From positions 10,904 to 74,903 of the forward strand of contig VYFB01000068.1 of NCBI GenBank assembly GCA_009842645.1: a DNA stretch of 64,000 nucleotides, given 5' to 3'. The notes under the pieces were generated by a model, which saw only the letters and a list, made by a program, of their open reading frames with translations, was not told where the DNA came from and made no database searches. This document shows positions 1-64,000 of this stretch, piece by piece. The translations under genes and the position numbers were made by a program. How positions within the stretch are numbered: position 1 is the first letter of the stretch; each line of letters starts with the position of its first letter. The DNA comes from Nitrospira sp. SB0677_bin_15. Its GTDB lineage: Bacteria; Nitrospirota; Nitrospiria; Nitrospirales; UBA8639.

Positions 1-1
1 T

Positions 2-160
2 GTACCGGAAGGCACGTATTCCTATGAAGCCAGAGCCAAGTTGATGGTTCATGAGGACGGATTTACCAAGGCCAAGATCGTTTCGCCGTTTGCGAGAGGG
101 ACTCTTGACGTGTCTTCTCCTCGTGCCCTCAGCCCGGCACCCCGCGACTCAGGGACGTGA
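2..160 (+). CDS. 3' end of an unidentified gene (partial, runs off left edge)
   Basis: Open frame from base 2 to TGA at 158-160 (...GTLDVSSPRALSPAPRDSGT*). No start in window and no recognisable motif. Confidence 0.3.
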   Translation, partial: VPEGTYSYEARAKLMVHEDGFTKAKIVSPFARGTLDVSSPRALSPAPRDSGT

Positions 161-177
161 AGAGAACCCGGCGGCGA

Positions 178-936
178 CTATGGCCGATCGACCAGGGTGT
201 TGATGCGATGGGCCAGATGCCCGGCTCCGAACCCGTTGTCGATATTCACCACGCCGATTCCACCGGAACACGTATTCAACATCGTGAGTAGCGGGGCAAG
301 CCCCCCGAAGTGCGCGCCGTAGCCCTGGCTGGTGGGTACGGCAATGAGCGGCGTTTGCACCAGACCGGCCACCACGCTGGGCAGCACGCCATCCATGCCC
401 GCGACGACAATCAGCACGCGCGCGCGTTGGAGACGGTCTACCTGATCGAACAACCGGTGGACCCCGGCCACTCCCACGTCGAAAATCGTGTGGACGGCGC
501 TCCCCATCGTCATTGCGGTTACCTTGGCTTCTTCCGCAACCGGGATATCCGCGGTGCCGGCGGTGACGATCACGATGTCGCCCTTCAAGGGGTTGGGCGT
601 GGACGGTTGAATGACCACAACTCGCGCTGCTTGATGATACGCGGCCTTCCGGCTTACTCGTTTGAGCGCGCGCGCGACGGCGGCATCGGCGCGCGTGGCG
701 AGCACCGGCTGTTTGTGTTTGAGCAGCCCCCGGGTCAGCGTGACGATCTGCTTCTCGGTCTTCCCCTCGCACAGGATCACCTCCGGTGAGCCATGACGCA
801 ACGTGCGATGGTGATCCAGCTTGGCAAATTCCAAATCTTCGTAGGGAAGGGTGCGCAGTTGTTCAAGCGCGTCCGCAATCGACGTGGACCCGGCTTGAAC
901 CGACTGCAGCAGAGATTCGAGGGCCGAAGGGTGCAT
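178..936 (-). CDS. larB: LarB-like nickel-pincer cofactor biosynthesis protein (PurE/AIR-carboxylase fold)
   Basis: 252 aa ORF with ATG at 934-936. PurE-like core IVTAGTADIPVAEEAKVTA...DVGVAGVHRL, with the N-terminal extension typical of LarB. Confidence 0.72.
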   Translation of the reverse strand: MHPSALESLLQSVQAGSTSIADALEQLRTLPYEDLEFAKLDHHRTLRHGSPEVILCEGKTEKQIVTLTRGLLKHKQPVLATRADAAVARALKRVSRKAAYHQAARVVVIQPSTPNPLKGDIVIVTAGTADIPVAEEAKVTAMTMGSAVHTIFDVGVAGVHRLFDQVDRLQRARVLIVVAGMDGVLPSVVAGLVQTPLIAVPTSQGYGAHFGGLAPLLTMLNTCSGGIGVVNIDNGFGAGHLAHRINTLVDRP

Positions 937-942
937 GAGGAG

Positions 943-1992
943 TCAGCGCGCGCGTCCGGAATTTGCGAAAGGAATTTCTTCTTTGGCCGACCGTGACATC
1001 AGGTCGGCGACGATTTGCCTGGGTGGTTTATCCTCAAACAGCATCGCGTGAACGCCTTGAACAATCGGCATCTCCACCTGAAACTGCCGCGCCAATGCCA
1101 TGGCGGCTTTGGTGGTCCGAACACCTTCGGCCACCGTGACCGTTTCGTGCAGAATATCCTCCAACCGCAGGCCTTGACCCAATTGCAATCCCACGGCATG
1201 GTTGCGACTTAAGGCGCCCGTACAGGTCAGTACCAGATCCCCCAACCCTGAAAGACCGTAGAACGTATGCACGTCGGCCCCGAGCGCGACGCCCAGGCGA
1301 ATCACCTCGGCCAATCCTCGTGTGATCAGCGCGGCCCGGGCATTCAGTCCCAACTCCAGACCATCCACGACGCCGGCCGCAATTGCCATGACGTTTTTGA
1401 GCGCCCCTCCCAATTGCGCTCCGATAAGATCCGTGCCGGTGTACACCCGGAACGTTGCGGATATGAACACCGTTTGCAGGTGCGCCGTAAGGCCGGCATC
1501 CTGCCCGGCCAACAATATGGTCGTGGGTTTGTCCCGGCTCACTTCAGCGGCAAAACTGGGCCCCGTGAGCACGGTGATCCCATTCGTCCAGCCGGAGGGC
1601 AGCAGTTCGTCGAGTACCTGGGACATTAATTGATGCGAATCCTCCTCAATCCCCTTTGACGCCACGACAACCGGAAGAGGTTCGGAAAGGGAAGGGGTCA
1701 GTTGCCGGACCACCGGTCGCATGGCATGCGAAGGCACAGCCAGCACGACCAAGCCGGTGCCGGCAACCGCATCCTGAAGAGAATGCGTGGCCGAGAGCGC
1801 CGTAGGAAGGGCGATGCCCGGCAAAAACAAGGCATTTTCCCGTTTGAGATTAATGCTCTCGACGACTTCGGTTTCATAGGCCCAGAGCCTGACGGTAAGC
1901 CCTTGATCCACTAGATGCCTGGCGAGCGTGGTGCCCCAAGCCCCCGCTCCGATAACCGACGCAGTGTGAATAGCAGGCAGAGAAATCGTCAT
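943..1992 (-). CDS. gpsA: NAD(P)H-dependent glycerol-3-phosphate dehydrogenase
   Basis: 349 aa. Rossmann motif VIGAGAWGTTLA at the N-terminus, then GALKNVMAIAAG and the full-length GpsA pattern. Confidence 0.9.
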   Translation of the reverse strand: MTISLPAIHTASVIGAGAWGTTLARHLVDQGLTVRLWAYETEVVESINLKRENALFLPGIALPTALSATHSLQDAVAGTGLVVLAVPSHAMRPVVRQLTPSLSEPLPVVVASKGIEEDSHQLMSQVLDELLPSGWTNGITVLTGPSFAAEVSRDKPTTILLAGQDAGLTAHLQTVFISATFRVYTGTDLIGAQLGGALKNVMAIAAGVVDGLELGLNARAALITRGLAEVIRLGVALGADVHTFYGLSGLGDLVLTCTGALSRNHAVGLQLGQGLRLEDILHETVTVAEGVRTTKAAMALARQFQVEMPIVQGVHAMLFEDKPPRQIVADLMSRSAKEEIPFANSGRAR

Positions 1993-2176
1993 GGCTTTCG
2001 ATATGGCAAGGCAAAAACGGGTGCCGGATTATAAGAACGGCCTTTCGGGGCTGTCAATTCTGGAGAGAACGAAGCAAGAATTATCCACCGGCTGCGTCAT
2101 ACCCGCTTATGTCGCCCGATTCTCTTCCGAATCAGTTGCATTTTACGAGATTTACTGAGTAAAATTACGAGCTATA

Positions 2177-3382
2177 ATGAGTAAAAAGGAATTCATCCGA
2201 CATCATGCGACTGAACTGTTGCGTCGTCTGAATGAACCCCGCCGCTTCCTCCAGGTTGTCGCCGGGGCGCGACAGGTGGGAAAGACCACTTTGAGCACAC
2301 AGGTGGCGGCGAAAGCCGGACTACCATATTGTATCGCCAGTGCGGACGAGCCGACGTTACGCGGCCTCGACTGGCTGGAAACCCAGTGGGAGGTCGCGCG
2401 GGTACTGGCTGCAAAGGCTGGAAAAGACGGCGCGCTTCTGGTCCTGGATGAGATACAGAAAGTCCCGAACTGGTCAGAAACCGTCAAACGCCTGTGGGAC
2501 GAAGATACCCGTTTCCGCAGACCGCTGAAAGTCGTGTTGCTGGGTTCGGCTCCGCTTCTGATCCAGCGCGGGTTGACCGAGAGTTTGGCAGGCCGGTTCG
2601 AGATTCTATCCCTACCGCACTGGAGTTTCCCTGAGATGCGAGACGCGTTCGGTTGGGCGCTGGACATGTACATCTTTTACGGCGCATACCCCGGCGCCGA
2701 ACCGTTGATAAGACAACCGGCTCGCTGGTCCCGCTACATTCGAGATTCGCTGATCGAAACGACGATTGCTCGTGATGTCCTGTTACTTTCCCGTGTGGAT
2801 AAGCCCGCGCTTCTGCGCCGTCTGTTCGAACTTGGTTGCGTCTATTCAGGGCAGATTCTGTCTTATACCAAGATGGTGGGGCAACTCCAGGACGCGGGCA
2901 ACACCGCGACGTTGGCCCACTACCTTGAGTTGTTAGCGGGTGCAGGGATGCTGACCGGTCTGCAAAAGTATGCCGGCTCCGCGGCACGGCAACGAGGATC
3001 GAGCCCCAAGCTTCAGGTGTTCAACACGGCGCTGATCACGGCCCAGTCCGGGATGACCCTCGCCGAAGCGCGCGCCAACCGCGAGTTCTGGGGAAGACTG
3101 GTGGAATCCGCCGTGGGTGCCCACTTGGTCAACGCATCGGCCGGTGGAGCGTGTCAGGTATTCTATTGGCGGGACCGCAACCGCGAGGTGGATTTCGTCG
3201 TCCAGGCGGGCAAGCGCATCATGGCGATCGAGGTGAAAGGCGGACAGTCGCGCCACGCTCTGCCGGGAATGGCCGCTTTTGCCCAAGCCTTTCAGCCGAC
3301 CAGAAAACTGCTCGTAGGCGGCGACGGGCTCGCCGTGGAAACCTTCCTGTCCATGCCGGTTGAGGATTGGTTACTGACATGA
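2177..3382 (+). CDS. AAA ATPase with DUF4143-type C-terminal region
   Basis: 401 aa. Walker A VAGARQVGKTTL, Walker B LLVLDEIQ, and C-terminal EVDFVV...IEVK (restriction-endonuclease-like tail). Paralogous in architecture to 46539-47711. Confidence 0.8.
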   Translation: MSKKEFIRHHATELLRRLNEPRRFLQVVAGARQVGKTTLSTQVAAKAGLPYCIASADEPTLRGLDWLETQWEVARVLAAKAGKDGALLVLDEIQKVPNWSETVKRLWDEDTRFRRPLKVVLLGSAPLLIQRGLTESLAGRFEILSLPHWSFPEMRDAFGWALDMYIFYGAYPGAEPLIRQPARWSRYIRDSLIETTIARDVLLLSRVDKPALLRRLFELGCVYSGQILSYTKMVGQLQDAGNTATLAHYLELLAGAGMLTGLQKYAGSAARQRGSSPKLQVFNTALITAQSGMTLAEARANREFWGRLVESAVGAHLVNASAGGACQVFYWRDRNREVDFVVQAGKRIMAIEVKGGQSRHALPGMAAFAQAFQPTRKLLVGGDGLAVETFLSMPVEDWLLT

Positions 3383-3436
3383 CCAGCATGATCAAATGCA
3401 AGTCGTGAGTGAGCGTGGTCCGGCTGCCACTCCAAC

Positions 3437-4912
3437 TCAGGCCTCCAGCTTGGCCGCAATTTCTCTGAAACTGTTCAGCCCGGCTTCGACGTTTTCAATA
3501 ATGGCTTCTGCCAGATCGTCGGGTTCGGGCAGGTTGTCCAGATCGGTCAGACTTTTATCCTTGAGCCAGAAAATATCCAGGCTGGTTTTGTCGCGCACGG
3601 CGATTTCGTCGTGGGTGAATTTTCGCCACCGGCCTTCGGGGTGTTCTTCGGACCATGTTTCCTTGCGATCATGGCGGTTCTGAGGATTATAGCATCCGAT
3701 GAAATTCTTCAAGTCATCAAGCCGCATGGGTTTTTTCTTCAGGGTATGATGGATATTGGTACGGTAATCGTAGTACCACACTGCTTTCGTCCAGGGATTG
3801 GGGCTTGCGGGTTTGTTGTCAAAAAACAGCACGTTCGCCTTGACGCCCTGAGCGTAGAAGATACCGGTAGGTAAACGTAGAATGGTGTGCAAGTCGGTAT
3901 TTTGCAGGAGTTTCTTGCGAACCGTCTCTCCGGCTCCTCCCTCGAACAATACGTTATCGGGCACCACAACCGCGGCCTGGCCTGTGGTTTTCAGCATGGT
4001 GCGAATGTGTTGGACAAAGTTGAGTTGCTTATTGGACGTGGCGGCCCAAAAATCTTGCCGGTTATAGGTGAAATCTTCTTTTTCCAGTTCGCCTTCTTCA
4101 TTGGTGGCCGTCATGCTGCTTTTCTTCCCGAAGGGCGGATTAGCCAGCACATAGTCATAGCGGTCCCCGCTGTCGGCAATCAGGGAGTCTGTTGGTAACA
4201 CCGTAGACACACCGTCAATCTCACCGATGTTGTGCAGGAACATATTCATCAGACAAAGGCGGCGGGTATTGGCGACAATTTCATTGCCGTGAAAGGTTCG
4301 ATGTTTGAGGAAGGTTTTTTGTGCTTTGTCTAAGTTGTGATTTTCGACCAGAAAATCATAGCTGGCGAGAAAGAACCCGCCTGTCCCACAAGCAGGATCG
4401 GCAATGGTTTTACCTGGCTCCGGGCGTACGCAATCGACCATGGCTTTAATCAGAGCGCGGGGAGTAAAGTACTGCCCTGCCCCGCTCTTGGTATCCTCTG
4501 CGTTTTTCTCCAGGAGGCCTTCGTAAATATCGCCTTTGATATCCGCGCCCATCATAATCCAGGATTCTGTATCAATCATGTCGATCACCCGGAAGAGCAT
4601 TGCCGGATCCTGAATCTTGTTTTGGGCTTTGGTGAAGATTTGCCCGAGCAAACCTTTTTGCTTACTCAGTTCACGAAGTAGTTTGATATAAAATCCTTCT
4701 AGTTCCGCACCTTTCTTGGCTTTCAACGTCTGCCAATCGTATTCAGCGGGAATGCCGACATCGCGGTTATAGGGCGGCTTCCCGTATTCATTAGCCATCT
4801 TGAGGAAAATCAGATAGGTCAATTGTTCCAGATAATCGCCGTAACTCACGCCCGCATCCCGGAGAACGTTACAAAAGCTCCAGACTTTGGAGACAATGGA
4901 TTCGGTATTCAT
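3437..4912 (-). CDS. hsdM: Type I R-M DNA methyltransferase subunit
   Basis: 491 aa. N6-adenine MTase motifs DPACGTGGF and ANPPFG. ATGA overlap with the hsdS stop (4909-4912). Confidence 0.92.
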   Translation of the reverse strand: MNTESIVSKVWSFCNVLRDAGVSYGDYLEQLTYLIFLKMANEYGKPPYNRDVGIPAEYDWQTLKAKKGAELEGFYIKLLRELSKQKGLLGQIFTKAQNKIQDPAMLFRVIDMIDTESWIMMGADIKGDIYEGLLEKNAEDTKSGAGQYFTPRALIKAMVDCVRPEPGKTIADPACGTGGFFLASYDFLVENHNLDKAQKTFLKHRTFHGNEIVANTRRLCLMNMFLHNIGEIDGVSTVLPTDSLIADSGDRYDYVLANPPFGKKSSMTATNEEGELEKEDFTYNRQDFWAATSNKQLNFVQHIRTMLKTTGQAAVVVPDNVLFEGGAGETVRKKLLQNTDLHTILRLPTGIFYAQGVKANVLFFDNKPASPNPWTKAVWYYDYRTNIHHTLKKKPMRLDDLKNFIGCYNPQNRHDRKETWSEEHPEGRWRKFTHDEIAVRDKTSLDIFWLKDKSLTDLDNLPEPDDLAEAIIENVEAGLNSFREIAAKLEA

Positions 4913-6489
4913 ACGGCTACTTTCTTCAGTTTTCGGGCTTTCTGCTTCGGCTTAGCCTTCTCCGCCCTGATCCGCTCCAGCAATACACTTGCAGGCTCAT
5001 CATTGGGGTCTTGCGGCACGAGCCTGCCTTCAAAGGCTTTTTTCAAAAGGCTTTGGCGGAGGGCTTCAGCTTGTTTCAGGCCATTCGCAATATCCTGTTC
5101 GAGTCTTTCGGCAGCGGAAAGGCGGGATTCGATTTGGTCGACGATTTGATTTTGCTCTGCAATCGAAGACACCGGAAATTCTAAGTTTGCCAAGCCTTTC
5201 CCAGTTAGGTGTTTTATTGTCGTGCCGGTGAAAAATTTCGATAGATGCCCATTCGAGGAAGAAAAAAGCATAAAATAATATGCAAACTTATTGGCAATTG
5301 ATTTTGTTGGAAACCTCACCCGATGAAGAGCTTTCTGAATTCGCATGTCTGAATTGCTTTGCTTCCAAATCGCGCACCTACCAGGTTCACCTCCTTCACA
5401 AATAATTAAATCTCCCGACTGTAAACCGTATCTTTCCTTTTCTGCTTCTTCAAATTTCATATTCAGCAAATCAGACAAATCAAAGCTACCCCACCTAACG
5501 TTAATATTTCGAAGGTATGGAATAGGGGTTCCGACATTCTTGGATTTATCCAACATCTTGCCTAGACAAGATTCCAGAACCATATTATGGAACCGAATCC
5601 ACGCCCACCCATCAGGCAGTTTCGGCAACTCTGATAATTCTGCTTCTGTGAGCGGTGGGAGTTCCTTGGGCTTACCGGGTTTGGTGGGTTTCTTGTCCAC
5701 TTTGCCACTGGCCTCCCACGCTTTGACGGCTCGTTTCCAGTCGTCTTGTTGTTGCCGGTAGCGTTGCTCGCGCTCGGCCTTGATTTTCTCCAGCAGCGTT
5801 TCAGCAGACTCTAACTCATCGGCATGTTTCCTGCGCCATTCTTCGGTCAGCTTACCTTCAAAAGCGTTTTTCAGGATCGCCTGACGATAGACTATTAACT
5901 GCTCGCGGGCCATTTTGAAAGATTCAATGCCCTTGTCCAGTTCTGATAACAGTTCTTCGAGTTTGGAAACGATGCGCCGTTGTTCAGGGAGAGGGGGTAC
6001 TGGAAGAGGGATCTGTTTTAATTTGTTTGCATTTACGTTTGGTACAGCGATTCCGAGCTTCTTCTCCGATATTTCCCGCCAATAAAGAGGACTATCTAGA
6101 AAATACTTGAAGAACTTCTTGTCTATATATGGACGGAATCTGATGAGATAAGATGCAAATACAGAGTCCTCTGGTTTCTCTAGGAGATAGCTAAAACCTA
6201 CTGAACCGGCACGAGAAATAACGATGTCCCCTTCTTTGAGTAGATATTTCTCTGGGTCAGCGGGATTAGTTGAACAAAACGGGACCAAATTCCAGTCTAT
6301 CTTTCCTCTTGTAATATCTGTCGTTCTAAGAAGTTTCAGATCCCCCTTATCGCTCGCTTTTGTCGTATATCCATATTGCAGCTGTGAGCATAAGTTACTA
6401 ATTTTGCTTATGCACCACTCTTTTGGGAACTTATACGATTCTATTTTTGAATCATCATGCCGCAACGTTTGATTATCCTCACCCATCAT
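4909..6489 (-). CDS. hsdS: Type I R-M specificity subunit
   Basis: 526 aa. Two target-recognition halves, each ending in a conserved helix (LPEQRRIVSKLEELLSEL... / IAEQNQIVDQIESRLS...LLKKAFEGRL). Visibly AT-rich. ATGA overlap with the hsdR stop. Confidence 0.88.
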   Translation of the reverse strand: MMGEDNQTLRHDDSKIESYKFPKEWCISKISNLCSQLQYGYTTKASDKGDLKLLRTTDITRGKIDWNLVPFCSTNPADPEKYLLKEGDIVISRAGSVGFSYLLEKPEDSVFASYLIRFRPYIDKKFFKYFLDSPLYWREISEKKLGIAVPNVNANKLKQIPLPVPPLPEQRRIVSKLEELLSELDKGIESFKMAREQLIVYRQAILKNAFEGKLTEEWRRKHADELESAETLLEKIKAEREQRYRQQQDDWKRAVKAWEASGKVDKKPTKPGKPKELPPLTEAELSELPKLPDGWAWIRFHNMVLESCLGKMLDKSKNVGTPIPYLRNINVRWGSFDLSDLLNMKFEEAEKERYGLQSGDLIICEGGEPGRCAIWKQSNSDMRIQKALHRVRFPTKSIANKFAYYFMLFSSSNGHLSKFFTGTTIKHLTGKGLANLEFPVSSIAEQNQIVDQIESRLSAAERLEQDIANGLKQAEALRQSLLKKAFEGRLVPQDPNDEPASVLLERIRAEKAKPKQKARKLKKVAV

Positions 6490-9251
6490 GCCACCAATGC
6501 CTCATTCATCTCTTCAATCACCTGATCCATCTCATCACCGAATAACTGCGCCATGCGCCCCAAGCCACCTTGGGCGTTAAATGGGGCATAGTCGAGATCT
6601 TCACGTTCCAGATGAAAGGAATCGGCAATATGCCCTCGGATCATCCGCAGCCATTGCATCTGTTCTTCGTTGAATTTCGTGCCTGCACCGCTATGGCGCT
6701 TCATGATCCAGTTCTGGAAGTTACGGCGAACGGTTTCCGAGTACGGCGAAAGGGTTTCATCAATGCCACAGGCACGCCGGATCAGTGCCACGAGTGCTGT
6801 CAACTCACTCACCGGCTCTTGGCCTTTATAGTCGTCCAGTTGTTTATAAGCCTGCCAGACCCGTAGCGGTGCGAGGTTGGGTTTTTCCTGCTTCAGCCGT
6901 TTCAGAACATCCTTGATCATCTGATAGGTCAATTCTCGTCGGCGGTAGGGTTGGTTATAGAAGATTCGTAGCGCCGTGATTTCATCCTTGTGCGTTTCAA
7001 GGTAAGACGTGAAATCCTGTATGAGTGCCTTGGCTTTCTCCTTGGCCTCTTTGTCCCACCCGGCAAATTCCACCGTGTCGATGTTCACCGTATCAATAAT
7101 CTGGTCGTGGGTGCGGCGGATGTTCTCAAGCAACGTATTCAGTTCACCGGTAAAAACGCTTGTTGCCTCTTTCACCAATTCTTCCTTTGCTGTTCTTAGC
7201 TGTCCTCCCGAAGGTGGGTAGTTGGGAGGAAGGTTATTCACTTCACGGGCCCTTTTCTCCTGTATGTCCGGATTGATAGCATCGAGTAAGCCACGAACAA
7301 CCTGATTGATGGTCTTGCCCTCGGTCTTTTCTGCTATCTGTTTGTGTTCGTCGTCACTCAGTTGTTTGGAAAGCCGGGCCAGGCGGTTAGCCAGGGAAGA
7401 AATGGTTTCTTCATTCTGTGCCCCCATCATCACGGTATAGAGAAGGTCTTTCAGAGGAACGGTCGGTTTTTTCTCCAGTGGCCGGCTATCTGTTTTCAGG
7501 GATTTTGTCACACCAACGGCATCCACAATTACAAAGTGCGTCTTGGCACTGTGCGTTGAAGGTGTCACTTTTTTCAGATCGTCATACTCCAGGGTGCGGG
7601 TTCCCCGTCCTTTCATTTGCTCGAAGTAATTGCGGCTTTTCACGTCACGCATGAAGAGCAGACATTCCAGTGGTTTGACATCGGTCCCCGTCGCGATCAT
7701 GTCTACGGTTACTGCAATACGAGGATTGAAATCATTCCGAAATTGCGCCAAAACGGATTTTGGGTCCTCTTCGGTCTGATACGTCACTTTCTTGCAGAAT
7801 TCGTTGCCTTCCCCAAACTCCTCCCGAACGATCTGGATAATGTCGTCGGCATGGCTATTGGTTTTGGCAAAGGTCAAAGTTTTGGGGATCTCTTTCCGTC
7901 CTGGGAAAATTTCAGGAAGTTTATCCCGGAACGTCCGAATGATGTTTCGGATCTGGCTGGGATTGACCACGTCCTTATCCAAGTCCTTGGAGGAATACCC
8001 GATTTCTTCGTCTACCTCTTCCCATCGTTTTTTTCGGGTCAAGCGGTCCCGCATCTCCACATATTCCTTGGCCGTAATATTCGCGCCCTTTTTGGTAATC
8101 TCTGTTTCGATGGTATACACGTCGTATCCCACGTTCACGCCATCGGCCACAGCCTCTTCATGGGTGTATTCACTCACGACGTTCTCATTGAAAAACCCAA
8201 AGGTGCGTTTGTCCGGGGTTGCGGTCAAACCAATGAGAAACGTGTCGAAGTACTCCAATACTTGCTTCCAAAGGTTGTAGATCGACCGATGACATTCATC
8301 AATGATGACGGAATCAAAGAACTCAATAGGAATTTTCCCGTTATAAATTACGGGCAAGGGGGTTTTAGATAGAACACGTTCGGCGGGGTTTTCCAATTCA
8401 GCGGCTTCGTCCAAAGGCTCTCCTTTCAAGATAGAGTAAAGCCGCTGAATGGTGCTGATGCAAACTTGACTGTCTGAAGCTATATAACTCGATTTAAGGC
8501 GCTGCACGTTATACAGTTCGGTGAATTTCCGGTTGTCATCATTTGGCACATAAGCCATGAATTCCTGCTCAGCCTGTTCACCCAGATTTTTGGTATCTAC
8601 CAGAAAAAGGATTCGTTTCGCGTCGGCGAATTTGAGCAAGCGGTAGATGAACGTAATGGCCGTAAAAGTCTTCCCTGAGCCGGTAGCCATCTGGACCAAG
8701 GCGCGCGGGCGGTTCTCTTTGAATGATTTCTCCAGATTGTTGATAGCCCTGATCTGGCAGTCCCACAATCCTTCAGTATTGAGAATTGGAAGATCCAATA
8801 AGCGGGAACGTAGCGTTTTAGGCCGTGAAATCCATGCTTTGAATGTTTCAGGTCGGTGGAACGAAAATACCGGCTGGGAGCGTGGTTTCGGATCACGGTC
8901 GTCTCGAAACCGTGTCAGGATGCCTGTACTTTCATAGATGAAGGGAAGCGGTTCACTATCGGCAATCCATTTTAGTTTTGCTTTGGCGTAACCCTTAGCC
9001 TGTGTTTCTGCCCAGGTGAGGGCGTGCCCTTCTTCTTCTTTCTTGGCCTCAATAATTCCTACCGGTCGACGGTCCACAAACAGCACATAATCCGCTGGGC
9101 CAATATCCGTGAGATATTCTCTGACGGCCACCCCTGGCCCGGCATTAAAGTCGATGCGCTTTTTGTCTTGGACGACCCAGCCCGCAGCTTCCAACATCCT
9201 GTCGATGTTGTCACGAGCTTTTTGTTCCGGGGTTTGATTCACATGGTCCAT
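6486..9251 (-). CDS. hsdR: Type I restriction endonuclease/helicase subunit
   Basis: SF2 motifs QMATGSGKT and IIDECHRS. N-terminal nuclease-like region ADYVLF...IEAKK. Start moved to ATG 9249-9251 (MDHVNQ...) because the ORF-track start at 9296 overlaps the upstream gene. Confidence 0.9.
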   Translation of the reverse strand: MDHVNQTPEQKARDNIDRMLEAAGWVVQDKKRIDFNAGPGVAVREYLTDIGPADYVLFVDRRPVGIIEAKKEEEGHALTWAETQAKGYAKAKLKWIADSEPLPFIYESTGILTRFRDDRDPKPRSQPVFSFHRPETFKAWISRPKTLRSRLLDLPILNTEGLWDCQIRAINNLEKSFKENRPRALVQMATGSGKTFTAITFIYRLLKFADAKRILFLVDTKNLGEQAEQEFMAYVPNDDNRKFTELYNVQRLKSSYIASDSQVCISTIQRLYSILKGEPLDEAAELENPAERVLSKTPLPVIYNGKIPIEFFDSVIIDECHRSIYNLWKQVLEYFDTFLIGLTATPDKRTFGFFNENVVSEYTHEEAVADGVNVGYDVYTIETEITKKGANITAKEYVEMRDRLTRKKRWEEVDEEIGYSSKDLDKDVVNPSQIRNIIRTFRDKLPEIFPGRKEIPKTLTFAKTNSHADDIIQIVREEFGEGNEFCKKVTYQTEEDPKSVLAQFRNDFNPRIAVTVDMIATGTDVKPLECLLFMRDVKSRNYFEQMKGRGTRTLEYDDLKKVTPSTHSAKTHFVIVDAVGVTKSLKTDSRPLEKKPTVPLKDLLYTVMMGAQNEETISSLANRLARLSKQLSDDEHKQIAEKTEGKTINQVVRGLLDAINPDIQEKRAREVNNLPPNYPPSGGQLRTAKEELVKEATSVFTGELNTLLENIRRTHDQIIDTVNIDTVEFAGWDKEAKEKAKALIQDFTSYLETHKDEITALRIFYNQPYRRRELTYQMIKDVLKRLKQEKPNLAPLRVWQAYKQLDDYKGQEPVSELTALVALIRRACGIDETLSPYSETVRRNFQNWIMKRHSGAGTKFNEEQMQWLRMIRGHIADSFHLEREDLDYAPFNAQGGLGRMAQLFGDEMDQVIEEMNEALVA

Positions 9252-9262
9252 GATGGGGTCTA

Positions 9263-9982
9263 TCAGGTCGTCTTGAAAGCAGGCATTTGATTCCACGTTT
9301 TTTTGTCAAGCACGCGGCCTGTCTGTTTCTTGAACACGCCGCCCCACTGCTTGAAGAAAAACGGGATGCGGCTTCGCAGGCAGTTGTCTCGTATTTCCCG
9401 CACCCAATCCGCCTTCATGGGGCGGGCACCGGGTCCTGATTCTCCGCCTACGATCACCCAATCGATTCCTGCCAAGTCCAAGCCGCGCAACGGCCCCAGT
9501 AATGGTTCGAGAGACAGGAATTTCGTTTGGGCGTTGGATTTTTTCAGTTTTGCCAATCGGTCGAGCCACTCTTTGGATTCGATGCTCGTGCCCAGCCAGA
9601 TATTCGGCGTCCAAATCAGTCCAGGGTCGAGTTTCATGACTCGGTCCGGGCGCTTCGTGAGCATCTGAAACGTATGCTGGGATGCCTGATTCATGACACG
9701 GAACACTGAATCGATAAATGCAGCGGGGACGGATTCGTGGAACAGGTCGCTCATTGAGTTCACGAACACAAGCCGCGGTTTTTTCCACCTGAGAGGTTCT
9801 TCCAGTACGGACTCGTGAATTGTGAGGTCGAACCCGTTCCGGTATTTTTCAACCCCCATTGCTTGGAGCCGCGTGGCCATTCGCTCGGCGTAGCAATGCT
9901 TGCAGCCGTCGCTGATCTTTGTACAGCCCGTCACCGGGTTCCAAGTAGCCTCAGTCCATTCGATGCTCGACTGCGTTGACAT
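9263..9982 (-). CDS. DUF5131 (phage Gp37/Gp68) family protein
   Basis: [36 protein letters not shown] is the family's characteristic N-terminus. Start set at ATG 9980-9982; the longer track ORF adds 49 aa of non-family sequence. Confidence 0.75.
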
Positions 9983-10130
9983 GGCTACATGTGCGTCAGG
10001 ATGTACTCTGCGATTTGGATATTTGCTGGATCGTTTTTCACAATCGTATCGCCATCTTACCGTGCCGGTACTTCTTTTGAAACCGTTTCCTGGCATGTGT
10101 GGAGCCTGTCCGGTGTTGGTTTCCCTCATA

Positions 10131-10214
10131 CCCCCTCACCCCAGCCCTCTCCCACGTTGGGGAGAGGGAGTTGTGGAGTAGAAACTGTCAATGAATGAGT
10201 GAACACATACAACC
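10131..10214. repeat. Family A hairpin repeat (copy A1) plus family B motif (reverse orientation)
   Basis: ccccctcaccccagccctctcccacgttggggagagggag, followed by ...ctgtcaatgaatgagtgaacacatacaacc. Related copies at 10665, 19905, 47932 and 49922 (A) and at 21253, 21507 and 49886 (B). Confidence 0.8.
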
Positions 10215-10306
10215 ACAGTTCCAGACGCCTTTGTCTGTGTCTCGGATTTTGGTGACTCGTGGTTCCCTGCTGGCAATTTCTCTCCTCATGGTTATAATCT
10301 GATGTG

Positions 10307-10657
10307 ATGAACAATCAAAAGACGTGTCAGGCTTGCGGGCATGAATTGGCTGCGGAGGCTCGTTTTTGTACGAGTTGCGGGAGGCGGCTGGTTCAGAAGT
10401 CGCAGACTGAGACTCGGGCCAAGGAGATCCTCAACCTTCGGATCTTGTACGCCATGGCGGGGCTGTTGGTGTTGGCCGTGCTGTTTCCGCCGTGGGAGTC
10501 GTCGCCCGGTTCGCCTCCTGCCTATTTGGGTATGCATTTCATCCTGTCTCCCCCGGAGCCTGAGGCCGTGGTGAGTCGCATCCTCCAGACCGTGGAACTG
10601 GTGACGATCGCTATTGGCGGGATGTATTTGGCTTGGGTGTTTCGGGACAAGGTCTGA
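10307..10657 (+). CDS. Zinc-ribbon membrane protein
   Basis: CQACGHELAAEARFCTSCG double-CxxC ribbon followed by two hydrophobic segments. ATG at 10307. Confidence 0.6.
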   Translation: MNNQKTCQACGHELAAEARFCTSCGRRLVQKSQTETRAKEILNLRILYAMAGLLVLAVLFPPWESSPGSPPAYLGMHFILSPPEPEAVVSRILQTVELVTIAIGGMYLAWVFRDKV

Positions 10658-10664
10658 GAAAGTT

Positions 10665-10702
10665 CCCCCTCACCCCAGCCCTCTCCCTCGTTGGGGAGAG
10701 GG
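10665..10702. repeat. Family A hairpin repeat (copy A2)
   Basis: ccccctcaccccagccctctccctcgttggggagaggg, starting 8 nt after the zinc-ribbon gene stop. Same orientation as A1. Confidence 0.8.
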
Positions 10703-10747
10703 TGTGAATGCCTCTACCCCACCTGACCTCCCCTTACAAAGGGGAGG
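10703..10747. repeat. Family C repeat (copy 1)
   Basis: gaatgcctctaccccacctgacctccccttacaaaggggagg. The reverse complement is similar to 44790-44837. Confidence 0.6.
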
Positions 10748-10757
10748 AAATAACGGA

Positions 10758-11138
10758 CTACTGAAACATCGCCTGCATCTGCGGCGGTCTCTTGATGATT
10801 TTCCCCTTGGCGTCGATGGTGACGAGGGTGGCTGATCCTTCGACGATCAGGCGTTGACTGGTTGTTTCCCGGATCACGTGGGAGAAGGTGATGGCGGTTT
10901 TTCGGGATGCCGAGGCCACCGTTTCGACGTGGAGGGTTTCTCCATAATGCGCCGCCGAGCGGTAAGAGATTTCCGCATGGGTGACCAAAAAGTAGATGCC
11001 TTGCCGTTGAAATTCCGCGACCGAAATTCCGTGTGTGAGCAGGTATTCGGTCCTCGCCCGTTCAAAATATTTGAGGTAGTTGGCGTAATACACCACGCCG
11101 CCGCAGTCGGTGTCCTCATAATAGATTTTGACGTTCAC
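10758..11138 (-). CDS. Acyl-CoA thioesterase, 4HBT/YbgC family
   Basis: VNVKIYYEDTDCGGVVYYANYLKYFERAR...LVTHAEISY is the hot-dog fold thioesterase signature. Start set at GTG 11136-11138, just after the CARF gene stop; the track's longer ORF overlaps that gene. Confidence 0.75.
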   Translation of the reverse strand: MNVKIYYEDTDCGGVVYYANYLKYFERARTEYLLTHGISVAEFQRQGIYFLVTHAEISYRSAAHYGETLHVETVASASRKTAITFSHVIRETTSQRLIVEGSATLVTIDAKGKIIKRPPQMQAMFQ

Positions 11139-11143
11139 CGGCG

Positions 11144-12433
11144 TTACAGCGTCATCTTCGGGAAGACCGGCAAGTTGGAGTCGGTGACGTTGGTCAGTTT
11201 GATGGCCGCGGCATAGAACTGATGAAACCGGTCGGCTTTCGTGGTGTGAAACCCATGGCCCAGGACGCTCTGATGGGCCGCATCCCACAGCGTTTTGAGC
11301 TTGGTCCACTCGTTGACGAAGGTTTGCCCCATGGGATGCCCCAGCCCTGACAGGGCGCGAAATTGGGCATGAAGCGGCAGGTGAAACTTGCCGTCCACGT
11401 CGCTGCTATAACAGGTCCGGCAGGCTTCCTGCAGATCCTTCGGCAATTGGTCAACCTGTACGTCCCAACTCTTGATGCGATACTGTTTCCACAAGTGGTA
11501 CTGGGCATAAGCTTCCAAGGCTCGCAGCAACAGTTGGAGGGCAGAGTCGATTTGCTGCTCTCCGGCACGCCGTTTGGCATGGGCAAGCAGATCATGCGCC
11601 ACGGGAAGCTTGACGTCATCGGGGTCCATGACGATGCTTTCCAAAAATTTCAGGTTGTGTTTGACCCTGGACAGTAGTGATGACATGCCGGCCGGCCCAT
11701 CCCAGACCGAGGCCAACTCCAAGGCCTTGTGCGCGGTTTTGAGTTTGTCCCAGGCGTCCCGGTACTTGAAGCTTTCCCAGGCGGCATAGCCGTCGGCTAA
11801 ATCTGCGAGGCCGTGATACAGCGGTTTGAGGCTTCCCCCGACCAACGATTCAATGCGTCGAAACCGTTTGGCTGCCGATGAGAACCCTCCTTGATTGAAT
11901 AACAGGGCTGCTTCCTGCCGTGCCGGTACGGCTTCTTCGTTCCAGGGGTTTCCTTCCTGCCAGGCGAAGGCCCGGTCTCCGGCCTCGATCACGTCACTCC
12001 CTTCGACTCCGCTCAGGACAGGCAGGGCAGGCTTGCCCGTGCCGCTTCCTGGCGCGGTCAAGCCGACGACTTGCGACATCCACGGCCTGCAGGCGAGCAC
12101 CATTGCTGCGGCAATGGCCGGCGTGGTCCGGCTGAAGTCCACGACAAGCTCTCCGGGTTGCAGGCCCCAGGTCTTCAGCATCTCGGGAAGGCTCCTGGTT
12201 AGCGTTTGATGGACCGCGGTAAAACTCTCGGACTCTTCCGCAAAAATCCAATCCCACCGTTGCGGCATGGTGGTGATGGCCGGTTGAACTTCGGTTTCGA
12301 TGGAGCCTTTTCGGGACTCGGAGACGACGAAACAGAGAAACTCCGGGGCGAGCCGGTTGATGCAGGCTTGCACCGGAATAGGGTCCTCTGACACTGCGAT
12401 GAGTAAGGCTTTGGTCCGATATTCCCCGCTCAT
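11144..12433 (-). CDS. Orphan CARF-domain protein, TIGR02710-like (CARF + HEPN-like helical domain)
   Basis: N-terminal Rossmann-like ALLIAVSEDPIPVQACINRLAPEFLCFVVSE. C-terminal AKRRAGEQQIDSALQLLLRALEAYAQYHL ... HQSVLGHGF resembles the Cas02710 family. Start set at ATG 12431-12433 (MSGEYRT); upstream ORF sequence is repeat-derived. Confidence 0.55.
   Translation of the reverse strand: MSGEYRTKALLIAVSEDPIPVQACINRLAPEFLCFVVSESRKGSIETEVQPAITTMPQRWDWIFAEESESFTAVHQTLTRSLPEMLKTWGLQPGELVVDFSRTTPAIAAAMVLACRPWMSQVVGLTAPGSGTGKPALPVLSGVEGSDVIEAGDRAFAWQEGNPWNEEAVPARQEAALLFNQGGFSSAAKRFRRIESLVGGSLKPLYHGLADLADGYAAWESFKYRDAWDKLKTAHKALELASVWDGPAGMSSLLSRVKHNLKFLESIVMDPDDVKLPVAHDLLAHAKRRAGEQQIDSALQLLLRALEAYAQYHLWKQYRIKSWDVQVDQLPKDLQEACRTCYSSDVDGKFHLPLHAQFRALSGLGHPMGQTFVNEWTKLKTLWDAAHQSVLGHGFHTTKADRFHQFYAAAIKLTNVTDSNLPVFPKMTL
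11999..12032. repeat. Collapsed family I repeat lying in frame inside the CARF CDS
   Basis: cccttcgactccgctcaggacaggcagggcaggc, encoding ...PALPVLSGVEGSD... Shares the cttcgactcc / gctcaggacagg / cagggcaggc blocks with 12501-12579 and 51727-51785. Confidence 0.6.
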
Positions 12434-12500
12434 GACCGCGAAACTATACCATCGCCTTCCGGCAAACTCCAAGCGCCGACTGTGTAGGGGACGGCCCCGT

Positions 12501-12665
12501 GCCTGCCCTGACCCTTCGACTCCAGGCGCAGGGCAACTTACGCCCTTTGACAAGCTCAGGACAGGCTCAGGGTGAACGGAGAGGGGGCCATACAACGATT
12601 TCAGTTTGGCGGTTCCCTCCCTCCGTTCGCCCTGAGCGTAGCGATAGCGAAGTCGAAGGGTGCCG
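12501..12665. repeat. Composite family I + family H repeat (copy 1)
   Basis: gcctgccctgacccttcgactccaggcgc...gctcaggacagg, then ...cctgagcgtagcgatagcgaagtcgaagg. Same composite at 51727-51850. Confidence 0.7.
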
Positions 12666-12914
12666 TCCCGAATTGGCCGGAAGGCAGGTACAGGGACCTG
12701 TTCTTATAGCTCCCCACCGGTTCGCCGGCGGGCTGCGCCCTTGGCTCCCCGACTCCCCCTCAAGGGGGGAGTGATGAAGACAGGGGTAATTTTATAGACC
12801 AATAGGTATAATATAGTTGAGATTTAGGAAGTAGTGGGCCTAGAATCGCTTCTGGCCGTTTCGGCATGAAAGAAGAAACGTTGTTTGTCAGGACCAACAT
12901 TCGTTGGGTTGCCG

Positions 12915-13961
12915 ATGCAGAAAAACATTCCAGTGGTTGATGATGATCCAGACGCCGTGTTCCGCGAGGACGTCGATTCACGGTACGGCACCATCGTAGC
13001 GGACACGCCGGCCATGGCGTCTCTCGTTGCATTGATCAAACGGGCAGCGGATTCGGATGCCACCGTGCTGTTGCTGGGAGAAAGCGGGACGGGCAAGGAA
13101 CTCTTTGCCAGGTCCATCCATCAATGGAGCAGGCGGATTGAGAATCCCTTCGTCGTGCTCAATTGTGTGGCCCTGACCGAGACCCTGCTCGAAAACGAAT
13201 TGTTCGGTCACGAAAAAGGCGCGTTCACGGGCGCGACCGCGCAACAAAAAGGCAAGGTCGAACTGGCCGATAACGGCACCCTCTTTCTGGACGAGATCGG
13301 GGACATGGCACTGGACCTGCAAGCCAAATTGTTGCGTCTTCTACAGGACCGGGAATTTCACCGCGTAGGCGGGACGCACTTGGTTCAGGTCAACATCCGG
13401 GTCATCGCCGCGACGAACTGCGATCTGTCAAAGGCTGTGAGAGAAGGCAAGTTCCGTGAGGACTTATTTCATCGGTTAAACGTGATCAGTTTTTCCATAC
13501 CTCCCTTACGAGACCGACCCGATGAGATTCCTCATTTGGCCGGCCTGTTCTTCCGGCGCTATACCAAGGAGATGGGAAAGCCGGGCATGCGGCTGACGGA
13601 AGCCGCCCTCGGGGCCATGCAGCGGTACCGGTGGCCGGGCAACGTGCGGGAATTGGAGAACGCCGTGGCCCGGGCCGTGGTCCTGTCCACGGACCGCGAA
13701 ATTGGTCCCGAGCATTTACGTCTCCCACAGGATTACGAAGCAAAGTCCCAAGTTCATGAAGAGGAGCCCCAGGTCAGGGAGTCCGGCGCGTTGCTCTACC
13801 ATCAGGCCATGGAACGGTATCGCTATTTTCTGATTGAACAGGCGCTGAAACGCACTCACGGCAACCAGACCAAGGCTGCCGAAGCGCTCGGACTTCAGCG
13901 CTCCTACCTCGCGCGCGTTCTCAAACAGAAACAGGCAGAAAATCGCAAAAACGAGAAGTAG
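12915..13961 (+). CDS. Sigma-54-dependent transcriptional activator lacking a receiver domain
   Basis: AAA+ core [20 protein letters not shown] loop (EKGAFTGA), and a C-terminal Fis-type HTH ([17 protein letters not shown]). Only ~35 aa precede the AAA+ domain. ATG at 12915. Confidence 0.85.
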
Positions 13962-13975
13962 GGCAGCTTCCCGGG

Positions 13976-15820
13976 TCAACCGGCCGGAAGCGTAAAATAA
14001 AATCGGGTCCCGCTGCCTACTGTGCTTTCCACCCAAATCCGTCCTCGATGCAGGTCCACCAGGCTTTTCGTAATTGCCAACCCCAAGCCTGCTCCCCGTG
14101 TCTCCGTCGTCCCGCTGTCGTTCCGGTAGAAGCGATCGAAGACGTTGGGCGCCTCTTCGGGGGCGATGCCACAGCCCGTGTCGGCGACACACACTTGGAT
14201 CGTGGAGTTTTGCAACGGCACGAGTGAAATCGAAATGCGACCGGATGAAGGCGTAAATTTTATGGCGTTGTGAATGAGATTCGTCAGAATCTGAAGAATC
14301 TTGTCCCGGTCTCCCTGTACCGGCGCAAGCTGCGAAGGGGTCGTGGCCTCCAGCACAAGGGATTTCTCTTCCGCTTGGGGGCGCAGATTGTCCAAGGCTT
14401 CAGCGGTCACTTCGGTCAGCGAGACGTCAGTCAACCGTAATGCCACGTGACCGGCTTCGATACGGGACAAGTCCAGCAGGTCGTTCAGCGTTCGCGTCAA
14501 TCGGTCGATGTTATATTTGACCCGCGTGAGATACAAGACTTGTCGCTCACGTAAATCCCCGGTCACGCCGGTCAGCATGTTTTCCACGAAGCCTTTTATG
14601 GAGGTCAGGGGCGTGCGTATTTCGTGCGACGCAATGGAGACGAAGGCGGATTTGCGTTCATCGAGTTCCCGGAGCCGTTCGTTGGCGACTGCGAGGGAGC
14701 GCGTTCGTTCCAGGATCCGGTTTTCCAACTCCGCGTTCAGTGTGCGGAGTTCCACAACGGTGCGTTCCTGTTCGAGATAGGCTTCTCGAAGCTCTTCGTG
14801 TCGGGCATCTACGGAATCCACTTGTTCTTTGAGCAAGGTTTTCTGTTCTTCCACTTTCTTCTTGAGACGATACCAATTCCAGATGAACCAGGAGGCCAAG
14901 CCCGGGATGAGGGTCCGGAGGCTTGCCTCCAACCAGGACCATTCAGGGTGCATCGCTCTGACGTAGACGAAGGCCAGAATGCTCATACACGCCACGGTCC
15001 CGGTCACGACCCATCCACGGGTTTCAGAGAGCGGCTGGGCGGGCCAATGGAATTCCCATTCACAGGACTCGTCCCCATCTGCCATGCATCGGAGGTCCCG
15101 GACGCTGGCGAATCCCAGGTGATGAACCAGTTGCGGCACAGCCAGGAGTCCGGCCTTCGATGCCTGGCAGATGACATAGGCGCACCGGTTCCGATAAGGG
15201 CCAAATTGTTGAGCGACGTGTTCGGTCAGCGTCATACCCAGGACGGCTGAACCATTGGTCACGTTGCGTACGCTGAAACGAAGGGAGTCTTTGGCAAATT
15301 TTTCTCCGAAGCGCGGGAACAGTTCGAAGATTTGCACAACGGAAAACGGACGCCCCAGGGTTTGAATGACGGGAGAAATGAATTTGTGTTTGCCCATTTC
15401 GAATTGAAAGTTCGGATCCTCGGAGATGAGGATGCAGAATTCACCGAGATAAATGGCGAATTCATAAGAATAACTGTGCCAGATGTTTTGTAAGAATTCG
15501 GGGGTCACGTGGTACGAGGGATCGCTGATCCGGGTGTTCAGCGAATCGCAGAGGCGCTCGATGGCTTGCCGACCGGCGGCTTCTCCGTTTTTCTTGCCGA
15601 CGACTTCTTCCAGGTATTCGACGTTTGCCTTGATCGTAATTCCGCTCACGTCGCGGATTTTCCGTCCGTCCGGGGTCACGCCGAACGGACGAAATTGCAT
15701 GACGGGTCTTTCCAGGATGGAATGCTTTTTCGAAAGCAGCTTCATGGAGCCACTCGCAGGTGTGCCGGACGCGGATTCCCGGTTTACCGGAAACGACCCG
15801 GTTGCTACGGGCTCGCTCAT
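13976..15820 (-). CDS. Sensor histidine kinase (unassigned N-terminal sensor region, 2 TM, HisKA, HATPase_c)
   Basis: H-box SIASHEIRTPL, N-box LIHNAIKFT, G-boxes DTGCGI and GAGLGLAI. ATG 15818-15820 overlaps the apaH stop (ATGA). Confidence 0.85.
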   Translation of the reverse strand: MSEPVATGSFPVNRESASGTPASGSMKLLSKKHSILERPVMQFRPFGVTPDGRKIRDVSGITIKANVEYLEEVVGKKNGEAAGRQAIERLCDSLNTRISDPSYHVTPEFLQNIWHSYSYEFAIYLGEFCILISEDPNFQFEMGKHKFISPVIQTLGRPFSVVQIFELFPRFGEKFAKDSLRFSVRNVTNGSAVLGMTLTEHVAQQFGPYRNRCAYVICQASKAGLLAVPQLVHHLGFASVRDLRCMADGDESCEWEFHWPAQPLSETRGWVVTGTVACMSILAFVYVRAMHPEWSWLEASLRTLIPGLASWFIWNWYRLKKKVEEQKTLLKEQVDSVDARHEELREAYLEQERTVVELRTLNAELENRILERTRSLAVANERLRELDERKSAFVSIASHEIRTPLTSIKGFVENMLTGVTGDLRERQVLYLTRVKYNIDRLTRTLNDLLDLSRIEAGHVALRLTDVSLTEVTAEALDNLRPQAEEKSLVLEATTPSQLAPVQGDRDKILQILTNLIHNAIKFTPSSGRISISLVPLQNSTIQVCVADTGCGIAPEEAPNVFDRFYRNDSGTTETRGAGLGLAITKSLVDLHRGRIWVESTVGSGTRFYFTLPAG

Positions 15821-16617
15821 TGACACGTAATCGTATATAGCTTCCGGTCCTCAAGTCTCAGACAGGCTAACTCGTTTCCCCAGACACATCCTCCGTCCAG
15901 CGCGATCATTTTTTCCTCTATGCACGTCCCCAAGGCTGACCAATGCCCGCAGATTATGGTTTCTGTTCGTTGGGTGCAGGAGGGAAGGCGAAACCAGGGA
16001 AAAAGGCCGGATGGTGCCTGTTCCGGCGGACCTTTGAACGCCAGGTCGATATGGCCTTCTTGGGTACACATCCGCATTCTGGTCAGGACGTTCGTGATCG
16101 CGCCAAGTCGCGCAGGGGACGGGAGGGCGTCGGACCAACGGGTCTCCTCACTCCGGTAAATGAAAGGTAAAAGAGTCTGATACCGTTCGGACCTGAGAGC
16201 ATCCTCTACTTCGCCGGCCAATACCACGGCCTGTTCCACGGACCATTGGGGAAGAATGCCGGCATGGACCATCACATAGTCGCCTTCACGATGAATCATG
16301 GATTGGCAACGAAGCCAGTCGAGCAATGCGTTGGCGTCGGGCGCCTCCAGGATTGGTTGCAGCGTGTCCTGTTTCCGGAGCCGCGCGACTCCGCAATGGA
16401 TCGCCAGGACATGCAGGTCGTGGTTGCCCAGCACGACTACGCAACGTCCTTCGAGACCCTTGATGAAGCGCAGCACTTCCAAGGAATGAGGGCCGCGGTT
16501 GACCAAATCGCCGACAAACCACAGCCGGTCCGAAGACGGATCGAATCGAATGCGATCCAACAGTTTTTGGAGAGGGGTCAGGCACCCCTGAATATCGCCG
16601 AATGCATACGTGGCCAT
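15817..16617 (-). CDS. apaH: Symmetrical bis(5'-nucleosyl)-tetraphosphatase
   Basis: MATYAFGDIQGC...WFVGDLVNRGP...GNHD metallophosphatase motifs in ApaH order. Start set at ATG 16615-16617. Confidence 0.85.
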   Translation of the reverse strand: MATYAFGDIQGCLTPLQKLLDRIRFDPSSDRLWFVGDLVNRGPHSLEVLRFIKGLEGRCVVVLGNHDLHVLAIHCGVARLRKQDTLQPILEAPDANALLDWLRCQSMIHREGDYVMVHAGILPQWSVEQAVVLAGEVEDALRSERYQTLLPFIYRSEETRWSDALPSPARLGAITNVLTRMRMCTQEGHIDLAFKGPPEQAPSGLFPWFRLPSCTQRTETIICGHWSALGTCIEEKMIALDGGCVWGNELACLRLEDRKLYTITCQ

Positions 16618-16780
16618 TGGGTTCCTTTCAGCGTATCCTTCTTCAGACCTTAGCCAGAACCTGGGAATGGTGCAAGGAAAATGTGGCTGCGTTCCTTTCA
16701 CCTTGAATCCTCTTGGTGGGTGTAGGTACGATCAGATAGCCAGTGTTGATAGACAAAAGTGGTGGAAAGGACGCCCTGAT

Positions 16781-17440
16781 ATGGAACGGATTCTTGAACC
16801 GGAAATTATGGACGGCGAAGAACAGGCCAAGGTCTATGCGACGGCCGATTTCGCGGAAGAAAATCAGGGGTTCGTTGATCAGTTTCTAGTCCTGTATCCC
16901 GATCTCCAGGAAGGAACCGTGTTGGATTTGGGCTGCGGCCCGGCGGATATTCCGGTCCGGCTTCTGCGCAGTCGTCCGGGGCTGTGCGTCATTGCGGTGG
17001 ATGCGTCCGGTCCCATGCTGCATTGGGCGGAAGAAGCCGTGCGTCAGGCAGGGCTTGAGGACCGGATCAAACTCATCTGCGGGCGGTTCCAGGACGTGCA
17101 GTTGGACGGCCAGGCGGATGCCGTGATCTCCAATAGCCTGGTGCATCACGTGCCCAATGCCTTTCAGTTTTGGTATGCCCTGAAAACCTTGGCCAAGCCC
17201 GGGGCACCCGTGCTTATCATGGATTTGTTGCGACCCGAGACTCCGGAAGAGGCCCGGGCATTGGTCGATCAATACGCGGCTGATGAGCCGGAACAACTGC
17301 GCCACGATTTTTATCATTCCCTGTTGAGCGCCTTCACCGAAGACGAAATCGCAGCTCAGTTGGCGGAAATGAATTTAAGCCGCCTGCTGATCGATGTCCC
17401 CGACGACCGGCATTGGCTCGTATCCGGCCGCGTGTATTAG
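16781..17440 (+). CDS. Class I SAM-dependent methyltransferase
   Basis: VLDLGCGPADIP motif I. ATG at 16781 (MERILEPEIMD...). Confidence 0.7.
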   Translation: MERILEPEIMDGEEQAKVYATADFAEENQGFVDQFLVLYPDLQEGTVLDLGCGPADIPVRLLRSRPGLCVIAVDASGPMLHWAEEAVRQAGLEDRIKLICGRFQDVQLDGQADAVISNSLVHHVPNAFQFWYALKTLAKPGAPVLIMDLLRPETPEEARALVDQYAADEPEQLRHDFYHSLLSAFTEDEIAAQLAEMNLSRLLIDVPDDRHWLVSGRVY

Positions 17441-17503
17441 CGGCCCCATTCGTCAACGGTCTTGACTGCATGAAGACGGGCTGGGTAAGGTGAGACTCCC
17501 CGC

Positions 17504-17577
17504 TGGGGGATCGTCTAGGGGCAAGACAACAGATTTTGGATCTGTGAACCCAGGTTCGATTCCTGGTCCCCCAGCCA
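17504..17577 (+). tRNA. tRNA-Gln (anticodon UUG)
   Basis: Manual cloverleaf: acceptor TGGGGGA/TCCCCCA, anticodon stem ACAGA/TCTGT with loop TTTTGGA, T-arm CCAGG-TTCGATT-CCTGG, encoded CCA end. Confidence 0.85.
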
Positions 17578-17632
17578 ATTTTCTGTCCGGGCTTGGCTAC
17601 TTCACACCAACAACTGCGGGAAGGCCTGAAAC

Positions 17633-18751
17633 GTGAGCGATTCGCCTCGCATGACGTATCAAGGGTCAGGGGTTGATGCGGACCAAGTCGCCCAATCCCT
17701 GGCCGACGTTACCGAGCAGCTTCGTCAGACGTGGACCGTCCCCAAGGGAAAAATCGGCAGCGTTCGTCTGGATTTCGGGTTGTTCGCCAACATCATCGAA
17801 ATCGGTAATAACAGGGGCATTGCCATGACCACGGACGGCGTTGGGTCCAAGGTCCTGGTGGCCCAGCGTATGGGCAAATACGATACGATCGGCATTGATT
17901 GCATTGCCATGAACGTCAACGATCTGCTTTGCGTCGGGGCGACCCCGCTGGCCATGGTGGATTATATCGCGGTGCAGGTGCTTGATCCGGGCTGCCTGGG
18001 GGAACTGGCAAAAGGATTAACCGAGGGTGCCCTGCGCGCCGGCATCTCCATCCCCGGTGGGGAAATTGCGCAGGTCAGGGACGTCATTAAGAGTGAGACA
18101 GGCAAGGACGGTGCAGGATTTGATTTGGCGGGTTCGGCTATCGGGATCGTGGATCTGGACAGGATCATCGTGGGGGAACGTGTCCGTCCGGGCGACGCGA
18201 TTATCGGCATTGAGAGCAACGGGGTGCACAGCAACGGCCTGACCCTGGCGCGCAAGGCGATCGGGCAGGACGTGTCCTTGTATGACAAGGCATTCCCCGA
18301 ACTCGGCCGGTCCTTGGGTGAAGAATTACTTCAGCCGACGCATATCTACACGCGGGAAATCCTGCCCCTCGTTAAAGCGGATTCGGATATCGACGTCAAG
18401 GCCCTGTTCCACATTACCGGTGACGGGTTTCTGAACCTAAGCCGTGTCCCACCTCGAGTCACGTTTGTGATTGAGATGGTTCCCTCGCCGCCTCCGGTCT
18501 TCTCCATCATTCAACAACTGGGTGGGATCGCCGATTCGGAAATGTTCGAGGTCTTCAACATGGGCACCGGCTTCTGTCTGGTGGTCCCGGAAACCCAAGC
18601 CGGCCGGACGCTTGAGCTGGTTGGCAGGTTTGGAAAAAAGGCTTACCGGCTCGGACACGTCACCGAACGGGACCCCGAGGATTGGGAAGTCGTGATCCAC
18701 ACCCCCGATGTGCGGTTCCGCGGAAAAGGGAAATCCTTCACTTCATTTTAG
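17633..18751 (+). CDS. purM: Phosphoribosylformylglycinamidine cyclo-ligase (AIR synthetase)
   Basis: TTDGVGSKVLVA, GIDCIAMNVNDLLCVGATPLAMVDY. Start is either GTG 17633 or ATG 17651. Confidence 0.85.
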   Translation: MSDSPRMTYQGSGVDADQVAQSLADVTEQLRQTWTVPKGKIGSVRLDFGLFANIIEIGNNRGIAMTTDGVGSKVLVAQRMGKYDTIGIDCIAMNVNDLLCVGATPLAMVDYIAVQVLDPGCLGELAKGLTEGALRAGISIPGGEIAQVRDVIKSETGKDGAGFDLAGSAIGIVDLDRIIVGERVRPGDAIIGIESNGVHSNGLTLARKAIGQDVSLYDKAFPELGRSLGEELLQPTHIYTREILPLVKADSDIDVKALFHITGDGFLNLSRVPPRVTFVIEMVPSPPPVFSIIQQLGGIADSEMFEVFNMGTGFCLVVPETQAGRTLELVGRFGKKAYRLGHVTERDPEDWEVVIHTPDVRFRGKGKSFTSF

Positions 18752-18800
18752 CGGTGGGTCAACGACGCGGTGTCCTAGCACCGGCATTGACACATGACCT

Positions 18801-19586
18801 ATGACGTCGCCTTCCAGGATCCGGTACATCAGTAGTGCGCAGAATGCTCACGTGAAGCGATGGTCGGCATTACGGGAGGCTCGTGGGATTGAACGGTTCC
18901 GGCAGTGTCTCGTCTCGGGGGAAAAAGTCGTTCGGGAAACTTTAGCGCAGCATCCCGCGCTGTGTCTCGAGCTCATCCATCTCACCGGGACGCCCCTACC
19001 TTTCTCGATGCCGGCTCACGTTAAAGCCTATGCCCTCACCACTCCGCTTTTCGAGAAGATCGACCTCTTTGGCACGGGGGCTCCGGTCCTGGTCTGTCAA
19101 GTCCCTCTCTGTCCCTTCGCAGACCTTGAGGCTCGACCTCGGGGCCTCGAAATCCTGTGCCCCTTGGGCGATCCGGCGAACGTGGGAGCCTTGATCCGGA
19201 CGGCGGCGGCCTTGGGCGTCGCGCGGGTTATTCTGCTGAAAGAATCAGCCCATCCCTATCATCCCAAAGCGACCCGGGCAGCCAGCGGCACGACGTTCAC
19301 GGTGTCTCTAGCGCAGGGTCCTTCGATTAAGGATTTGCCGGAACCTGCCACGTGGGTGACTCTGGATACGCAGGGTGAAAGTTTGCCCGCGTTTCAATGG
19401 CCAAAAGACATTCGTCTGCTGGTGGGAGAGGAAGGCCTAGGTCTGCCGCCCATCTCCTCCGGCACACGAGTTGCCGTCCCCATGACCGACTCGGTCGAAT
19501 CCCTCAACGCCGTTGTCGCCGCGGGTATGGCGCTGTATGCCTATCGGGTCCAGCATCTCTTGACAAAGCGTGGGCTTCGCAGCTAG
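18801..19586 (+). CDS. TrmH/SpoU-family RNA 2'-O-methyltransferase
   Basis: 261 aa. C-terminal SpoU knot motifs LLVGEEGLGLP and ESLNAVVAAGMALY. Confidence 0.75.
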   Translation: MTSPSRIRYISSAQNAHVKRWSALREARGIERFRQCLVSGEKVVRETLAQHPALCLELIHLTGTPLPFSMPAHVKAYALTTPLFEKIDLFGTGAPVLVCQVPLCPFADLEARPRGLEILCPLGDPANVGALIRTAAALGVARVILLKESAHPYHPKATRAASGTTFTVSLAQGPSIKDLPEPATWVTLDTQGESLPAFQWPKDIRLLVGEEGLGLPPISSGTRVAVPMTDSVESLNAVVAAGMALYAYRVQHLLTKRGLRS

Positions 19587-19662
19587 GGCTATGTCTTGGC
19601 CGCATGGGTAAGGTTCGAACACAATGGTGCCGGGACCATTGTGGCTATCAAGGAGGAATCAC

Positions 19663-19875
19663 ATGCCAGTCAACGTGCTTCGCAAGGATATTCCCAAAGG
19701 AGAAAAACCGCCGGGCTGGGTTTCGGCGCGTGAACGGGACACAAAGTCCGTGGAAGACAAAATGAAAGAAGCCGACTTGGCTGCAGAAGAACAACAAAAA
19801 TTGTGGGAATCGGAAGAAATCGGCATTGTGCGCTGGTCCGGTGAGGAAGGACAGCGTTTCAGCGATCCCGAGTAG
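19663..19875 (+). CDS. Small hypothetical protein
   Basis: 70 aa from ATG 19663, preceded by AGGAGG at 19651-19656. No recognisable domain. Confidence 0.4.
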   Translation: MPVNVLRKDIPKGEKPPGWVSARERDTKSVEDKMKEADLAAEEQQKLWESEEIGIVRWSGEEGQRFSDPE

Positions 19876-19904
19876 CGGTGTTATCTGTCATCCCCGTCTC
19901 ACAA

Positions 19905-19943
19905 CTCCCTCGCCCCTTGAGGGAGAGGGTCGGGGTGAGGGGG
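19905..19943. repeat. Family A hairpin repeat (copy A3, reverse orientation)
   Basis: ctccctcgccccttgagggagagggtcggggtgaggggg, immediately upstream of hemL. Confidence 0.75.
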
Positions 19944-19956
19944 AGAGGTAATCACA

Positions 19957-21240
19957 GTGAAGAGCGCGACGTCGAAAAGATTATTTGCCCATGCACAAAA
20001 ATATATTCCAGGCGGGGTGAACAGCCCGGTCCGCGCGTTTCGGTCGGTCGGCGGGCATCCGTTGTTCATCACGCGTGCGCAGGGCGCCACGGTGACCGAC
20101 GCGGACGGCAACGTGTATCTCGATTACGTGGCCTCGTGGGGACCTATGATCCTGGGACACGCCCATCCGGGAGTGGTGCGGGCCATCCGGCGCGCTGCCG
20201 GCGCGGGGACCAGCTACGGCGCGCCGACAGTACAGGAACTGGAGCTGGCGCGGATGATATGTGAGGCGTTCCCCTCCGTCGACAAAGTTCGACTCGTGAG
20301 TTCCGGCACGGAAGCCGTGATGAGCGCCATCCGGGTGTCGCGGGGCTTCACCAAACGGGACGCCATCCTCAAATTTGAAGGGTGTTACCACGGCCACGCC
20401 GATCACCTGCTGGTGAAGGCGGGGTCCGGGGCCGCGACACTGGGTCTGCCCGACAGCCCGGGCGTGCCCAAGGCTGCGGCACGTCAGACGCTCACCGCGC
20501 CGTATAATGACATCGAGTCGGTCAAGAGCCTGGTGAGAAAACATTGGCGGGATCTGGCTTGTATCATCGTCGAGCCGATCGCAGGCAACATGGGCGTGGT
20601 GTTGCCGCAACCGGACTTTCTCCGGCAACTGCGCACGCTCACCAGGAAACACGGCATCCTCCTGATCTTCGACGAAGTGATTTCCGGATTTCGCGTGGCC
20701 TATGGAGGAGCGCAAACCCTGTACGGCATTGCCCCCGATCTCACGTGCCTGGGGAAAATCATCGGCGGGGGATTGCCGGTCGGCGCCTACGGCGGGTCAA
20801 AGCAGATCATGGATCTGGTGGCGCCGGCAGGTCCTGTGTACCAGGCCGGGACCTTGTCAGGGAACCCGTTGGCCGTGACCGCGGGAATCGAAACGTTGAA
20901 ACGACTCAGGGCCTCCGGGGTATATGAAAAATTGGAACGGCGAGGCAACCAGTTGGCGCAAGGCTTGGCGCAAGCAGCCAAGCAGGCCAGCGTCCCGTTT
21001 TACCAAACGCGGGTCGGTTCCCTGCTGGGTGGGTTCTTTACGGAAGGCCCTGTTGTGGATTACCAATCAGCCAAGAAATCCGATACGGCCCGATACGCCA
21101 AGTTCTTCCACCAGACGTTGAAACGCGGGTCCTACTTCGCCCCCTCCCAATTCGAAGCCGCTTTCGTCTCCACCGCGCATACCGCAGCAGACGTCGAACA
21201 AACCATCAAGGCCGTGCACGAAGCGTTTCGGCGGTTGTAA
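19957..21240 (+). CDS. hemL: Glutamate-1-semialdehyde 2,1-aminomutase
   Basis: 427 aa with GTG start. KYIPGGVNSPVRAF, and DEVISGFR with a downstream lysine region. Confidence 0.92.
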   Translation: MKSATSKRLFAHAQKYIPGGVNSPVRAFRSVGGHPLFITRAQGATVTDADGNVYLDYVASWGPMILGHAHPGVVRAIRRAAGAGTSYGAPTVQELELARMICEAFPSVDKVRLVSSGTEAVMSAIRVSRGFTKRDAILKFEGCYHGHADHLLVKAGSGAATLGLPDSPGVPKAAARQTLTAPYNDIESVKSLVRKHWRDLACIIVEPIAGNMGVVLPQPDFLRQLRTLTRKHGILLIFDEVISGFRVAYGGAQTLYGIAPDLTCLGKIIGGGLPVGAYGGSKQIMDLVAPAGPVYQAGTLSGNPLAVTAGIETLKRLRASGVYEKLERRGNQLAQGLAQAAKQASVPFYQTRVGSLLGGFFTEGPVVDYQSAKKSDTARYAKFFHQTLKRGSYFAPSQFEAAFVSTAHTAADVEQTIKAVHEAFRRL

Positions 21241-21252
21241 TCTTGTCCCAAG

Positions 21253-21590
21253 CTGTCATTCCTGTATGTGTTCAGTCATTCGTTGACCCATTTCATCCTC
21301 TCCTTCTGTCATCCTCGACATCTTTAATCGAGGATCCAGGGTTGTTTTTTGTCGTTGTAGCTGCCGCATCTCATGCGGCTTGGAGAAGCCAAGGGCAGGA
21401 AGCGCCATGAGGCATGTCCCGGACTTTAATCCGGGATAGCGCGGCTACACATGCAAAAAGAAAACCCCTGGATCCCCGATCGGAGTCGGGGATGACGGAG
21501 GGGGAATTGTCAACGAATTAGTGAACATCTACAATTCCCGACCATACAAACTGGATCCCCGATTAAGGATGTCGGGGAGGAATTCAGCGT
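21253..21590. repeat. Composite nested-palindrome (MITE-like) element at the left border of the defence island
   Basis: Inverted family B ends (21253-21287 ctgtcattcctgtatgtgttcagtcattcgttgac / 21507-21535 attgtcaacgaattagtgaacatctacaa). They enclose inverted ttaatcgaggatcca / tggatccccgat...cggggat motifs and gtagctgccgc...gcgcggctac. Related blocks at 47801-47930. Confidence 0.6.
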
Positions 21591-21836
21591 CGTCCTCCTG
21601 CACAGACGGGGATCTTGAAACAGCACAATGGGAGAATCCTTCATATGCGATTCAAAATGACGGGCATAAACGAATTTTTCATCGATGACTAATTGAAAGT
21701 TTAAGGCATGACTGATTGAAAGGTTTCAAGGAGCTGATTAGACGACCAATTACAAGGTTGGGGCAGGTAAGGTTAGTGCCCAGACGCCGTCGCCGAAACT
21801 CACGGAGTGTCTAAAACGCCACAGCCACTTGGACTT

Positions 21837-24647
21837 TTACGCGGCGGTTGCGCGTGAATGGCGCGCCAGGATATCAAGGATGTCACCTGGAGTCTTGGAC
21901 ACGGCCCAAGTCCAGCGACCGAAGCCGCCATGCGCGTTGACGGCGTTGACCCATTCTTCGAGAAACCGGCGCTTGGTTCGGTCTTGCTCGCTGTCCTGAC
22001 CCTTGATTTCCAATATCAACATGTCACCGGACGTGAGCCTGATGAGAAAATCGGGCCGGTATTTCCGCACCACGCCGCGATAGACGTAGAGCACCTCGAA
22101 GCCGAGGTGATCGTTTTTCACCCAGGCCGCTACCGCGGGGTTGTGATCAAGCTCGAAGGATTCTGACGCTTCCCACGTACTGTCATAGACACAAAAATTG
22201 ATATGACTTTTCGCGGTATGCTCGCAGGGCTTACCGGTGTACCATGTCCCCATGTCACCGGTTGAACGGATGGGATGGTCGCGATCAAACACCGGCTCCA
22301 GCTTCTCGGTATTCTCGAAGCGGATTGCTTCCCAGATGTGTTGGACCACCTTGGTCATATTGAGCGTAATGATGAGACGGCGCTTGAGATCGTCGTGAAC
22401 GAATAAGGCGGGAGTGACGTTGATTCGATCCGAACGAATGAACTGCTCGACCAGCCGAACCAACTGGGCCAGCAGGAAAGCCTTACCACCCTGCCAGTTC
22501 GTCTGCATTTGGTCGTAAACATCCCGAGCGGTTTCGAAGATGATCCGTTGAGTTCTGAATTCCTTTGCCAGTTTTCCCAGATCGATAGCCCCGATTTTTG
22601 TAACGTCCGGTTTGCCCTCGACAACCGAGGCAAGCTCCGCAAGTTTGGCTGTCTGGCTGGCGTCGAGTTCCAAGGTCGTCACCCTTTCCAAATCCAGGGA
22701 AAGGTGCGGGTGGTAGACGTGGTCAATACGGATGACGTTCGGCCAGGAAATTTCAAAAGCCGCTTTGTCCGCTACCGGCTCGATAGCCGTTTTCGGTTTC
22801 GGTGGTTCCGGGATGACGCCCTCCGCCGACTCATGCGGCAGGAAAGTGAACGGCACACCGAAAATATTGACGTGCTCCGGTTTGAACAAGCCGGTGTCCG
22901 GGTCGGCCTCGTAGGCGGTCCGTCGCAAGCCGCGTCCGACGACCTGCTCGCAGAGCAACTGACTGGTAAAGGCTCGCAAACCCATGATATGGGTCACGGT
23001 CTTTGCATCCCAACCCTCGGACAACATCCCCACGGAAATTACCTTCTGTATCTGCTCGCCGGGTTTTCCCACTTGGCCGACGGTGTCCACTTGCAAGCGC
23101 AGTCGCTCGGCTTGTTGTTTTTTGGTCAACTTCGGTTTTTGGTCGTCGTCCCCGCCTTCCTTGCTTTCGTCGGCAGCGATCTCTGCAATCGGCTCCTCGG
23201 CGGCCTCGGCTTGCCCCAGTACCTTGGAGTCGATGTGCAAGGTGCGTTCCGGATCGCAAAGCTCGTCGATGTGGACCTTACGGTGATCCAGCGCATACTT
23301 GATTCGAGCCGCAGTCTCGGTTCGGTTGGCGACCGTAATCATGACCGGCGGCGTCTTGAATCCGGTAGCGTCCCAATCCTTGGTGGCTTCGCGCCAGTCG
23401 TACCCTAGCAGGTAATAACCGTTCATGACCAAATCCGGCAGCGGTTCTTCGGGCTTGGCTTTCCTGGTCAAGTCGTCTTTGACCTCCGGGTCGTTGTAGA
23501 TATGGTACAGGCGGGATTTGTAGGTCCTGGCATCAGGCACCGCGTCGTCGCGAATCACGACGCGCGGGGTCTTGACCAATCCGGATTCAATGGCATCGTT
23601 CAAGCCGAAGTCACTCACGATCCAGTCGAACAATGCCTCCTCGGAACTCCGTTTGCCTGATGGCGCAAAAGGCGTGGCGGAGAAGTCGTAGCAAGTGAGA
23701 ATGCCACGTGCCTTGTTTATCCGGTCGAGACCGCCCACCCACTTGGTCGCTTCCTCGATGTCCTCCTTGGCAACGCCTCTGACCTTGGATTCGGCGGGAA
23801 CCCGCCAGGCGTGATGCGCCTCGTCGTTAATGACCAGGACGTTCCGGGCACTCGCCAAGTCGTCCAGCACTTCGCGGACGTAGGCTTCATCGCTCTTGGT
23901 TCCGCGCTTATCCACGCTACGCTTTTTGTCGATCTTCTCCTCGGTTTCCCGGTTGAGCGCGTGCCAGTTGCGGACGATAACCTTGCCTTGGCGCAGTTTG
24001 TCCAGCAGGGACGACGGCACAATGGAGAACTTTTCATAATAGTTTTCCGAGTCGGACGGTTCGAGCACTGCAAGACGGCTTTTAACCGTCAAGCCGGGGG
24101 CAATGATCAAAACATTCCGGGCAAATCGCGCATCCTGCGGATAGGTCACCTTGTTCAGGATATGCCAGGCGACGACCATGGCCATGACGATGGTCTTGCC
24201 CGAACCGGTCGCCAGCTTTGCGCACAAACGTTGGAACGGCCCGCCGTCAGACTGAGGCTCCACGCCGACCTTATCGGCGGCGGACGCTTCCGCAAGCCAG
24301 ATCAGCGTCTCGGCAGCTTCAAGCTGACAAAAGAATAACCGCCGATTATCGAACTCTTCAGGGTTTGTCCAATGTTCCAGCAGTCGCTTCGTGATGCCCG
24401 TGACGCCCGGATACCCGGCTTCGCGCCACGCCCGTACGCGTGGCCGGATCAGATTGACGAGGGGAATTTCAACGAAATGACCTGGGTCATCGAACGATCG
24501 GGAGCCCTCCGAGGCAATGACGTATCCGGCCGGCCGCCGGTCTTCCACAAGCGAGAAAGTGCGTTGCTCATGGTCATAACTCCAGTACTTCGTTGGTTCC
24601 TCGTAAGGTGAGTTGATGATGAGGCGGTCAATAGTCGCCCGTGCCAT
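21837..24647 (-). CDS. res: Type III-like restriction enzyme Res subunit (SF2 helicase + C-terminal PD-(D/E)xK)
   Basis: 936 aa. KLATGSGKT, INDEAHHAW, C-terminal YRPDFLIRL...LILEIKG nuclease motif. N-terminus IINSPYEEPTKYW is typical of this Res family. Confidence 0.85.
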   Translation of the reverse strand: MARATIDRLIINSPYEEPTKYWSYDHEQRTFSLVEDRRPAGYVIASEGSRSFDDPGHFVEIPLVNLIRPRVRAWREAGYPGVTGITKRLLEHWTNPEEFDNRRLFFCQLEAAETLIWLAEASAADKVGVEPQSDGGPFQRLCAKLATGSGKTIVMAMVVAWHILNKVTYPQDARFARNVLIIAPGLTVKSRLAVLEPSDSENYYEKFSIVPSSLLDKLRQGKVIVRNWHALNRETEEKIDKKRSVDKRGTKSDEAYVREVLDDLASARNVLVINDEAHHAWRVPAESKVRGVAKEDIEEATKWVGGLDRINKARGILTCYDFSATPFAPSGKRSSEEALFDWIVSDFGLNDAIESGLVKTPRVVIRDDAVPDARTYKSRLYHIYNDPEVKDDLTRKAKPEEPLPDLVMNGYYLLGYDWREATKDWDATGFKTPPVMITVANRTETAARIKYALDHRKVHIDELCDPERTLHIDSKVLGQAEAAEEPIAEIAADESKEGGDDDQKPKLTKKQQAERLRLQVDTVGQVGKPGEQIQKVISVGMLSEGWDAKTVTHIMGLRAFTSQLLCEQVVGRGLRRTAYEADPDTGLFKPEHVNIFGVPFTFLPHESAEGVIPEPPKPKTAIEPVADKAAFEISWPNVIRIDHVYHPHLSLDLERVTTLELDASQTAKLAELASVVEGKPDVTKIGAIDLGKLAKEFRTQRIIFETARDVYDQMQTNWQGGKAFLLAQLVRLVEQFIRSDRINVTPALFVHDDLKRRLIITLNMTKVVQHIWEAIRFENTEKLEPVFDRDHPIRSTGDMGTWYTGKPCEHTAKSHINFCVYDSTWEASESFELDHNPAVAAWVKNDHLGFEVLYVYRGVVRKYRPDFLIRLTSGDMLILEIKGQDSEQDRTKRRFLEEWVNAVNAHGGFGRWTWAVSKTPGDILDILARHSRATAA

Positions 24648-24738
24648 TACGTCACCGCCGGCAGGAACAGCAATGGTTCAAGAAGGAAAATCAAAACAGA
24701 AAGATACATCTTACGCAGTTTATGGGGCACATCCAGAA

Positions 24739-25308
24739 TCACAAGGCCAAATCAGCAAAAGCCACTATAGGTCCCAAAAATTTCTTAATGTTAATACCCT
24801 CGTACCGTTCCTCTTCTATCTTTCCTGGCCTGCTTTTCACGGGCTGTTTATCAAGTCTCTCGTTTATTCTCTCACCGATAAGAACGTAACTCATACTTGG
24901 CGTCGGAATCGTTTCTCTGCTTTCAATGCGGCAAACAGCGAGGAGATACCCCAGTAGCGGACGTGATCTCCGTAACTGTTCTTTAGGATGACGGTTTCCA
25001 CCCAGAGTTTTCTTCAATTCGATAAACATCGCATGATACGCTTCTCCATTTTAGTAGATCAGCAGATAATCGCAGATCTTTTTCCAATCTCCCGTTTTCA
25101 GAACTGACAAATGGCCAAATTTCCTGGTGAACTGAATCGTGGTGAGAGAGTCAGGAACACCCGAGACGACCACTATCATATCTGGCTGGTTCTCATTTTT
25201 CTCCCGAAGAGTGATGTCGTTGCTGGTATTTGGTGCTGTTGCCAGAACCTTTCCATCCAACACGTTCTCTATCTGGAAGTTCAGAGTCGCCTTACCTTTC
25301 TGCATCAT
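24739..25308 (-). pseudogene. PD-(D/E)xK-like partner of the ABC ATPase, interrupted by one in-frame TAA
   Basis: ORFs 25051-25308 and 24739-25029 are in the same frame, separated only by TAA (25051-25053). The joined reading ...ICDYLLIY*NGEAYHAMFIELKKTLGG... has a D...ExK pattern. It aligns with CCDYFVTNNDSVFLIEETQ and the shared QPDM of the 47978-48445 protein. ATGA overlap with the ATPase stop. Confidence 0.55.
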
Positions 25309-26879
25309 GACTCAGTACCCCTCACTCGAGATGCCAGTTCATTCGAAGCACGGTTGATTTTGTCGATTGTTGTGTCAAAAATCGGCATTTCTACGCCAAA
25401 TTTATCTACTGCACATTTGGTTAGGCGGTTCTCTTCCGCGACGTACCCTCGAATTGAATCTGGTTCAAGGAAATCGTCTTCCTTATACCCAAGCTTCCTC
25501 ACCACTTTGTCTTTACCCTCAAAGGAGTTGCTTAGCATGATGAGATTGTTGATTTCCTTCACGAGATAGTCACTGTGAGTTGTAATCAAAACTTTCAAGC
25601 CAGTCCGTACCAATCGAGCCAACAGTCGTGCCAACAGAATCTGGTTGGTTGTATCGAGATGACTCTCCGGTTCGTCGATAATGAGGAGGTGATTTTTCTG
25701 AGCGACGTGACGTAAGAAGAAATACAAGTCGGACAACCCACGTGCCGAAGAGGAAGCAAGATGAAGCGGTATGCTGAAGCTGTGTTCTTTGTTGCGTGTT
25801 GTGGATTTGAATTTGATATCGTCACCTGAGCTTTTATAGTAACCCCTTATCATATCCTTTATCTCGTCAAACAACTTGTGTTCATGAAGCTCACTTGTCT
25901 GCTTTTGGAAATCAGATAAATTTCTGGTGTAATCAATGTTGTCTTTGATGGGAAGAGCATAGCGGCTGGTGGTTTTGTCGATCAGGAAAAATGGAGAAAA
26001 GTGCTTTCTGTTTTTTTCAGCTCCCACCTTCTGTAGCAAATCCACCAATTGATTCTTAGTAAAGTCGAGTTCTTTGTAGAAGAGCGAGATGCCAAATCGT
26101 TCAGCAGACAGGACGAATGGAGCCCAAAAAAGCTCTGGAAAGAGAAACCGAAGATAAAGGCGTGGAATTAAGAATAATGCCTCGTCGTCAAAGGATGAGT
26201 TGTGTTGCTTCTCAGTGCGGTCTCTGGTTAGAACAATTTTTTCACCGTTGTATCGTATGGAAAACACGTCTCCCGATGGAAATTTTTCTTCAAGAGAATG
26301 ATTTTTGGGAAACTCACCAATCAACTCAACGTTGAGCGAGGCTCTTTTGAAATCATCTGGTGAAGAACTGAACACACCATAAAGAGCTGTTTTTGAAAAA
26401 CTTTGGGCCAAACTCTTAATCACTTTCTTTCGTTCTTGATCAAGATTCTCTCGATCTATGGTCCATGTGGCTTGGCCTTCCTTCATTGCTCGCCGGACCA
26501 ACATCCCTATTCTTTGCGGCAAGTTGCGCCATTTGTCGTGCAGCGGCTTCCCTTCTTTCCCGCTTCCCACATCCTCAACGTACTCGTCTTCGTCGGCGTA
26601 ATGCTCTCGATCGGGATACTCATCATCAGGGTCGGCCTCATTTGTGTCGTCATTCTGCGCGATGTCATCGTTGCCTATAAGAAAATGTCTAGCATTTGGC
26701 CACGAGTACCACATTTTCAAGAAGCCGTATAGCGTATATACTAGATACGTCTTGCCCGTATTGTTACAGCCAGCAACGATTGTGAGATCTCCCAATTCCA
26801 ATTCAGCGTGATTAACGGGACCAATATCTGTGAATAGAAATTTCACTGATGGAGACTGATGATTGTTGGTGGGCTCCAT
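25305..26879 (-). CDS. ABC-type (AAA_15/AAA_21-like) ATPase
   Basis: 524 aa. Walker A AGCNNTGKT, acidic insert NDDTNEADPDDEYPDREHYADEDEYVED, signature-like SSSARGL, Walker B LLIIDEPESHLD, H-loop ITTHSD. AT-rich. Confidence 0.75.
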   Translation of the reverse strand: MEPTNNHQSPSVKFLFTDIGPVNHAELELGDLTIVAGCNNTGKTYLVYTLYGFLKMWYSWPNARHFLIGNDDIAQNDDTNEADPDDEYPDREHYADEDEYVEDVGSGKEGKPLHDKWRNLPQRIGMLVRRAMKEGQATWTIDRENLDQERKKVIKSLAQSFSKTALYGVFSSSPDDFKRASLNVELIGEFPKNHSLEEKFPSGDVFSIRYNGEKIVLTRDRTEKQHNSSFDDEALFLIPRLYLRFLFPELFWAPFVLSAERFGISLFYKELDFTKNQLVDLLQKVGAEKNRKHFSPFFLIDKTTSRYALPIKDNIDYTRNLSDFQKQTSELHEHKLFDEIKDMIRGYYKSSGDDIKFKSTTRNKEHSFSIPLHLASSSARGLSDLYFFLRHVAQKNHLLIIDEPESHLDTTNQILLARLLARLVRTGLKVLITTHSDYLVKEINNLIMLSNSFEGKDKVVRKLGYKEDDFLEPDSIRGYVAEENRLTKCAVDKFGVEMPIFDTTIDKINRASNELASRVRGTES

Positions 26880-26914
26880 GGTGTGTTCCTTTGTATGGTG
26901 AACGTCAGATAACC

Positions 26915-26989
26915 TGCAATCTTTGTCATCCTCAGGCTTTTAAAGTCCTGATCGTCAATGACTTTGACCATGATGCGTTTGTACTCACC
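26915..26989 (-). other. Relic of a Mod C-terminal coding end (copy 3, decayed)
   Basis: Reverse-strand reading GEYKRIMVKVIDDQDFKSLRM..., compared with the mod end SGENKRIAVKIIDDRGIESLKIIEVE*. Confidence 0.55.
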
Positions 26990-27293
26990 GACCTCACGTA
27001 GATCGTCTCAGTGGATTAGAGAATCGCCTTGCGGCGGATGTAATTCTGGATCTGTTCAACACCCTGCCAACTGACAAGATCAACTTTGCATTCGAATATC
27101 GTCGCCAACTCTGCCTCCATCCAGGTTATGTCGAATAGAGTATGAGGGCTTCTTCCTCAAAACGTGCCAACCCGTCCATGTCGCTTTCGGGAGACCGAAA
27201 TCGTCTTGTAGCGAACAGGGCCAGTTCTGTCACCTGCCACCGTATACAAAAGGCGGCGATTTCGTCTTGCGGTATGGTCACTTGTGAGTTCAT
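26990..27293 (-). pseudogene. Decayed MntA-type nucleotidyltransferase (second copy)
   Basis: Nucleotide-similar to 28593-28903. It reads MNSQVTIPQDEIAAFCIRWQVTELALFA... An 8-nt deletion removes the GS motif codons, then a -1 shift and TAA follow. ATG overlaps the DUF2235 stop (ATGA). Confidence 0.65.
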
Positions 27294-28476
27294 TGCTTTG
27301 CCGCTTTAGTCGATTTTGGAATTTTGTATTCCCGTAACCCGCTGATTCCTTCTATCTTGTTGCTGAGGTTGCCGTTATTCAATAGTAGTTTGAAACTGAG
27401 TCCGCGCAGTGCTGGTGGCCGGTAGCCGGTAACTTTATCAAATCGCTCTTTGACGCATTGATACAGAATAGGGAGGTCATTTAGATTCTTGCTTGGTCGG
27501 TCATTGACGTTGACCCGAATCATGCGAGGTTCCTGAGCCCCGATTTCTGTCAGCAAGCCTGAATGAGTGTGCAAAATGCCTTGGATCATCGGATTGATCG
27601 CAATGTCGTCTACGGTCAGCCCCGCCATCGCTTTGCCTTGTTGTACAAGCAAATTCTTGATACCAGCTTGATTACCTGGTTTTATAGCAATATCTTTACC
27701 CAAAGTCGCTTCGCACTGTTTGATCATAAACCGAAGCGCTTGATCAGACAGTCCATCAAACCAATAACCCCCACCAATATCGCTGTGGACGCCGGGGAAC
27801 CAGACCTCCAAAATGCGGTCTGGGTTCTTCCCATCCTTGTTAATTAGCGTTGGATCAAAAGGCACGCGGTCTTCATCAAGTGATACGATGTGCACAGCCC
27901 GCTGCACTCGTGCATTCAAAGTACCATTCTCGAACACCACGTCGCTACTAATCTTCTCACCTTTTCGGTGTATGCCGTTCATGGCGGCGACGGTGTCGAA
28001 TACACCCAAGAAAGAGACGGTGCACTTATTCTTGTCGTTAAGGATCTGGCTGACGAATTTCCGAGCCAATGCCGCACCTCGGCTAAAACCAAAACCACGA
28101 TTCGATCATTGTCCTCATAACATTTCTCGAAATCATTTCGTGCCTCGCGAAGAATCCTGGCTGCGTCCCCCCATTTTGGTGCCACAGTCATATTTACGAA
28201 CTTCTGAGCTTTTGAGATCAGCCAACCCACCAACGGGACCCATTGGCCGTCTTCACGGGTACCGATGCCGTTGTAGTAGTGAGTTATCTGATCCTCGCCG
28301 TTTAGTGTTTTTGTCGAGGAGTTGTCGGCCTCTATTCCTCCACCCATCAGGATGTGGAGTTTGAGTACGTTGCTTACACTTTCATCTTCGGCAAACTGTT
28401 TGGCATCGCTCGGTTCATTACCAGTGCCGTCAAAACTAAAAACGAGAGTTTTGTGTATCCGTTCGTTTTTTGACAT
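27290..28476 (-). pseudogene. DUF2235 (Tle1-like alpha/beta hydrolase) gene with a frameshift
   Basis: N-terminal part (27979-28476) reads LVFSFDGTGNE...YYNGIGT. C-terminal part (27290-28069) reads ARKFVSQ...GVFDTVAAM...FPGVHSDIGGGY. The frames join if the run aaaa at 28091-28094 (tttt on the coding strand) gains one base, restoring RIVVFGFSRGAALARKF. Confidence 0.75.
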
Positions 28477-28514
28477 TGGTACTCTCCTATCAAGCCCTTT
28501 GTTATTATTGGCCC

Positions 28515-28592
28515 TCACTCTATCTCCACAATCTTCAAACTCTCGATGCCCCGGTTGTCGATGACTTTGACAATGCTGCGTTTGTACTCACC
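28515..28592 (-). other. Relic of a Mod C-terminal coding end (copy 2)
   Basis: Reverse-strand reading GEYKRSIVKVIDNRGIESLKIVEIE* (TGA at 28515-28517). About three quarters nucleotide identity to 29790-29867 by eye. Confidence 0.65.
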
Positions 28593-28903
28593 GACCTCAC
28601 GTAGATCGTCTTGGCGGATTGGAGGATAGATTTGCGGCGGATGTAGTTTTCGCTCTGTTCAACGCCTTGCCAACTCACAAGATCAACTTTGCGTCCGAAT
28701 ATCGTCGCCAACTCTTCCTCCATGCGGTCTAGATCGAACAGGGTATGTCGGGCTTTTTCCTCAAAACGTGCCAATACGTCTACGTCGCTTTCGGGACCGA
28801 AATCGTCGCGTAGCACGGAACCGAACAAAGCCCGTTCCGTCACCCGCCACCGTTTACAAAAGGCGGCGATCTCGTCTCGCGGTATATTGATATGCGCGTT
28901 CAT
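28535..28903 (-). CDS. MntA-type minimal nucleotidyltransferase (no HepT partner)
   Basis: MNAHINIPRDEIAAFCKRWRV..LFGSVLRDDFGPESDVDVLA (GS...DxD pol-beta NTase motif). ATG 28901-28903 overlaps the TIR-like gene stop (ATGA). The last ~20 codons read out of frame through the Mod-end relic. Confidence 0.75.
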   Translation of the reverse strand: MNAHINIPRDEIAAFCKRWRVTERALFGSVLRDDFGPESDVDVLARFEEKARHTLFDLDRMEEELATIFGRKVDLVSWQGVEQSENYIRRKSILQSAKTIYVRSVSTNAALSKSSTTGASRV

Positions 28904-29790
28904 GCCTGAAATGCCCGGTTCGCGTCGACTGAGATTCCGGTGGTCTTTAGCTCTTGAATAAGTTTTGACTGCCAACCTCCAGAGGCATCCAATGGAATGT
29001 ACACAACGCCCGCATAATCAGATGGTATCTCCACGTCTCCCTTGGTCAGGGCGCAGACGCCCTCTCGGCCAAGCCGTCCGATGAAAAACCCCAATTCGAA
29101 AATCACGTTCTGTCGTGCCCGTGGGCTGAGGTTGTTCCTGTCGCTCTGAAGCGAACCGGCATCGTCGGGTGTCAGCAAAGCTACGGCAAACTGCGCATCC
29201 GCATGATATTCGAACTTCTCGATGATTGTGCGGCCCGCATTCGGTTGTTCCTGAAGTATCACTGGCTTGAGACCCAGTTTTTCTAGGAATCTCGACACTT
29301 GATCTCTGGTGCCTTCATCTCTGCCGTGAATGACAAAGACTTTATCCGAATTTGGTGGGGCGTTTATTAGTGCCCCCGAAGATTTTAGCGTCTGCTCTCC
29401 GTCTTGCTGTTTTTTCTTTCGGGTCCTAGAAGACGTTCTCTGATTGTCATCTTCCCAATACTCCTCGACCTCTTTAATCATCGATTCTAGGAATGACGCC
29501 GCTAATTCCAATCCCCTAACGTAGGCTTCTTGGCACACAGAAGGGATCGATAACATGTCAAGGAACACATCATCAGGAGTATCCCATGTCTTTGTTGGAT
29601 CATAATTGATATTGTTGAATCGATGAATCTGGGCTGAGTCGTCCCCAAAGGTATTGCTGATGGCGAGCCCTGTATCTATTTTCCACCCCTCAAACTGCGG
29701 TGAATCATAAGATAATTGCTTCAATTCAGGTATCGCATCTAGGACCTCCTTCAGACGTTCTATCGCCTTGGCTTTGGGCTGTCGCGCCAT
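28900..29790 (-). CDS. TIR-like (CAP12/PycTIR-type, PF10137-like) domain protein with an unassigned N-terminal domain
   Basis: C-terminal KVFVIHGRDEG...FAVALLTPDD...RARQNVIFELGFFIGRLGR...PSDYAGVVY matches the TIR-like nucleotide-binding family. ATG 29788-29790 overlaps the mod TGA by 1 nt. Confidence 0.72.
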   Translation of the reverse strand: MARQPKAKAIERLKEVLDAIPELKQLSYDSPQFEGWKIDTGLAISNTFGDDSAQIHRFNNINYDPTKTWDTPDDVFLDMLSIPSVCQEAYVRGLELAASFLESMIKEVEEYWEDDNQRTSSRTRKKKQQDGEQTLKSSGALINAPPNSDKVFVIHGRDEGTRDQVSRFLEKLGLKPVILQEQPNAGRTIIEKFEYHADAQFAVALLTPDDAGSLQSDRNNLSPRARQNVIFELGFFIGRLGREGVCALTKGDVEIPSDYAGVVYIPLDASGGWQSKLIQELKTTGISVDANRAFQA

Positions 29791-32378
29791 CACTCCACCT
29801 CGATGATTTTCAAGCTCTCGATGCCCCGGTCGTCGATGATTTTGACCGCGATGCGCTTGTTCTCACCTGACACAAAGGGCAGGGAGGTGGTGCCGCGATA
29901 GGTTTCGATCAGGTCCGTGTCGATTTCGGCTTTGAGGTTCTTGGCAAGTTTCGCCCAGCCGTCTTCGTCACCGGCCATGGGGAAAAATACCTGGCGGGGG
30001 AACAGACTGCGCCCGTCATAGTCAGGGTCCAGCATCCACATGGCAATCCTGTCCCTGCCGCCGGATTCCACGTTGCCGGTTTTGGTGTTGTAGTAGTCGA
30101 AACCTCGGACCGAGACACGGAGCTTGCCTTTGTCCTCCCTATCCGGGACCCCTTCAAGTTCCACGTCCGGCTGGCCGATTAGCCAGAAGCTCTCGTTGCT
30201 TGCGCGCTTTTTCTTGAGGTCATTGGTCAGCAGGTCGGCGTTCATCTGTGCCTTCAACAGTGTGACGCCGGGCCAGTTGGTCTCGTCGATGTCCTTCGCC
30301 GCCTCGGGGTCGAACTGGAAGGCTGCGAAAATAATGATCGTGGGCTTGGGAACAAGGGTCTGAGCTTCCTCAATGGCGAGGGCTACCTGCCGTTGTTCCA
30401 TCGGCGCGTGGTCCGGTCCGAACGAGATCACCACGCGTTCGGGATTCTCGGCTGTTCCTCCGTCACGAATGCGATCCGCGCCGGTGCTATCAGGCCGGGT
30501 TTCTCCCTCGGCGTGCAGCCATCTGGTGCCCGGCAATGGCTCCAACCGCGCAAACGAGATGCGTTGCCCTGCCTTGCCACGTATGCCGGTTTTGAACAAC
30601 TCGTCGCGCCAATCAGCTTGCCGTAGAGTCTGTCCTGTACGCGCCACGGAGTGATCCGCGGGCTGTTTATCGACGATTTCGTCCAAAGGCTTCACCGCTG
30701 GAGCGGGAACCGCTTCGACCGTGAATGGTCCGGTGACACGTGTTTTGGTCTTGTCCACTAGCGGCTGGTCATGGCGCGTTATGGCAGAGGACGGCTCTTC
30801 GTTTGCTAAAATTTTGGGCGAAACTTTGGGGACAGTCTTATAATTGAAGCCACTCCCTACGCCTTCTTGGGAATGAGCCAATTTGTAGTAGTCGTAAACG
30901 GAAGTCATCAGGCGCTGTTTGGTCAGAGTGAGGGCCACCCGGGAGGTATCGCAAGTGATCCAGCGACGGCCCCATTGCTCGGCAACGTGAGCGGTGGTGC
31001 CGGAGCCGCAGGTGGGGTCAAACACCAAATCGCCCGGGTCGGTGGTCATTAAAATGCAGCGTTGAATTGCTTTGATGGAAGTCTCTACAACATATTTTTT
31101 TTCACTTGGAAACATCTGTGCGGGCCAGATGTTGTTAATTCTTCGGCCCGGCACTTCATCTTCGTATTTCTTCCATCTGAGTGAATCCTGTCCCTCCAAG
31201 GCTTCCAGTCGTCCCAATTTCGCCAGTTGATCCAATCCCTCCGGATTGGAAATAGACCACTGTCTATTCTTAGCACAGTGAAAAGTTCTGTTGTTGTACA
31301 CATAGGGTTCCGATCGCCCGGTAGTGGAAACACCTTGCGAATCCAGACCGGTGCGTTCATACAGACGCGCGCCTAGGGGCAAATATCTGTCAGGATCGAA
31401 ACGCTCTTCGTCGGTTGGCTTTCGACAACTTCCGTCGGGTAATTCCACCATGACGTGCCAACTGAAGTAGTCAATGATTTCCGTGCGGGTCAGGGTCTCA
31501 TACAATTGCCGATACTTCACGCGGTCCTTGTCCTTTGCGTACCACAGCAAATAATCGGCTACTTGTGGTAAGTGAGCCGTAGAACTGCCACTCGTCGTCG
31601 CGAAGGATATGGTCGCCACCCGATTTGTCGAACCAAAAACATCATCCAAGACCATACCTGCACGGTGCACGTTCTCATCGCCAATCTGCACAAAACACGA
31701 TCCACTATCCACTAACAACTCTCTTGCCAACAACAGGCGGTCCCTCAGATAAGCAAGATAAGAGTGGATGCCGAGTTCCCATGTATCGCGGAAAGCGCGG
31801 ATGGTCTCCGGCTCCTGGGTCAGATCCTCGTCCTTGCCGTCGGTCACGTCTCGTTTGTTCACAAACGGCTGGAAGTTCGAACCGTAGCGGATGCCGTAGG
31901 GCGGGTCGATGTAGACCATCTGGACCTGGCCGCCAAGTCCTTCCTTTTCCAACAGGCTGTTCATGACCAGCAGACTGTCGCCTGCGATCAGGCGGTTGGT
32001 CCAATTGTGCCGGTGTTTGTAGAACTCGATGGCTTGGCGGATCGGCGGGTTTTCTTCGGGCGCGGCGAACAGCGCCATTTGCGGTTTCGCGCCATTTCGT
32101 TTCCGCACGGCTTCGACAATGGTGCGCGGGTCGATGCGCTCGTGAACGTGAAGCGAGACGGTCGGTACTTCGAAGGACGTGTGCTCCGCCTTGCCGGCCC
32201 ATTGCAGTTGCGGATCAAGGTGAGGATCGTAGGCGTAAGTCTTCTTGCCTGAATCCCTGTCCGTATCCGGCGTCACCAAGCCAACCGGCGGATTGTTCAC
32301 GCGCTCTTTGTCAGTATGCGCGTAAGTCTCGATGTCCCTTTTCGCGCTCTTCTTAGGACTTTTCTTTGGCTTCGCCAT
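29790..32378 (-). CDS. mod: Type III-like DNA methyltransferase (beta-class N6A/N4C)
   Basis: 862 aa. VYIDPPYG (motif IV) precedes FDPTCGSGTTAHVA (motif I). Confidence 0.9.
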   Translation of the reverse strand: MAKPKKSPKKSAKRDIETYAHTDKERVNNPPVGLVTPDTDRDSGKKTYAYDPHLDPQLQWAGKAEHTSFEVPTVSLHVHERIDPRTIVEAVRKRNGAKPQMALFAAPEENPPIRQAIEFYKHRHNWTNRLIAGDSLLVMNSLLEKEGLGGQVQMVYIDPPYGIRYGSNFQPFVNKRDVTDGKDEDLTQEPETIRAFRDTWELGIHSYLAYLRDRLLLARELLVDSGSCFVQIGDENVHRAGMVLDDVFGSTNRVATISFATTSGSSTAHLPQVADYLLWYAKDKDRVKYRQLYETLTRTEIIDYFSWHVMVELPDGSCRKPTDEERFDPDRYLPLGARLYERTGLDSQGVSTTGRSEPYVYNNRTFHCAKNRQWSISNPEGLDQLAKLGRLEALEGQDSLRWKKYEDEVPGRRINNIWPAQMFPSEKKYVVETSIKAIQRCILMTTDPGDLVFDPTCGSGTTAHVAEQWGRRWITCDTSRVALTLTKQRLMTSVYDYYKLAHSQEGVGSGFNYKTVPKVSPKILANEEPSSAITRHDQPLVDKTKTRVTGPFTVEAVPAPAVKPLDEIVDKQPADHSVARTGQTLRQADWRDELFKTGIRGKAGQRISFARLEPLPGTRWLHAEGETRPDSTGADRIRDGGTAENPERVVISFGPDHAPMEQRQVALAIEEAQTLVPKPTIIIFAAFQFDPEAAKDIDETNWPGVTLLKAQMNADLLTNDLKKKRASNESFWLIGQPDVELEGVPDREDKGKLRVSVRGFDYYNTKTGNVESGGRDRIAMWMLDPDYDGRSLFPRQVFFPMAGDEDGWAKLAKNLKAEIDTDLIETYRGTTSLPFVSGENKRIAVKIIDDRGIESLKIIEVE

Positions 32379-32383
32379 GGTTC

Positions 32384-32402
32384 ATCCTCAGATATTGAGG
32401 AT
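32384..32402. promoter_or_regulatory. Perfect 7-bp inverted repeat overlapping the mod ribosome-binding site
   Basis: atcctca-gatat-tgaggat, 6-24 nt upstream of the mod ATG. On the coding strand the GAGGA of the right arm is the likely SD. Confidence 0.3.
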
Positions 32403-32503
32403 TCTACAAGACCAGGAATCTGCCGCTAGGCTATGAGAACGGTTGCTCTTCATTCTTGGTGTGAGGAAATGAGGGGCATGGTCGTTTTTTCTGTCATCCC
32501 GTT

Positions 32504-32923
32504 CTAAGAGGTATTTCTCTTCATGAGAACGGTGTATCCATCTTGCTCAAAATGGTGGTCATTAGTCAGGATCTCTGTAATTGATTCCGAATCCATAGCG
32601 TTCATGGAAATACAATCTTGTAAACTATATCCTTTGTCAGGTCGTTCCTCGTATCGCCTCAGGCCCCTTTGAAAGGAATCTCGGGATTGGGGAATAACTT
32701 TTACATTTGGATTACCTAAAATCCCGCGAACGACTCGTACCACTATGTCTCGCAAACGCGGCCTTTTTGATAGAGCTGTCAAAAATTCCGTAAGTACCTC
32801 CTCCGTGGTCACAAGCCGTGCATTTCCCAATTGTTCCCGTGCATCTTCCGCCGCTTGTCTCCATTGGTCTTTTGGATTTGCAATTGCAATCCAATATACG
32901 GTGTCCACAAACACTTTTTTCAT
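32504..32923 (-). CDS. PIN-domain ribonuclease (VapC-like)
   Basis: 139 aa. Acidic quartet context FVDT, TTEEVLTEF, LQDCIS, TNDHHF. ATGA overlap with the upstream ORF. Confidence 0.8.
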   Translation of the reverse strand: MKKVFVDTVYWIAIANPKDQWRQAAEDAREQLGNARLVTTEEVLTEFLTALSKRPRLRDIVVRVVRGILGNPNVKVIPQSRDSFQRGLRRYEERPDKGYSLQDCISMNAMDSESITEILTNDHHFEQDGYTVLMKRNTS

Positions 32924-33846
32924 TCTTCTTCCCCGCCGTACAGATAATGGTCCAATCTATCCGTAAGGTCGGGGGGGAGCCTATCCCACTCCTCATCTGG
33001 TACGTCTTTGGCAATCTTAGCTATTACATCCTCAATGCGCGGAGCGCTTGAATCGAAAATCGGATCTTCATCCCTGACAAGCTTGAGGCTATCCACATTG
33101 ATGATTCGCTTTAGCGTTCCTTGCGGAGTAAATTCACCATGGCCTCGTACTGCGAGGTGCACAAACTGGTGTTCCTTGAGAGCGGTTGTCACTTCTGATT
33201 CCTGCTCTTCCGTAAATGTAACGAAAGCATTCGTTCGTTCGTCGAGCCAGATCTGAAACTTTCTTTGCCGGACATCGGCTTCAAGGACACGCCCAGTTAT
33301 ATTTACTTCGTCTTCATATGGCTGCTCGGCCAACTCTCTTAGACGCTGACGTTCAAGCTTTGCAACTTGCGCTGGATGATTCCCACGCTGTGCGAATCCT
33401 AACGCATCATTCTCTGAGAGACTTTCTCCCCAACGAGCGTATTCAGGTAGAAGTTCCTTTGGACATTCTTCTGGTAGCTGTGTGTTGTCATGAACTGCTC
33501 TGAACACACGATAGATAACATCTACGGCTTCGGTTAGTTCCCGAGCTATTTCTGGTTCCTGGTCCAAGTAGTCGAGTTGCACCGGCTCTTCAATAGACAC
33601 TTCGAGTGGAATGACGGTGCTGCCGTCTTCGATCGTGCGGAAGCACAAACGCGTTCGGTCTTCAAAGTTTGACGGCAATCGTTCACGACCTGGATTTGTC
33701 CTCCGCCAAATGACTTTGGCCGTCTCGGCAACCATCTTCTGGAAGTGTTCGAGTTCGCGCAGTGCGGTGAGATCAAGTGCGTGATCGCTGAAACGTTCGC
33801 CATGGAAGTGCAGTCTTACCACTTCTTTCCATTGCTTGGTCATCAT
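32920..33846 (-). CDS. Hypothetical 308-aa protein in antitoxin position upstream of PIN
   Basis: Long ORF with ATG-ATG at 33841-33846, overlapped by the TGA of a Mod-end relic. No recognised domain. Acidic C-terminal tail ...DEEWDRLPPDLTDRLDHYLYGGEEE. Confidence 0.6.
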   Translation of the reverse strand: MMTKQWKEVVRLHFHGERFSDHALDLTALRELEHFQKMVAETAKVIWRRTNPGRERLPSNFEDRTRLCFRTIEDGSTVIPLEVSIEEPVQLDYLDQEPEIARELTEAVDVIYRVFRAVHDNTQLPEECPKELLPEYARWGESLSENDALGFAQRGNHPAQVAKLERQRLRELAEQPYEDEVNITGRVLEADVRQRKFQIWLDERTNAFVTFTEEQESEVTTALKEHQFVHLAVRGHGEFTPQGTLKRIINVDSLKLVRDEDPIFDSSAPRIEDVIAKIAKDVPDEEWDRLPPDLTDRLDHYLYGGEEE

Positions 33847-33920
33847 TTCACCTCCCCCACCTTGAGGCTAATTCCACAGTCATCAATGCCCTTCACAACG
33901 ATGCGCTTCAATTTGTTCAC
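33843..33920 (-). other. Relic of a Mod C-terminal coding end (copy 4)
   Basis: Reverse-strand reading VNKLKRIVVKGIDDCGISLKVGEVK*, with its TGA overlapping the ATG of ORF308. Confidence 0.5.
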
Positions 33921-33944
33921 GGGCGGGAGCTGTTTCCGCCGGAT

Positions 33945-34187
33945 TTATTCGTCATCATCGTCGTCATCTTCATCCTCGGCTTCCAGGGCGGCTTGGCGCA
34001 TTTGTTCTTCCATGGCGTTGTGGATCAGCATCCGGATGAACATCGAGATGACGGAGCCTTTTTCCAGTGTCCCGCCGGGCGGGACGGCGATCCGGCCTTC
34101 TTCGACCATTTTGTCCAACCATTTTTTCTGGTCGGGGGTCACGTGGAGTGGAATTTCAATGAGCGGAATCTTGCCGAACATATCCAT
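33945..34187 (-). CDS. Small protein, possible ribbon-helix-helix fold with poly-acidic tail
   Basis: 80 aa from ATG 34185-34187, preceded by AAGGAGG. IEIPLHVTPDQKKWLDKMVEEG..., tail EAEDEDDDDDDE. Confidence 0.45.
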   Translation of the reverse strand: MDMFGKIPLIEIPLHVTPDQKKWLDKMVEEGRIAVPPGGTLEKGSVISMFIRMLIHNAMEEQMRQAALEAEDEDDDDDDE

Positions 34188-34207
34188 AAGACAACCCTCC
34201 TTATTCA

Positions 34208-34351
34208 AGGAACCTCTGATTTAATGCACTATCGGGCGCATGGCTGCGTTGTGTCCTCGCTCAACCTTCACCTATCTCTATGATAAGCCTCAGGTTTCGC
34301 TCCGGGACGCCTTGCCCTGCATCCCGCTATCACAATAAATCAGAGGTTCCT
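34208..34351. mobile_element. 144-bp MITE-like element (copy 1) with perfect 16-bp terminal inverted repeats
   Basis: aggaacctctgattta ... taaatcagaggttcct. The interior is near-identical to 46264-46395. Confidence 0.65.
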
Positions 34352-34375
34352 CAATAACAAACAAAAATAAATGCG

Positions 34376-35191
34376 TTAACGGGATAATCTGAGCACGTCG
34401 GCCATGCCGTACAGGCCCGGGGGCTGATGGACGACCCACTCTGCGGCGCGCAGGGCGCCGTGCGCGAACGGGTCGCGGTTGTGGGCGCGGTGCGTGATCT
34501 CGATGCGTTCTCCGGGTCCGGCATAGAGCACGGTATGGTCACCCACGATGTCTCCGGCTCTCACGGTCTGGATGCCAATTTCGTTTTTCGTGCGTTCCCC
34601 GATGAGGCCGTGACGTGCGTAGACTCCCGCTGCCTCCAGGTCCCAGTCTTTGGCCGCGGCCAGGACTTCGGCGAGTTTCAGCGCGGTGCCGCTCGGTGCG
34701 TCCTTCTTTTTGTTGTGGTGCGCATCAATGATTTCGAGGTCGTAGTCATCGCCGAGTGCTTGAGCCACCTTTCCGATTATCCGGAGCAGCACCGTAATCC
34801 CGACGCTCATGTTGGGCGCCTGAACGCAGGGGATCGACTCTGCGTGTTGGCGAAGTTGGTCCATGTCGGTAGAAGACAATCCCGTGGTGCCGATGACCAT
34901 GGCCCGTTTGTGCTGGACGGCTTGCGCCAAATGGTGCAGTGTGGCTTCCGGTGCGGTGAAGTCGATGACGACGTCGCTTTGGGACAAGGCCTGCGTGAAG
35001 TCGTCCGTCAACGCGACGCCGAGCGGTCCGCAGCCGGCCACGTCCCCGGCGTCTTTGCCGAGGGCCGGGTGTCCTTTTGCTTCCGTAGCGCCGGTCAGTT
35101 GCAGCCGGGCCGATTCGTTGACAAGGGCGACGAGGCGTTTGCCCATTCGTCCGGCGGCGCCGGTGATCGTGACGTTGATCGGGGAATTCAT
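34376..35191 (-). CDS. dapB: 4-hydroxy-tetrahydrodipicolinate reductase
   Basis: 271 aa. VTITGAAGRMGK Rossmann motif and HHNKKKDAPSGTA motif. Confidence 0.92.
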   Translation of the reverse strand: MNSPINVTITGAAGRMGKRLVALVNESARLQLTGATEAKGHPALGKDAGDVAGCGPLGVALTDDFTQALSQSDVVIDFTAPEATLHHLAQAVQHKRAMVIGTTGLSSTDMDQLRQHAESIPCVQAPNMSVGITVLLRIIGKVAQALGDDYDLEIIDAHHNKKKDAPSGTALKLAEVLAAAKDWDLEAAGVYARHGLIGERTKNEIGIQTVRAGDIVGDHTVLYAGPGERIEITHRAHNRDPFAHGALRAAEWVVHQPPGLYGMADVLRLSR

Positions 35192-35308
35192 AACGCAATC
35201 GGGTGAGGTTCAAGGAGCCTGCATGCCTGGGTTGGCCCAGGGCAACTACGAGATCCTTCGCTTCGCTCAGGATGACAACTCTCGGAAAACAGGGGAGCCG
35301 TCATGGCG

Positions 35309-36181
35309 TTAGAGTAACCCGGTCTCTTTCATGACCTGCCGGAGCCGTTCACGGTTGTCCGGCGACATCGGCGTGAGCGGGAGCCGAAGTTCGGGTTCGA
35401 TTTTGTTCATCATGGCCAGGGCTTCTTTGACCGGAATGGGGTTGGTCTCATAGAACAGGGCATTGAACAGCGACGCGAGTTTGAAATGAGAGGCGCGCGC
35501 GTCGGCAACGTTTCCGGCCAGGGCGGCGTTCACCAGAGCGGCCATGTCTTTCGGCGCCACGTTGGCGGTGACTGTAATCACGCCCTTGGCTCCCAGCGCC
35601 ATCATCGGCAGGGTCAGGGAATCGTCGCCGGAGAGCACGGTCAAATCGTCGCCGCATAGGTGAATGATGTCGGAGACTTGCCCCAATGACCCGCTGCCTT
35701 CCTTGATCCCCACCACGTTTTCGAGTTTGGCAATCCGCGCAATTGTGGCCGGGGTCATGTTCACGCTGGTACGCCCAGGTATGTTGTAGAGGATCAATGG
35801 CAGATCCACGGCCTTGGCCACGGCCGCATAGTGTTGATACAGGCCTTCCTGTGTGGGCTTGTTGTAATAGGGCGTGATGAGGAGCGCGCCGTCCGCGCCG
35901 GCCTGTTTGGCGTGGGCGGTAAAAGCGATCGCTTCGTCCGTGGCATTCGAGCCGGTGCCGGCAATCACCGGGACTCGCCGGTTCACAACCTCCACGGTGA
36001 ACGCCACGACGTGCTCGTGTTCTTCGTGCGAGAGCGTGGCGGATTCCCCCGTGGTCCCGCAGGGCACGATGCCGTGCGTGCCGTTGGCGATTTGAAACTC
36101 GATCAACTCGCGATACGCGGTTTCGTCGAATGCGCCGTTCTTGAACGGGGTGACGATAGCGACTAGAGATCCTGAAAACAT
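35309..36181 (-). CDS. dapA: 4-hydroxy-tetrahydrodipicolinate synthase
   Basis: 290 aa. GTTGESATLS, YNIPGRT, and active-site lysine context VGIKEGSG. Confidence 0.92.
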   Translation of the reverse strand: MFSGSLVAIVTPFKNGAFDETAYRELIEFQIANGTHGIVPCGTTGESATLSHEEHEHVVAFTVEVVNRRVPVIAGTGSNATDEAIAFTAHAKQAGADGALLITPYYNKPTQEGLYQHYAAVAKAVDLPLILYNIPGRTSVNMTPATIARIAKLENVVGIKEGSGSLGQVSDIIHLCGDDLTVLSGDDSLTLPMMALGAKGVITVTANVAPKDMAALVNAALAGNVADARASHFKLASLFNALFYETNPIPVKEALAMMNKIEPELRLPLTPMSPDNRERLRQVMKETGLL

Positions 36182-36241
36182 CGTGCGGCCTTTGGTTGTA
36201 AATATATCGGAGTAACTGTGCGGGACGGCTTGCGTCCGCGC

Positions 36242-37510
36242 TTACGCCTTTGCCTCAAGAAACGCGGGAATCCGTTCCCCGCGCACGAGATCGTCGAACG
36301 TCTCGCGGTCCCGGATCACGAAATGTTCCCCACCCTTCACCAGGATCTCCGGCACACGGGGTCTCGAATTATAATTAGACGCCATGGTGAATCCATAGGC
36401 TCCCGCGGACATTACCGCCAGGAGATTACCGGCTTTCACTTTGGGCATGGTCCGGCCTTGCGCGAGAAAATCCCCGGACTCGCAAACGGGTCCCACCACG
36501 TCGAACACTGCGTCCGGGGCATTCGGAACCTGACGAACCGGCAGGATGTCGTGATGGGCCTGATACAGGCTGGGTCGCAGCAAATCGTTCATTGCCGCGT
36601 CCACGATGGCGAAGTTCTTCGTGCCGGTCTCCTTGATGTAGAGGACGTGCGTCAACATCACGCCGGCGTTTCCCGCGATCACGCGGCCGGGTTCCATGAT
36701 GATCTCACACTGCGACGCTTTCAGGAGCGGCATGATGGCTTCGGCGTACTCCGTGGGAAGCGGCGGCGTTTCGTCCGAATACGTAATGCCGAGTCCCCCC
36801 CCAATGTTGAGATACCGGATCGGAATGTCCCGGCTCTTCAAGGTCTCGATCAGCCCCACCACTCTTTTCAGGGAGTCGACGAAGGGACTGACCTGCGTCA
36901 GTTGAGAGCCGATGTGCGCGTGCACCCCGATAACCTCGACGTTGGGGAGCGACGCCGCAGTCGTGAAATCTTCCAGTGCCCGGTCCGCGCCGATCCCGAA
37001 TTTACTCTTTTTCAACCCCGTCGTGATATAGGGATGAGTCTGGGGGTCGATGTCCGGGTTGACCCGGAGCGCCACGCGCGCGCGCAGGCCTTTTCCTCTC
37101 GCCACGTCATTGATGGCTTGGAGTTCCGCTGGCGATTCCACGTTGAACAACAGGATGTCGGAGTCCAGGGCGTAGCCGATTTCTTCCGGACTCTTGCCGA
37201 CCCCTGCAAACACGATTTTGCTTGGGGGGATGCCGGCTTGCAACGCGCGAAACAATTCACCGCCCGATACGATGTCGGCCCCGCTTCCCAGTGACGCCAT
37301 CAGCCGGAGAATGGCCAGGTTGGAATTAGCCTTCATGGCGAACGCGATGAGGTGAGGGACTGCAGCAAAGGCTTGGTCAAAGGCTCGAAAATGGCGGGTC
37401 AGCGTCGCGTGACTGTAGATATAGCAGGGCGTGCCCTGTTCCTTCGCCAGGCGTTCGAGCGGGACGTCTTCACAGAAGAGCGCATCATTGTGATAGTGAA
37501 AGTCATGCAT
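36242..37510 (-). CDS. lysA: Diaminopimelate decarboxylase
   Basis: PLP-fold motifs AMKANSN, HAHIGSQ, GGGLGI, CESGD. Start set at ATG 37508-37510. Confidence 0.9.
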   Translation of the reverse strand: MHDFHYHNDALFCEDVPLERLAKEQGTPCYIYSHATLTRHFRAFDQAFAAVPHLIAFAMKANSNLAILRLMASLGSGADIVSGGELFRALQAGIPPSKIVFAGVGKSPEEIGYALDSDILLFNVESPAELQAINDVARGKGLRARVALRVNPDIDPQTHPYITTGLKKSKFGIGADRALEDFTTAASLPNVEVIGVHAHIGSQLTQVSPFVDSLKRVVGLIETLKSRDIPIRYLNIGGGLGITYSDETPPLPTEYAEAIMPLLKASQCEIIMEPGRVIAGNAGVMLTHVLYIKETGTKNFAIVDAAMNDLLRPSLYQAHHDILPVRQVPNAPDAVFDVVGPVCESGDFLAQGRTMPKVKAGNLLAVMSAGAYGFTMASNYNSRPRVPEILVKGGEHFVIRDRETFDDLVRGERIPAFLEAKA

Positions 37511-39374
37511 CTTGCGGCAACTCGTCAAACAGTTCGGGGTCGAGCAGCGTCAACCCTTCGAGGGCCGAATGAAACGCGTCTTGTAATTTCCGGTAACGCA
37601 GTTTCGCGTAAGGCGCGACCGCCTTGAGCACGTCCTGATCCATGAGCATCCGGATGGCCCCGGGAGTGGCCTGCCGGAGATGCTCGAAGTTGACGACGAT
37701 GTCCATCCGGGCTTTCTGCGCGGCGTCCTTGATGCGCTCCAGGAGTTCCCTGGCGTTCAGATGATCCAACGTGCCTTCCAGGTCGATAAACAGCGCCACG
37801 GGCGTATCGTGGCGCCGGCCCTTGATGTTCAGGAACAACTCGTGCGGCTTCGCGGGCACCTTGATCTTGTGCAGGGCGTTGGGAATGAGTTGTCCGGTAT
37901 CCAGCGAGGGCAGCTTCGCCTGCAAGTTCTTGAGCACGGCCGCAATGGGAGAGAGTTTCCCCTGAGGACAGGATCGTTTGACCAGCTTGCGAAATTCGTA
38001 ATTCATCTCGATGCGGGGGATCAGGCGCTGGCTGGTATGCCGGAGTCGATGCCAAATGGATCTCAACGAATAGAACTCATGGTTGACCCAGAAGAAGCCT
38101 TCCTGCAGTTGTTCCGGCGTCATCCGTTTTGGGCGAAACACCACGTGCTTCCCGTCGTATTTTGCCCAGTCCCGATCGAAGATCCGGCCCTCGCGGGTAT
38201 ACCGTTCATATAAGGCAGTACCGGGGAGGGGCGTCAGGACGTTAAAATATGCCAACTCCACGCGATTGCGGATGAGAAAGTTCAGTGTGGATTCGAACAC
38301 GGCCTCATCGTCGTTATCGAACCCGAACACCATGCCCGGATTCACCATAATGCCATGGTCGTGGAACATCTTGATCTGGTCTTCGAATTTTCTGACCTGG
38401 TTGAAGCCCTTGTTGGTTTCAGCCAGGGAATTATCGGAGATCGATTCCATGCCCACGAACACCGAGATGCAGCCGCTGTCCGCCGCCAACTTGACCATCT
38501 CCGGATCGTCTCCCAAAAACAGGGTGGATTGGCATCCCCATTTGATGTTCAGGGATTTCATGGCCTGCCACAACTCCCGGCAATAGGCACGGTGACTGTT
38601 GTGCAGGTCGTCTACGAAGGCCACGATCGATCCTTCTTCGAGCCCCACCCAGACTTTCGCGGCGATGGTCATGGCTTCCCGTAACGTTCCCGTTGCCATG
38701 CGCTCGACCAACTCGGCTCGTATCCATTCTTTGACGTTCCTGATTTCTTCGATGACTTCCGGCACTGGCCGACGTCTGGTGGTTTTCCCGTTGAAGGGCG
38801 ACACGCTACAAAACTCGCAATCGAAATGGCAGCCGCGCGTCGTGAACGTGCAATGCCGTGTCATGTAGGAATCCGGGCTGAGGAGCTGGATATTCGGGGC
38901 ACGGTAGTTGTCCAGCGCGGGGAATTGCTCCATCCGGTAGATGCGTTTCATCTGCCCGGCCTCGAAGTCTGCGATGGCTTGCGGCCACAGGTCTTCGGCT
39001 TCCCCGCATACGATGGTATCACAATATCGCAGGGCTTCCTCCGGACAATAGGTGGGGTGGACGCCGCCGAGAACCACGGTTTTGCCGCGTTTGCGAAATT
39101 CCATGGCGAGTTCATAGGCCCGCGGGGCATAGCAGGTCATCACGGAAATACCCACCAGGTCGCAGGGCTGATCGAAGTCGATGGACTGGACTGCCTCATC
39201 CACGAGCCGCACGTCCCATGTGGGCGGGGTGTACGCGGCGATGACGGGCAAACTGAGTTTGGGAAACCAGATGGAACGCCGCTCGCTCGCAGTCATGCGA
39301 TACGGATTGTTCCTGGGGTAGGGATCGAGGAGAAGTAGCGTCCGGGTTGTCTCGCGTCCTGCGTGTTCGTCCAT
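37503..39374 (-). CDS. B12-binding-domain radical SAM protein with STAS-like C-terminal extension
   Basis: 623 aa. N-terminal cobalamin-binding-like region, CHFDCEFC (CxxxCxxC) cluster motif, and a C-terminal ~110 aa (LFIDLEGTLDHLNARELLERI...IVVNFEHLRQATPGAIRML) resembling an anti-sigma antagonist/STAS fold. Confidence 0.75.
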   Translation of the reverse strand: MDEHAGRETTRTLLLLDPYPRNNPYRMTASERRSIWFPKLSLPVIAAYTPPTWDVRLVDEAVQSIDFDQPCDLVGISVMTCYAPRAYELAMEFRKRGKTVVLGGVHPTYCPEEALRYCDTIVCGEAEDLWPQAIADFEAGQMKRIYRMEQFPALDNYRAPNIQLLSPDSYMTRHCTFTTRGCHFDCEFCSVSPFNGKTTRRRPVPEVIEEIRNVKEWIRAELVERMATGTLREAMTIAAKVWVGLEEGSIVAFVDDLHNSHRAYCRELWQAMKSLNIKWGCQSTLFLGDDPEMVKLAADSGCISVFVGMESISDNSLAETNKGFNQVRKFEDQIKMFHDHGIMVNPGMVFGFDNDDEAVFESTLNFLIRNRVELAYFNVLTPLPGTALYERYTREGRIFDRDWAKYDGKHVVFRPKRMTPEQLQEGFFWVNHEFYSLRSIWHRLRHTSQRLIPRIEMNYEFRKLVKRSCPQGKLSPIAAVLKNLQAKLPSLDTGQLIPNALHKIKVPAKPHELFLNIKGRRHDTPVALFIDLEGTLDHLNARELLERIKDAAQKARMDIVVNFEHLRQATPGAIRMLMDQDVLKAVAPYAKLRYRKLQDAFHSALEGLTLLDPELFDELPQDA

Positions 39375-39461
39375 GCAACGATCTCCCTTACTCTAGTGTC
39401 GAGTCAACAGGTTGAGAATGGTCGAAATTTATCTGAATCACGTCGTTTCGCTCAAGGCCGG

Positions 39462-39701
39462 TTATTGGTTTCCCACGGGTTGAAGAGGGGGCAGCCAAGG
39501 CGGACACCCAGGTCCGCCCCTACAGGGCTCCTCCGGGGTCGAGCGTTTCTCTTCGGCTTGGCGCTGGGCACGGATCTTAGCTTCGATCCCGATATCTTCC
39601 GGAGCGATTGGGGCGCCCATCACCCCGCAGCCCGCAAACGACAACAGCATGGCCGAAACGAGAATGCGAAGAAGAACGGGGGGCGCAGAATCGGATACCA
39701 T
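39462..39701 (-). CDS. Small lipoprotein (LptM/YifL-like position upstream of lysA)
   Basis: Lipobox LLSFAGCGVMG. 79 aa with ATG at 39699-39701. Confidence 0.5.
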   Translation of the reverse strand: MVSDSAPPVLLRILVSAMLLSFAGCGVMGAPIAPEDIGIEAKIRAQRQAEEKRSTPEEPCRGGPGCPPWLPPLQPVGNQ

Positions 39702-39703
39702 CT

Positions 39704-41137
39704 TCAGGCTTTCTTGGCGAGGCGTGCTTCCCAGGCGTTCACTTGCCGGGTCACCTGCTTTCGGGCAGTGGCCCCGGTTTGAACTTTCCGGTCAACGGCT
39801 CCTTCAATAGTCAGGTACCGCAACGCGTCCTTGGAAAAATGCGGGGACGCGCCCTTGAGATCGGCCAACGAGAGTTGATGCCAGTCCACCTGACGCTCCA
39901 GACAGTATCGCACCAATTGACCGATGATACCATGGGCTTCCCGAAAGGGGATGCCCTTTTTTACCAGGTAATCGGCCAACTCGGTGGCCAGGAGAAACCC
40001 CGACCCCACGGCTTCCGACAGCACGTCGCGGCGGACGCGAAGCCGCCGGATCAACTCGGCGTAGATCACCAGCGAATCCAGCACGGTTCCCATGGCGTCA
40101 AAAAGAGGCTCCTTGTCTTCCTGCAGGTCCCGATTGTAACTCAGGGGGAGCCCCTTGAGGGTCGTCATGATCGAGAGAAGATGACCGTACACCCGGCCGG
40201 TTTTGCCGCGGACCAGCTCGGGCACGTCCGGGTTTTTTTTCTGGGGCAGCATACTGCTGCCGGTGCAAAAGCCGTCCGGTAAGTCCACAAAGGAAAATTC
40301 AGACGACGCCCATAGGACAAGTTCTTCGCTCAACCGTGACAGGTGCATCATGATGATGGCCAGTACCCCGAGCGTTTCCGCCACGTAATCCCGGTCCGAG
40401 ACTCCGTCCAGGCTGTTGCGGGTCAGGGCGGGAAACTCCAGCAGCTTCGCGGTGAAGGCCCGGTCAATCGGATAATTGTTGCCGGCCAGGGCGCCTGAAC
40501 CAAGGGGCATGACGTTGACGCGTTTCAGGGCGTCCCGTACGCGGGCGTTGTCACGTTCCAGCATTTCCACGTACGCCAGAAAATGATGGGCCAGCGAGAC
40601 GGGCTGGGCGCGTTGAAGATGGGTGTACCCGGGAATGATCACATCGAGGTTCTCCCTGGCTTGTTCAACGAACGCCCGTTGCAAATCCTGAATGTGCGAC
40701 TCCACCGTTCGAAGGTGGTCTCGCAGGTAAAGACGAAGATCCAGGGTGACCTGATCGTTCCGGCTCCGGCCGGTATGGAGCTTGCCGCCGACCGGGCCCA
40801 CAAGTTCCGTCAACCGGCGCTCCACCGCCATGTGGATGTCTTCATCCGAATCCGCAAACGGAAACCGGTTTTCACGAAGCTCGTCTCGAACCAGTTCAAG
40901 TCCGTGCATCAGGGTGCGGCGTTCCGCCCGGGTCAGGATCGTGGCTTTTTCCAGGGCCTGGCAATGGGCGAGGCTGCCTTGGATGTCGTATTCGAACAAC
41001 TGTCGATCAAACGGCAGGGAGGACGTAAAACGTTCGACCAACGCATGCGTCGGTTCGACGAATCGCCCTGTCCATGCCTTTGTAGGGACAACCCCCCGTG
41101 GTTGTCCTTTGCCCTGTGTACGCTTGCGGGAGCTCAT
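39704..41137 (-). CDS. argH: Argininosuccinate lyase
   Basis: 477 aa. [12 protein letters not shown] fumarate-lyase signature. ATGA overlap with argG. Confidence 0.92.
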
Positions 41138-42399
41138 TTCGATCGCCGGGTTTTTCCACGGGAGGCGCCACGGGACCGGGCTGTCTCCCGGGATTTAATG
41201 ATCGCCAGGCGCAAGGCATTGAGCCGGATAAACCCTTGGGCATCCTGCTGGCGATACCCCTCGTCCTCTTCGAACGTTGCGAGGTCTTCCCGGTACAGCG
41301 ACGACTCGGACCGGCGGCCCGTGACCGTGCAATTCCCCTTGTACAATTTAATCCGGACCGTGCCGTTCACTCCGCGTTGGGCCTCATCCATGAGTTTCTG
41401 CAGCATCACGCGTTCGGGAGCGAACCAATAGCCGTAATACACGAGTTCCGCGTACCGTGCAATCAAGCCGTCGCGCAGGTGCAGCACCTCCCGGTCCATG
41501 GTCAGGGATTCGATACCGCGGTGCGCCACGTGCAGGATCGTCCCGCCTGGAGTTTCATAGACCCCGCGAGACTTGATGCCCACGTAGCGGTTTTCCACCA
41601 GGTCTACCCGTCCGATGCCATGTTGCCCCCCGAGCCGGTTAAGGAACTCGAGAAGGTTGGCCGGAGACAGGCGCCGGCCGTTCACCGCGACCGGGTTTCC
41701 GTGCTCGAATGCGATTTCAATCCGGCGGGACCTGTCCGGCGCGCGTTCCGGGGAAACCGTCATCTGAAAAATGGATTCGGGTGGGGCTTTCCAGGGGTCT
41801 TCGAGGATTCCGCCTTCGTAACTCACGTGAAACAGGTTCAGGTCCATGCTGTAGGGTTTCGCCTTGGTGGCGGTGACGGGGATCCCGTGTTTGCGGGCGT
41901 ACCGGATCAACTCACCGCGGGACTGCAACGACCACTCCCGCCACGGCGCGATGATGGCGATATCGGGATTGATGGCCGTATACGTGAGTTCGAACCGGAC
42001 CTGATCGTTGCCTTTGCCGGTGGCGCCGTGACTCACGGCCTGAGCTTTTTCCTGTTGCGCGATTTCGATCTGGCGCCGGGCGATCAGCGGACGCGCGATC
42101 GAGGTGCCCAACAAATACGAGCCTTCGTACACGGCATTGGCGCGGAGCATGGGAAAGACGTAGTCCTTGACGAACGTTTCCCGAAGATCCTCCACGTAGA
42201 CTTTCGCCGCCCCCACGGCCACGGCCTTGTTCTTGATAGCTCGGAGATCTTCGCCCTGACCGAGGTCCGCGCAGAAGGCGATGACGTCGGCCTTGTATTC
42301 CGTCCTGAGCCATTGCAGGATGACCGAGGTATCGAGCCCGCCTGAATAGGCCAGAACGACTTTGCTGATCGCGTTGGATTGCGGTGAACGTGTCGGCAT
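41134..42399 (-). CDS. argG: Argininosuccinate synthase
   Basis: 421 aa. [10 protein letters not shown]-loop-like motif and [14 protein letters not shown]. Confidence 0.92.
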
Positions 42400-42415
42400 C
42401 GTGGTATGAAGATGG

Positions 42416-43504
42416 TCAGGGCCAGGGCCGCCCCAGCCACTCCGTTAAGATCGCTTTTTGAACGTGCAGGCGGTTTTCCGCCTGCCGAAGGACCACGGAC
42501 TGCGGGCCGTCCAGCACCGCCGCGGTAATTTCTTCACCCCGGTGAGCCGGAAGACAATGCAACACGATGGCCGAGGATTTGGCCCGGCTGAGGAGTCGTT
42601 CGTTTAATTGGTAGGGGGCTAGAATTTTCACCCGTTCGGCTTGTTCCTGCTCCTGTCCCATACTCGTCCAGACGTCCGTATAGAGCGCATCGGCGTTCTC
42701 CGCGGCCTCACCGGGGTCATGCACGATCTCGATGGTCGCGCCCGTGCGGCCGGCTTCTTCGCGGCTGCGTTCGACGATGCCGGGATCGGGTTGGTATTCC
42801 GGCGGGCATCCGATCACGACGTGCATCCCGACTTTCGCCCCGGCTTCGATCAATGAATTCGCCACGTTGTTCCCGTCCCCCACGTACGCGAGTTTGAGAC
42901 CGTGGAACACGTCTTCGGTGAAAGATTCTTTGACTTCCATGAGCGTGAACAGGTCGGCCAGGGCCTGACAGGGATGACACAGGTCCGTCAACCCGTTGAT
43001 GACCGGCACGGTGGCATGGCGGGCCCATTCCTCCAGCGTGGACTGCTCGAACGTGCGGATCACGAGCCCGTCCAGGTACCGGGACAGCACGAGGGCCGTA
43101 TCGCCGAGGCTTTCGCCCCGGCTGAGTTGGATGGTATCCGACGGCAGGAACAAGGCCTGCCCGCCCAATTGATGCATGCCCGCTTCAAAGGAAACCCGCG
43201 TGCGGGTCGAGGGTTTCTCGAACAGCAGGCCCAAGGTCAATCCCGAAAGCCATTGAGAAGCCGGACCGGACCGCGGGGTCGCCTTCAGTTCGCGCGCAAT
43301 GCGAAACAGGCGGAAGATCCGGCTGCCGGACAGGCCGGAGACAGCCAGTAAGTCTTTCGTGCCGCCTTGCGGCGTCGCCGGTGGGGCCGCCGAAACGCCG
43401 GGTTCTGAAAAGGATTGTCCCAAGAGTGTCATGTAGGGGACGGCCCCCATGCCGTCCATGATCCCAATTGAATTGCGTGTAACGTCATTTTTGCCCGTCT
43501 TCAT
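42416..43504 (-). CDS. argF: Ornithine carbamoyltransferase
   Basis: [34 protein letters not shown] 43502-43504 overlaps the argD stop. The N-terminal ~45 aa are an extension of uncertain reality. Confidence 0.85.
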
Positions 43505-44712
43505 GAATGCGAAAGCGACTCGAGTCGTTTCTGCAACACGCCCAACAATACGTCCAACAATCGATCGATCTCGTTATTGGTCACAATCAACGGCGGCACG
43601 AAGCGAAGCACGTTGCCCACGGTGCAGTTGATCAACAGGCGTCGTGCCAAACAGTCCCGAACGACCGGTTGCCCGTCGATGGATAACTCCATGCCTTGCA
43701 GGAGCCCAAGGCCGCGAACCGCGGTGACCACGGAAAGCCGGTTCTGCAACGATTGGAGTCCCTTGTGCAGGTAGGCCCCGGCAGCCCGGCAGCGTTCGAG
43801 CAGACGGTCATCCAGTAAGGCGTCAAACGTGGCCAGGGCGCCGGCACAGGCCAGGGGATTCCCGCCGAACGTGGACGCATGAGAACCCGGACCGAACGCT
43901 TGCGCCACGTCGTCGGTGGCGAGACAGGCGCCGATGGGAAGCCCGCCGCCCAAACCCTTGGCCAGGGTCATGATATCCGGCTGCACGTTGTAGTGTTCAT
44001 ACGCAAAGAGGGTGCCGGTTCTGCCCATGCCGGTCTGGACTTCATCGAAAATCAACAGCACGTCGCGGTTCCGGCAGAGCGCGTGGAGTTGTTTCAGAAA
44101 CGCTGCCTCGGCCACCACCACGCCGCCTTCGCCCTGTATGGGTTCAAGCATCACCGCGGCGGTGCGTTGATTCATTTGGCGTTCGATCGTGGACACGTCG
44201 TTGAAATCGGCGTATTTGAACCCTTGTGGGAGGGGAGCGAATCCCTGCTGCACTTTGGCCTGTCCCGTTGCCGTCAAGGTGGCCAGGGTTCGGCCGTGAA
44301 ACGAGTTGCGCATAGTGATGATCTCGTGCCGGTCCGGGCCGTATTTGTCAAAGGAATATTTGCGGGCGAGCTTGATGGCGGCTTCGTTGGCTTCGGCCCC
44401 GCTGTTGCAGAAGAACACCTTGTCGGCAAAGGAATGCGCGACCAATCGCTCCGCGAGCAGTACCTGTGGTTCGGAATAATACAGGTTCGACGTATGCAGA
44501 AGATGCCGGGCTTGTCGCTCGATAGCCGTGACCAGGTCAGGATGCCCGTGTCCCAGCGCATTGACCGCGATGCCTGCGACAAAATCCAGGTATTCCCGGT
44601 CCTCCGCGTCATAGACCTTGCACCCCTTGCCCCGCACCAGGCTGACGGGAAACCGGGCATACGTATTCATGATCGTCCGGGCGGAACGCTGTTGCAGATC
44701 TTCAGTCAGCAT
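43501..44712 (-). CDS. argD: Acetylornithine aminotransferase
   Basis: Class III aminotransferase: FCNSGAEANEAAIKLAR, DEVQTGMGRTG, LAKGLGGG. ATG at 44710-44712 is preferred over the track's GTG at 44751. Confidence 0.88.
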   Translation of the reverse strand: MLTEDLQQRSARTIMNTYARFPVSLVRGKGCKVYDAEDREYLDFVAGIAVNALGHGHPDLVTAIERQARHLLHTSNLYYSEPQVLLAERLVAHSFADKVFFCNSGAEANEAAIKLARKYSFDKYGPDRHEIITMRNSFHGRTLATLTATGQAKVQQGFAPLPQGFKYADFNDVSTIERQMNQRTAAVMLEPIQGEGGVVVAEAAFLKQLHALCRNRDVLLIFDEVQTGMGRTGTLFAYEHYNVQPDIMTLAKGLGGGLPIGACLATDDVAQAFGPGSHASTFGGNPLACAGALATFDALLDDRLLERCRAAGAYLHKGLQSLQNRLSVVTAVRGLGLLQGMELSIDGQPVVRDCLARRLLINCTVGNVLRFVPPLIVTNNEIDRLLDVLLGVLQKRLESLSHS

Positions 44713-44789
44713 AACGACGAAACCTCGCGTATAAACAGGCGAATCTAACACAGGGCTTCTCAGTGACGCAACGGAACGGCGTCGCTATT

Positions 44790-44837
44790 CCCCTCCTTTG
44801 TAAGGAGGGGCGAGGGGAGGTAGAGGTATTTGCATTC
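44790..44837. repeat. Family C repeat (copy 2, reverse orientation)
   Basis: cccctcctttgtaaggaggggcgaggggaggtagaggtatttgcattc. Confidence 0.55.
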
Positions 44838-45082
44838 GTCATTTACACTGTCTGAAAGTTTACGCTATAGTGCTTTTGTCTGCTTCATCAAAGCGACCCC
44901 TCTGTCGGGTCGCCTGCTCAATATAAGAGCCTCGCATCGTCTTCGTGGGTAGCTCCCACGTCAGACGATGTTGTATCCAAAAGGGTAAATACGCAGGGTC
45001 TCCAAGATGCTTTGGTGAGGCAGACACGGCCCGACCATGTGCGGATCGGACCGTTGGCCATCATTTTCACTACAAGGAGGGT

Positions 45083-46255
45083 ATGATGAAACATTTTCAT
45101 CTGGGGACGATCACGCTCAGTATCGGGCTTTTGCTCAGTGCCTGTGGGGGCGGAGGGGGAGGGTCTATGAATGGCATGATGGAGACAGGAGATACGCCAT
45201 CTGATCCTCAACCGCCACCTTCAGAAATGCAGACTGCGGAAATGCAGACTGCGTTCAGTGGGACACAGACGAGGAATGTCTCTGATCTCACGTACGCTTC
45301 AGCAACTCAGGTAGCAACTCAGTCGTTAAATGCCAGTCAGCAACCCAGTACCCCTATCTTTGGCAGCGTTGTCCAAGCCTTTACTTCTCCCAGGCTCTCC
45401 GATGTAACCGGGATTGAGACAACGTTTAATGGCAGCCGGTTCACCCTTCAAATCAATCGTCAGGATGGAAGTTCGACCACATTGGATACCGACCATGACG
45501 ACGTTTTGGACGTTGAGGAGATTTCGCCTTCTGAGAATCAAGTTACTAACAGAAACGCTGCGGAAGGCTATGTCTACAGGCTGAATGAATCTCCATTGAC
45601 GTTGACGGCTGCGGGAGTGTCTGTGGAGTGGGCCAGCACCGATTTTACCGATTATCTGTCCGGAGGCTATTGGGTGCACGTCGATATTAATGCGCAACAC
45701 GCTGAAATCGGGGCATTTATAGACGGGCCGGAATTTGAAAGGACCATACAGGTACCTGTCACCGGTACGGCCACGTATACCGGCAGGGCAGGCGGTGTGT
45801 ACGTTTCACGTTATGGAACAGATTTCCCCGGTGTTCCTTCGGGAACATTGGAACAAGGTGAGTACACGGGACGAGCCAGGCTGACGGCTGATTTTGAGTC
45901 CAGCCGGATCTCAGGACGGATTGACAATATCGGTCTGTACCACGTCAGTACTATGGAACCTGATGGAACAATAGATTATTATCCAAGTTTACAAAACACA
46001 GACTATGAGGGCATCCTCGGTGCCGCGCCTATAAACCAGACCGGAACTTTTGAAGGTCAAGGTGTGACGCTGACACATCCTCAAGTTCAAATCACCTCTT
46101 CGGGCTCATGGGCAGGCAGGTTTTCAATCAGTGATAACGCTGCGGGCAACCCGCGAGCCGTCGCGGGAACACATCGCGCGTCCTTCACAACTGCTGGAGA
46201 CAGTACTGGCATATTTGTAGGGGCATTCTACGGGGCCACTGAGCGGTTTGAATAA
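45083..46255 (+). CDS. Lipoprotein with TbpB-like beta-barrel C-terminal region
   Basis: ATG 45083 preceded by AAGGAGG. Lipobox LLLSACGGGGGGS. C-terminal pattern GTATYTGRAGGVY...ARLTADFESSRISGRI...GTFEG...GIFVGAFYG resembles transferrin-binding-protein-like lipoproteins. Confidence 0.5.
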   Translation: MMKHFHLGTITLSIGLLLSACGGGGGGSMNGMMETGDTPSDPQPPPSEMQTAEMQTAFSGTQTRNVSDLTYASATQVATQSLNASQQPSTPIFGSVVQAFTSPRLSDVTGIETTFNGSRFTLQINRQDGSSTTLDTDHDDVLDVEEISPSENQVTNRNAAEGYVYRLNESPLTLTAAGVSVEWASTDFTDYLSGGYWVHVDINAQHAEIGAFIDGPEFERTIQVPVTGTATYTGRAGGVYVSRYGTDFPGVPSGTLEQGEYTGRARLTADFESSRISGRIDNIGLYHVSTMEPDGTIDYYPSLQNTDYEGILGAAPINQTGTFEGQGVTLTHPQVQITSSGSWAGRFSISDNAAGNPRAVAGTHRASFTTAGDSTGIFVGAFYGATERFE

Positions 46256-46263
46256 TGAACTTG

Positions 46264-46434
46264 AGGAACCTCTGATTTAGTGCACTATCGGGCGCATGGC
46301 TGCGTTGTGTCCTCGCTCAACCCTCACTTATCTCTATGATAAGCTTCGGGTTTCGCTGCGGGACGTCTTGCCCTGCATCCCGCTATCACAATAAACCTGT
46401 CCTTGACGTTCTTAATCGAGGATCAGAGGTTCCT
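46264..46434. mobile_element. MITE-like element (copy 2) carrying a ~27-bp internal insertion
   Basis: Same left end aggaacctctgattta. The right end tcagaggttcct is displaced by cctgtccttgacgttcttaatcgagga (46396-46422), which contains the ttaatcgagga motif seen at 21330 and 47840. Confidence 0.65.
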
Positions 46435-46538
46435 TGATACCCTGGCTCGGACACACACCCGAGCCAGGGTATTTTTCATCGAAGGACAGGAGTAGCCGAT
46501 TGGGCAACTCCCCATTCTGTCAGCGGATGAGTGAACGG

Positions 46539-47711
46539 TTACGAAGACGCCGGAAGAAAGCTCCCCTTCGAAGCCATCTCGACAGCCTGTTCATAAGGGA
46601 GAACGGTAATGTTTCCGACCTTGAGCACCCGTTTGCCTCGATAGACCCCAAAGGCCTGCCGGATATCGCCTGACCGTAGCAGGACATTCAGCCCTTTATT
46701 GAATCGTTCTTTCCAGGTACAGGAAGATTTTATTTCAAAGCCGACCGCCTGCCTGCCTCTTTTCCAAATCAGATCCACTTCGTTGCCGGATTCCGTGCGC
46801 CAGTAAAAAAACTGCGCTCCGTGAGAGCGCCACGAATTGAGCGCCCTGAATTCATTGAGGATAAAGGTTTCAAACAGGACGCCTACATCAATCTCTGATG
46901 GCTTGTCCCGGTGCAAACCCGCCAAAGCCCGCTGCACCCCGGAATCAAAAAGATAGAATTTGGGATGGGCGACTTCCTTGATTTTGGCTTTGTTACGGTA
47001 GGCAGGTAAGTACCAGCCCAGCAGCGTGTCTTCGAGGATACTGAAATATCCCTGGACCGTAGACCGGGCGACGCCCACGTCCCTGGCGACGTTGGTGATG
47101 TTCAATAGCTGCCCGTTCATCAGGGCGGCGACGGAGAGAAACCGGTAGAAACTGTCGAGATTTCTGACGAGGGCTTCCTGCTGAATTTCCTCTTTCAGGT
47201 AAGTCTCGACGTACGCATCCAGAAATTCAATTTTCTCTTCGCTGGTGGCCGACGTGACGCTCAAGGGCAATTGCCCGTAGCGCAAGACGTCCGGCAACCT
47301 GAAGTCCTCGCCGATCTCAAGCATGCTCAACGGAAACATCCTCTTTGACAAGGCCCGGCCCGCCAGCATGTTGGCATGGGACCTCTTGAGTTTCCGGGCG
47401 CTCGAACCGGACAGGGCAAACCGATAGCCGTGCCGGCTCTCGAACAACAGGGCATGAACCTCATCCAATAATTCTGGAAGCTTTTGTATCTCGTCGATAA
47501 TGATCCAGGCCTTCTTGTTTCTCAGTGCCGCCACTTCCTGGGCAAGCAGGGACGGGTCTCGTTTGTATCGAAGATATTCATCGGATTTCAGCAGGTTGAT
47601 ACTCAAGGCCGCATGGCCGAGACGTTGATCCAGCCACACGGATTTCCCCGTCCCTCGCGGGCCGAAGAGAAAAAAACTTTTTTCAGGTAGCGTGAGTATG
47701 CGAGAGTACAT
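46539..47711 (-). CDS. AAA ATPase with DUF4143-type C-terminal region (second copy of this architecture)
   Basis: 390 aa. Walker A FGPRGTGKS, Walker B IIIDEIQ, C-terminal EVDLIW...FEIKS. Confidence 0.8.
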   Translation of the reverse strand: MYSRILTLPEKSFFLFGPRGTGKSVWLDQRLGHAALSINLLKSDEYLRYKRDPSLLAQEVAALRNKKAWIIIDEIQKLPELLDEVHALLFESRHGYRFALSGSSARKLKRSHANMLAGRALSKRMFPLSMLEIGEDFRLPDVLRYGQLPLSVTSATSEEKIEFLDAYVETYLKEEIQQEALVRNLDSFYRFLSVAALMNGQLLNITNVARDVGVARSTVQGYFSILEDTLLGWYLPAYRNKAKIKEVAHPKFYLFDSGVQRALAGLHRDKPSEIDVGVLFETFILNEFRALNSWRSHGAQFFYWRTESGNEVDLIWKRGRQAVGFEIKSSCTWKERFNKGLNVLLRSGDIRQAFGVYRGKRVLKVGNITVLPYEQAVEMASKGSFLPASS

Positions 47712-47800
47712 GTCGTCAATTCCGTTAAATTTACCGTAAAAATAACGGAATCACCGGCAATCGTCAATCACTCAGACCGTGCAACACATCAAATGGTCAT

Positions 47801-47930
47801 CTTCGATCCCCGATTACGAACGTCGGGGACAGGCTATTTTTAATCGAGGATCCAGCGTCTTAGCTTTTTCTTCTGTAGTGGTAGCTGCGCCCTCCCTGTT
47901 CAAAGACAGGGACATGCCTCATGGCGCATT
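47801..47930. repeat. Block of gatccccgat/cggggac, ttaatcgaggatcca and gtagctgcgc motifs
   Basis: Shares the three sub-motifs with the 21253-21590 composite. Confidence 0.5.
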
Positions 47931-47931
47931 T

Positions 47932-47971
47932 CTCCCTCTCCCCAAGGTGGGAGAGGGCCGGGGTGAGGGGG
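47932..47971. repeat. Family A hairpin repeat (copy A4, reverse orientation)
   Basis: ctccctctccccaaggtgggagagggccggggtgaggggg. Confidence 0.75.
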
Positions 47972-47977
47972 CATCGT

Positions 47978-48445
47978 TCAGGCATCCAACTGACTGTCTT
48001 TCAAGTTGTCAATGTATCGCCTGTCCTCCGGAGTGGATAGACCACTAACAACAAGCCAGAAACAATATTTCTTTTCGCCGACAAGGTTTTTTATCTCGGG
48101 AAATTTATTCATTAAGCGGGCTAGGACCAGTAAGGAACCATAAACCTTTAAACAATTTTCCGTTTTCACTTTTTCATCGACGAAATTTTTCTGGTCATTG
48201 TCGTTTAAGTACTGAACCTCCCTTTTCCATCTCTTTATGCTTTTTAGTAATTGTGTCTCCTCAATAAGAAAAACTGAATCGTTGTTTGTCACAAAATAGT
48301 CGCAGCAAGCACATGTGCCCAAACCCGCGTCTTTCCTCATATCAGGTTGCGGTGAGTTGCCATCCATGCGATAGGCGCGGTGGATTTCACTTAGAGGCAT
48401 ATTAGCGAGTTCGATGGGTTCCAGGAATTTTTCAAGGGCAATCAT
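47978..48445 (-). CDS. Small partner protein of ATPase 2 (PD-(D/E)xK-like core, homologous to 24739-25308)
   Basis: 155 aa. ATGA overlap with the ATPase C-terminal ORF. Shared blocks QPDM, CDYFV and FLIEE with the other locus. AT-rich. Confidence 0.5.
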   Translation of the reverse strand: MIALEKFLEPIELANMPLSEIHRAYRMDGNSPQPDMRKDAGLGTCACCDYFVTNNDSVFLIEETQLLKSIKRWKREVQYLNDNDQKNFVDEKVKTENCLKVYGSLLVLARLMNKFPEIKNLVGEKKYCFWLVVSGLSTPEDRRYIDNLKDSQLDA

Positions 48446-49735
48446 AGCCCCTCCAAGTACAGATTGGAGAAGGGCTTGGTTAATTCCTGCTTGATCGCGG
48501 CTATTCTGATTTCAAAATCTTCATCGACCTCACGGCCATTGACAGGAAATTGGTTGAGTTCAACGAGTTGCTCGTCATCAGGATTTTTCTTTACGTGAAC
48601 TTCCAGCCACTTGAGTATGTCAGCACTGTGCGTGGCAATGACGACGTTCATGCCTTGGCGTGACAACTCGAAAAGAGTTTCCGCCATGATGACTTGCCAG
48701 GCCGGATGCAGATGCGCCTCCGGCTCGTCAATAAAAAGAAACGACCCTTTATCCAGTATCTTCCTCTCGATCAGCAGTGCCAGGATGCCGAGATTGGCAA
48801 TTCCCATGGCCGTAACGGGTAGAGAGAAATTGCGGCCATTTTCATGGAACGACAAATTGCCGGTTTCGGAAATTGCCATCTTTCCGCCAATGACATCGCT
48901 GCTGGTCAACCGTTCATACACAGCAGGGAACGCCATGTCTCCGGTGTATTCAAACTTCAATGCCCTGGCGAGATCATAGAAATATCCTGGAATACCGCTG
49001 CAACTGTTTTATCCCCGAGATATAGGTGTCGAATCTGATTTCTCCATTTGAAAATTCAAAACTTCCAAAGTCTTCTACGCTGACTTTCGATGAGGTATTT
49101 CCGTCACCTCTGAGATCAGAAATTTTTGTTACTTGAAAGTTTTGAATCAGGTTCCCCCGAATTTTGTACTGCATCCCAGCAACAATGAATTTTTTTGCAT
49201 TTGCTTGGTTGAGGGTTTTTTGCAATTCGGCCAAGGAACGTTTCATGTTTTCTAAAGCTACCGTCTTCCACGACCTTTCCTGGAATGGCGGAGGTTTATC
49301 AACAAGGCTAGAGGATCCCTTTTGCTCGTCCTCTGATTCGAATGACCCCGAAATACTTGCGGTCATCTCCTGCATCTTTTCCGTTTGGCTGATTAGCTTG
49401 GGAATCATTTGATCTAACTCGTCAATTGAAGCTCCCCTCGTAATATCTTTCAGTCTGTAAAATTCGGGCAGCATGGCACCTATTAAACGTGCTTGTATCG
49501 AGCCATCTCTCACCCATGGCTGCATCATCACCAAAGCATTCTCGGCCGGACTTACCAAATGATCCATATACGTCTCGGCAGGGTTGGCATTCATGGCGTC
49601 AAAAAGCGAATACAGGAGCTTGGAGACAAAGCTCTTCCCTGTATTGTTCGGTCCCGCAAACACGGTGAACCTTCCAATACGGAGTTCTGAATCGGCGAGT
49701 TTTCCGATATTTTTAATCTCGACTTTGAAGTTCAT
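48442..49735 (-). pseudogene. ABC-type ATPase (paralogue of 25305-26879) split by a frameshift
   Basis: N-terminal ORF 48974-49735 (Walker A FAGPNNTGKS) and C-terminal ORF 48442-48960 (Walker B FLFIDEPEAHL, IATHSAD) are in different frames. The switch lies within ~48960-49010. Confidence 0.65.
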
Positions 49736-49885
49736 GGCCTGTCAATTTATGTGCGAAAGCTGTGTCATGCAGCATGGGACTACCTCGGCAAATTTTTGCC
49801 GACACCAAAATTCAGTGATACGCGACCAGGATGAAGCATAAACGCCCTGTTTCCTCCAGACAAGCCTAACCTGCCTTTCCCTAAG

Positions 49886-49960
49886 CTGTCATTTTTGTAT
49901 GTGTTCAATCATTCGTTGACACCCCTCACCCCAGCCCTCTCCCGCCGTGGGGAGAGGGGG
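49886..49960. repeat. Family B motif plus family A hairpin (copy A5)
   Basis: gctgtcatttttgtatgtgttcaatcattcgttgac + cccctcaccccagccctctcccgccgtggggagaggggg. Inverted relative to A4. Confidence 0.8.
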
Positions 49961-50050
49961 TTCGCCTTTTCTTTTCTGCTGCCCTCGCCATTTTCAGCCA
50001 TGTCTCCGCCCGGTGGCCTTCGGGAACAGTCGCATGGTATAACCTCAACC

Positions 50051-50743
50051 ATGAGAGCGTGCGATTCCTGCGAACAACAGAATCCTGATGATGCCCGGTT
50101 CTGCCTGCGTTGCGGCAAGGAGTTTCCTGCGGAAGCAGCGGCTGAGGCTGAGACCGGGACGGATCAGGAGGAGCAGTATTGGCGGACGTTGATCGGTCCC
50201 GGGAGATGTATCCAGTTCACGTTGACGAGCGGCTGGTCGTGGAAACCCGCGTGGGACTATTACCGGCGTGCGTTTCAACGGTTTCACACCGCACAAGGCC
50301 CCCGCTTTTCGCTCACGTGGAACTGGGCCCCGTTTTTGGTCGAACCCTTTCTCTGGTTTCTGTATCGCAAAATGTACCTGTTTGCGTTCGTGTACTTTAT
50401 CGGCCCCATCGTGTCCGTGTTTATCACCAGCGATATCACGGTGCCGATTGTGTGGTCGATCATCGCCAGCGCGAGCGCCAATTACGTGTATTACTGGCAC
50501 CTGAGAGACCTGTTGTTGAAGGCAAAAGCCCGAACCGCCCTGGACCACGCAACCCGCATGCGTCAGCTCATGGATGAAGGCGGCGTACAATCTTATGTGT
50601 TCTGGTTGGTGGCGGCGTCATTCTTATTGAAGATCGGCGTCTTCTTTGCCGTGTTCGGCGAAGCGCCGCTCGAGGACGGGTTTCCCTTGCCTGACGGGGA
50701 GCCCGGCGGGGAGGAGACGGAGGGCCGCAGGATGTTCCTGTGA
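50051..50743 (+). CDS. Zinc-ribbon + DUF2628-like membrane protein
   Basis: ATG 50051 (MRACDSCEQQNPDDARFCLRCG). The NWAPFLVEPFLWFLYRKMY motif is typical of DUF2628. Upstream ORF sequence is repeat-derived. Confidence 0.6.
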   Translation: MRACDSCEQQNPDDARFCLRCGKEFPAEAAAEAETGTDQEEQYWRTLIGPGRCIQFTLTSGWSWKPAWDYYRRAFQRFHTAQGPRFSLTWNWAPFLVEPFLWFLYRKMYLFAFVYFIGPIVSVFITSDITVPIVWSIIASASANYVYYWHLRDLLLKAKARTALDHATRMRQLMDEGGVQSYVFWLVAASFLLKIGVFFAVFGEAPLEDGFPLPDGEPGGEETEGRRMFL

Positions 50744-50763
50744 CGGCCGTGAACGAATCGGGA

Positions 50764-51600
50764 TCAGTGGCCAGGCCCGGCCGGTTGCGACAGTTCCCAC
50801 CCGAACCATGATTGGAACCACTCATAATCGCTTTGGTAGGCCGTATGCGCCGTGGGCAGTCCGTCGTCGCTTTTCTCCTTCAACAGGGTATAGGTCCGGG
50901 GCCAGTTTTTGGTCCACCAGGATTTGAGTTCGCCCGGGGTAAACGGATGGTCATTGGGCTGACGAATGCCGGCGGCCGTAATCACATCGGTGAGCAGTGG
51001 CCAATAGCGGTCCTTCCCCAGGTTCAGGGTGCGAAAATGTTCACGGAGCAGAAACACGACCCATAACTCGGCACTGTGTTTCTTGTTGTGCTTAAAGGGT
51101 TGCGTCTGTCGCAGGGGAATGGGATCGAAGTCTTTGATGATCGAGGTATAGTCCGGTCCGCCGTAACTGCCCGCGACTTTGGCGATGTCCTGTAACATGT
51201 TGGCCAACTCGACCTCGACGATCGGGGAAGCCGAAGGTGCCGTTTGGCCGGCCAGGGGATTGGGCGTCGTCAAGAGGTCGATCAGGGGTTTGAGTTCGCG
51301 CAGGCGCGTCACTGCGGCATTGAGAATCTGCGCCGATTCCAACCAGTAGTCCGGATCGTGTTTGGAGACGCGTTCACGACCCGGCGGGGGCAACACGATG
51401 GGGATCCAATGGCGCACCAGGACGAACAGGATGTACGGCATGTCCCCATCGACTTCCGCCACGCGGTCCAACACGTTGTGGGGCGTGACCGCGTTTTCAA
51501 AGAACTGCTCGACTTTCTCCTCGATGTTGAGCCGTTGCGCCAGCGTGATCCACCACCGGGCATCGAGGCGAGGTCGGTCGGGTTGAGTCATAGGCGGCAT
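50764..51600 (-). CDS. Hypothetical protein
   Basis: 278 aa from ATG 51598-51600 (MPPMTQPDRP...). No recognised domain. The track's longer ORF reads through the I/H repeat. Confidence 0.5.
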   Translation of the reverse strand: MPPMTQPDRPRLDARWWITLAQRLNIEEKVEQFFENAVTPHNVLDRVAEVDGDMPYILFVLVRHWIPIVLPPPGRERVSKHDPDYWLESAQILNAAVTRLRELKPLIDLLTTPNPLAGQTAPSASPIVEVELANMLQDIAKVAGSYGGPDYTSIIKDFDPIPLRQTQPFKHNKKHSAELWVVFLLREHFRTLNLGKDRYWPLLTDVITAAGIRQPNDHPFTPGELKSWWTKNWPRTYTLLKEKSDDGLPTAHTAYQSDYEWFQSWFGWELSQPAGPGH

Positions 51601-51726
51601 GACGGTTGTCTCGGAGACGTGATTCTGTCTGGAACTGACGGGGAGCGGGACGTGCTTGGCATGGTACGGGGTGCGGCAGAGCAAAGCAAGGGGAGAGCAC
51701 CGGGTGGTCTGTAGGGGCGAACCGGA

Positions 51727-51850
51727 GCCTGCCCTGAGCGTCCTTCGACTCCAAGCGCGTAGTGCCTTACGCTCAGGATGCACGGAGAAGTCCCCCGCTC
51801 GTCCTGAGCGTAGCGGAGCGAAGTCGAAGGAAGCGAATGGGTGTTCGCCC
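51727..51850. repeat. Composite family I + family H repeat (copy 2)
   Basis: gcctgccctgagcgtccttcgactccaagcgc...gctcaggatg, then cctgagcgtagcggagcgaagtcgaagg. Confidence 0.7.
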
Positions 51851-51872
51851 GGTTCGCACATAAGGAGGGAGC

Positions 51873-52478
51873 ATGAAACACGTCGTCCTGATTCGCCACG
51901 GTGAATCACAATGGAATCTCGAAAACCGGTTTACCGGGTGGATGGACGTCCCCCTTAGCTCCAGGGGTGAACAGGAAGCGCGGGAAGCCGGGGAGAAACT
52001 CCGGGCTTTCCAGTTTGATCATGCCTTTACCTCCGTGTTGACGCGGGCCATCAGGACCTTGGAGATCGTGTTGGACGTCATCGGACAATCCGGGCTGCCG
52101 GTCGAACGACACCAGGCGTTGAACGAACGTATGTACGGCGAATTGCAAGGCCTCAATAAGGCCGAAACGGTAAAACAATACGGAGAGGCCCAGGTGAAAT
52201 TGTGGAGAAGAAGTTACGACGTGCGCCCCCCGGGCGGAGAAAGTCTCAAGGACACGGCCGACCGCGTGTTGCCTTATTACCGGGAACACATATGGCCCCG
52301 CCTGGCCAAGGACGAGACGCTCCTGGTCGTGGCCCACGGCAACAGCCTGCGCGCCCTTGTCATGCACCTCGACCGGCTCTCGCGCGAAGACGTGCTCGAA
52401 CTCAACATCCCCACCGGCGCCCCGCTGCTGTATGAACTGGACGATCAGGGACATGCCGTCTCGCATCGGTATTTGTAA
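51873..52478 (+). CDS. gpmA: 2,3-bisphosphoglycerate-dependent phosphoglycerate mutase (short form)
   Basis: [18 protein letters not shown] histidine-phosphatase motif. AAGGAGG upstream of ATG 51873. Confidence 0.85.
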
Positions 52479-52628
52479 CCCTCCGTTTTCCCATCTGTTG
52501 CCAGGGACATCACAAAAGAACAACTCAGCAAGGTCAGGAACGAAACATGTAAGAATGAGCCTGGAGCTACAGCGGGCCTTTGGGTTGAGAAGGGAAAAAG
52601 CCACGAAGTTCCAACCCAGCTATGCTGC

Positions 52629-53345
52629 TTAGGGCCACAGGTGATATCTTAGGGCAAATATCCAAGTATCACTGGGGTTGTCCCCGTGGATTTTCCTGTA
52701 ATTGAAGTTGATTCCGAGGTTCGCATGAACTCGGCGCTCCAGTGTAAACCACAGCATGTTGTTCTCGTATTGACCGGTCGAGAAGTTGGCTACGAAGCCG
52801 TCAAGCTCCCACTTGGGCCACGGCAGGGTCCGTATCCCGACCTCAGCATAGTGACCGTCCCCTATCTCGGTGTCGACGATTCCGAATCCGGGGACTTTGA
52901 CGTCCGTTTCCGAATTCGCGTAGCCCAACCGGTACTGTAAGGTCATGCCCTCACCGATGCGCTGCTTGACCCCCCCTCCCAGGAGGTAGCCTCTGCGCTC
53001 TCCTTTAACGCCGGGGGCAACATCGCCAAGATCAATGGTAGTTCCCTGGTAGCCGCCGAAAACGTGGAACGGTTCCGCGACCTCGAAACTGAAGCCCAGA
53101 GTCAGCCCCTCAGAGCCCTGATGGGTGTTCGACACCTCATACTCCAGACTGACGTAGGTGTAGGAAACTTCTGTGTAGTATGCAGGAAACTTCTGTGTAG
53201 GAGAAACTTCTTCGAGTTCGGGCTCTTCTGCCTTGGCTATCTGTCCCGCGCTGGCCAGTACCAAGGCAAGGCTCATGCCCAGAACCAACGCCGCTCCGCT
53301 GATCTTCTCTGAATCTTTCAGCCACATGATCGTCCTTCTTCTCAC
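52629..53345 (-). CDS. Outer-membrane beta-barrel protein
   Basis: Signal peptide (...ALVLASAGQIAKAEE), alternating-hydrophobicity strands, and a C-terminal aromatic end (YHLWP). Confidence 0.6.
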   Translation of the reverse strand: MRRRTIMWLKDSEKISGAALVLGMSLALVLASAGQIAKAEEPELEEVSPTQKFPAYYTEVSYTYVSLEYEVSNTHQGSEGLTLGFSFEVAEPFHVFGGYQGTTIDLGDVAPGVKGERRGYLLGGGVKQRIGEGMTLQYRLGYANSETDVKVPGFGIVDTEIGDGHYAEVGIRTLPWPKWELDGFVANFSTGQYENNMLWFTLERRVHANLGINFNYRKIHGDNPSDTWIFALRYHLWP

Positions 53346-53643
53346 TTCACTCGGTCTTTTCCGCCTGAGCCCAAGACGCCCTCGACGTGATCATCATCCC
53401 GCTTGCTGCATGATTTTGATCCAGTCTAAAATAAGGGGCTGTTCTAGCTAAAGGTTAATGGTGTGCGTGTTTAGACCAGATTCGAAGCTGCCTTAAAATG
53501 AGTTTGGTGATTGGCCCATTGGATATACGCTCGGTTATCCCAAACGTTTTGCTTAGTTGGTTATGTTTCGCCCCGATTACCCCGTAACATTTTTTGTCGG
53601 TTTTGGCAATCATCTCCCTGCCGTTTGTGCGCCGCGGACTTCT

Positions 53644-54141
53644 CTATCTCAGGGTTTCCTCCAGTTCGGCGACGAGTTCGCCGATCTCGTCGATCGGGAC
53701 CAGGTCGAGCAAAACCGCCAGCATGTTTTGCCGGGAGTGGGAGGCAATGACGTGATCGTCCTCGAGCCCCTCTGCTGCGTCACTTAAGACCGCAATGGGT
53801 TCCCCGCCCTGTTGCGTGATGTCTTCCCAGGTCCGGTGCTTGCGTTCCATCGCGGCATAAAACTCATCGATGGGAACGTGGACCAGCCCGAACCGGCTGC
53901 CCCATTTTTCATGGACCTGCTCATGAATGGCTTGGTGCATCCGGCTGCAAACGGGTTCGGGAATACTCACGCGTACGGCGCAGGTGATCCAATACAGACT
54001 CAGGGCTAACAGTTCTTTGGTGACGGCTTGCGCCTGTTGAGCGGTGAAGGTCAGTCCGTACTCTTCGAGGAAATCGGGGGCGACGGACGGAGGGATGAGT
54101 TGAACAAGAGCTTTCGCGGTTTCCTGGGCTTGTTCAGTCAT
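53644..54141 (-). CDS. Hypothetical protein
   Basis: 165 aa from ATG 54139-54141 (MTEQAQETAK...). No recognised domain. Confidence 0.45.
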   Translation of the reverse strand: MTEQAQETAKALVQLIPPSVAPDFLEEYGLTFTAQQAQAVTKELLALSLYWITCAVRVSIPEPVCSRMHQAIHEQVHEKWGSRFGLVHVPIDEFYAAMERKHRTWEDITQQGGEPIAVLSDAAEGLEDDHVIASHSRQNMLAVLLDLVPIDEIGELVAELEETLR

Positions 54142-54261
54142 GGCATGTTCGGGTGAGGGCTTCTGCCGATCGCCTGCGCAGCATACGCAGCAGGGCGTGA
54201 TTGAGGCAAGCGCTTCGCTTGACACTGAAACTTGGCGAATGCCACGCTTCACACGTGCAGG

Positions 54262-54288
54262 CTGTAGGGGCGGACCCCTGTGTCCGCC
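54262..54288. repeat. Family G GC-hairpin (copy G1)
   Basis: tgtaggggcggacccctgtgtccgccc, stem ggggcggac/gtccgcccc. Confidence 0.75.
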
Positions 54289-54317
54289 CTCTCAAGGAAA
54301 GGGGCGTTGACGGGTTG

Positions 54318-54701
54318 ATGGCAGACCTCTTCATGGGTTTGACGAGCTTGGCTTGGGGGTTGGCCGGGCTGATAGTAGCCGTTGTGCCCGCCGTGGCGCT
54401 CGTTTGGGCCAAGCCGATTCTCCTGGACCCCTGGCCACGCTTCTGGTTCGGGCAGACGATCCTGCTGTTCGGGTTGTTGTTGATGATCGGCACTACGGCT
54501 CTCAAGGGGTTTTGGGTCTGGGCGGCGTGCGGCGCGCTGGCCACGATCAAGGCCTGTCTGTTGCTGGGGGCCCCGGTGTCGTGGCGGGAACGGGTGTTGC
54601 GATGGCTCGGCACGTGGCCGCCGTGGCTGTACCGGGTCGGCGGGACAGTCGACCTGGCCCTGGCGATTGGGTTGACCGCAGACCTCATGCTCCATGGCTG
54701 A
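54318..54701 (+). CDS. Small integral membrane protein
   Basis: 127 aa from ATG 54318, with four hydrophobic segments. Confidence 0.5.
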   Translation: MADLFMGLTSLAWGLAGLIVAVVPAVALVWAKPILLDPWPRFWFGQTILLFGLLLMIGTTALKGFWVWAACGALATIKACLLLGAPVSWRERVLRWLGTWPPWLYRVGGTVDLALAIGLTADLMLHG

Positions 54702-54711
54702 GAAGGACGCC

Positions 54712-55008
54712 ATGATTTCATCGAATGAGCAGGACCTGACCAGATTGTGGGATATCCATCAGGCGGCGGAATGGCCGGTCGGGGTGGGCTTCCATGAAGG
54801 TGAACTCATGACCCTGGATACGGTCGTCAGCGGGTGCGCCGCCTATTATTTTGAAGAACGTGAACTCGACCCGCAGCGCGTGGCGATCCTTGAAGATTGC
54901 CTGTCCGACCTGGAGGCCGTCCTGCCGGAATTGAGCGAAGCCTCCTTGGACTATTTCGAGCGGGTCAAGCAATTGGGCGGGTTGCTGCTGGAAACGGGTC
55001 GCCGGTGA
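54712..55008 (+). CDS. Hypothetical protein
   Basis: ORF 54694-55008. ATG 54712 avoids overlap with the previous gene. The stop overlaps the next ATG (TGATG). Confidence 0.4.
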   Translation: MISSNEQDLTRLWDIHQAAEWPVGVGFHEGELMTLDTVVSGCAAYYFEERELDPQRVAILEDCLSDLEAVLPELSEASLDYFERVKQLGGLLLETGRR

Positions 55009-56009
55009 TGAAACGTGCAGGGAACAACGATCGTTGTTCCCTACTGGCAATAGCATCCGTCGTTCTTTGCTTCATCCTGTCAACGGGGACCACGGCAACG
55101 GGCGCGGAGTTCACGTTCATGGCCCTGGGCGACATGCCCTATGGCTCGCGTGAGCAAGCCTACCCTGCGTACAAGGCGTTGATCGCGGCGATCAACCGCC
55201 GGGCGCCCGTCTTTACCATCCACGTCGGCGACACCAAGTCGGGCCTGGACGGCTGCTCCGACGAACTGCTGCTGGAGCAGCGGGATTTCATGAACAGTTT
55301 CACGTCGGCCCTTATCTACATCCCCGGGGACAACGAGTGGACCGACTGCCATCGCTTGCTGGCCGGTGCGTATGATCCGCTCGAACGGCTGGCATTCATC
55401 CGCAGGCACTACTTCCCGGCGGACGAGAGTCTCGGCGGGCAACCGATGCGTCTTGAGCGTCAGGCGGACGTGATGCCCGGCTTCGAGCCGTTTGTGGAAA
55501 ACAGCCGGTTCAAGTGGAGAGGCGTGTGGTTTATGACCGCGCACGTGGTCGGCTCCAACAACAATCTCGATGACGCCGCGGATTCTGATGCGACTCGAGA
55601 ATTCCTTCCACGTGACGAGGCGAATCGAGCGTGGCTGGCAGACTCGTTTGACAAGGCGATGGCTGCTGACGCCGGGGCCGCGGTCATCGCTATTCATGCC
55701 GACATGTTCGGGGACGGGTTCAATCCGGATGAGGAATCCTTTGCCCGCGTTTCAGGCTTCAAGGCTTTCGGAGAAACGCTTGCCGCGAAGGCCCGGTCCT
55801 TCCGGAAACCGGTCCTGCTGCTGTTCGGGGACAGTCACACGTTCCGAATCTTTCACCCCTTTCCTCGCTTGGCCGGTAACCTGATTGCCGTGGAGGTGTA
55901 CGGCGGAGAACACATGCACGCTGTAGAGGTCACGGTGGATCCGGGTGTGGCTCCCATATTCACGTTCAAGCCCGTGCGGAACCCCGCTTTGCCCTTGCCC
56001 ATTGATTGA
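55008..56009 (+). CDS. Secreted calcineurin-like metallophosphoesterase
   Basis: Signal peptide, then FMALGDMPYG, HVGDTKSG, PGDNEWTDC motifs. Confidence 0.7.
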   Translation: MKRAGNNDRCSLLAIASVVLCFILSTGTTATGAEFTFMALGDMPYGSREQAYPAYKALIAAINRRAPVFTIHVGDTKSGLDGCSDELLLEQRDFMNSFTSALIYIPGDNEWTDCHRLLAGAYDPLERLAFIRRHYFPADESLGGQPMRLERQADVMPGFEPFVENSRFKWRGVWFMTAHVVGSNNNLDDAADSDATREFLPRDEANRAWLADSFDKAMAADAGAAVIAIHADMFGDGFNPDEESFARVSGFKAFGETLAAKARSFRKPVLLLFGDSHTFRIFHPFPRLAGNLIAVEVYGGEHMHAVEVTVDPGVAPIFTFKPVRNPALPLPID

Positions 56010-56069
56010 CTGGTCAAAACCCCTATGCTACGTTTTTTGTTCAATCTGAAACATGAGTAGACGAACCCT

Positions 56070-56984
56070 ATGGAAAAAGACCTGAAAAGCATTCTGGGTA
56101 AACTGCAATACACCGACGATGCCAAGGTCGTTCAGCAGATCACCCAGCAAACCCGGCAGGTACAGGACCGCATGGCGGGGATCAAGCACAAGATTGTGGT
56201 GATGAGCGGCAAGGGCGGTGTCGGGAAAAGCATGACCACGGTCAATTTGGCCTTGGCCTTGGGACGGCAAGGCCACAGGGTCGGGATCATCGACGTGGAT
56301 CTGAACGGGCCGTGCGTGCCCCGTATGATGGGGATTCTGGGCAAGGGGCTTGAGGTTACGCCGGACGGGGCGCGGCCGCCGGAAGGGCCATACGGCATCA
56401 AAGTGGCGTCCATGGATTTCTTGCTCAATGAGACGGCTCCCGTGCGATGGAAAGGCCCGATGGATTTGAGTCCCGTGTGGCTCGGGCTCATGGAAATGAA
56501 CGTGATCCGCGAGTTCCTGGCTGATATTCTCTGGGGCGACCTGGATTATCTGTTGGCCGATCTCCCCCCGGGCGCCGCAGCAGATAAGCCGCCGGTCATC
56601 GCCGGATTCCTACCGGACCTGGCCGGCGCAGTGGTGGTCACGACGCCGTCGGAAGTGGCTTCGAACGTGGTGCAGAAGTCGATCGGCTATGCCACGGAAC
56701 TGGGGATCACGATCTTGGGCGTGGTCGAAAACATGAGCTACTACCGGTGCCCGTCATGTGGCGCAGAGAATGAGCTGTTCGAAGGCAACACCGAGGGCAT
56801 GTGCGAAGCGCTCAACCTGCCGTTGTTGGGCCGTATTCCCTTTGACCGGAACTTTGCGAAGACGTTCGATAAAGGGACGCCGTTGTTGGATGGGGAGTAC
56901 CCCACGAACCGGCGCTATACGGATATTGTCGGCCGCATCCAGTCGATGTTGGATTACAAAAGAGTGCTGGCCGAAAATTTGTAG
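56070..56984 (+). CDS. apbC: Mrp/NBP35-family Fe-S cluster carrier ATPase
   Basis: VMSGKGGVGKSMTTVNLA deviant Walker A, and a CPSCG cysteine pair. Confidence 0.9.
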   Translation: MEKDLKSILGKLQYTDDAKVVQQITQQTRQVQDRMAGIKHKIVVMSGKGGVGKSMTTVNLALALGRQGHRVGIIDVDLNGPCVPRMMGILGKGLEVTPDGARPPEGPYGIKVASMDFLLNETAPVRWKGPMDLSPVWLGLMEMNVIREFLADILWGDLDYLLADLPPGAAADKPPVIAGFLPDLAGAVVVTTPSEVASNVVQKSIGYATELGITILGVVENMSYYRCPSCGAENELFEGNTEGMCEALNLPLLGRIPFDRNFAKTFDKGTPLLDGEYPTNRRYTDIVGRIQSMLDYKRVLAENL

Positions 56985-57008
56985 GGGCGGACCTGCGTGT
57001 CCGCCCCA
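56981..57008. repeat. Family G GC-hairpin (copy G2)
   Basis: gtaggggcggacctgcgtgtccgcccca. The TAG within it (56982-56984) is the apbC stop codon. Confidence 0.75.
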
Positions 57009-57055
57009 TTGAACTCAGAGGTTCCTTACCTTTAACTTTCCCGCGTGAGGCCACT

Positions 57056-57799
57056 ATGAAATTTGTCTGCTTGAACTGCGAAACCTATATGAGTTTTGAA
57101 AAAGTGGAGAAACCCGCCGAAGGCTCGCTCGGAGTGTTTTTCGCCTGTCCTTCCTGCGAAGCGAAGGTATCCATGGTGACGAATCCTGGCGAAACCCAAA
57201 TGGTCAGTTCTCTGGGCGTCCAGCTTGGCGGGCGGACGGTGGACCCTTCTCCATTGGAAATGACACGGGGGACGTTGAAGGAAGACGCCGGGACTCCGGC
57301 CGCGTCGGGGTCCATGACGGACTATCTGAACGAAAAAATCCACGCCGGACAGAGCGCGAACCCCGCGCCCGGCGCGACCGCCAAAGAGGGCGAGTCCGGC
57401 GGCTGTCCGTTTTCCGCGATGGTCGCGCAGATGGGATTAACTGGCGGCGAGTCCTCCACCGGCACACAACCGGCAGCACTGCAATGGAGTCCCGACGCGC
57501 AGGAACGGTTGGACAAGCTGCCGTCGTTCGTGCAGCCGATGGTGAAGGGCAGCGTGGAAACGTACGCGCGGAAGCACGGCTATTCGACCGTGACGCTCCA
57601 AGTCATGGATGATTCCAAGAATTCATCGAACGGCTTGAGTTGGTCGCCGGAAGCCGAGCAGCGCCTGCGCAACATCCCGGATTTCATTCAACCCATGGCC
57701 CGCAAGGAAATCGAACGGCTGGCCCAGGAACGTGGCGAGACCACGGTCTCTGCCGAACTCATGGACGAAGCCAAGGAAAAGTTCATGAAGTTTATGTGA
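57056..57799 (+). CDS. Zinc-ribbon protein with two PCP-reductase-type (PF08369-like) repeats
   Basis: CLNCETY...CPSCEAK, then duplicated W(S)P(D/E)A(Q/E)(E/Q)RL..(L/I)P.F(V/I)QPM... helices. Confidence 0.6.
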   Translation: MKFVCLNCETYMSFEKVEKPAEGSLGVFFACPSCEAKVSMVTNPGETQMVSSLGVQLGGRTVDPSPLEMTRGTLKEDAGTPAASGSMTDYLNEKIHAGQSANPAPGATAKEGESGGCPFSAMVAQMGLTGGESSTGTQPAALQWSPDAQERLDKLPSFVQPMVKGSVETYARKHGYSTVTLQVMDDSKNSSNGLSWSPEAEQRLRNIPDFIQPMARKEIERLAQERGETTVSAELMDEAKEKFMKFM

Positions 57800-58084
57800 C
57801 GCAGAGTCTGGACCAAGGTGTACGGCAAGGTCGGGATCATCGCGGATACGCGCCTTCATGACCTCCGCCACGCGCACGCCTCGCACGCGGTGATGAGCAG
57901 CGAGAGTCTACACATCGCCGGGTGCTTACTCGGACATCGGCGCGCCAGCACCACCAACCGCTACGTCCATCTTGACGATGTGCCCCTGAGCGAGGCGGCT
58001 GAACGTGTGGCGGTGGTGATTGACGCAAAGTTGTCCCATAAGAACCAAAACGTTACTGAGAAAAATAATGAAGTTCGAACTTGA
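57800..58084 (+). pseudogene. 5'-truncated tyrosine recombinase (C-terminal ~90 codons only)
   Basis: ...RLHDLRHAHASHAV...LLGHRRASTTNRYVHL (HxxR, H and catalytic Y boxes). The reading frame opens directly after the preceding gene's TGA with no N-terminal or core-binding domains. Confidence 0.7.
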
Positions 58085-58763
58085 AACAACGCTGAGAGGC
58101 GCTACAAATCTTGAACTCCTCGAAGAACTTCGGCGCTGCGCAAGCGAGTTGGGGCGAGATACGATTACCCAAGCTGGGTTTGCCAAAATAGGCAAAGGGC
58201 ACCCAACAACGATCACTCGTAGATTTGGTTCGTGGCCGCAAGCACTTGATATGGCTGGTCTGCGGCCTAGCCGATCCAAAATAGGCATTTCTGACGATGA
58301 ACTCTTTGAGAACCTCAGAAACGTTTGGATGTTCTTGAAACGTCAACCACGGTATGGTGAGATTAGTAAACCGCCTTCTCAATTTAGCACCAGTCCATAC
58401 GAAAAGCGTTTTGGTGGGTGGACCAATGCGCTCAAAAAGTTTGTTGAATGGGTTAATGAGGAGGATGAATCGAAACATGTTCCGAAAGCACGTAAACACA
58501 TTGTTCCTGACAATCGACCATCAAGGGACCAATCATCTCGTAGAACGAAGCGCAATATATCAGAACGCCAAAGATTTCGGATTCTATTGAATGCGGGATT
58601 TCGTTGTCAGTCTTGCGGTGCATCTCCGTTGACTTCTTCCGGTACAGAGCTTCATGTAGACCACATAATGCCGTGGTCCAAAGGTGGAGAAACAATCGAC
58701 GATAACCTCACCTGCAAATGTAAACAATGTAACCTCGGGAAGGGGAATGCGTTTAAGTATTGA
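58068..58763 (+). CDS. HNH endonuclease with N-terminal homing-endonuclease-associated repeats
   Basis: Two ...FGSWPQAL / FGGWTNAL repeat units, then HVDHIMPWSKGGETIDDNLTCKCKQCNLGKGN. AT-rich. ATG 58068. Confidence 0.75.
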   Translation: MKFELETTLRGATNLELLEELRRCASELGRDTITQAGFAKIGKGHPTTITRRFGSWPQALDMAGLRPSRSKIGISDDELFENLRNVWMFLKRQPRYGEISKPPSQFSTSPYEKRFGGWTNALKKFVEWVNEEDESKHVPKARKHIVPDNRPSRDQSSRRTKRNISERQRFRILLNAGFRCQSCGASPLTSSGTELHVDHIMPWSKGGETIDDNLTCKCKQCNLGKGNAFKY

Positions 58764-58815
58764 AGTGTCACGCTTCTGCAATTGCTTGCGGAAGCGTGGA
58801 GCATGATTGAGAGCT

Positions 58816-59220
58816 TCACCCGAGGTGTCGATTGACGAATTCCCGTGGCGTTATGATCTGAACATTTTCATAGCCGGATATGGTCAGCAGATCGCTGTCA
58901 CCGCTGATAATTGTTTGCGTGGCGCTCGCTAAAGCGCAGGCAATGAACATATCGTCATCCGCGTCGTGTGAAGCTGGTTCGGGTAACGGCAACGGATCCA
59001 CAATGTGACAGTTTTGGACAATCAGAATAAGAATTTGAGTAATTTCGATATTCGGATATCGAAGGGAAAGTCGTTCGCAGACTTCAAAGTATTCCTCCAG
59101 AATCTCGTGTGAGACGACAAATACGAGTTGGCCGTGAAGCCATGCCTCCAGGATTCGCGCTGGCGGTCCGTCGAAGAAGATACCCGATATGAGAACGTTG
59201 GTATCTACGACGACTTTCAT
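58816..59220 (-). CDS. PIN-family toxin
   Basis: MKVVVDTNVLISG...; 134 aa. ATGA overlap with the upstream antitoxin. Confidence 0.75.
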   Translation of the reverse strand: MKVVVDTNVLISGIFFDGPPARILEAWLHGQLVFVVSHEILEEYFEVCERLSLRYPNIEITQILILIVQNCHIVDPLPLPEPASHDADDDMFIACALASATQTIISGDSDLLTISGYENVQIITPREFVNRHLG

Positions 59221-59480
59221 TTCCCGGAACGGACTTCCGAGATAACGGATTTGACTTCGGCCCGCTTCAAGCCGGCTTTTCTCGCCTGCTTTCTGGCGTT
59301 TGCTAGCAGGGTGGCAAATTCGCCCATTGAGGGTGGGGAGATGGCTTTCATGATGACCGTATCCTTGTTGGCGATCACCACGAATTGAGTCCCGGCCTCA
59401 AGCCCCAGGCGTTTTCGAATCTCTTCGGGAATGACAACCTGTCCCTTCGAAGACATCTTTGTCGTCGTCAGTTCTGCCAT
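59217..59480 (-). CDS. AbrB/MazE/SpoVT-family antitoxin
   Basis: SSKGQVVIPEEIRKRLGLEAGTQFVV swapped-hairpin motif. Confidence 0.75.
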   Translation of the reverse strand: MAELTTTKMSSKGQVVIPEEIRKRLGLEAGTQFVVIANKDTVIMKAISPPSMGEFATLLANARKQARKAGLKRAEVKSVISEVRSGK

Positions 59481-59597
59481 ATGGGTTCCCTCCTTTCTGC
59501 AATCTTACTGGTAAGATTATCGTACTCGCCCTTTCACCAGTTGTGCAACCATATTCTGGGTTGTTGAAAAAACATTGCTCCCTTTACCCAACTCCCT

Positions 59598-60227
59598 TTA
59601 CCCAAACACCTTCCAATTCGCATACGGCTTCAGGCGGTAAATCTCTTCCACGGGCGTCTTCAGCATGACGCCCCGTTGCTCCAGCAGGTCGGCGGTCTGC
59701 CGCAGGGGCAACCCGACGATGGTGGGATAATCTCCTTCAATTTTCTCGATGAACCGCGCCCCTTCCCCTTGAATTGAATAAGCTCCGGCTTTGCCTAAAC
59801 TTTCTTCAGTCTCCAGGTAGTGCCGGAGTTCCTGGTCTGTGAATGCCGTCATCCTGACCAGGGCGGTTTCGCCCCGGACGACGGTCACGGATACGGTCTC
59901 GTGAATGAGCGCGATGCCGGTGTGTACCTGGTGAGTGCGTCCCCGGAGTTGACAGAGCATGGTTTCGGCGTCGTCGAGGTCCTGCGGCTTGCCCACCAGT
60001 GTTCCATCGATCTCAATCACCGTGTCGCTCCCCAGTACCAGATTATCAGGGTGCCGGTGTGCGATAGAGCGGGCTTTGTCGAGCGCGAATTGTTTCGCTT
60101 GCTCACGAGGCGAAAGGCCGGGCGAAGGAATTTCCTCGACCGTGGGCGGGACGACCTCGAACGTGATACCGAGCAGGGTCAGCAGTTCGCGGCGGCGCGG
60201 AGAGGTGGAAGCCAGGATGACGGACAC
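59598..60227 (-). CDS. maf: Maf-like nucleoside triphosphate pyrophosphatase
   Basis: ILASTSPRRRELL, GSDTVI, GKAGAYSIQG. GTG start at 60225-60227. Confidence 0.85.
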   Translation of the reverse strand: MSVILASTSPRRRELLTLLGITFEVVPPTVEEIPSPGLSPREQAKQFALDKARSIAHRHPDNLVLGSDTVIEIDGTLVGKPQDLDDAETMLCQLRGRTHQVHTGIALIHETVSVTVVRGETALVRMTAFTDQELRHYLETEESLGKAGAYSIQGEGARFIEKIEGDYPTIVGLPLRQTADLLEQRGVMLKTPVEEIYRLKPYANWKVFG

Positions 60228-60242
60228 GGGGCTCGTAGCGGA

Positions 60243-61403
60243 TTACGCCGGTGCTGCGGTGAAGGCTTCGACGTCGGGTGCGACGTGCCGTGAGACGTAT
60301 TCGTGCAGCAATCGCTCAACGTCCTTAGAATTGTTGGTCTTGACCATATCGGCGCGCAGGGCGGCCGCATGTGGAAAGCCGCTGCAGTACCACCCCAGAT
60401 GTTTGCGCATACGCGGGAAACGGGGAGCGTCATGAAACCGTTCAAACGTGTGGGCATGCTTCAGGATCATGTCGAACCGGTCTTCACGGGAAACCGCAGG
60501 TTCGGGAACCGGACATTGGTGGTAGGGGCGGACCTGTGTGTCCGCCCTGGCCTGCACGGCTTCCCGGACCGCTTCTTTGCCGTGGAAGATCCACGGGTTG
60601 CCCAGAGCCGCCCGGCCGATAAGAATGCCGTCTACCCCGCTCGCAAGGATGCGGGCGATGGCTTCGTTCAAGGAGCCGATGTCGCCGTTACCCAACACGA
60701 GAATGCCTTGTTCGCGGATTTGAGCCGCAGCCTCGGCGATCGCGTCCCAATCCGCGTCGCCCCGGTACATTTGTTTCAACGTGCGACCGTGGATGGATAT
60801 GACCTGGGGCCGGCCTTGGGCGAGGCACGCGCTCCATTCCTTGATAATGACGGAGTCATACCCCAGGCGCGTCTTTACTGAAAGCGGAAGGGCGGAACGC
60901 GGGGTGGGCTGATGGTCCTGTGAGGCACGCGCCATGCGCACTTTTTCGACGATGCCGGGTTTGAGTCCGGCTTCGGCCAGGGTTTGCCCGTCTGCCCAAT
61001 CACGAAGCCCGCGTTCGGTCGCGGCCATGATGTCCAGCGCCAGTTCCGGCGTTTTGATGAGTCCGGCGCCGCACCCGGACGACGCCACGTTTTTCGACGG
61101 ACACCCCATGTTGATATCCAGGCCGTCGAACCCGAGTTCGCTCACCACGTGGGCGGCCTGGTAAAACAACAGCGGCTCTTTGCCGTACAACTGGGCCACG
61201 ATCGGGCGTTGCCCGTCGGTGTACCGTAACGGCTCCCAGCCCATAACCCGGCCCTGGCAAATATCGTGGACGTTGGTGAATTCGGTAAAGATCACGTCCG
61301 GCCTCCCGTAGGTGGCGACAACGTGGCGGAACGCAATATCAGTGACCCCGTCCATGGGAGCCAACCCGATGATGGGACGCGGAAGATGATGCCAGAAGCT
61401 CAT
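60243..61403 (-). CDS. dus: tRNA-dihydrouridine synthase (DusB/C-like, not DusA-like)
   Basis: IGLAPMDGVTDIAFR, DINMGCP, HGRT. Start at ATG 61401-61403 (MSFWHH), supported by the relic copy that begins MNFWHQ. Confidence 0.85.
   Translation of the reverse strand: MSFWHHLPRPIIGLAPMDGVTDIAFRHVVATYGRPDVIFTEFTNVHDICQGRVMGWEPLRYTDGQRPIVAQLYGKEPLLFYQAAHVVSELGFDGLDINMGCPSKNVASSGCGAGLIKTPELALDIMAATERGLRDWADGQTLAEAGLKPGIVEKVRMARASQDHQPTPRSALPLSVKTRLGYDSVIIKEWSACLAQGRPQVISIHGRTLKQMYRGDADWDAIAEAAAQIREQGILVLGNGDIGSLNEAIARILASGVDGILIGRAALGNPWIFHGKEAVREAVQARADTQVRPYHQCPVPEPAVSREDRFDMILKHAHTFERFHDAPRFPRMRKHLGWYCSGFPHAAALRADMVKTNNSKDVERLLHEYVSRHVAPDVEAFTAAPA
60523..60547. repeat. Family G GC-hairpin (copy G3) lying in frame inside the dus CDS
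   Basis: taggggcggacctgtgtgtccgccc, translated on the minus strand as ...ARADTQVRPYH... Confidence 0.7.
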
Positions 61404-61408
61404 GGTTG

Positions 61409-61711
61409 TCATGAGTTCTCAAATTTTGAAACAACATCCATATTTTTATGAAGAATTCTGACGATTTCAATAAAACTTTCCGTGCCGTTTCGGTAAAAAA
61501 TAATATGGCTTGCGTGAGGAAATTTTTGGTAGCCAATTTTTATAGAATCGCAGGCTTTGCTCATTGACGGGGTGTTGGCGAGCAAATGGAAAACATCATC
61601 AAAATGCTTAAGGTAGATATTGCGCTGGTTGCGTCCCCACTGCTTTTCGGTAAATCTCGCAATCGCTTTCAGGTCAGCCTTTGCCGCATTGGTGAGCACA
61701 AACGGCTTCAT
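61409..61711 (-). CDS. parE: ParE/RelE-family toxin
   Basis: 100 aa. ...AKADLKAIARFTEKQWG...HIIFYR...IEIVRILH. ATGA overlap with parD. The stop lies 5 nt from the dus ATG. Confidence 0.75.
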   Translation of the reverse strand: MKPFVLTNAAKADLKAIARFTEKQWGRNQRNIYLKHFDDVFHLLANTPSMSKACDSIKIGYQKFPHASHIIFYRNGTESFIEIVRILHKNMDVVSKFENS

Positions 61712-61950
61712 TGACGAGTTTCTTCATCCAGTTCAACTATCAATGTCTCATAGCTGTAGTCAGAAATACCGCTTTGTTCTCCGTCTTCCAGCGCGCGGCG
61801 CAGGGTTCCAAGCCTGTTCTCGGAGTTCTCAAGCAATCGGAGAGCGGCTCGCACCACTTCGCTGGCCGAGCCATAACGGCCACTTTCAATCTGGTGAGCA
61901 ATGAATCCATCAAAATGTTCGCCGAGCGTAATGCTGGTATTTTTCGCCAT
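61708..61950 (-). CDS. parD: ParD-family RHH antitoxin
   Basis: MAKNTSITLGEHFDGFI...GRYGSASEVVRAALRLLE. ATG at 61948-61950. Confidence 0.75.
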   Translation of the reverse strand: MAKNTSITLGEHFDGFIAHQIESGRYGSASEVVRAALRLLENSENRLGTLRRALEDGEQSGISDYSYETLIVELDEETRQ

Positions 61951-62067
61951 ATCCCGATCCTTAATACCGATATGTACCAAATTTTGGTATAAAACTCATA
62001 ACAAGTCAATCAACTACGCGCCTCCGGTCGTAACAAAACGGCCCTGGTTATTGAGGCTTGGCAACAT

Positions 62068-62122
62068 GCATGGGAGCCAACCCGATGATGGGCCGCGGAA
62101 GCTGATGCCAGAAGTTCATGGC
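62068..62122 (-). other. Relic copy 1 of the dus 5' end (start codon plus ~17 codons)
   Basis: Reads MNFWHQLPRPIIGLAPMH, against dus MSFWHHLPRPIIGLAPMD. Roughly 90% nucleotide identity to 61350-61406 by eye. Confidence 0.75.
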
Positions 62123-62158
62123 CGATCAGGATATCTTCTTATCTGCCGACAATCTTGA

Positions 62159-62545
62159 TCATGCCGGCTCGACATCAGTGTGGGTGAAATCCTCGCCTTT
62201 GAACAGAAGCGGTTCTCCTGTCGTTTTTGCGAGAGCGTAGGCAAAACAGTCGCCGAAATTCAACGCTGCCCGGTGGTTCCCCTTGCCGAAACGCCGCCAA
62301 GCGAGGCGGGCGGCGTTGACATGTTCAGACGTGACAGGAACCAACTCGACCTCCGCTTTCTCCAATAGCACATCCAGCTCATGTCCTGCCTTGGCTCCAC
62401 TCCGGCTTTCGACAACCATTGCCGCCTCAAGCAACGCGATCGCCGACATGCGACGGGGCCATGCCGCGACTATCGCATCTTCATAACGCCCCGCGTCTGG
62501 TTCGTCGAGCAGGATGGCAAGGAGGGCCGATGTATCGATAATCAT
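62159..62545 (-). CDS. vapC: VapC PIN-domain toxin
   Basis: MIIDTSALLAILLDEPD..., ...NFGDCFAYALA. Confidence 0.82.
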   Translation of the reverse strand: MIIDTSALLAILLDEPDAGRYEDAIVAAWPRRMSAIALLEAAMVVESRSGAKAGHELDVLLEKAEVELVPVTSEHVNAARLAWRRFGKGNHRAALNFGDCFAYALAKTTGEPLLFKGEDFTHTDVEPA

Positions 62546-62799
62546 TTGGGTAAGCCGTGCTCATCGTAGAGCAAGTCGCCATGCTCGATGGCCGAGGGTC
62601 CCGGCTTCATGAGCTTGGCACAACGCTTGGCTATGGCACGCAACTCCCCAGCCAGGGCTTCCGCGCTACGTTCACGCTTCTCGCGCTCCAGGCGTTCGCG
62701 CAACGCCACGGTAATCGCGCCGGTCATGGTCTCGCCGGTCAATTTAGCTAGCTCACCAGCGAGCCTGCAGGTTTCGTCGTTTTTGATGTTCAGGCCCAT
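62542..62799 (-). CDS. vapB: VapB-family antitoxin
   Basis: 85 aa. MGLNIKNDETCRLAGELAKLTGETMTGAITVALRERL. ATGA overlap with vapC. Confidence 0.7.
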   Translation of the reverse strand: MGLNIKNDETCRLAGELAKLTGETMTGAITVALRERLEREKRERSAEALAGELRAIAKRCAKLMKPGPSAIEHGDLLYDEHGLPK

Positions 62800-62911
62800 C
62801 CCGTTTCCAATGGTAGAAAAAATATTTGCCTTCTACCCTACGCGATGCCGCGATCATATGCAACACGGTGACTCTCTTTCTTCACCAGAGGGGCGTACTA
62901 AATTGGAAAGG

Positions 62912-62996
62912 GAGGTGGCGATGACGTGGTAGAACGCAATATCGGCAACCCCGTCTATGGGAGCCAATCCGATGATGGGCTGTGGAGGAGGGTGAT
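62912..62996 (-). other. Relic copy 2 of the dus 5' end (codons ~4-30, no start codon)
   Basis: Reads ...PQPIIGLAPIDGVADIAFYHVIAT, against dus ...PRPIIGLAPMDGVTDIAFRHVVAT. Corresponds to 61309-61393. Confidence 0.7.
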
Positions 62997-63005
62997 GCTA
63001 AAAAC

Positions 63006-64000
63006 TTATACGTGTTCCAGTTTCTTTATCAGGTAAGGAAGCACGCACACATCATCTTTGTTGTATTCGAAAACTCTTGAATCGATTTTTCTCTTCTCCT
63101 TGATGTGCAACAAGTATGCCGAAGCCACATAGAGGCCTCCCATGTCTGGATGCTTAAACTCATAGCCTAAGTGCTTGCCAAGATCTTTTAGGGCATATTT
63201 CTGTATGGGAAAGATGAAGCTATTCCTTATGGATTTACACAGATCAATGTGGGGAATGGAGGAAAAATTTTTACAATCAAGACCATTCCTTTTCAAAGCA
63301 TTACAAACCACACTCCAATCAAAATTGGTTCCAGAATAGCTCACAAGAGTTACCCCGGATTTTTTACCTAGAAATTCAAGAAATGCCTTTAGCATAATTT
63401 TTTCCTGTTTCCAGTCTTTTGCAAAGAACTGTTCAAATTTTTCGTCATGTAAAATCCCGATAAGCCAAATTCTCCGCTGGTTCAGATCGGTTTCAATGTC
63501 AAAGAACATCAAGTTGTTTTGGGGCAGGTTAGTCTCCGAACTCCGCAAGATCCTGTTTTCCATTACCGAGATTGCATTTAGTTTTGCTTTCTCAACGAAA
63601 TTTTTTGGAAGGTTAGTTTTTTGGGAGATCCGTTCCAGATTCTTTGCTTTTGCCATCTGCGGAATAGTTTTGATTCCAGCCTGTTCGAACCGAAACGCCC
63701 TTTTCTGTTTGATTCCGTGAAGTCGTTCCAGAGAATTCGGGTCGATAAGTTGACGTGTGTCGGACCATCGTATGTGCGGAGGAAACTCTGATTCAAATTC
63801 AATCAGTGCCAGATTTCCGGGTGCTCTGTCATGGTCATGTGACGAGACATTTGCAATCAAGGTTTCGCCGAATTGCTTTGAATGCCGTCCCCCTAAATGG
63901 CAATGACCGCATACGACTAGTTCTACAAGATTCTTTTGGATAAATCTTGTCAGAGCTTTTGAGCCTATGCGATGAATTCCCTCTTGTTCGGAAGCAAATC
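63006..64000 (-). CDS. Metallophosphoesterase fused to RNase H-like (YprB-type) exonuclease domain; partial, runs off right edge
   Basis: The frame stays open upstream of the track's TTG start: ...EGIHRIGSKALTRFIQKNLVELVVCGHCHLGGRH... (GHxH phosphoesterase motif). It continues into FFDIETD...SYSGTNFDW...YNKDDV. Strongly AT-rich. Confidence 0.6.
   Translation of the reverse strand, partial: FASEQEGIHRIGSKALTRFIQKNLVELVVCGHCHLGGRHSKQFGETLIANVSSHDHDRAPGNLALIEFESEFPPHIRWSDTRQLIDPNSLERLHGIKQKRAFRFEQAGIKTIPQMAKAKNLERISQKTNLPKNFVEKAKLNAISVMENRILRSSETNLPQNNLMFFDIETDLNQRRIWLIGILHDEKFEQFFAKDWKQEKIMLKAFLEFLGKKSGVTLVSYSGTNFDWSVVCNALKRNGLDCKNFSSIPHIDLCKSIRNSFIFPIQKYALKDLGKHLGYEFKHPDMGGLYVASAYLLHIKEKRKIDSRVFEYNKDDVCVLPYLIKKLEHV

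Follow-up and report, generated by a model that had tools for sequence, protein, structure and literature searches.

The mod-res Operon and Its Cargo

The locus lies on the Nitrospira chromosome, directly downstream of dapB, and all genes of the region are carried by the minus strand of the window (the whole 64-kb stretch of DNA that was analyzed). The mod gene (29790..32378) encodes a Type III-like N6/N4 DNA methyltransferase of 862 aa (Pfam N6_N4_Mtase, 103 bits; PADLOC MTase_III, E=1.8e-156). The res gene (21837..24647) encodes a restriction subunit of 936 aa which matches the NCBIfam BPTD_3080 restriction endonuclease model at 1131 bits (cut-off 800) as well as Pfam ResIII, and which gives a weak match to PADLOC REase_III (E=2e-8). 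With a Mod and a Res-type helicase-nuclease on the same strand of one operon, and mod upstream of res, the arrangement is that of a Type III restriction-modification (R-M) system. The repeat units and cargo described below sit between these two genes of a BPTD_3080-family operon, a context that is absent from the preliminary description of this DNA. The C-terminal peptide of Mod, AVKI[IV]DDRGIESLK, is kept across phyla, and the relics found downstream derive from the last ~80 nt of the gene (29786-29867). The cassettes have a GC content of 0.44-0.50, vs. 0.55-0.60 for mod and res. Promoter- and terminator-like sites between 21500 and 33000 are no more numerous than in shuffled sequence, and are uninformative as to internal transcription units. 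From these counts and from the packing of the genes, we infer that the cassettes would be co-transcribed with mod and res.

Cassette 1 carries a TIR-like protein of 297 aa (28900..29793), whose gene start overlaps the mod stop. It combines a variable N-terminal domain with a Cap12/Pycsar-type TIR domain: PF10137 matches residues 151-269 at 134.2 bits (cut-off 24.7), Cap12 chains of the PDB are also matched, and the PADLOC PDC-S35 profile aligns along the full length (residues 8-294, E=6.8e-81). The NVIFELG motif is aligned to NVVFEFG of Cap12 chain 9lmq_A (NV[IV]FE[LF]G), and its Glu is presumably the catalytic residue of TIR NADases. Profile searches of the protein found no recognizable cyclic-nucleotide sensor domain, and a literature search for PDC-S35 gave no match.

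The cargo of cassette 2 is a DUF2235/Tle1-like alpha/beta-hydrolase (27290..28476). Its gene is divided between two ORFs (28518-27979 and 28069-27290), a split that had been overlooked. Profile searches bear out the two effector identities proposed earlier, with PF10137 matching the TIR-like protein and PF09994 matching both DUF2235 fragments (29.9 and 89.4 bits), but the DUF2235 gene is frameshifted. Compared with the intact 394-aa orthologue in the sister locus L161, the lesion is a single 1-nt deletion at ~28095 (gene position 385). Because it falls inside the GFSRG lipase-motif codons, the gene is a pseudogene that lacks an intact GxSxG motif. The same lesion is present in L171, another sister locus.

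In cassette 3, gene A (25305..26879) encodes a PD-T4-4_A-like AAA_15/AAA_21 ATPase of 524 aa (Pfam AAA_15 and AAA_21; PADLOC PD-T4-4_A, E=1.2e-105, and PDC-M47A, E=2.7e-88). Gene B (24739..25308) is a PDC-M47B-like partner, recognized from the intact 189-aa gene of L171 and from the L001 orthologue, which matches PDC-M47B only (E about 6e-8). Gene B differs from that of L171 by two substitutions, one of which turns CAA into TAA at codon 86 (25051-25053), in the window only. The window therefore holds an intact cassette 1, a pseudogene pair in cassette 2, and a freshly nonsense-mutated gene B in cassette 3. All of the cargo seen already matches known or candidate defense families.

The Repeated Unit

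A ~390-nt unit made of a nucleotidyltransferase (NT) gene and a relic of the mod end had been reported to occur twice, and the alignments agree. Over ~385 nt, copy A (28903-28515) is 85% identical to copy B (27293-26912; repeat families D1-D6), and in both the final ~80 nt are homologous to the mod 3' end. As had been described, their similarity ends at the NT ATG, the upstream genes are unrelated, and this ATG overlaps the stop of the upstream gene as ATGA, at 28900-28903 for the PF10137 TIR-like gene and at 27290-27293 for DUF2235.

The NT of copy A (28535..28903) is an intact, HepT-less MNT/MntA-type nucleotidyltransferase of 122 aa (PADLOC PDC-S09). Its core corresponds to 28601-28903, and the final 21 codons read through into relic 1, so that the previously noted passage of the NT frame into the Mod-end relic is confirmed; canonical homologues have 103 aa. 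The protein matches Pfam NTP_transf_2 (52.2 bits, cut-off 21) and Polbeta (35.5 bits), and it has both the MNT fold and the hG[GS]...DxD signature, the catalytic motif announced earlier being LFGSVLRDDFGPESDVDVL. Against the NCBIfam NF047752 MntA_antitoxin equivalog it scores 38.9 bits, below the cut-off of 60. The NT of copy B (26990..27293), traced by alignment of the copies and by tblastn fragments, is decayed. Its 8-nt deletion (which removes the GS codons), later -1 shift and premature TAA are as first reported; a +2 insertion a little past the deletion, which brings the net change to -6, had been missed. An ORF of 55 aa remains (27126-27293). The state of copy B is identical in L171, and its counterpart in L161 is intact. 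Since L171 is an independent assembly that contains the same pseudogenes in a gap-free alignment, and L161 has the intact genes, an assembly or sequencing artefact is ruled out as the cause of the frameshifts.

Relic 1 (28515..28592) is a duplicated mod 3' end, 80% identical to 29786-29867 and seen also in the junction alignment and in nhmmer hits. It joins the NT at a type-1 junction, and in a frame other than that of the NT it reads GEYKRSIVKVIDNRGIESLKIVEIE, then a stop. Relic 2 (26912..26989), directly upstream of the ATPase gene, is an older and more diverged duplicate, 67% identical to relic 1 and still alignable with the mod end (nhmmer). The joint has a single origin: all NT::relic joints (10/10) share one breakpoint at the mntA stop/hepT start, with ATCTATGCGGC on one side and CCCTTCCCGCCCTTT on the other, and the second junction form differs solely by an internal 18-nt deletion. 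An NT with the same read-through tail is found in 28 database clusters, and the catalytic GS...DxD motif is retained in all but one of the 29 aligned tail-bearing sequences (the window plus these 28 clusters). A repeat search found no inverted repeats at the unit borders. No HepT/DUF86 is detectable across the 64-kb window, which extends the earlier statement that none follows either copy.

Relatives of the Array

In relatives from several phyla, the layout of the operon is Mod-(X)-MntA-HepT-Res. The contents of slot X vary, the commonest occupant being the TIR-like gene (PDC-S35). Operons L008 and L010 read Mod-TIR-NT-HepT-Res, and L003 adds a further NT-HepT upstream of mod to this layout. 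Three others (L014, L053 and L088) read Mod-NT-HepT-Res, without an effector; in these it is the mod stop that the NT ATG overlaps. HepT has been lost and the NT retained in L005, L033 and L082. A Chloroflexota operon, L043, has an independently formed NT...mod-end relic, which is visible only after translation; a DNA-level repeat search of that locus found nothing.

Within the Nitrospira clade, the NT::mod-3' junction links TIR-like, DUF2235, M78-DUF4411, DUF2806 and PD-T4-4-like cassettes. Eleven arrays occupy the dapB site (the window and 10 related loci), and L162 is unplaced. L161 is an intact version of the window, and cassette 2 is missing from L001, L167, L168 and L174. L163 reads TIR-NT, M78-DUF4411-NT stub, DUF2806-NT-HepT, then Res; a HepT downstream of an MntA is thus present in its last unit, in contrast to the window. 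Further cassette combinations are found in L162, L166 and L172. In L172 mod is replaced and res is split, while in L166 mod and the TIR-like gene are split and the NT is intact. An NT or an NT stub is kept at every cassette boundary, the stubs being ordinary deletions. The window and each of the 10 related arrays have at least one intact NT, and surplus copies decay. In most loci, most cassettes are intact. The comparison covers about a dozen Nitrospira loci picked via NT homologues, and the informative ones were obtained by exact-protein look-ups. A scan of metagenome contigs gave homologues of at most 67% identity, mostly on short contigs, and added little beyond the HepT census.

Exchange and Selection

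L171 is 98.7% identical to the window. Sliding identity in 60-nt windows and blastn segments place the difference in a single tract, 28780..30280, in which the TIR-like cassette has been replaced: the two loci are 100% identical outside of this tract and divergent inside it. The replacement is recent and clean, leaving the open reading frames intact. The exchange end points lie in the 3' part of mod and the 5' part of the NT, hundreds of nucleotides apart, inside coding homology and with no fixed site. Because these end points fall in the conserved slot flanks, the flanks probably serve as homology arms for cassette replacement. Across loci, moreover, the type of NT allele and the type of junction are incongruent.

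The core of the HepT-less NTs is under purifying selection (dN/dS 0.07-0.38; Fisher p 7e-4 to 4e-11), which indicates that these NTs probably still function. Gene conversion from HepT-linked alleles could be the source of some of the low values. The relic is free of coding constraint, with a pN/pS of ~1 for the relic/tail in both the NT frame and the Mod frame. A functional C-terminal extension of the NT and a small Mod-derived peptide were both rejected as relic products on these values, and because the frame relation to the next gene is variable. At NT third positions the nucleotide divergence is 0.15-0.22, and the relic shows roughly half as much (0.06-0.11), which hints at constraint or conversion.

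Proposed Control of the Neighboring Effectors

MntA normally neutralizes the HepT RNase by nucleotidylylation. The preliminary description suggested that this NT may act as a portable antitoxin, regulator or nucleotide-signal source for effectors other than HepT. Its portability stands: the unit is recurrent and effectively portable, being found after TIR-like, DUF2235, M78-DUF4411 and Avs3b-like genes in different loci. The proposed neighborhood census gives a divided answer. Adjacency to effectors is not unique to this genome, with TIR-like/NT pairs present in at least five phylum-level lineages, but HepT is directly downstream in 130 of the 165 NT homologues (~79%; 47-79% identical). The other part, control of the TIR-like and DUF2235 proteins, is left unsupported by the sequences, because TIR-like genes occur with a dead NT or with none.

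If the HepT-less NT had been re-targeted, it would hold the adjacent TIR NADase or Tle1-like lipase inactive by nucleotidylylation, or supply it with a signal, and each pair would be a two-gene module. The tight ATGA coupling fits such a module, as do the recurrence of the adjacency with different effectors, the purifying selection on NTs without HepT, and the joint decay of effector and NT in cassette 2 of the window and L171. Moreover, L005 and L082 have kept the TIR-NT pair after independent losses of HepT, and PF10137 TIR domains elsewhere (Cap12, PycTIR) answer to nucleotide signals. Several loci speak against it. The TIR-like gene occurs without an NT in L169, which has the same operon type, and alone in L170, and it sits beside a dead NT in L072 (in-frame stop) and L162 (internal deletion). 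Conversely, the intact NT of L166 accompanies a broken TIR-like gene, and the M78-DUF4411 cassettes of L163 and L166 have NT stubs only. The NT and the TIR-like allele do not vary together: between the window and L171 the NTs are 97% identical and the TIR-like proteins 59%. PADLOC models both genes as single-gene candidates, and the TIR-like protein of the window shows no recognizable cyclic-nucleotide sensor domain. In L003, L008 and L010, which lie outside the Nitrospira clade, a normal HepT comes after the TIR-like-NT pair, which makes HepT the cognate partner of the NT. In the effector-free operons the same start overlap falls on mod, so the overlap belongs to the boundary of the slot and does not mark an effector partnership. 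Re-targeting is therefore unlikely. A version at the level of the array, in which the orphan NT would be a safety switch that restrains heterologous embedded effectors by nucleotidylylation or informs them of the state of the R-M complex, strikes us as distinctly improbable. If it were true, type VII antitoxin chemistry would reach targets other than HEPN toxins, and the presence of at least one intact, selected NT in every one of the 11 Nitrospira arrays, while the surplus decays, would be accounted for.

A Model for the Array

We consider it likely that the locus is a variable cassette array nested in an R-M operon, with the NT::mod-3' joint as linker and homologous recombination as the means of exchange. 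The region first described would be the first two units of this anti-phage array between mod and res. The ancestral operon would have been Mod-(X)-MntA-HepT-Res, in which a type VII toxin-antitoxin pair is embedded and the stop of mod and the start of mntA enclose the optional slot X. A single rearrangement in one Nitrospira lineage would then have fused the mntA end with the final ~80-90 nt of mod. This is best read as a tandem duplication that took in everything from the 3' end of mod to the end of mntA, with the 390-nt unit as its joint; an illegitimate crossover between two operon variants is less simple and gives an indistinguishable result. Since the units carry both of the sequences that flank the slot, homologous recombination among units, the real mod end and the alleles of other strains can add, delete or replace cassettes. 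HepT would have been lost from the window array along the way. The cassettes would act as independent second-line effectors of the abortive-infection type, transcribed together with the R-M genes as PrrC is. The surviving NT, with about one working copy per array, would be an orphan antitoxin that may neutralize HepT paralogues in trans or have some other array-level role. One of these additional assumptions is needed, as a joint that is purely a scar does not explain purifying selection on the NT without HepT.

There are two other readings. The NT copies could be functionless debris of an eroding island in which the toxin was lost first, with neither selection nor exchange still going on. Decay is present, in the DUF2235, NT copy B and PD-T4-4 gene B pseudogenes of the window, in mod and the TIR-like gene of L166 and in res of L172, and the repeated loss of HepT with the NT kept (L005, L033, L082) is the expected order of toxin-antitoxin loss; the relic, too, is without protein-coding constraint. 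Debris would not, however, keep dN/dS well below 1 in the orphan NT core or the GS...DxD motif in 28/29 tail-bearing sequences, nor leave at least one intact NT in every array. Added to this, the TIR-like cassette was replaced cleanly and recently with its reading frames intact, and cassettes are mostly intact in most loci, making pure decay quite improbable. Alternatively, a dedicated mobile system might use the relic as a recombination site, whether as a cassette of the integron type, as a small transposable element or as an island whose attachment site was duplicated. Direct repeats of a gene 3' end that flank successive cassettes do resemble the att duplications left by tandem island insertion, and a second, independent relic exists in L043. 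Yet the locus gene lists contain no integrase, transposase or recombinase in or beside the arrays, except for an unrelated IS that truncates L164. The units are not bounded by inverted repeats, the exchange end points are widely spaced in coding homology, and the NT stubs are plain deletions. This reading is very unlikely, and a mobile element or integron as such was ruled out on the lack of a recombinase and of terminal inverted repeats.

Comparison with Known Systems

Toxin and defense genes embedded in R-M operons are established, for example PrrC in the EcoprrI type Ic locus and HEPN genes (Anantharaman et al., 2013, PMC3710099), and “guilt-by-embedding” has yielded the PDC candidates (Payne et al., 2024, bioRxiv 10.1101/2024.01.29.577857). 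The array is an example of this theme of swappable anti-phage cassettes in an R-M operon. Its effectors are nested on the same strand between modification and restriction genes, its content varies around a shared mod and res among the window and 10 related Nitrospira loci, and its cargo matches PADLOC PDC-S35, PDC-S09 and PDC-M47/PD-T4-4. Unlike the loci described, the host is a Type III-like BPTD_3080-family operon with up to three serial cassettes, and these are separated by a repeated joint of orphan mntA and mod 3'-end copy. In the literature searched, no description of such linkers between cassettes was found.

The NT resembles the antitoxin of type VII MntA-HepT in its MNT fold and GS...DxD motif, in the overlapping HepT of ~79% of sampled homologues and in the NT-HepT-Res end of L163. 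It differs in that the window and most sister arrays are without HepT, and in that its ORF continues into a non-coding relic. In the same way, the TIR-like protein shares with the PF10137 TIR NADases of CBASS and Pycsar (Cap12, PycTIR) a strong C-terminal PF10137 domain that aligns across NVxFExG, but has neither a STING nor a cyclic-nucleotide-binding domain. A cyclase gene is absent, the neighbors being mod and MNT, and the Cap12 equivalog score of 39 bits (cut-off 450) sets it apart from the Cap12 of CBASS. Its N-terminal ~150 aa are hypervariable, and its family is the uncharacterized candidate PDC-S35. Integron arrays likewise have promoter-less defense and toxin cassettes in one orientation, with a repeated separator and with gain, loss and replacement between strains. 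The window has neither an integrase nor an attC-like structured site and is not an integron; exchange appears instead to proceed by ordinary homologous recombination across coding homology.

The locus offers a sequence-level case of an R-M operon becoming a multi-cassette defense locus without a dedicated recombinase, where a single joint, formed by duplication, brings along both flanks of the slot, after which ordinary homologous recombination is able to shuffle the cargo. It also gives a mining rule: in BPTD_3080-type operons, anything between a copy of the mod end and an mntA start is a candidate defense gene. The role of the conserved HepT-less MntA is a specific and testable question raised by these arrays. 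Finally, the intact, pseudogenized and swapped PDC-S35, DUF2235 and PD-T4-4-like cassettes, in near-identical backgrounds, form a natural series for studying how embedded effectors depend on their host R-M system.

Organization of the operon in the window

All the relevant genes of the window are on the minus strand. The methyltransferase gene mod (32378-29790, 862 aa; Pfam N6_N4_Mtase; PADLOC MTase_III, E=1.8e-156) is followed by a TIR-like gene (29793-28900, 297 aa; PF10137, 134 bits; PADLOC PDC-S35, E=6.8e-81) whose start overlaps the mod stop. After this come copy A of an MntA-type nucleotidyltransferase, hereafter NT (28903-28535, 122 aa; NTP_transf_2), and a relic copied from the 3' end of mod (relic 1, 28592-28515). 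The next genes are a DUF2235/Tle1-like gene split into two ORFs (28476-27290), the decayed NT copy B (27293-26990) with relic 2 (26989-26912), an AAA_15/21 ATPase (26879-25305, 524 aa; PADLOC PD-T4-4_A, E=1.2e-105), its small partner, which has a premature stop (25308-24739), and the restriction gene res (24647-21837, 936 aa; NCBIfam BPTD_3080 restriction endonuclease, 1131 bits). The cassette region has the lowest GC content (0.44-0.50), followed by mod and res (0.55-0.60) and then the dapB flank (0.62-0.65).

As the preliminary description had reported, the NT-relic unit occurs twice (85% identity over ~385 nt, with similarity stopping at the ATG), both NT starts overlap the preceding stop as ATGA, and neither copy has a HepT, the usual toxin partner of MntA, beside it; HepT was undetectable across the whole window. 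The lesions it gave for NT copy B (an 8-nt deletion, a later -1 shift, and a TAA) are all present, together with a +2 insertion behind the 8-nt deletion that it did not contain. Measured against the intact 394-aa orthologue in L161 (L numbers are comparison loci from other genomes or metagenomes), the DUF2235 gene has a 1-nt deletion at ~28095, within its GFSRG codons. The DUF2235 and NT-B lesions are real, because L171, an independent assembly that is 98.7% identical, carries the same ones in a gap-free alignment. The nonsense mutation in the ATPase partner (codon 86, CAA>TAA) is specific to the window.

Just upstream of mod (32504-33846, minus strand) lie two overlapping genes, one of 308 aa (PADLOC PDC-M32A, E=6e-46) and a PIN-like one of 139 aa, the latter present in L167 and absent from L163. 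These form a further candidate defence pair, and the whole dapB-proximal region is therefore a defence island. The sole Rfam match in the 64-kb window is one tRNA gene (17504-17574, plus strand).

The ancestral MntA-HepT slot

Canonical members of the NT family are 103 aa long. The longer form of the window is found in 28 database clusters, mostly from Nitrospira MAGs, at 62-97% identity, and its tail is a read-through into the relic. A census covered 160 loci that a search with the NT alignment had retrieved from genome and metagenome collections (47-79% identity). A HepT/DUF86 ORF lies directly behind at least 130 of their 165 assessable NT copies, a lower bound since the HepT profile rests on seven seeds.

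The same mod and/or res are present in ~17 of the 160 loci. Their layouts include Mod-NT-HepT-Res (L014, L053, and L088), Mod-TIR-like-NT-HepT-Res (L008 and L010, and also L003, where an additional NT-HepT precedes mod), Mod-TIR-like-NT-Res with HepT cleanly missing (L005), and Mod-(PD-T7-4-like)-NT...NT-HepT-Res (L043). Such layouts indicate an ancestral design in which mod and res enclose an MntA-HepT pair, preceded by a variable slot that extends from the mod stop to the mntA start. The NT of L014 begins with an ATG that overlaps the stop of mod itself; the start/stop overlap is a property of the slot boundary and of no particular effector.

Mod is ~995 aa long in L001, L161, L167, and L174, exceeding the 862 aa of the window through a single-site insertion of ~135 aa that falls between residues 739 and 754 of the window Mod (L001 6337-6785, L003 11244-11692). 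At this site L003 has a 120-aa ORF in another frame, resembling a four-helix-bundle/23S-rRNA-intervening-sequence protein.

Cassette arrays and their exchange

Ten further Nitrospira arrays were collected, L001 among them and the others by exact-protein look-ups. Eight sit downstream of dapA-dapB, as the window does; L161 and L162 are short contigs without the upstream flank. In L161 everything is intact, in the order Mod, TIR-NT-relic, DUF2235-NT-relic, ATPase-partner, Res, while L171 has the array of the window. Four arrays (L001, L167, L168, and L174) read Mod, TIR-NT-relic, ATPase-partner, Res. M78-DUF4411 cassettes occur in the remaining four: followed by an NT stub with a weak relic in L163 (Mod, TIR-NT-relic, this cassette, DUF2806-NT-HepT, Res), by NT-relic in L162 (between a TIR gene with an internally deleted NT and relic, and ATPase-partner, Res), and by an NT stub in L166 (after a split Mod and a split TIR-NT-relic, and before Res). 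In L172, a TIR-like gene and Avs3a/b take the place of Mod, and then come NT-relic, M78-DUF4411, and a split Res. Searching the arrays with nhmmer and a mod-end profile placed a relic behind every full NT, and no cassette boundary keeps less of an NT than its first 25-43 nt.

The L172 locus (817-13979) occupies the dapB site of another Nitrospira and encodes a 2162-aa Avs3a (E=4.8e-239) along with an Avs3b-like gene. In L164, an assembly otherwise identical to L163, an insertion sequence (rve-family transposase and helper, 11625-13476) is inserted behind the M78 gene and takes away the remaining array and res.

In a comparison by 60-nt windows, identity between the window and L171 is 100% outside 30280-28780, whereas the two diverge within that tract. 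The TIR-like proteins are only 59% identical, with an unalignable N-terminal half, whereas the adjoining NTs are 97% identical. One end of the replaced tract falls in the final ~490 nt of mod, the other in the first ~120 nt of NT. NT alleles fall into an 'EEL..SW' and a 'QDEL..ER' group, congruent with neither junction type nor cargo, and the NT allele of the DUF2235 cassette in the window differs from the one that accompanies this cassette in L161. Repeat analysis and the array gene lists revealed no recombinase, transposase, or terminal inverted repeat associated with the units, which points to ordinary homologous recombination as the likely agent of exchange.

The TIR-like protein is 297 aa in the window versus 264 aa in L171. 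Its N-terminal ~150 aa (window 29364-29721, L171 10070-10331) are hypervariable between strains otherwise 100% identical, as diversifying pressure on a sensor domain would lead one to expect.

Origin of the NT-relic joint

Ten NT-relic joints, aligned with true mod ends and canonical NT-HepT junctions, share a single breakpoint. Each joint follows mntA as far as its stop and the initial 7 nt of hepT (ATCTATGCGGC), then switches to mod at ...CCCTTCCCGCCCTTTGAAG (Mod ...SLPF...). Both window copies, L161_A, L163, and L166 have a second form that lacks 18 nt of the first. Given the shared breakpoint of all ten, one event is ancestral to every NT-relic copy. The simplest would be a tandem duplication spanning the mod 3' end through the end of NT, joining the end of NT to the last ~90 nt of mod; two operon variants recombining by illegitimate crossover would leave an identical joint.

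In the Chloroflexota locus L043, a separate mod-end relic (NIVGDRGIEDLKVIALEW*, 8455-8484) lies between NT#1 and NT#2-HepT. Its distance from NT differs from that in the Nitrospira units; this arrangement formed independently, and similar rearrangements therefore occurred more than once. The locus (7267-8930) reads Mod, PD-T7-4-like-NT#1, relic, NT#2-HepT, Res, and the relic is visible at the peptide level only.

Relation to known defence systems

The nesting of toxins and defence genes in restriction-modification operons is established, with PrrC and many HEPN families as examples (PMC3710099), and a systematic 'guilt-by-embedding' survey is the origin of the PADLOC PDC candidates (bioRxiv 10.1101/2024.01.29.577857). 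Judged by profile matches, all the array cargo belongs to such known or candidate families: PDC-S35 (TIR-like), PDC-S09 (NT), PD-T4-4/PDC-M47 (the ATPase pair), RmrA/CapP-like (M78), and, in relatives, PD-T7-4-like and Avs3. The array is not a new system type. In the literature searched, no description was found of cassettes arranged in series with an orphan mntA, fused to a duplicated mod 3' end, as the spacer between them. The arrays provide a clear evolutionary mechanism and a natural series useful for experiments.

The NT of the window is below the MntA equivalog cut-off and has no HepT; it is a member of the MNT lineage normally paired with HepT, here outside any type VII pair. Assignment of the TIR-like protein to Cap12 was rejected, since it reaches 39 bits where the cut-off is 450 and neither a STING domain nor a cyclase is present.

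Selection on the HepT-less NT and its role

Since the relic-bearing NTs come from one HepT-less joint, their divergence arose without an adjacent HepT. Across the NT core (101 codons), pairwise dN/dS is 0.07-0.38 (five pairs; Fisher p 7e-4 to 4e-11), while pN/pS in the relic is ~1 in the NT and Mod frames alike. At least one intact NT is retained in the window and in each of the ten related arrays, the second copies being deleted or decayed. Taken together, these values and this retention indicate that the HepT-less NT is probably still useful, and that its tail and the relic do not code for protein. The signal of purifying selection could be inflated by gene conversion from HepT-linked alleles.

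The preliminary description had proposed that NT acts as an antitoxin, regulator, or signal source for the TIR-like and DUF2235 effectors. The unit does prove portable and recurrent, and it is conserved in the absence of HepT, but support for its control of the adjoining effectors was not found and several loci contradict it. Effector and NT are tightly coupled, DUF2235 and NT-B decayed jointly, and NT was kept after independent losses of HepT (L005, and L082 with an internally deleted HepT); however, any toxin-antitoxin pair should lose its toxin first, and in other phyla HepT is present behind TIR-NT. The TIR-like gene also persists without a sound NT: it stands alone in L170, has no NT at all in L169, which is of the same operon type (Mod, ATPase-partner, TIR, Res), adjoins in L072 an NT whose frame is interrupted by a stop and whose DxD motif is damaged, and in L162 an internally deleted one. 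Conversely, L166 has a broken TIR-like gene beside an intact NT, and NT and TIR-like alleles do not co-vary. From these comparisons we commit to NT as an orphan antitoxin retained at the level of the array, and infer that it most likely buffers HepT paralogues in trans.

In a small sample (window 28515-28600 and its counterparts in L161, L163, and L166), the relic has no codon constraint in any frame, yet its nucleotide divergence of 0.06-0.11 is only about half the 0.15-0.22 seen at NT third positions. Possible reasons are a constraint at the nucleotide level or gene conversion with the true mod end as partner.

Follow-up and report, generated by a model that had tools for sequence, protein, structure and literature searches.

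A probable decayed cassette of an unnamed ABC ATPase-partner family in a variable hotspot of a sponge-associated Nitrospirales genome

Background

Several described defence systems combine an ABC ATPase with a nuclease. In HEC-02 (Hma-embedded candidate 2), the ATPase is paired with a NERD nuclease, and defence needs both genes (Payne et al., bioRxiv 10.1101/2024.01.29.577857). PD-T4-4 (Vassallo et al. 2022, PMC9519451) consists of an AAA_15/AAA_21 ABC ATPase gene whose stop codon is coupled to the start codon of a gene for a small nuclease (~190 aa), and the effector has been classed as a PD-(D/E)xK nuclease (bioRxiv 10.1101/2025.07.10.664194). Septu, retron-associated PtuA/PtuB and OLD represent the same theme.

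Here we describe a gene pair of this general type in the window, i.e., the whole 64,000-nucleotide stretch of DNA that was analyzed, which comes from a sponge-associated Nitrospirales genome. The segment at 47978-49735 is probably a cassette that was inactivated recently and that belongs to a two-gene family without a name, and it is located within a cassette-swapping hotspot. It is the family itself that is unnamed; the ABC-ATPase/nuclease theme is already known.

Results and Discussion

Organization of the locus

The ORF list contained three ORFs in this segment, all on the minus strand (48974-49735, 48442-48960 and 47978-48445). The N-terminal remnant of the ATPase (48974-49735, 253 aa) includes the helical insert as well as the Walker A motif GPNNTGKS; after ~249 native residues it runs out of frame for 4 residues and stops at a TGA codon. 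The C-terminal part of the ATPase lies in a frame that is open from a TAA (48442-49008, minus strand) and reads NSCSGIPGYFYDLARALKFEYTG after it; the start of this frame right after the TAA, as given in the first-pass annotation, agreed with our reading of the ORFs. The corresponding ORF (48442-48960) carries the Walker B/D-loop motif FIDEPEAHL and the H-loop ATHS, and a credible start codon could not be found in the frame 48442-49008. The truncated partner gene (47978-48445, minus strand) encodes 155 aa, of which 150 are native and 5 are new (SQLDA), and its start codon overlaps the ATPase stop codon as ATGA.

The module was described earlier as AT-richer than its flanks, and this was indeed the case, with a GC content of 45.1% versus 54.8% for the window and 55.6% for the genome. 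The leader upstream of the ATPase (49736-49866, minus strand) contains one block common to relatives G007, G003 and L001. From this block to the ATG, ~85 nt are missing in G007 and G003, and the ~22 nt that directly precede the ATG could also be aligned to L001. Rfam and promoter/terminator scans of the region yielded nothing useful, and alignments in which remnants of AlbA_2 were sought in the leader were too noisy to call.

Both genes carry deletions

The first-pass annotation interpreted the split ATPase as a frameshifted gene. The two frames are real; however, alignments to homologs and to the close relative L001 excluded a simple 1-nt frameshift and showed that the cause is a 116-nt deletion (junction at 48987-48998, minus strand, relative to L001 6754-6869) between ATTCCAG-type microhomologies. 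In the base-level alignment to L001, this deletion cost the ATPase ~39 codons and shifted the frame by +1. The lost codons include the invariant V-x-YLESP-x-YWK strand (VIYLESPVYWK) and the following helix, a stretch which has nine invariant columns among 65 homologs and which corresponds to a strand (residues 256-260) and a helix (263-275) in the AlphaFold2 (AF2) model. A second lesion, in the partner gene, was overlooked in the annotation. It is a deletion of ~255 nt (junction at 47996-47999, minus strand, relative to about 7866-8122 of L001) at a GAC microhomology, which removed the last 36 residues of the partner, its stop codon and ~140 nt of intergenic DNA. Thus, the ATGA coupling and the length of 155 aa previously assigned to the partner are correct, but the gene is not intact. 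In intact homologs, the ATPase has 455-490 aa and the partner 184-188 aa. Two independent deletions between short matching sequences have evidently destroyed the ATPase and its partner, and the earlier view of a disabled pair of an ATPase and a small partner with foreign composition is supported.

The decay of the module appears to be recent, because dN/dS values between the window and intact copies (0.13-0.34) are within the range observed for pairs of intact copies (0.09-0.63). Relaxed selection can be excluded as the source of the 13% divergence of the module from L001, since its dN/dS is no higher than that among intact copies. The dS of the module relative to L001 was 0.27-0.57, whereas that of the flanks was 0.007-0.12, a several-fold to ~40-fold excess. 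The low dN/dS together with a dS far above that of the flanks indicates allele exchange at the module, which is a different allele imported by recombination. As for the reason of the decay, negative selection on a costly or toxic system and neutral decay are each plausible.

The intact gene pair and its distribution

In all 36 loci which contained the pair, the ATPase was upstream of and adjoined the partner, mostly with a 4-nt overlap, and the module was AT-richer than its flanks. These loci belong to many phyla and are mostly from sponge symbionts. A scan of ~186,000 species genomes by strict sequence patterns, which catch close relatives only, likewise detected the pair in many phyla, with nearly all of the genomes being from sponge symbionts. 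At 50% identity, the members of the partner family fall into ~275 clusters. The AlbA_2 gene that adjoins the module in L001 was considered as a third conserved component and excluded, as it was present in only ~4-6 of the 36 loci.

The intact ATPase belongs to Pfam AAA_15/AAA_21 and has the general features of ABC ATPases (Walker A, Walker B, H-loop and a variable insert). Its best PADLOC matches were HEC-02A, PD-T4-4_A, NsnB and AriA. In the AF2 model (pLDDT 81), the helical insert spans residues 52-204, and a Foldseek search with this model retrieved structures of retron Eco8, PtuA and OLD at probability 1.0.

Conserved residues of the intact partner include CCDY, LIEET and K99, and D48, E61 and K99 show little or no variation. 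No significant matches to the partner were found in Pfam, PADLOC, NCBIfam, PDB sequences, PDB folds or BFVD folds; the only result of the PDB sequence search with the partner profile, MafB, was spurious. Its structural model is confident (pLDDT 90), and Foldseek searches of PDB and BFVD gave nothing below E 0.03, with restriction endonucleases occurring only among noise-level matches. The profile-profile link to a PD-(D/E)xK family is weak (29-65% probability). From the conserved D48, E61 and K99 and from this link, we infer that the partner may be a divergent PD-(D/E)xK-like nuclease, and as its E-x-K position reads E-E-T, the nuclease activity is putative.

The intact system is composed of a ~470-aa, OLD/PtuA-like, defence-type ABC ATPase with a fast-evolving helical insert and a translationally coupled partner of ~186 aa. 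The variable insert would sense infection and the ATPase would control the partner nuclease, in a manner similar to PD-T4-4, HEC-02 and Septu.

Comparison with known systems

HEC-02 is formed by two genes, for an ABC ATPase and a small nuclease of the PD-(D/E)xK superfamily (NERD), and is often embedded in other defence loci; the pair resembles it in these points, the nuclease being putative here. HEC-02A was the best PADLOC match of the intact ATPase (8e-31), but this match was partial (105.6 bits, residues 193-433 versus model positions 61-297 of 338), and HEC-02A has ~340 aa, whereas the ATPase of the pair has ~470 aa with a helical insert of ~150 residues. Of 53 distantly related partners in the family, 3 matched HEC-02B weakly (E 1.5e-4 to 1e-2). 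The partner in the window and its close homologs gave no match to HEC-02B in PADLOC or to Pfam NERD, and none of 53 family members matched Pfam NERD.

The architecture of PD-T4-4 (an AAA_15/AAA_21 ATPase followed by a small gene, with stop/start coupling) is also shared, as is a CDY[FL]...IE core of the partners; hhalign aligned CDY..IE of the partner with the partner family of the PD-T4-4-like module described below (65% probability, E 6e-5). However, the ATPase of an intact homolog (P0002) matched PD-T4-4_A with only 84-86 bits, and with just ~100-120 residues of its C-terminal half in the best stretch, a full-length match to PD-T4-4_A was not found for the ATPase family of the decayed module, and PADLOC gave no PD-T4-4_B match at E up to 0.1 for the partner in the window and three intact homologs. 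Moreover, the partner of the decayed module reads E-E-T at the position occupied by E-L-K in the PD-T4-4-like family. With Septu, retron-associated PtuA/PtuB and OLD, the pair shares the combination of an ABC ATPase and a nuclease effector (here putative), and the Eco8 effector, PtuA and OLD are the best matches of the ATPase model (E ~1e-5). Nevertheless, TM-scores were low (0.3-0.4), sequence similarity was limited to ~80 residues around Walker B, and the effector of the decayed module is neither HNH nor TOPRIM.

Given adjacency to Type III restriction-modification genes, foreign GC and patchy spread, protection from phages is a plausible prediction for the pair. We suggest, tentatively and as a proposal for which the balance is close to even, that the intact family is a distinct, unnamed anti-phage system, that its effector is a PD-(D/E)xK variant with a lysine supplied by a helix and not recognized by current sequence and structure libraries, and that it has spread horizontally among unrelated phyla of sponge symbionts. 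The hosts would be Nitrospirales, Latescibacterota, Acidobacteriota, Poriferihabitaceae, Verrucomicrobiota, Gammaproteobacteria and Dehalococcoidia. If this is true, the pair is a habitat-specific piece of the pan-immune system. If phage protection is demonstrated, the family would extend the ABC-ATPase/nuclease theme by a new effector variant and illustrate how the sharing of immunity genes can be bound to a habitat. The locus is of value as a pointer to a strictly conserved, unnamed gene pair.

A cassette-swapping hotspot

The module lies in a variable region (44784-50005) that has argD (43501-44751) on one side and a zinc-ribbon/DUF2628 gene (50051-50743) on the other and that also contains a lipoprotein gene, a 130-bp hairpin repeat and an AAA_14/DUF4143 gene (PADLOC candidate PDC-S01). 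In relatives G010, G017 and G018, the stretch 44784-50005 is absent and the site is empty, with the backbone genes just 30-37 nt apart. G002 has only the AAA_14 gene, G007 only the intact module, G003 has both, and G004 and G008 have other content. The site between argD and the DUF2628 gene is therefore a cassette-swapping hotspot. The locus illustrates ordinary turnover of defence genes, in which a foreign cassette in a hotspot was disabled by two small deletions and a relative keeps an intact copy.

Alternative explanations

The split ATPase could be a sequencing or assembly error, with the gene being intact in the organism. The genome is a metagenome-type assembly of 156 contigs, and several contigs of other assemblies end near 48886-49097. 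These breaks could reflect co-occurring alleles. We used independent assemblies as a proxy for the population state of both junctions. The deletion-bearing configuration was found gap-free, at 99.75-100% identity, in L021-L028, which are from other samples and assemblies, with SRR9841436 and SRR9841446 among the samples. One of these differs by 6 SNPs and so represents a different strain. Both lesions thus recur unchanged in five or more assemblies other than the present one, and from different samples. In addition, the ATPase lesion is a 116-nt loss of conserved codons and not a homopolymer slip, and the partner has an independent deletion of its own. An error is thus extremely improbable, and both lesions appear to have reached fixation in the sampled population, in which an intact allele may still occur as a minority. 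The same observations bear on a regulated state, in which the +1 frameshift would be programmed or the gene would be switched reversibly by phase variation, the latter having been raised in the first-pass annotation. The frames do differ by +1, and the off state of both modules in the window could suggest regulated silencing. However, with ~39 conserved codons missing, the protein could not be restored by frameshifting, neither junction (116-nt or 255-nt deletion) has a repeat or simple-sequence tract, and all assemblies showed one and the same state; the gap-free occurrence in at least five of them excludes reversible switching as well as an artefact. Furthermore, no intact version of this ATPase allele was present among 5.8 billion clustered proteins, the closest intact ATPase being 86% identical. 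We consider a regulated state hardly credible. Inactivation by deletion is the reading that we retain.

As another alternative, the module, ~2 kb in length, could be a discrete mobile element with the two inverted repeats as its ends, comparable to a MITE or a composite element. This AT-rich segment is flanked by inverted copies of one repeat, as noted earlier, and is present or absent among relatives. L001 and G003 have the left repeat (47932-47969, plus strand; palindromic, CCCTCTCCC..GGGAGAGGG..GGGGTGAGGG) at the corresponding position, whereas the right, inverted copy (49923-49960, minus strand), which is in a variable spacer, is missing at the equivalent place in L001, G007 and G003, and these three carry the intact module. 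The repeat is a 38-nt hairpin-forming element with an internal 9-bp stem that occurs in 328 copies in 2.55 Mb, in both orientations and often clustered. Among 224 adjacent pairs, 131 were within 2.5 kb and 60 of these were inverted; with such numbers, the bracketing is no more than expected by chance. G002 lacks 47782-50002, i.e., both repeats and extra sequence, so the missing stretches in relatives, including the empty sites above, do not end at the repeats, and no transposase or integrase was found in the island. Genome-wide counts and relatives thus exclude the repeats as element ends, a mobile element is very unlikely, and the mobility suggested earlier is not supported, since relatives carry the module without the right-hand repeat, the kind of finding which the annotation itself had named as refuting it. 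The flanking repeats are ordinary genome-wide palindromic elements, which show the features of REP-type repeats (short palindrome, high copy number, both orientations). They resemble REP/BIME-type elements in hairpin, copy number, orientation and clustering, but their sequence family is specific to this lineage. Finally, the intact pair may have a function other than defence, as an addiction pair similar to toxin-antitoxin systems or as a DNA-repair or housekeeping ATPase pair riding in variable regions. The partner has no recognized domain, and AAA_21 is annotated as a "putative AbiEii toxin". On the other hand, the pair has a patchy distribution, with presence in 10 of the 37 other species of the genus and in 0 of 77 in other genera of the family, its GC is foreign in 36 of 36 hosts, and all of the nearest relatives, by sequence as well as by fold, are defence ATPases. 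The pair is also frequently adjacent to Type III restriction-modification genes and other defence ATPases; among 76 nearest-neighbor ORFs, there were matches to models of Type III methylases (7), Type III restriction genes (5-6), other AAA_15/21 ATPases (5) and AlbA_2 (4). A function unrelated to defence is therefore unlikely, and we favor defence as the role of the pair.

A second ATPase module in the window

The decayed module was initially viewed as a second copy of the module at 24739-26879 (minus strand), which consists of an intact PD-T4-4_A-like ATPase (524 aa) and an interrupted partner. Tblastn and PADLOC scores excluded such duplication. The two ATPases were 33% identical over only ~105 residues, tblastn found no match between the partners, and the scores against PD-T4-4_A were far apart, with 352 bits for the ATPase of the second module (model positions 61-455 of 460). 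The two modules thus belong to different families within the ABC-ATPase/nuclease theme and not copies of one another, although the architecture is similar and both are disabled, as originally stated. The partner of the second module has 189 codons with an in-frame stop at 25051-25053, whereas its homologs are intact (185-192 aa). The same stop was also present in two other assemblies.

Structure and lesions of module 2

Module 2 consists of three minus-strand ORFs arranged head to tail: an N-terminal ATPase ORF (48974-49735; 253 aa), which starts MNFKVEIKNIGK and carries the Walker A motif GPNNTGKS; a C-terminal ATPase ORF (48442-48960) with FIDEPEAHL and ATHS, whose frame runs uninterrupted from a TAA at ~49009 and reads NSCSGIPGYFYDLARALKFEYTG; and a small partner ORF (47978-48445; 155 aa), whose ATG overlaps the ATPase TGA, giving ATGA. 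Both ATPase pieces belong to AAA_15/AAA_21 (Pfam), and the partner had no Pfam match. The GC content is 45.1%, versus 55.6% for the 2.55-Mb genome. The first-pass annotation read the sequence letters accurately (split ATPase, motifs, ATGA, low GC and inverted repeats were all seen); its observations were largely right, and its interpretation was mostly wrong or untestable.

The read-through ATPase has more than 1,200 homologues, the best 120 of which are 444-505 aa where intact, and the partner has 110, mostly of 184-188 aa. Alignment with these homologues showed that the window ATPase lacks ~39 residues (...SVIYLESPVYWKLKNALE...REPLT) and the partner its last 36. L001, a contig from another metagenome with flanks 97-98% identical to the window, carries intact genes of 474 and 186 aa, and base-level alignment to it revealed two deletions in module 2, both on the minus strand. 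A 116-nt deletion (L001 6754-6869; junction at window 48987-48998), between ATTCCAG-type microhomologies, takes out 38 codons plus 2 nt and therefore changes the ATPase frame by +1. A ~255-nt deletion (L001 ~7866-8122; junction at window 47996-47999), between GAC triplets, takes out the end of the partner, its stop codon and ~140 nt of intergenic DNA, leaving a truncated product that terminates in ...NLKD-SQLDA. The part deleted from the ATPase holds nine columns invariant across 65 homologues and comprises core strand 256-260 and helix 263-275 of the AF2 model (pLDDT 81); the tail lost from the partner makes up the final strand and helix of a model predicted with confidence (pLDDT 90). Neither product can work as encoded.

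A search for exact copies of the 253-aa and 155-aa products placed them on contigs of at least five further samples and assemblies, namely three NCBI genome assemblies (GCA_009841415.1, GCA_009836145.1 and GCA_009843795.1), ENA assemblies (SAMN12347671, SAMN12347675 and SAMN12347680) and Logan assemblies (SRR9841436 and SRR9841446). Over 47700-50100, these contigs were 99.75-100% identical to the window with zero gaps. One lesion-bearing contig differs by 6 SNPs, and therefore the lesions are older than some strain divergence. An intact version of the window allele was not found among 5.8 billion clustered proteins, the closest intact ATPase being 86% identical. The first-pass annotation had offered phase-variable switching as one possibility; this gap-free recurrence and the lack of an intact allele argue strongly against reversible switching and exclude an artefact. 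The lesions are real and fixed in the sampled population. Contigs L022-L025 and L027, from independent assemblies, end at window 48886-49097, ~100 nt or less from the ATPase deletion junction; a second module allele with short identical stretches could co-occur in these samples.

Allele exchange and recent decay

Compared with L001, dS was 0.27-0.57 in module 2 versus 0.007-0.12 in flanking genes, with a module dN/dS of 0.13-0.34, and intact-to-intact comparisons gave the same pattern. Thus, recombination has exchanged functional alleles, so that the window and L001 hold different ones, and the window copy was inactivated recently. Within the ATPase, the N-terminal half, with its helical insert, evolves fastest (dN/dS 0.34-0.63), which fits a sensor surface. 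Within the genus, the C-terminal half has ~90% protein identity and the partner falls to 58% (G003, L014 5331-5894, versus window and L001), suggesting that otherwise similar ATPase genes swap partner variants.

Comparison with module 1

Module 2 had been taken for a second copy of module 1 (24739-26879, minus strand), but the two belong to different families sharing one architecture. Their ATPases are 33% identical over ~105 residues around the Walker B region, and pairwise comparison gave no direct match between the partners. The module 1 ATPase (524 aa) matched PADLOC PD-T4-4_A over nearly the whole model (1e-105); the module 2 pieces and an intact homologue gave partial matches, the best to HEC-02A (8e-31), with PD-T4-4_A at ~1e-24. 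Profiles of the partner families align weakly (hhalign) over a common core of a beta-hairpin, CDY[FL] and h-h-I-E, with 29% probability for a close-homologue profile and 65% (E 6e-5) for a more diverse one. The module 1 partner is broken by a single in-frame stop (25051-25053), also present in two other assemblies, and its homologues are uninterrupted (185-192 aa). The small, presumed-nuclease partner is disabled in both modules of the window, which is compatible with selection against self-damage and, with n=2, indistinguishable from neutral decay.

The intact gene pair

As a defence-type cassette that decayed recently within a hotspot, the module 2 locus is ordinary; what gives it modest interest is its membership of an unnamed gene pair. 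The ATPase model best matched retron Eco8, PtuA of Septu and retrons, and OLD in structure. Sequence searches of Pfam, PADLOC, NCBIfam and PDB and fold searches of PDB and BFVD gave no significant match to the partner. Residues D27, D48, Y49, E61, K99 and Y101 of the partner are invariant or nearly so, and its topology, together with its weak similarity to the PD-T4-4-like partner family, suggests a divergent PD-(D/E)xK nuclease whose lysine is supplied by a long helix. The PD-T4-4 effector is classed as PD-(D/E)xK (bioRxiv 10.1101/2025.07.10.664194). The closest described system is HEC-02, an ABC ATPase plus NERD nuclease in which defence requires both genes (bioRxiv 10.1101/2024.01.29.577857).

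A pattern scan of ~186,000 species genomes yielded 36 loci. Each has the ATPase gene directly upstream of the partner gene, the two overlapping by 4 nt in most cases, and each has a module richer in AT than the flanking DNA (median GC 44% versus 56%). No third conserved gene was found across these loci. Record titles name Nitrospirales, Latescibacterota, Terriglobia, Poriferihabitaceae, Porifericomitaceae, Porisulfidus, Arenicellales, Limisphaerales, Pseudomonadales, Dehalococcoidia and Thermodesulfobacteriota. Several of these names, like the accession series, indicate sponge metagenomes as the source, an apparent enrichment seen with patterns that catch close relatives only. In the taxonomic family of the window's genome, 10 of the 37 other species in the genus have the partner, always full length, and none of 77 species in other genera does. 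At 50% identity, the partner family comprises 275 representatives among 1.84 billion proteins. The 76 nearest-neighbour ORFs included matches to Type III methylase (7) and Type III restriction models (5-6), other AAA_15/21 ATPases (5) and AlbA_2 (4).

A cassette hotspot

Relatives were searched with the 6-kb region and ten loci were aligned. The backbone is conserved up to window 44783 (argD and OTCase genes) and again from 50006 (zinc-ribbon/DUF2628 gene). Between these points, G010, G017 and G018 have 30-37 nt only; G002 an AAA_14/DUF4143 gene only; G015 that gene and ~800 nt of other sequence; G007 only an intact module (494 + 186 aa); G003 the AAA_14 gene and an intact module (471 + 187 aa); G004 and G008 ~1.5 kb of other sequence; and L001 what the window has, plus an AlbA_2 gene.

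The first-pass annotation had raised the idea of mobility from inverted repeats on either side of module 2. These are two copies of one palindromic repeat (47932-47969, plus strand; 49923-49960, minus strand). The right repeat is absent from the equivalent place in L001, G007 and G003, relatives with the intact module, and the ends of stretches absent from other genomes do not coincide with the repeats. The repeat has 328 genomic copies, with 60 adjacent pairs inverted and within 2.5 kb; therefore, the bracketing has no special meaning. The locus is a cassette hotspot and not a repeat-bounded element.

The AAA_14/DUF4143 ATPase gene adjoining module 2 (46539-47711; PADLOC candidate system PDC-S01, 2.5e-62) behaves as an independent cassette of this hotspot: G002 has it by itself, and G007 lacks it. 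The island's first gene (44945-46255), with a weak NCBIfam match to Slam-dependent surface lipoprotein (7.9e-6, below cut-off), is confined, within the set of loci compared, to the window and L001. The SLFN/AlbA_2 + HATPase_c_4 gene of L001, the closest relative (4720-5910; 396 aa), directly upstream of the intact module, is absent in the window, G007 and G003 and present in ~4-6 of the 36 related loci; it is a recurrent, non-obligate neighbour.

A second palindromic repeat type, CCCCTCCTTTGTAAGGAGGGGCGAGGGGAGG, is found at the hotspot's left edge (44790-44830) and in G002 directly abuts the right backbone gene (L011 ~3420-3460); repeats mark the borders of cassettes and may act as recombination substrates. 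A ~130-bp element at 46265-46396 forms a long imperfect hairpin (-39 to -45 kcal/mol) flanked by GGAACCTCTGAT / ATCAGAGGTTCC (~46264-46275 and 46425-46436). It has 217 BLAST matches in the genome, ~94 near full length, and many copies per relative across the genus (82-98% identity), and looks like a MITE-type repeat.

Follow-up and report, generated by a model that had tools for sequence, protein, structure and literature searches.

dus and the units stacked upstream of it

The window, that is, the whole 64-kb stretch of DNA that was analysed, contains a tRNA-dihydrouridine synthase gene, dus (60243–61403; Pfam Dus, 3.8e-56), and all genes and features described in this section are on the minus strand. 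The gene is DusB-like and not DusA, with DusB as its top NCBIfam match (205 bits, under the cut-off). A second in-frame dus ATG at 61412 overlaps the stop codon of parE. Downstream of dus lies maf (59598–60227; Pfam Maf, 8.3e-57), which by synteny forms the conserved right-hand frame of the locus. No tRNA or tmRNA genes were found in positions 45000–64000 of the window.

Two further copies of the dus 5' end lie upstream of the gene. The reference copy, delimited by alignment of the repeat families D1 and D2, extends from the ATG to about codon 32 of dus (61310–61405). Relic 1 (62064–62121) corresponds to dus nt −3 to about 58–70 and includes the ATG; in its aligned part (62069–62121), 50 of 53 bases are identical (blastn-short, E = 1e-17). 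It carries an ORF of 23 codons (MNFWHQLPRPIIGLAPMHVAKPQ and a stop) and terminates at an attC site. Relic 2 (62913–63009) corresponds to dus nt 1 to about 97, with 58 of 67 identical bases in its core (62913–62979; E = 9e-12) and weaker similarity on to 63009; a second alignment gave 82% over 82 nt. The start codon of relic 2 has decayed from ATGA to ATAA and still supplies the stop of the upstream phosphoesterase gene, whose TAA occupies the exact place of the former ATGA start/stop overlap with the relic 2 ATG. The intact overlap (GTATGAGC) is kept in the relic 2 orthologues of three related loci (L184, L196, and L197). The end of relic 2, ...ATCGCCACC, is the point at which the dus of relatives has a palindromic element inserted. 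The window has three occurrences of a 23-nt core, CCCATCATCGGNTTGGCTCCCAT, versus zero expected from shuffles, and no further dus relics were found within 10 kb upstream. An apparent fourth relic in L002 is an assembly artefact, with identical ends flanking an N-gap, and the missing exact core match in relic 1 of L008 is a single substitution. Collectively, both copies are displaced or duplicated dus 5' ends that delimit separately acquired units.

The unit between dus and relic 1 contains parE (61409–61711; Pfam ParE_toxin, 2.6e-17) and parD (61708–61950; Pfam ParD_antitoxin, 1e-32; called as an 80-aa gene in the source contig). Between the parE stop and the dus ATG there are 5 nt. This gap is a secondary deletion, as the spacer there is 136 or 100 nt long in L184 and L029. 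Spacers of 100–136 nt before the dus ATG are found only in parDE-bearing loci, and the idea that the spacer is a native dus leader was therefore rejected.

The unit between relics 1 and 2 contains vapC, encoding a PIN-domain toxin (62159–62545; Pfam PIN, 2e-18), and vapB, encoding an Rv0623-like antitoxin (62542–62799; Pfam PSK_trans_fac, 5.7e-27). The genes of each pair, parD/parE and vapB/vapC, overlap by 4 nt, and gene order and Pfam matches mark both pairs as putative type II toxin–antitoxin (TA) systems. From the vapC stop to the relic 1 ATG runs a spacer (62122–62158) that is the former vapC–dus junction; it is homologous to the 22-nt vapC–dus spacer of L010 and L013, and its last 8 nt match the sequence immediately upstream of the L027 dus. 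The region upstream of vapB (62800–62912) contains a palindromic operator-like sequence (GGTAGAAGG...TTCTACC), and it is conserved upstream of vapB in 10 loci. Within it, positions 62860–62886 (GGTGAAGAAAGAGAGTCACCGTGTTGC) may be a very decayed older relic; similarity to dus in the window has p = 0.48, and the matching position of L017 holds a clear relic (dus nt 27–70, p < 0.003). Because its similarity is not significant in the window or in L184 and L196, this relic upstream of vapB counts only as possible; the sequence that follows it was tested as diverged dus nt 71–170 and is not.

Beyond relic 2 lies a gene for a protein with Metallophos and RNase_H_2 domains (63006–64000; Pfam), which continues beyond the window end. 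The full protein has 483 aa, as seen in the complete gene of L001, and the GC content is 38–44%. With a PADLOC match to PDC-S10 (2e-13), it is a candidate defence gene. Its apparent absence from L003 is only a contig end. These assignments agree with the initial annotation, which had recognized a dus gene of non-DusA type whose start recurs twice upstream, parDE between dus and relic 1 with the parE stop 5 nt from the dus ATG, vapBC between the two relics, and an AT-rich phosphoesterase/RNase H-like gene beyond relic 2; the domain matches, coordinates, and E values given above bear out each of these points.

Overlooked in that annotation was a decayed integron attC site of 68 nt directly between relic 1 and parD (61996–62063), which matches the covariance model R1 with 34.5 bits (E = 2.8e-6). 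R1, which rests on 49 metagenome copies and was run with filters off, recognizes a single attC family and may miss unrelated attC sites; the site is its sole match in the 64 kb. The metagenome copies that were scored reach 83–103 bits versus 34.5 bits in the window, and the orthologous sites are better preserved (L029, 54.2 bits; L184, 51.5 bits). The identity of the family as attC follows from 62 distinct copies with unrelated flanks, their RYYYAAC/GTTRRRY ends, and their occurrence in metagenome contigs as same-orientation arrays at cassette spacing. The 5' end of the parDE cassette (61951–61995; TTATGAGTTTTATACCAAAATTTGGTA..., with a promoter-like site) follows the same attC family in three metagenome integron arrays (L095, L157, and L165), where attC and parDE adjoin as in the window. 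A promoter-like match upstream of parD (62009–61981, a consensus match only) has its −35 box, TTGACT, inside attC. The site is decaying, yet its 3' half, which has this −35 match, is conserved, and the parD promoter probably takes its −35 box from the 3' end of attC. Because no terminator lies between parDE and dus, transcription of parDE probably runs into dus. Neither the window nor 32 Nitrospirales loci yielded intI or a second attC of the R1 family, orthologous copies aside, and the locus classifies neither as an integron nor as a CALIN. It is a SALIN, in which a lone attC adjoins a coding cassette and the vicinity lacks an integrase and further att sites. The parDE unit thus began as an integron gene cassette and now lies outside any integron.

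The interval between the DHH-like gene and dus in related genomes

We compared about 90 related loci with that of the window. The order rhomboid, DHH-like, gap, dus, maf is kept in more than 70 Nitrospirales. Across more than 80, the interval between the DHH-like gene and dus is hypervariable, and it spans 122 to 6171 nt among 25 close species. Based on Pfam and PADLOC, its cargo includes vapBC, parDE, Zorya type II (ZorB2, 1e-63; ZorA2, 2e-45; ZorE2, 2e-42), PDC-M19B, and PDC-S10. The content turns over between species and between strains, the units are exchanged horizontally, and no recombinase gene accompanies them. The flanks are conserved core genes, the content is hypervariable and rich in defence genes, and hallmark genes of mobile elements are lacking, so that the interval has all the traits of a core defence hotspot; it is a hotspot of TA and anti-phage genes framed by the rhomboid and DHH-like genes on one side and the dus–maf core genes on the other. 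Its carriers are sponge- and marine-associated Nitrospirales. A second variable spot, without assigned strand, lies between maf and the PCP_red gene (57818–59480; Pfam) and contains a MazE/PIN_3 TA pair, an HNH endonuclease gene, and an 88-aa C-terminal integrase fragment; this interval measures about 130 nt in empty relatives.

Horizontal exchange was evident from sequence identities and from neighborhoods. parDE is 89% identical between L001 and L029, versus 77–78% for dus, maf, and the DHH-like gene, which dates the parDE unit to after the species split. vapBC falls into two allele types (76% apart) whose distribution follows neither position nor dus relatedness. Additionally, the unit composed of relic, attC, and parDE has differing upstream neighbors, namely vapBC in L001 and L184 and Zorya in L029.

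Each relic is flush with the cassette on its upstream side and mirrors the cassette–dus joins of other genomes, for example, vapC followed by the 22-nt spacer and the ATG of the working dus in L010 and L013. Five cassette types end flush with a dus ATG; ZorE, a 232-aa ORF, and the phosphoesterase do so by ATGA overlaps and vapC by TAA-ATG. Zorya and other dus-abutting cassettes have left no relic. Relics extend to about 70, about 97, or at least 258 nt of dus. The L184 orthologue of relic 1 reaches dus nt 70 or so, and the relics of the vapBC unit (L017) and the parDE unit (L184) both stop at dus nt 70 (...GATATTGC). In L029, the 258-nt relic shares 92% identity with the dus of L029 itself and at most 82% with that of any other species. 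Relic B of L029 is chimeric; its first 18 nt or so resemble the dus of the L029 species, and the next 24 nt are identical to relic 1 of the window. Dus fragments are also present at a distance from dus: in L196 and L197, where a LOG-like gene parts vapBC from dus, relic 2 is still flanked by the phosphoesterase gene and vapB, and L020 has a decayed piece of dus (nt 106–163, approximately) at a block end in the DHH–LOG intergenic region. The sequence GGTTGGCTCCCC right after vapC in L196 and L197 was rejected as a relic, as it aligns to the native DHH–LOG intergenic sequence of cassette-free genomes.

Break points adjoin palindromes, namely attC and the site of an in-frame palindromic insert at ...GCCACC. 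Moreover, remodelling was observed among strains. In L186–L193, about 1 kb fused into codon 3 of parD replaces Zorya, relic B, and attC; the long relic is trimmed differently from strain to strain; and in L027, vapBC is gone and its operator is kept.

Possible origins of the dus fragments

We propose, with about an even chance of being right, that the hotspot was built by homologous and occasional illegitimate recombination and that the relics are scars later reused as homology arms. Most exchange would be ordinary homologous recombination in the conserved flanks. Occasionally, donor DNA from a relative, consisting of a dus-abutting cassette and the first 70–260 nt of the donor dus, would integrate with one homologous end only, or circularised via a single crossover inside the dus 5' end; the topology of the duplication may have been circle integration or one-sided homology at a replication fork. 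The other end would join illegitimately, preferring the base of hairpin-forming elements, which would be attC for relic 1 and the insertion point of the GC-rich palindromic element for relic 2. Each event would leave a truncated dus copy flush against the upstream cassette and an intact dus downstream, so that cassettes stack. A resident relic could then act as a 60–100-nt homology arm, with dus-abutting cassettes of other genomes swapped in upstream of it, which would account for the chimeric relic B of L029; relics in direct repeat could also permit loop-out. This proposal is based on the variable relic ends, the relics away from dus, the chimeric relic B, the break points next to palindromes, the conserved frame with its variable gap, the defence content, the lack of a recombinase, the horizontal exchange, and the illegitimate remodelling at strain level. 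Two observations are awkward for it. Relics of two unrelated units end at dus nt 70, which counts against random illegitimate joins and is predicted by a fixed crossover, and the five cassette types flush with the dus ATG may owe their position to a precise insertion point and not to later compaction. It also counts against the proposal that the 13 contigs of this population, all of which carry the full stack, contained no excised circle or empty-site variant. A predicted intermediate with the order DHH, phosphoesterase, dus was not found; all homologue contexts found show relic 2 and vapB beside the phosphoesterase gene.

The initial annotation had invoked the logic of dusA islands, operating repeatedly at this gene. 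Its view that displaced dus 5' ends delimit acquired units stands, whereas the dus-end-specific integrase that it implies was not found and the relic ends differ. The alignment that it called for yielded the 23-nt core in three copies but no single fixed crossover. The arrangement that it named as counting against its reading, TA genes upstream of dus without a duplication, is partly realized: the same vapBC lies directly upstream of dus in L010, L013, and L023, with no significant dus duplication. Our searches covered the 64 kb of this genome and 20-kb windows of other genomes, and a recombinase may be encoded elsewhere in the genome. The tyrosine integrase with dus-end specificity that was to be sought did not turn up: no tyrosine recombinase motif occurs within ±10 kb of dus in 80 Nitrospirales species, no integrase is among the genes called in the 10 kb upstream in the source contig, and the window has no intact tyrosine recombinase, only the 88-aa fragment 3.3 kb away, beyond dus–maf on the other side of dus. 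Two pattern scans of 2.9 million viral contigs detected no dus 5' mimic.

A trans-acting site-specific recombinase is less likely than homologous and illegitimate recombination, and we regard it as unlikely in itself. In that scenario, small cassettes with a dus 5' mimic as attP would enter the dus 5' end and displace the resident 5' end each time, with the integrase encoded elsewhere, on a helper island or a phage or by a gene since lost. It would explain why direct repeats of the target 5' end bracket the units, why relics sit flush with the previous cassette like former working junctions, why the junction between relic and unit falls at about dus nt 70 for two unrelated units, and why the spacer after parE and a new dus start travel with the parDE unit; islands specific to dusA, dusB, and dusC are known to bring a new 5' end with them (PMC4482086, PMC8409611). 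Against it, besides the missing integrase and viral mimic, DusA-associated integrases (DAIs) have been reported only from alpha-, beta-, and gamma-proteobacteria (PMC4482086), and no DAI-family integrase lies next to the dus 5' end here. The repeats, at 53, about 97, and at least 258 nt with differing ends, contrast with att repeats of about 21 bp at one fixed position; relic 2 and the L020 fragment lie in blocks away from dus, and Zorya and other dus-abutting cassettes lack relics. A bolder version, which we consider quite improbable, takes the dus 5' end as a dedicated capture site, a functional analogue of attI, where a recombinase whose gene lies elsewhere would always cross over close to dus nt 70. 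At the same low probability, small promoter-bearing cassettes with about 70 nt of dus 5' sequence would stack in one orientation and be co-transcribed with dus, and integron cassettes of the parDE type would be recruited to this second platform.

Even less probable, in our estimation, is that an integron integrase inserted parDE by recombination of attC with a secondary site, attG, and that this reaction duplicated the dus 5' end as a side effect. In its favor, the relic 1 boundary coincides exactly with a genuine attC, AA↓C motifs are found at both unit ends, and IntI-mediated genome-wide insertion at GWT sites, yielding SALINs, has been demonstrated (bioRxiv 10.1101/2022.09.11.507474). However, the canonical reaction gives no target duplication, and the pre-insertion target would need a relic already directly before the dus ATG. 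IntI chemistry (G↓TT, either strand) was rejected for the junctions on this ground and because the relic ends in ...TTGC, one base short of the sole GTT in that stretch. Moreover, the vapBC and phosphoesterase units have relics and no attC (R1, filters off), in addition to the lack of intI and of a second attC. We assign a similarly small probability to a purely vertical history, with single ancestral insertions, relics formed by tandem duplication or slippage of the dus 5' end, and diversity by differential deletion only. Many locus differences are indeed plain deletions (the 5-nt parE–dus gap, L027, the trimmed relics, and L017 versus L001), and the junction of relic 2 with vapB, being the same in L001, L184, L196, and L197, arose only once. 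This history is made less likely by the excess identity of parDE over the flanking core genes (89% versus 78%), by vapBC allele types incongruent with dus relatedness and position, and by the different neighbors of the relic–attC–parDE unit; tandem duplication also predicts one cassette on both sides of a relic, which was never seen.

Relation to known systems

Similar to the dusA-specific islands and prophages with DAIs (Farrugia et al. 2015, PMC4482086; Durand et al. 2021, PMC8409611), the locus has the 5' end of a dihydrouridine synthase gene as its target, the displaced original 5' end remains as a direct repeat, the gene may work on with a replacement 5' end and upstream region, and TA genes are possible cargo. 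In contrast, it has no integrase or directionality factor, its host belongs to Nitrospirota, the gene is not dusA, the repeats have variable ends and exceed 21 bp, the units measure 0.7–0.9 kb rather than tens of kb, and some relics are not adjacent to dus. Core defence hotspots (Johnson et al. 2023, PMC10250203) likewise have a fixed core-gene pair, variable defence and TA content, GC below that of the genome, and no mobile-element hallmark genes, and transfer through flank homology has been proposed for them. The present locus differs from these in its small size (0.1–6 kb), its uncultured sponge symbiont hosts, and internal scars that are partial copies of one flanking core gene. A SALIN is a single attC lacking an integron integrase, and cassettes insert at genomic attG sites (Loot et al., bioRxiv 10.1101/2022.09.11.507474). 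The locus agrees in having one attC and one cassette, parDE, with no intI or other attC nearby, and a TA cassette with its own putative promoter; it departs in that the attC is decaying, lies on the parDE promoter side abutting a dus fragment, and has junctions that misfit a simple attC × GWT insertion.

In sedentary chromosomal integrons, cassette arrays are stabilised by TA cassettes. The stack resembles such arrays in its small single-function units in one orientation, the repeated site between them, and the prominence of TA modules; unlike in integrons, what repeats between the units is part of a housekeeping gene and not attC, integrase and attI are lacking, and relic lengths differ. Degraded islands also accrete in tandem at tRNA genes and leave partial tRNA repeats, as in tycheposon arrays. 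The ladder of partial target-gene copies between integrase-less remnants is similar here, whereas those arrays have identifiable integrases and use tRNA gene 3' ends; the dus locus shows no integrase and has the start of a protein gene, its 5' end, as target.

According to Johnson et al. 2023 (PMC10250203), it is still open how integrase-less hotspots of defence and TA genes come together between core genes. The locus is a readable record of such assembly, in which partial copies of a core gene mark the joins of successive pieces, and the comparison of about 90 related loci shows that species exchange the pieces. A further finding is an integron cassette that, together with its attC, lies outside any integron in sponge symbionts of the Nitrospirota. 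If a fixed crossover at dus nt 70 were true, the locus would be a new site-specific capture system.

Architecture of the dus-proximal stack and its counterparts in Nitrospirales

As described in the initial annotation, copies of the dus start bracket the toxin-antitoxin (TA) genes of the stack, and Pfam identities and repeat alignments bear this out. All elements lie on the minus strand. Read toward dus, they are a Metallophos/RNase_H_2 gene (the phosphoesterase gene; from beyond 64000 to 63006), relic 2, a partial copy of the dus 5' end (63009-62913), the vapB operator region, vapB and vapC (62799-62159), a 37-nt spacer, relic 1 (62121-62064), an attC site (62063-61996; covariance model R1), parD and parE (61950-61409), a 5-nt gap, dus (61403-60243) and maf (60227-59598). 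By find_repeats, MAFFT and blastn-short, relic 2 is identical to the dus start at 58/67 positions (E 9e-12) and relic 1 at 50/53 (E 1e-17); the 23-nt core of the repeat occurs three times in the window, against zero expected. The earlier designation of this dus as non-DusA also agrees with its best NCBIfam match, DusB, though the score falls under that family's cut-off.

An exact-protein look-up with VapC returned 13 contigs from Ircinia-sponge metagenomes and two Nitrospira MAGs (GCA_009843795.1 and GCA_009841415.1), all with the identical stack. Two apparent variant stacks were artefacts, of an N-gap (L002) and of a contig end (L003). The next 10 kb upstream of the stack contained neither an integrase nor an additional relic. 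Past the window end, a 260-aa protein of the PADLOC candidate defence family PDC-M19B (9e-67) is encoded between the DHH-like gene and the phosphoesterase gene (6001-6783 of L001, a contig of the window's own population; approximately window 65763-66545). The 3-kb stretch holding this gene is missing from the closer relative L184.

For comparison, 80 Nitrospirales dus loci, one genome per species, were taken from at least 586 matching GTDB loci. The order rhomboid(-), DHH-like(-), dus(+), maf(+) is syntenic throughout, and in the 25 closest species the DHH-dus interval is between 122 nt and 6.2 kb long. The deep-ancestral occupant of this interval, a LOG-like gene of 423 aa encoded on the other strand, is missing from the window. 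Other contents are vapBC adjoining dus (L010, L013, L017, L023) or lying between DHH and the LOG-like gene (L011, L024), Zorya type II that either overlaps the dus start by ATGA (L028, L030) or precedes relic, attC and parDE (L029, OZ243124.1), a 232-aa ORF with an ATGA overlap with dus (L032, L033), a ParA-like pair (L031), and a remnant of the vapB operator joined to dus (L027). The closest functional likeness is the core defence hotspot, within whose definition the dus locus falls (Johnson et al. 2023, PMC10250203). Zorya is complete, in the order zorB - zorA - zorE directly upstream of dus, at L029:6438-9191 and in L028 and L030 (PADLOC: ZorB2 1e-63, ZorA2 2e-45, ZorE2 2e-42); the ZorE frame ends in the TGA of the ATGA overlap with the dus start.

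The maf-PCP_red interval (window 57800-59597) is a second insertion hotspot on the far side of dus-maf. It is empty (~130 nt) in L015, L016, L018, L024 and L026, holds a PIN_3/MazE TA pair in L012, L014, L021, L022 and L196, and in the window holds such a pair together with an HNH gene and an integrase fragment. With TA genes in both intervals, the dus-maf pair is thus flanked on both sides by TA-collecting spots. The fragment, an 88-aa tyrosine-recombinase C-terminus (57818-58084, plus strand), is overlapped by the HNH endonuclease (58020-58763, plus strand), which carries homing-endonuclease-associated repeats. Its 120 best database relatives, from Poribacteria, Rhodobacteraceae, Gammaproteobacteria and Nitrospira, are all short too (49-154 aa; 58-84% identity). 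Two contexts were inspected, and in both the fragment is followed, on its own strand, by variable cargo of a defence-like kind (a Type ISP restriction-modification enzyme; an RNase_T gene together with a ParA-like one). The arrangement resembles a conserved unit of an 'integrase tail plus cargo'.

The attC site and the parDE cassette

A 23-nt stretch upstream of parD, common to the window and L029, matches 94 metagenome contigs exactly. In nearly all of them it forms the 3' part of a ~75-nt imperfect palindrome with the consensus RYYTAAC-GCCTCAATAACCGGCGC-loop-GCGTCCGGCGCC...GTAGTTGATTGACTT-GTTARRY and with unrelated flanks on either side. The covariance model R1 was built from an alignment (A3) of 49 copies out of the 62 distinct ones extracted. 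With filters off, R1 gave a single match in the window (34.5 bits, E 2.8e-6), in which the inner stem is decayed; the orthologous copies of L029 (54.2 bits) and L184 (51.5 bits) are better kept. In longer contigs (L129, L122, L112, L133), the family forms arrays of one orientation at 0.5-1-kb spacing, which is the organisation of integron cassette arrays. Moreover, in three distinct metagenome arrays (L095, of which L140 is a duplicate contig, L157 and L165), this attC precedes the cassette start found in the window, TTATGAG..TATACCAAAAT..GGTA, and then a parDE pair. Collectively, these results indicate that the parDE unit is an integron cassette now located outside any integron, corresponding to a SALIN, a single attC site without an integron integrase (Loot et al., bioRxiv 10.1101/2022.09.11.507474).

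A promoter-like site places its -35 hexamer, TTGACT (a consensus match), within the attC 3' end, which may be why that half is conserved while the remainder decays. No terminator-like site was found between parD and dus on the minus strand, and parDE transcription is predicted to read through into dus.

Another MAG carries a parDE pair at L185:7762-8303 (ParE 77% identical to that of the window). Its neighbours are an FMN-dependent dehydrogenase gene on one side and genes for histidine utilisation on the other, and there is no dus nearby; such unrelated surroundings indicate that the module is mobile across genomic settings. Strains of the L029 species (L187:3292-4300; also L186, which has a 2.9-Mb contig, and L188-L193) have ~1 kb of GC-rich DNA in place of Zorya, relic B (the relic preceding attC-parDE), attC and the beginning of parD. 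Besides a 134-aa ORF, this DNA specifies 128 residues that extend ParD at its N-terminus, joined in frame at codon 3, for a total 'ParD' length of 208 aa.

Relic end points and exchange between loci

Significant relics occur in the window, L017, L029, L184, L196, L197 and the L186-L193 strains, and their ends vary. In its best-kept copy, that of L184, relic 1 extends to dus nt ~70 (...GGACGGGGGCAGCGGTTGC|CAAGCC-attC) and breaks at the base of the attC hairpin. Relic 2 extends to dus nt ~97 (...ATCGCCACC|), the exact site at which a 39-81-nt GC-rich palindromic element is inserted in frame, at dus codon ~33, in eight species (L010, L012, L013, L014, L017, L027, L184, L197). The long relic of L029 covers dus nt 1-258, is fused to vapC codon ~30 and is trimmed differently among strains of that species; its identity is 92% to the L029 dus and no higher than 82% to that of other species, which marks it as a copy of the resident gene. 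In L184, L196 and L197, relic 2 still starts GTATGAGC, and the phosphoesterase TGA overlaps the relic ATG, which indicates that the phosphoesterase gene formerly abutted a working dus. No relic was found at the upstream end of the Zorya, 232-aa ORF or ParA-like cassettes.

The palindromic element itself (REP/MITE-like; GGGGCTTGTCCTGAGCG...GAAGTCGAAGG, directly after the relic 2 end sequence; L184:8535-8575) adds 13-27 residues to Dus, for example GACPERSATKSKG. It is missing from the window's dus, and a related 34-nt match lies at window 12622-12655.

Horizontal exchange is evident from identities and neighbours. Between L001 and L029, parDE is 89% identical, whereas dus, maf and DHH are 78%, 77% and 78% identical. 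The unit of relic, attC, parDE and spacer has vapBC as its upstream neighbour in L001 and L184 and Zorya in L029. In L029, relic B is a chimera that opens with ~18 nt resembling the L029-species dus (ATGAGTTTCTGGCAACAC) and continues with 24 nt that are those of window relic 1 and unlike L029's dus, which fits a crossover within dus 5' homology. The vapBC pair falls into two allele types (76% identity between, 88-93% within), each present in every positional configuration. A 100-136-nt parE-dus spacer occurs only in parDE-bearing loci, and the window's 5-nt gap is a secondary deletion of it.

Not all relics are near dus. L196 (a 2.6-Mb contig) and L197 (TARA) share the arrangement DHH - phosphoesterase - relic 2 - vapBC - LOG-like(-) - native leader - dus. 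Their relic 2/vapB junction is identical to that of the window and therefore arose once and later moved with its block, probably by recombination in DHH and vapBC. In L020, the DHH-LOG intergenic region contains an inserted block whose right end carries a decayed piece of dus nt ~106-163. Insertion at the dus 5' end would predict neither arrangement.

Origin of the hotspot

The initial annotation attributed the stack to successive insertions of the DusA-island kind. DusA-associated integrases are reported only from alpha-, beta- and gamma-proteobacteria, adjoin the dus 5' end and have ~21-bp repeats (Farrugia et al., PMC4482086). In contrast, the dus locus here has neither an integrase nor a short fixed att, both of them defining features of a DusA-type island. 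Across the 80 loci ±10 kb and the whole window, the tyrosine-recombinase C-terminus motif (HxLR...LLGH...Y) was found only in the 88-aa fragment (57818-58084), and two degenerate-pattern scans of 2.9 million viral contigs returned no dus 5' mimic. A site-specific recombinase acting in trans from elsewhere in the genome, of which the window covers only 64 kb, would explain why several cassettes end flush with a dus ATG and why relics of two different units, on the vapBC side in L017 and the parDE side in L184, both stop at dus nt 70, a coincidence of which the best explanation gives no account. The relics away from dus are unexpected under such insertion, and we consider it unlikely. Duplication of dus by the integron integrase IntI is very improbable: no duplication results from the canonical attC x GWT reaction, and the relic 1 junction lies one base off the only GTT. 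A purely vertical history has similarly little to recommend it, since parDE identity (89% vs 77-78% for the core genes) and the changing neighbours contradict it.

The best explanation, to which we give about an even chance, is a hotspot framed by core genes and built by homologous recombination plus rare one-sided or circle integrations that leave relics. Its content would be exchanged through homologous recombination in the core-gene flanks. In rare events, incoming DNA ending inside dus would integrate through one homologous crossover paired with an illegitimate join or, once circularised, through a single crossover. Both would leave a truncated dus 5' copy flush with the upstream cassette and an intact dus downstream. 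The relic could afterwards serve as a homology arm for swapping anything upstream of it. For these founding events we infer the topology, and likewise a role of the hairpins. It is unusual for an integrase-less hotspot to contain a ladder of partial copies derived from one of its flanking core genes, and for an integron cassette to have been recruited into such a hotspot in Nitrospirota symbionts.
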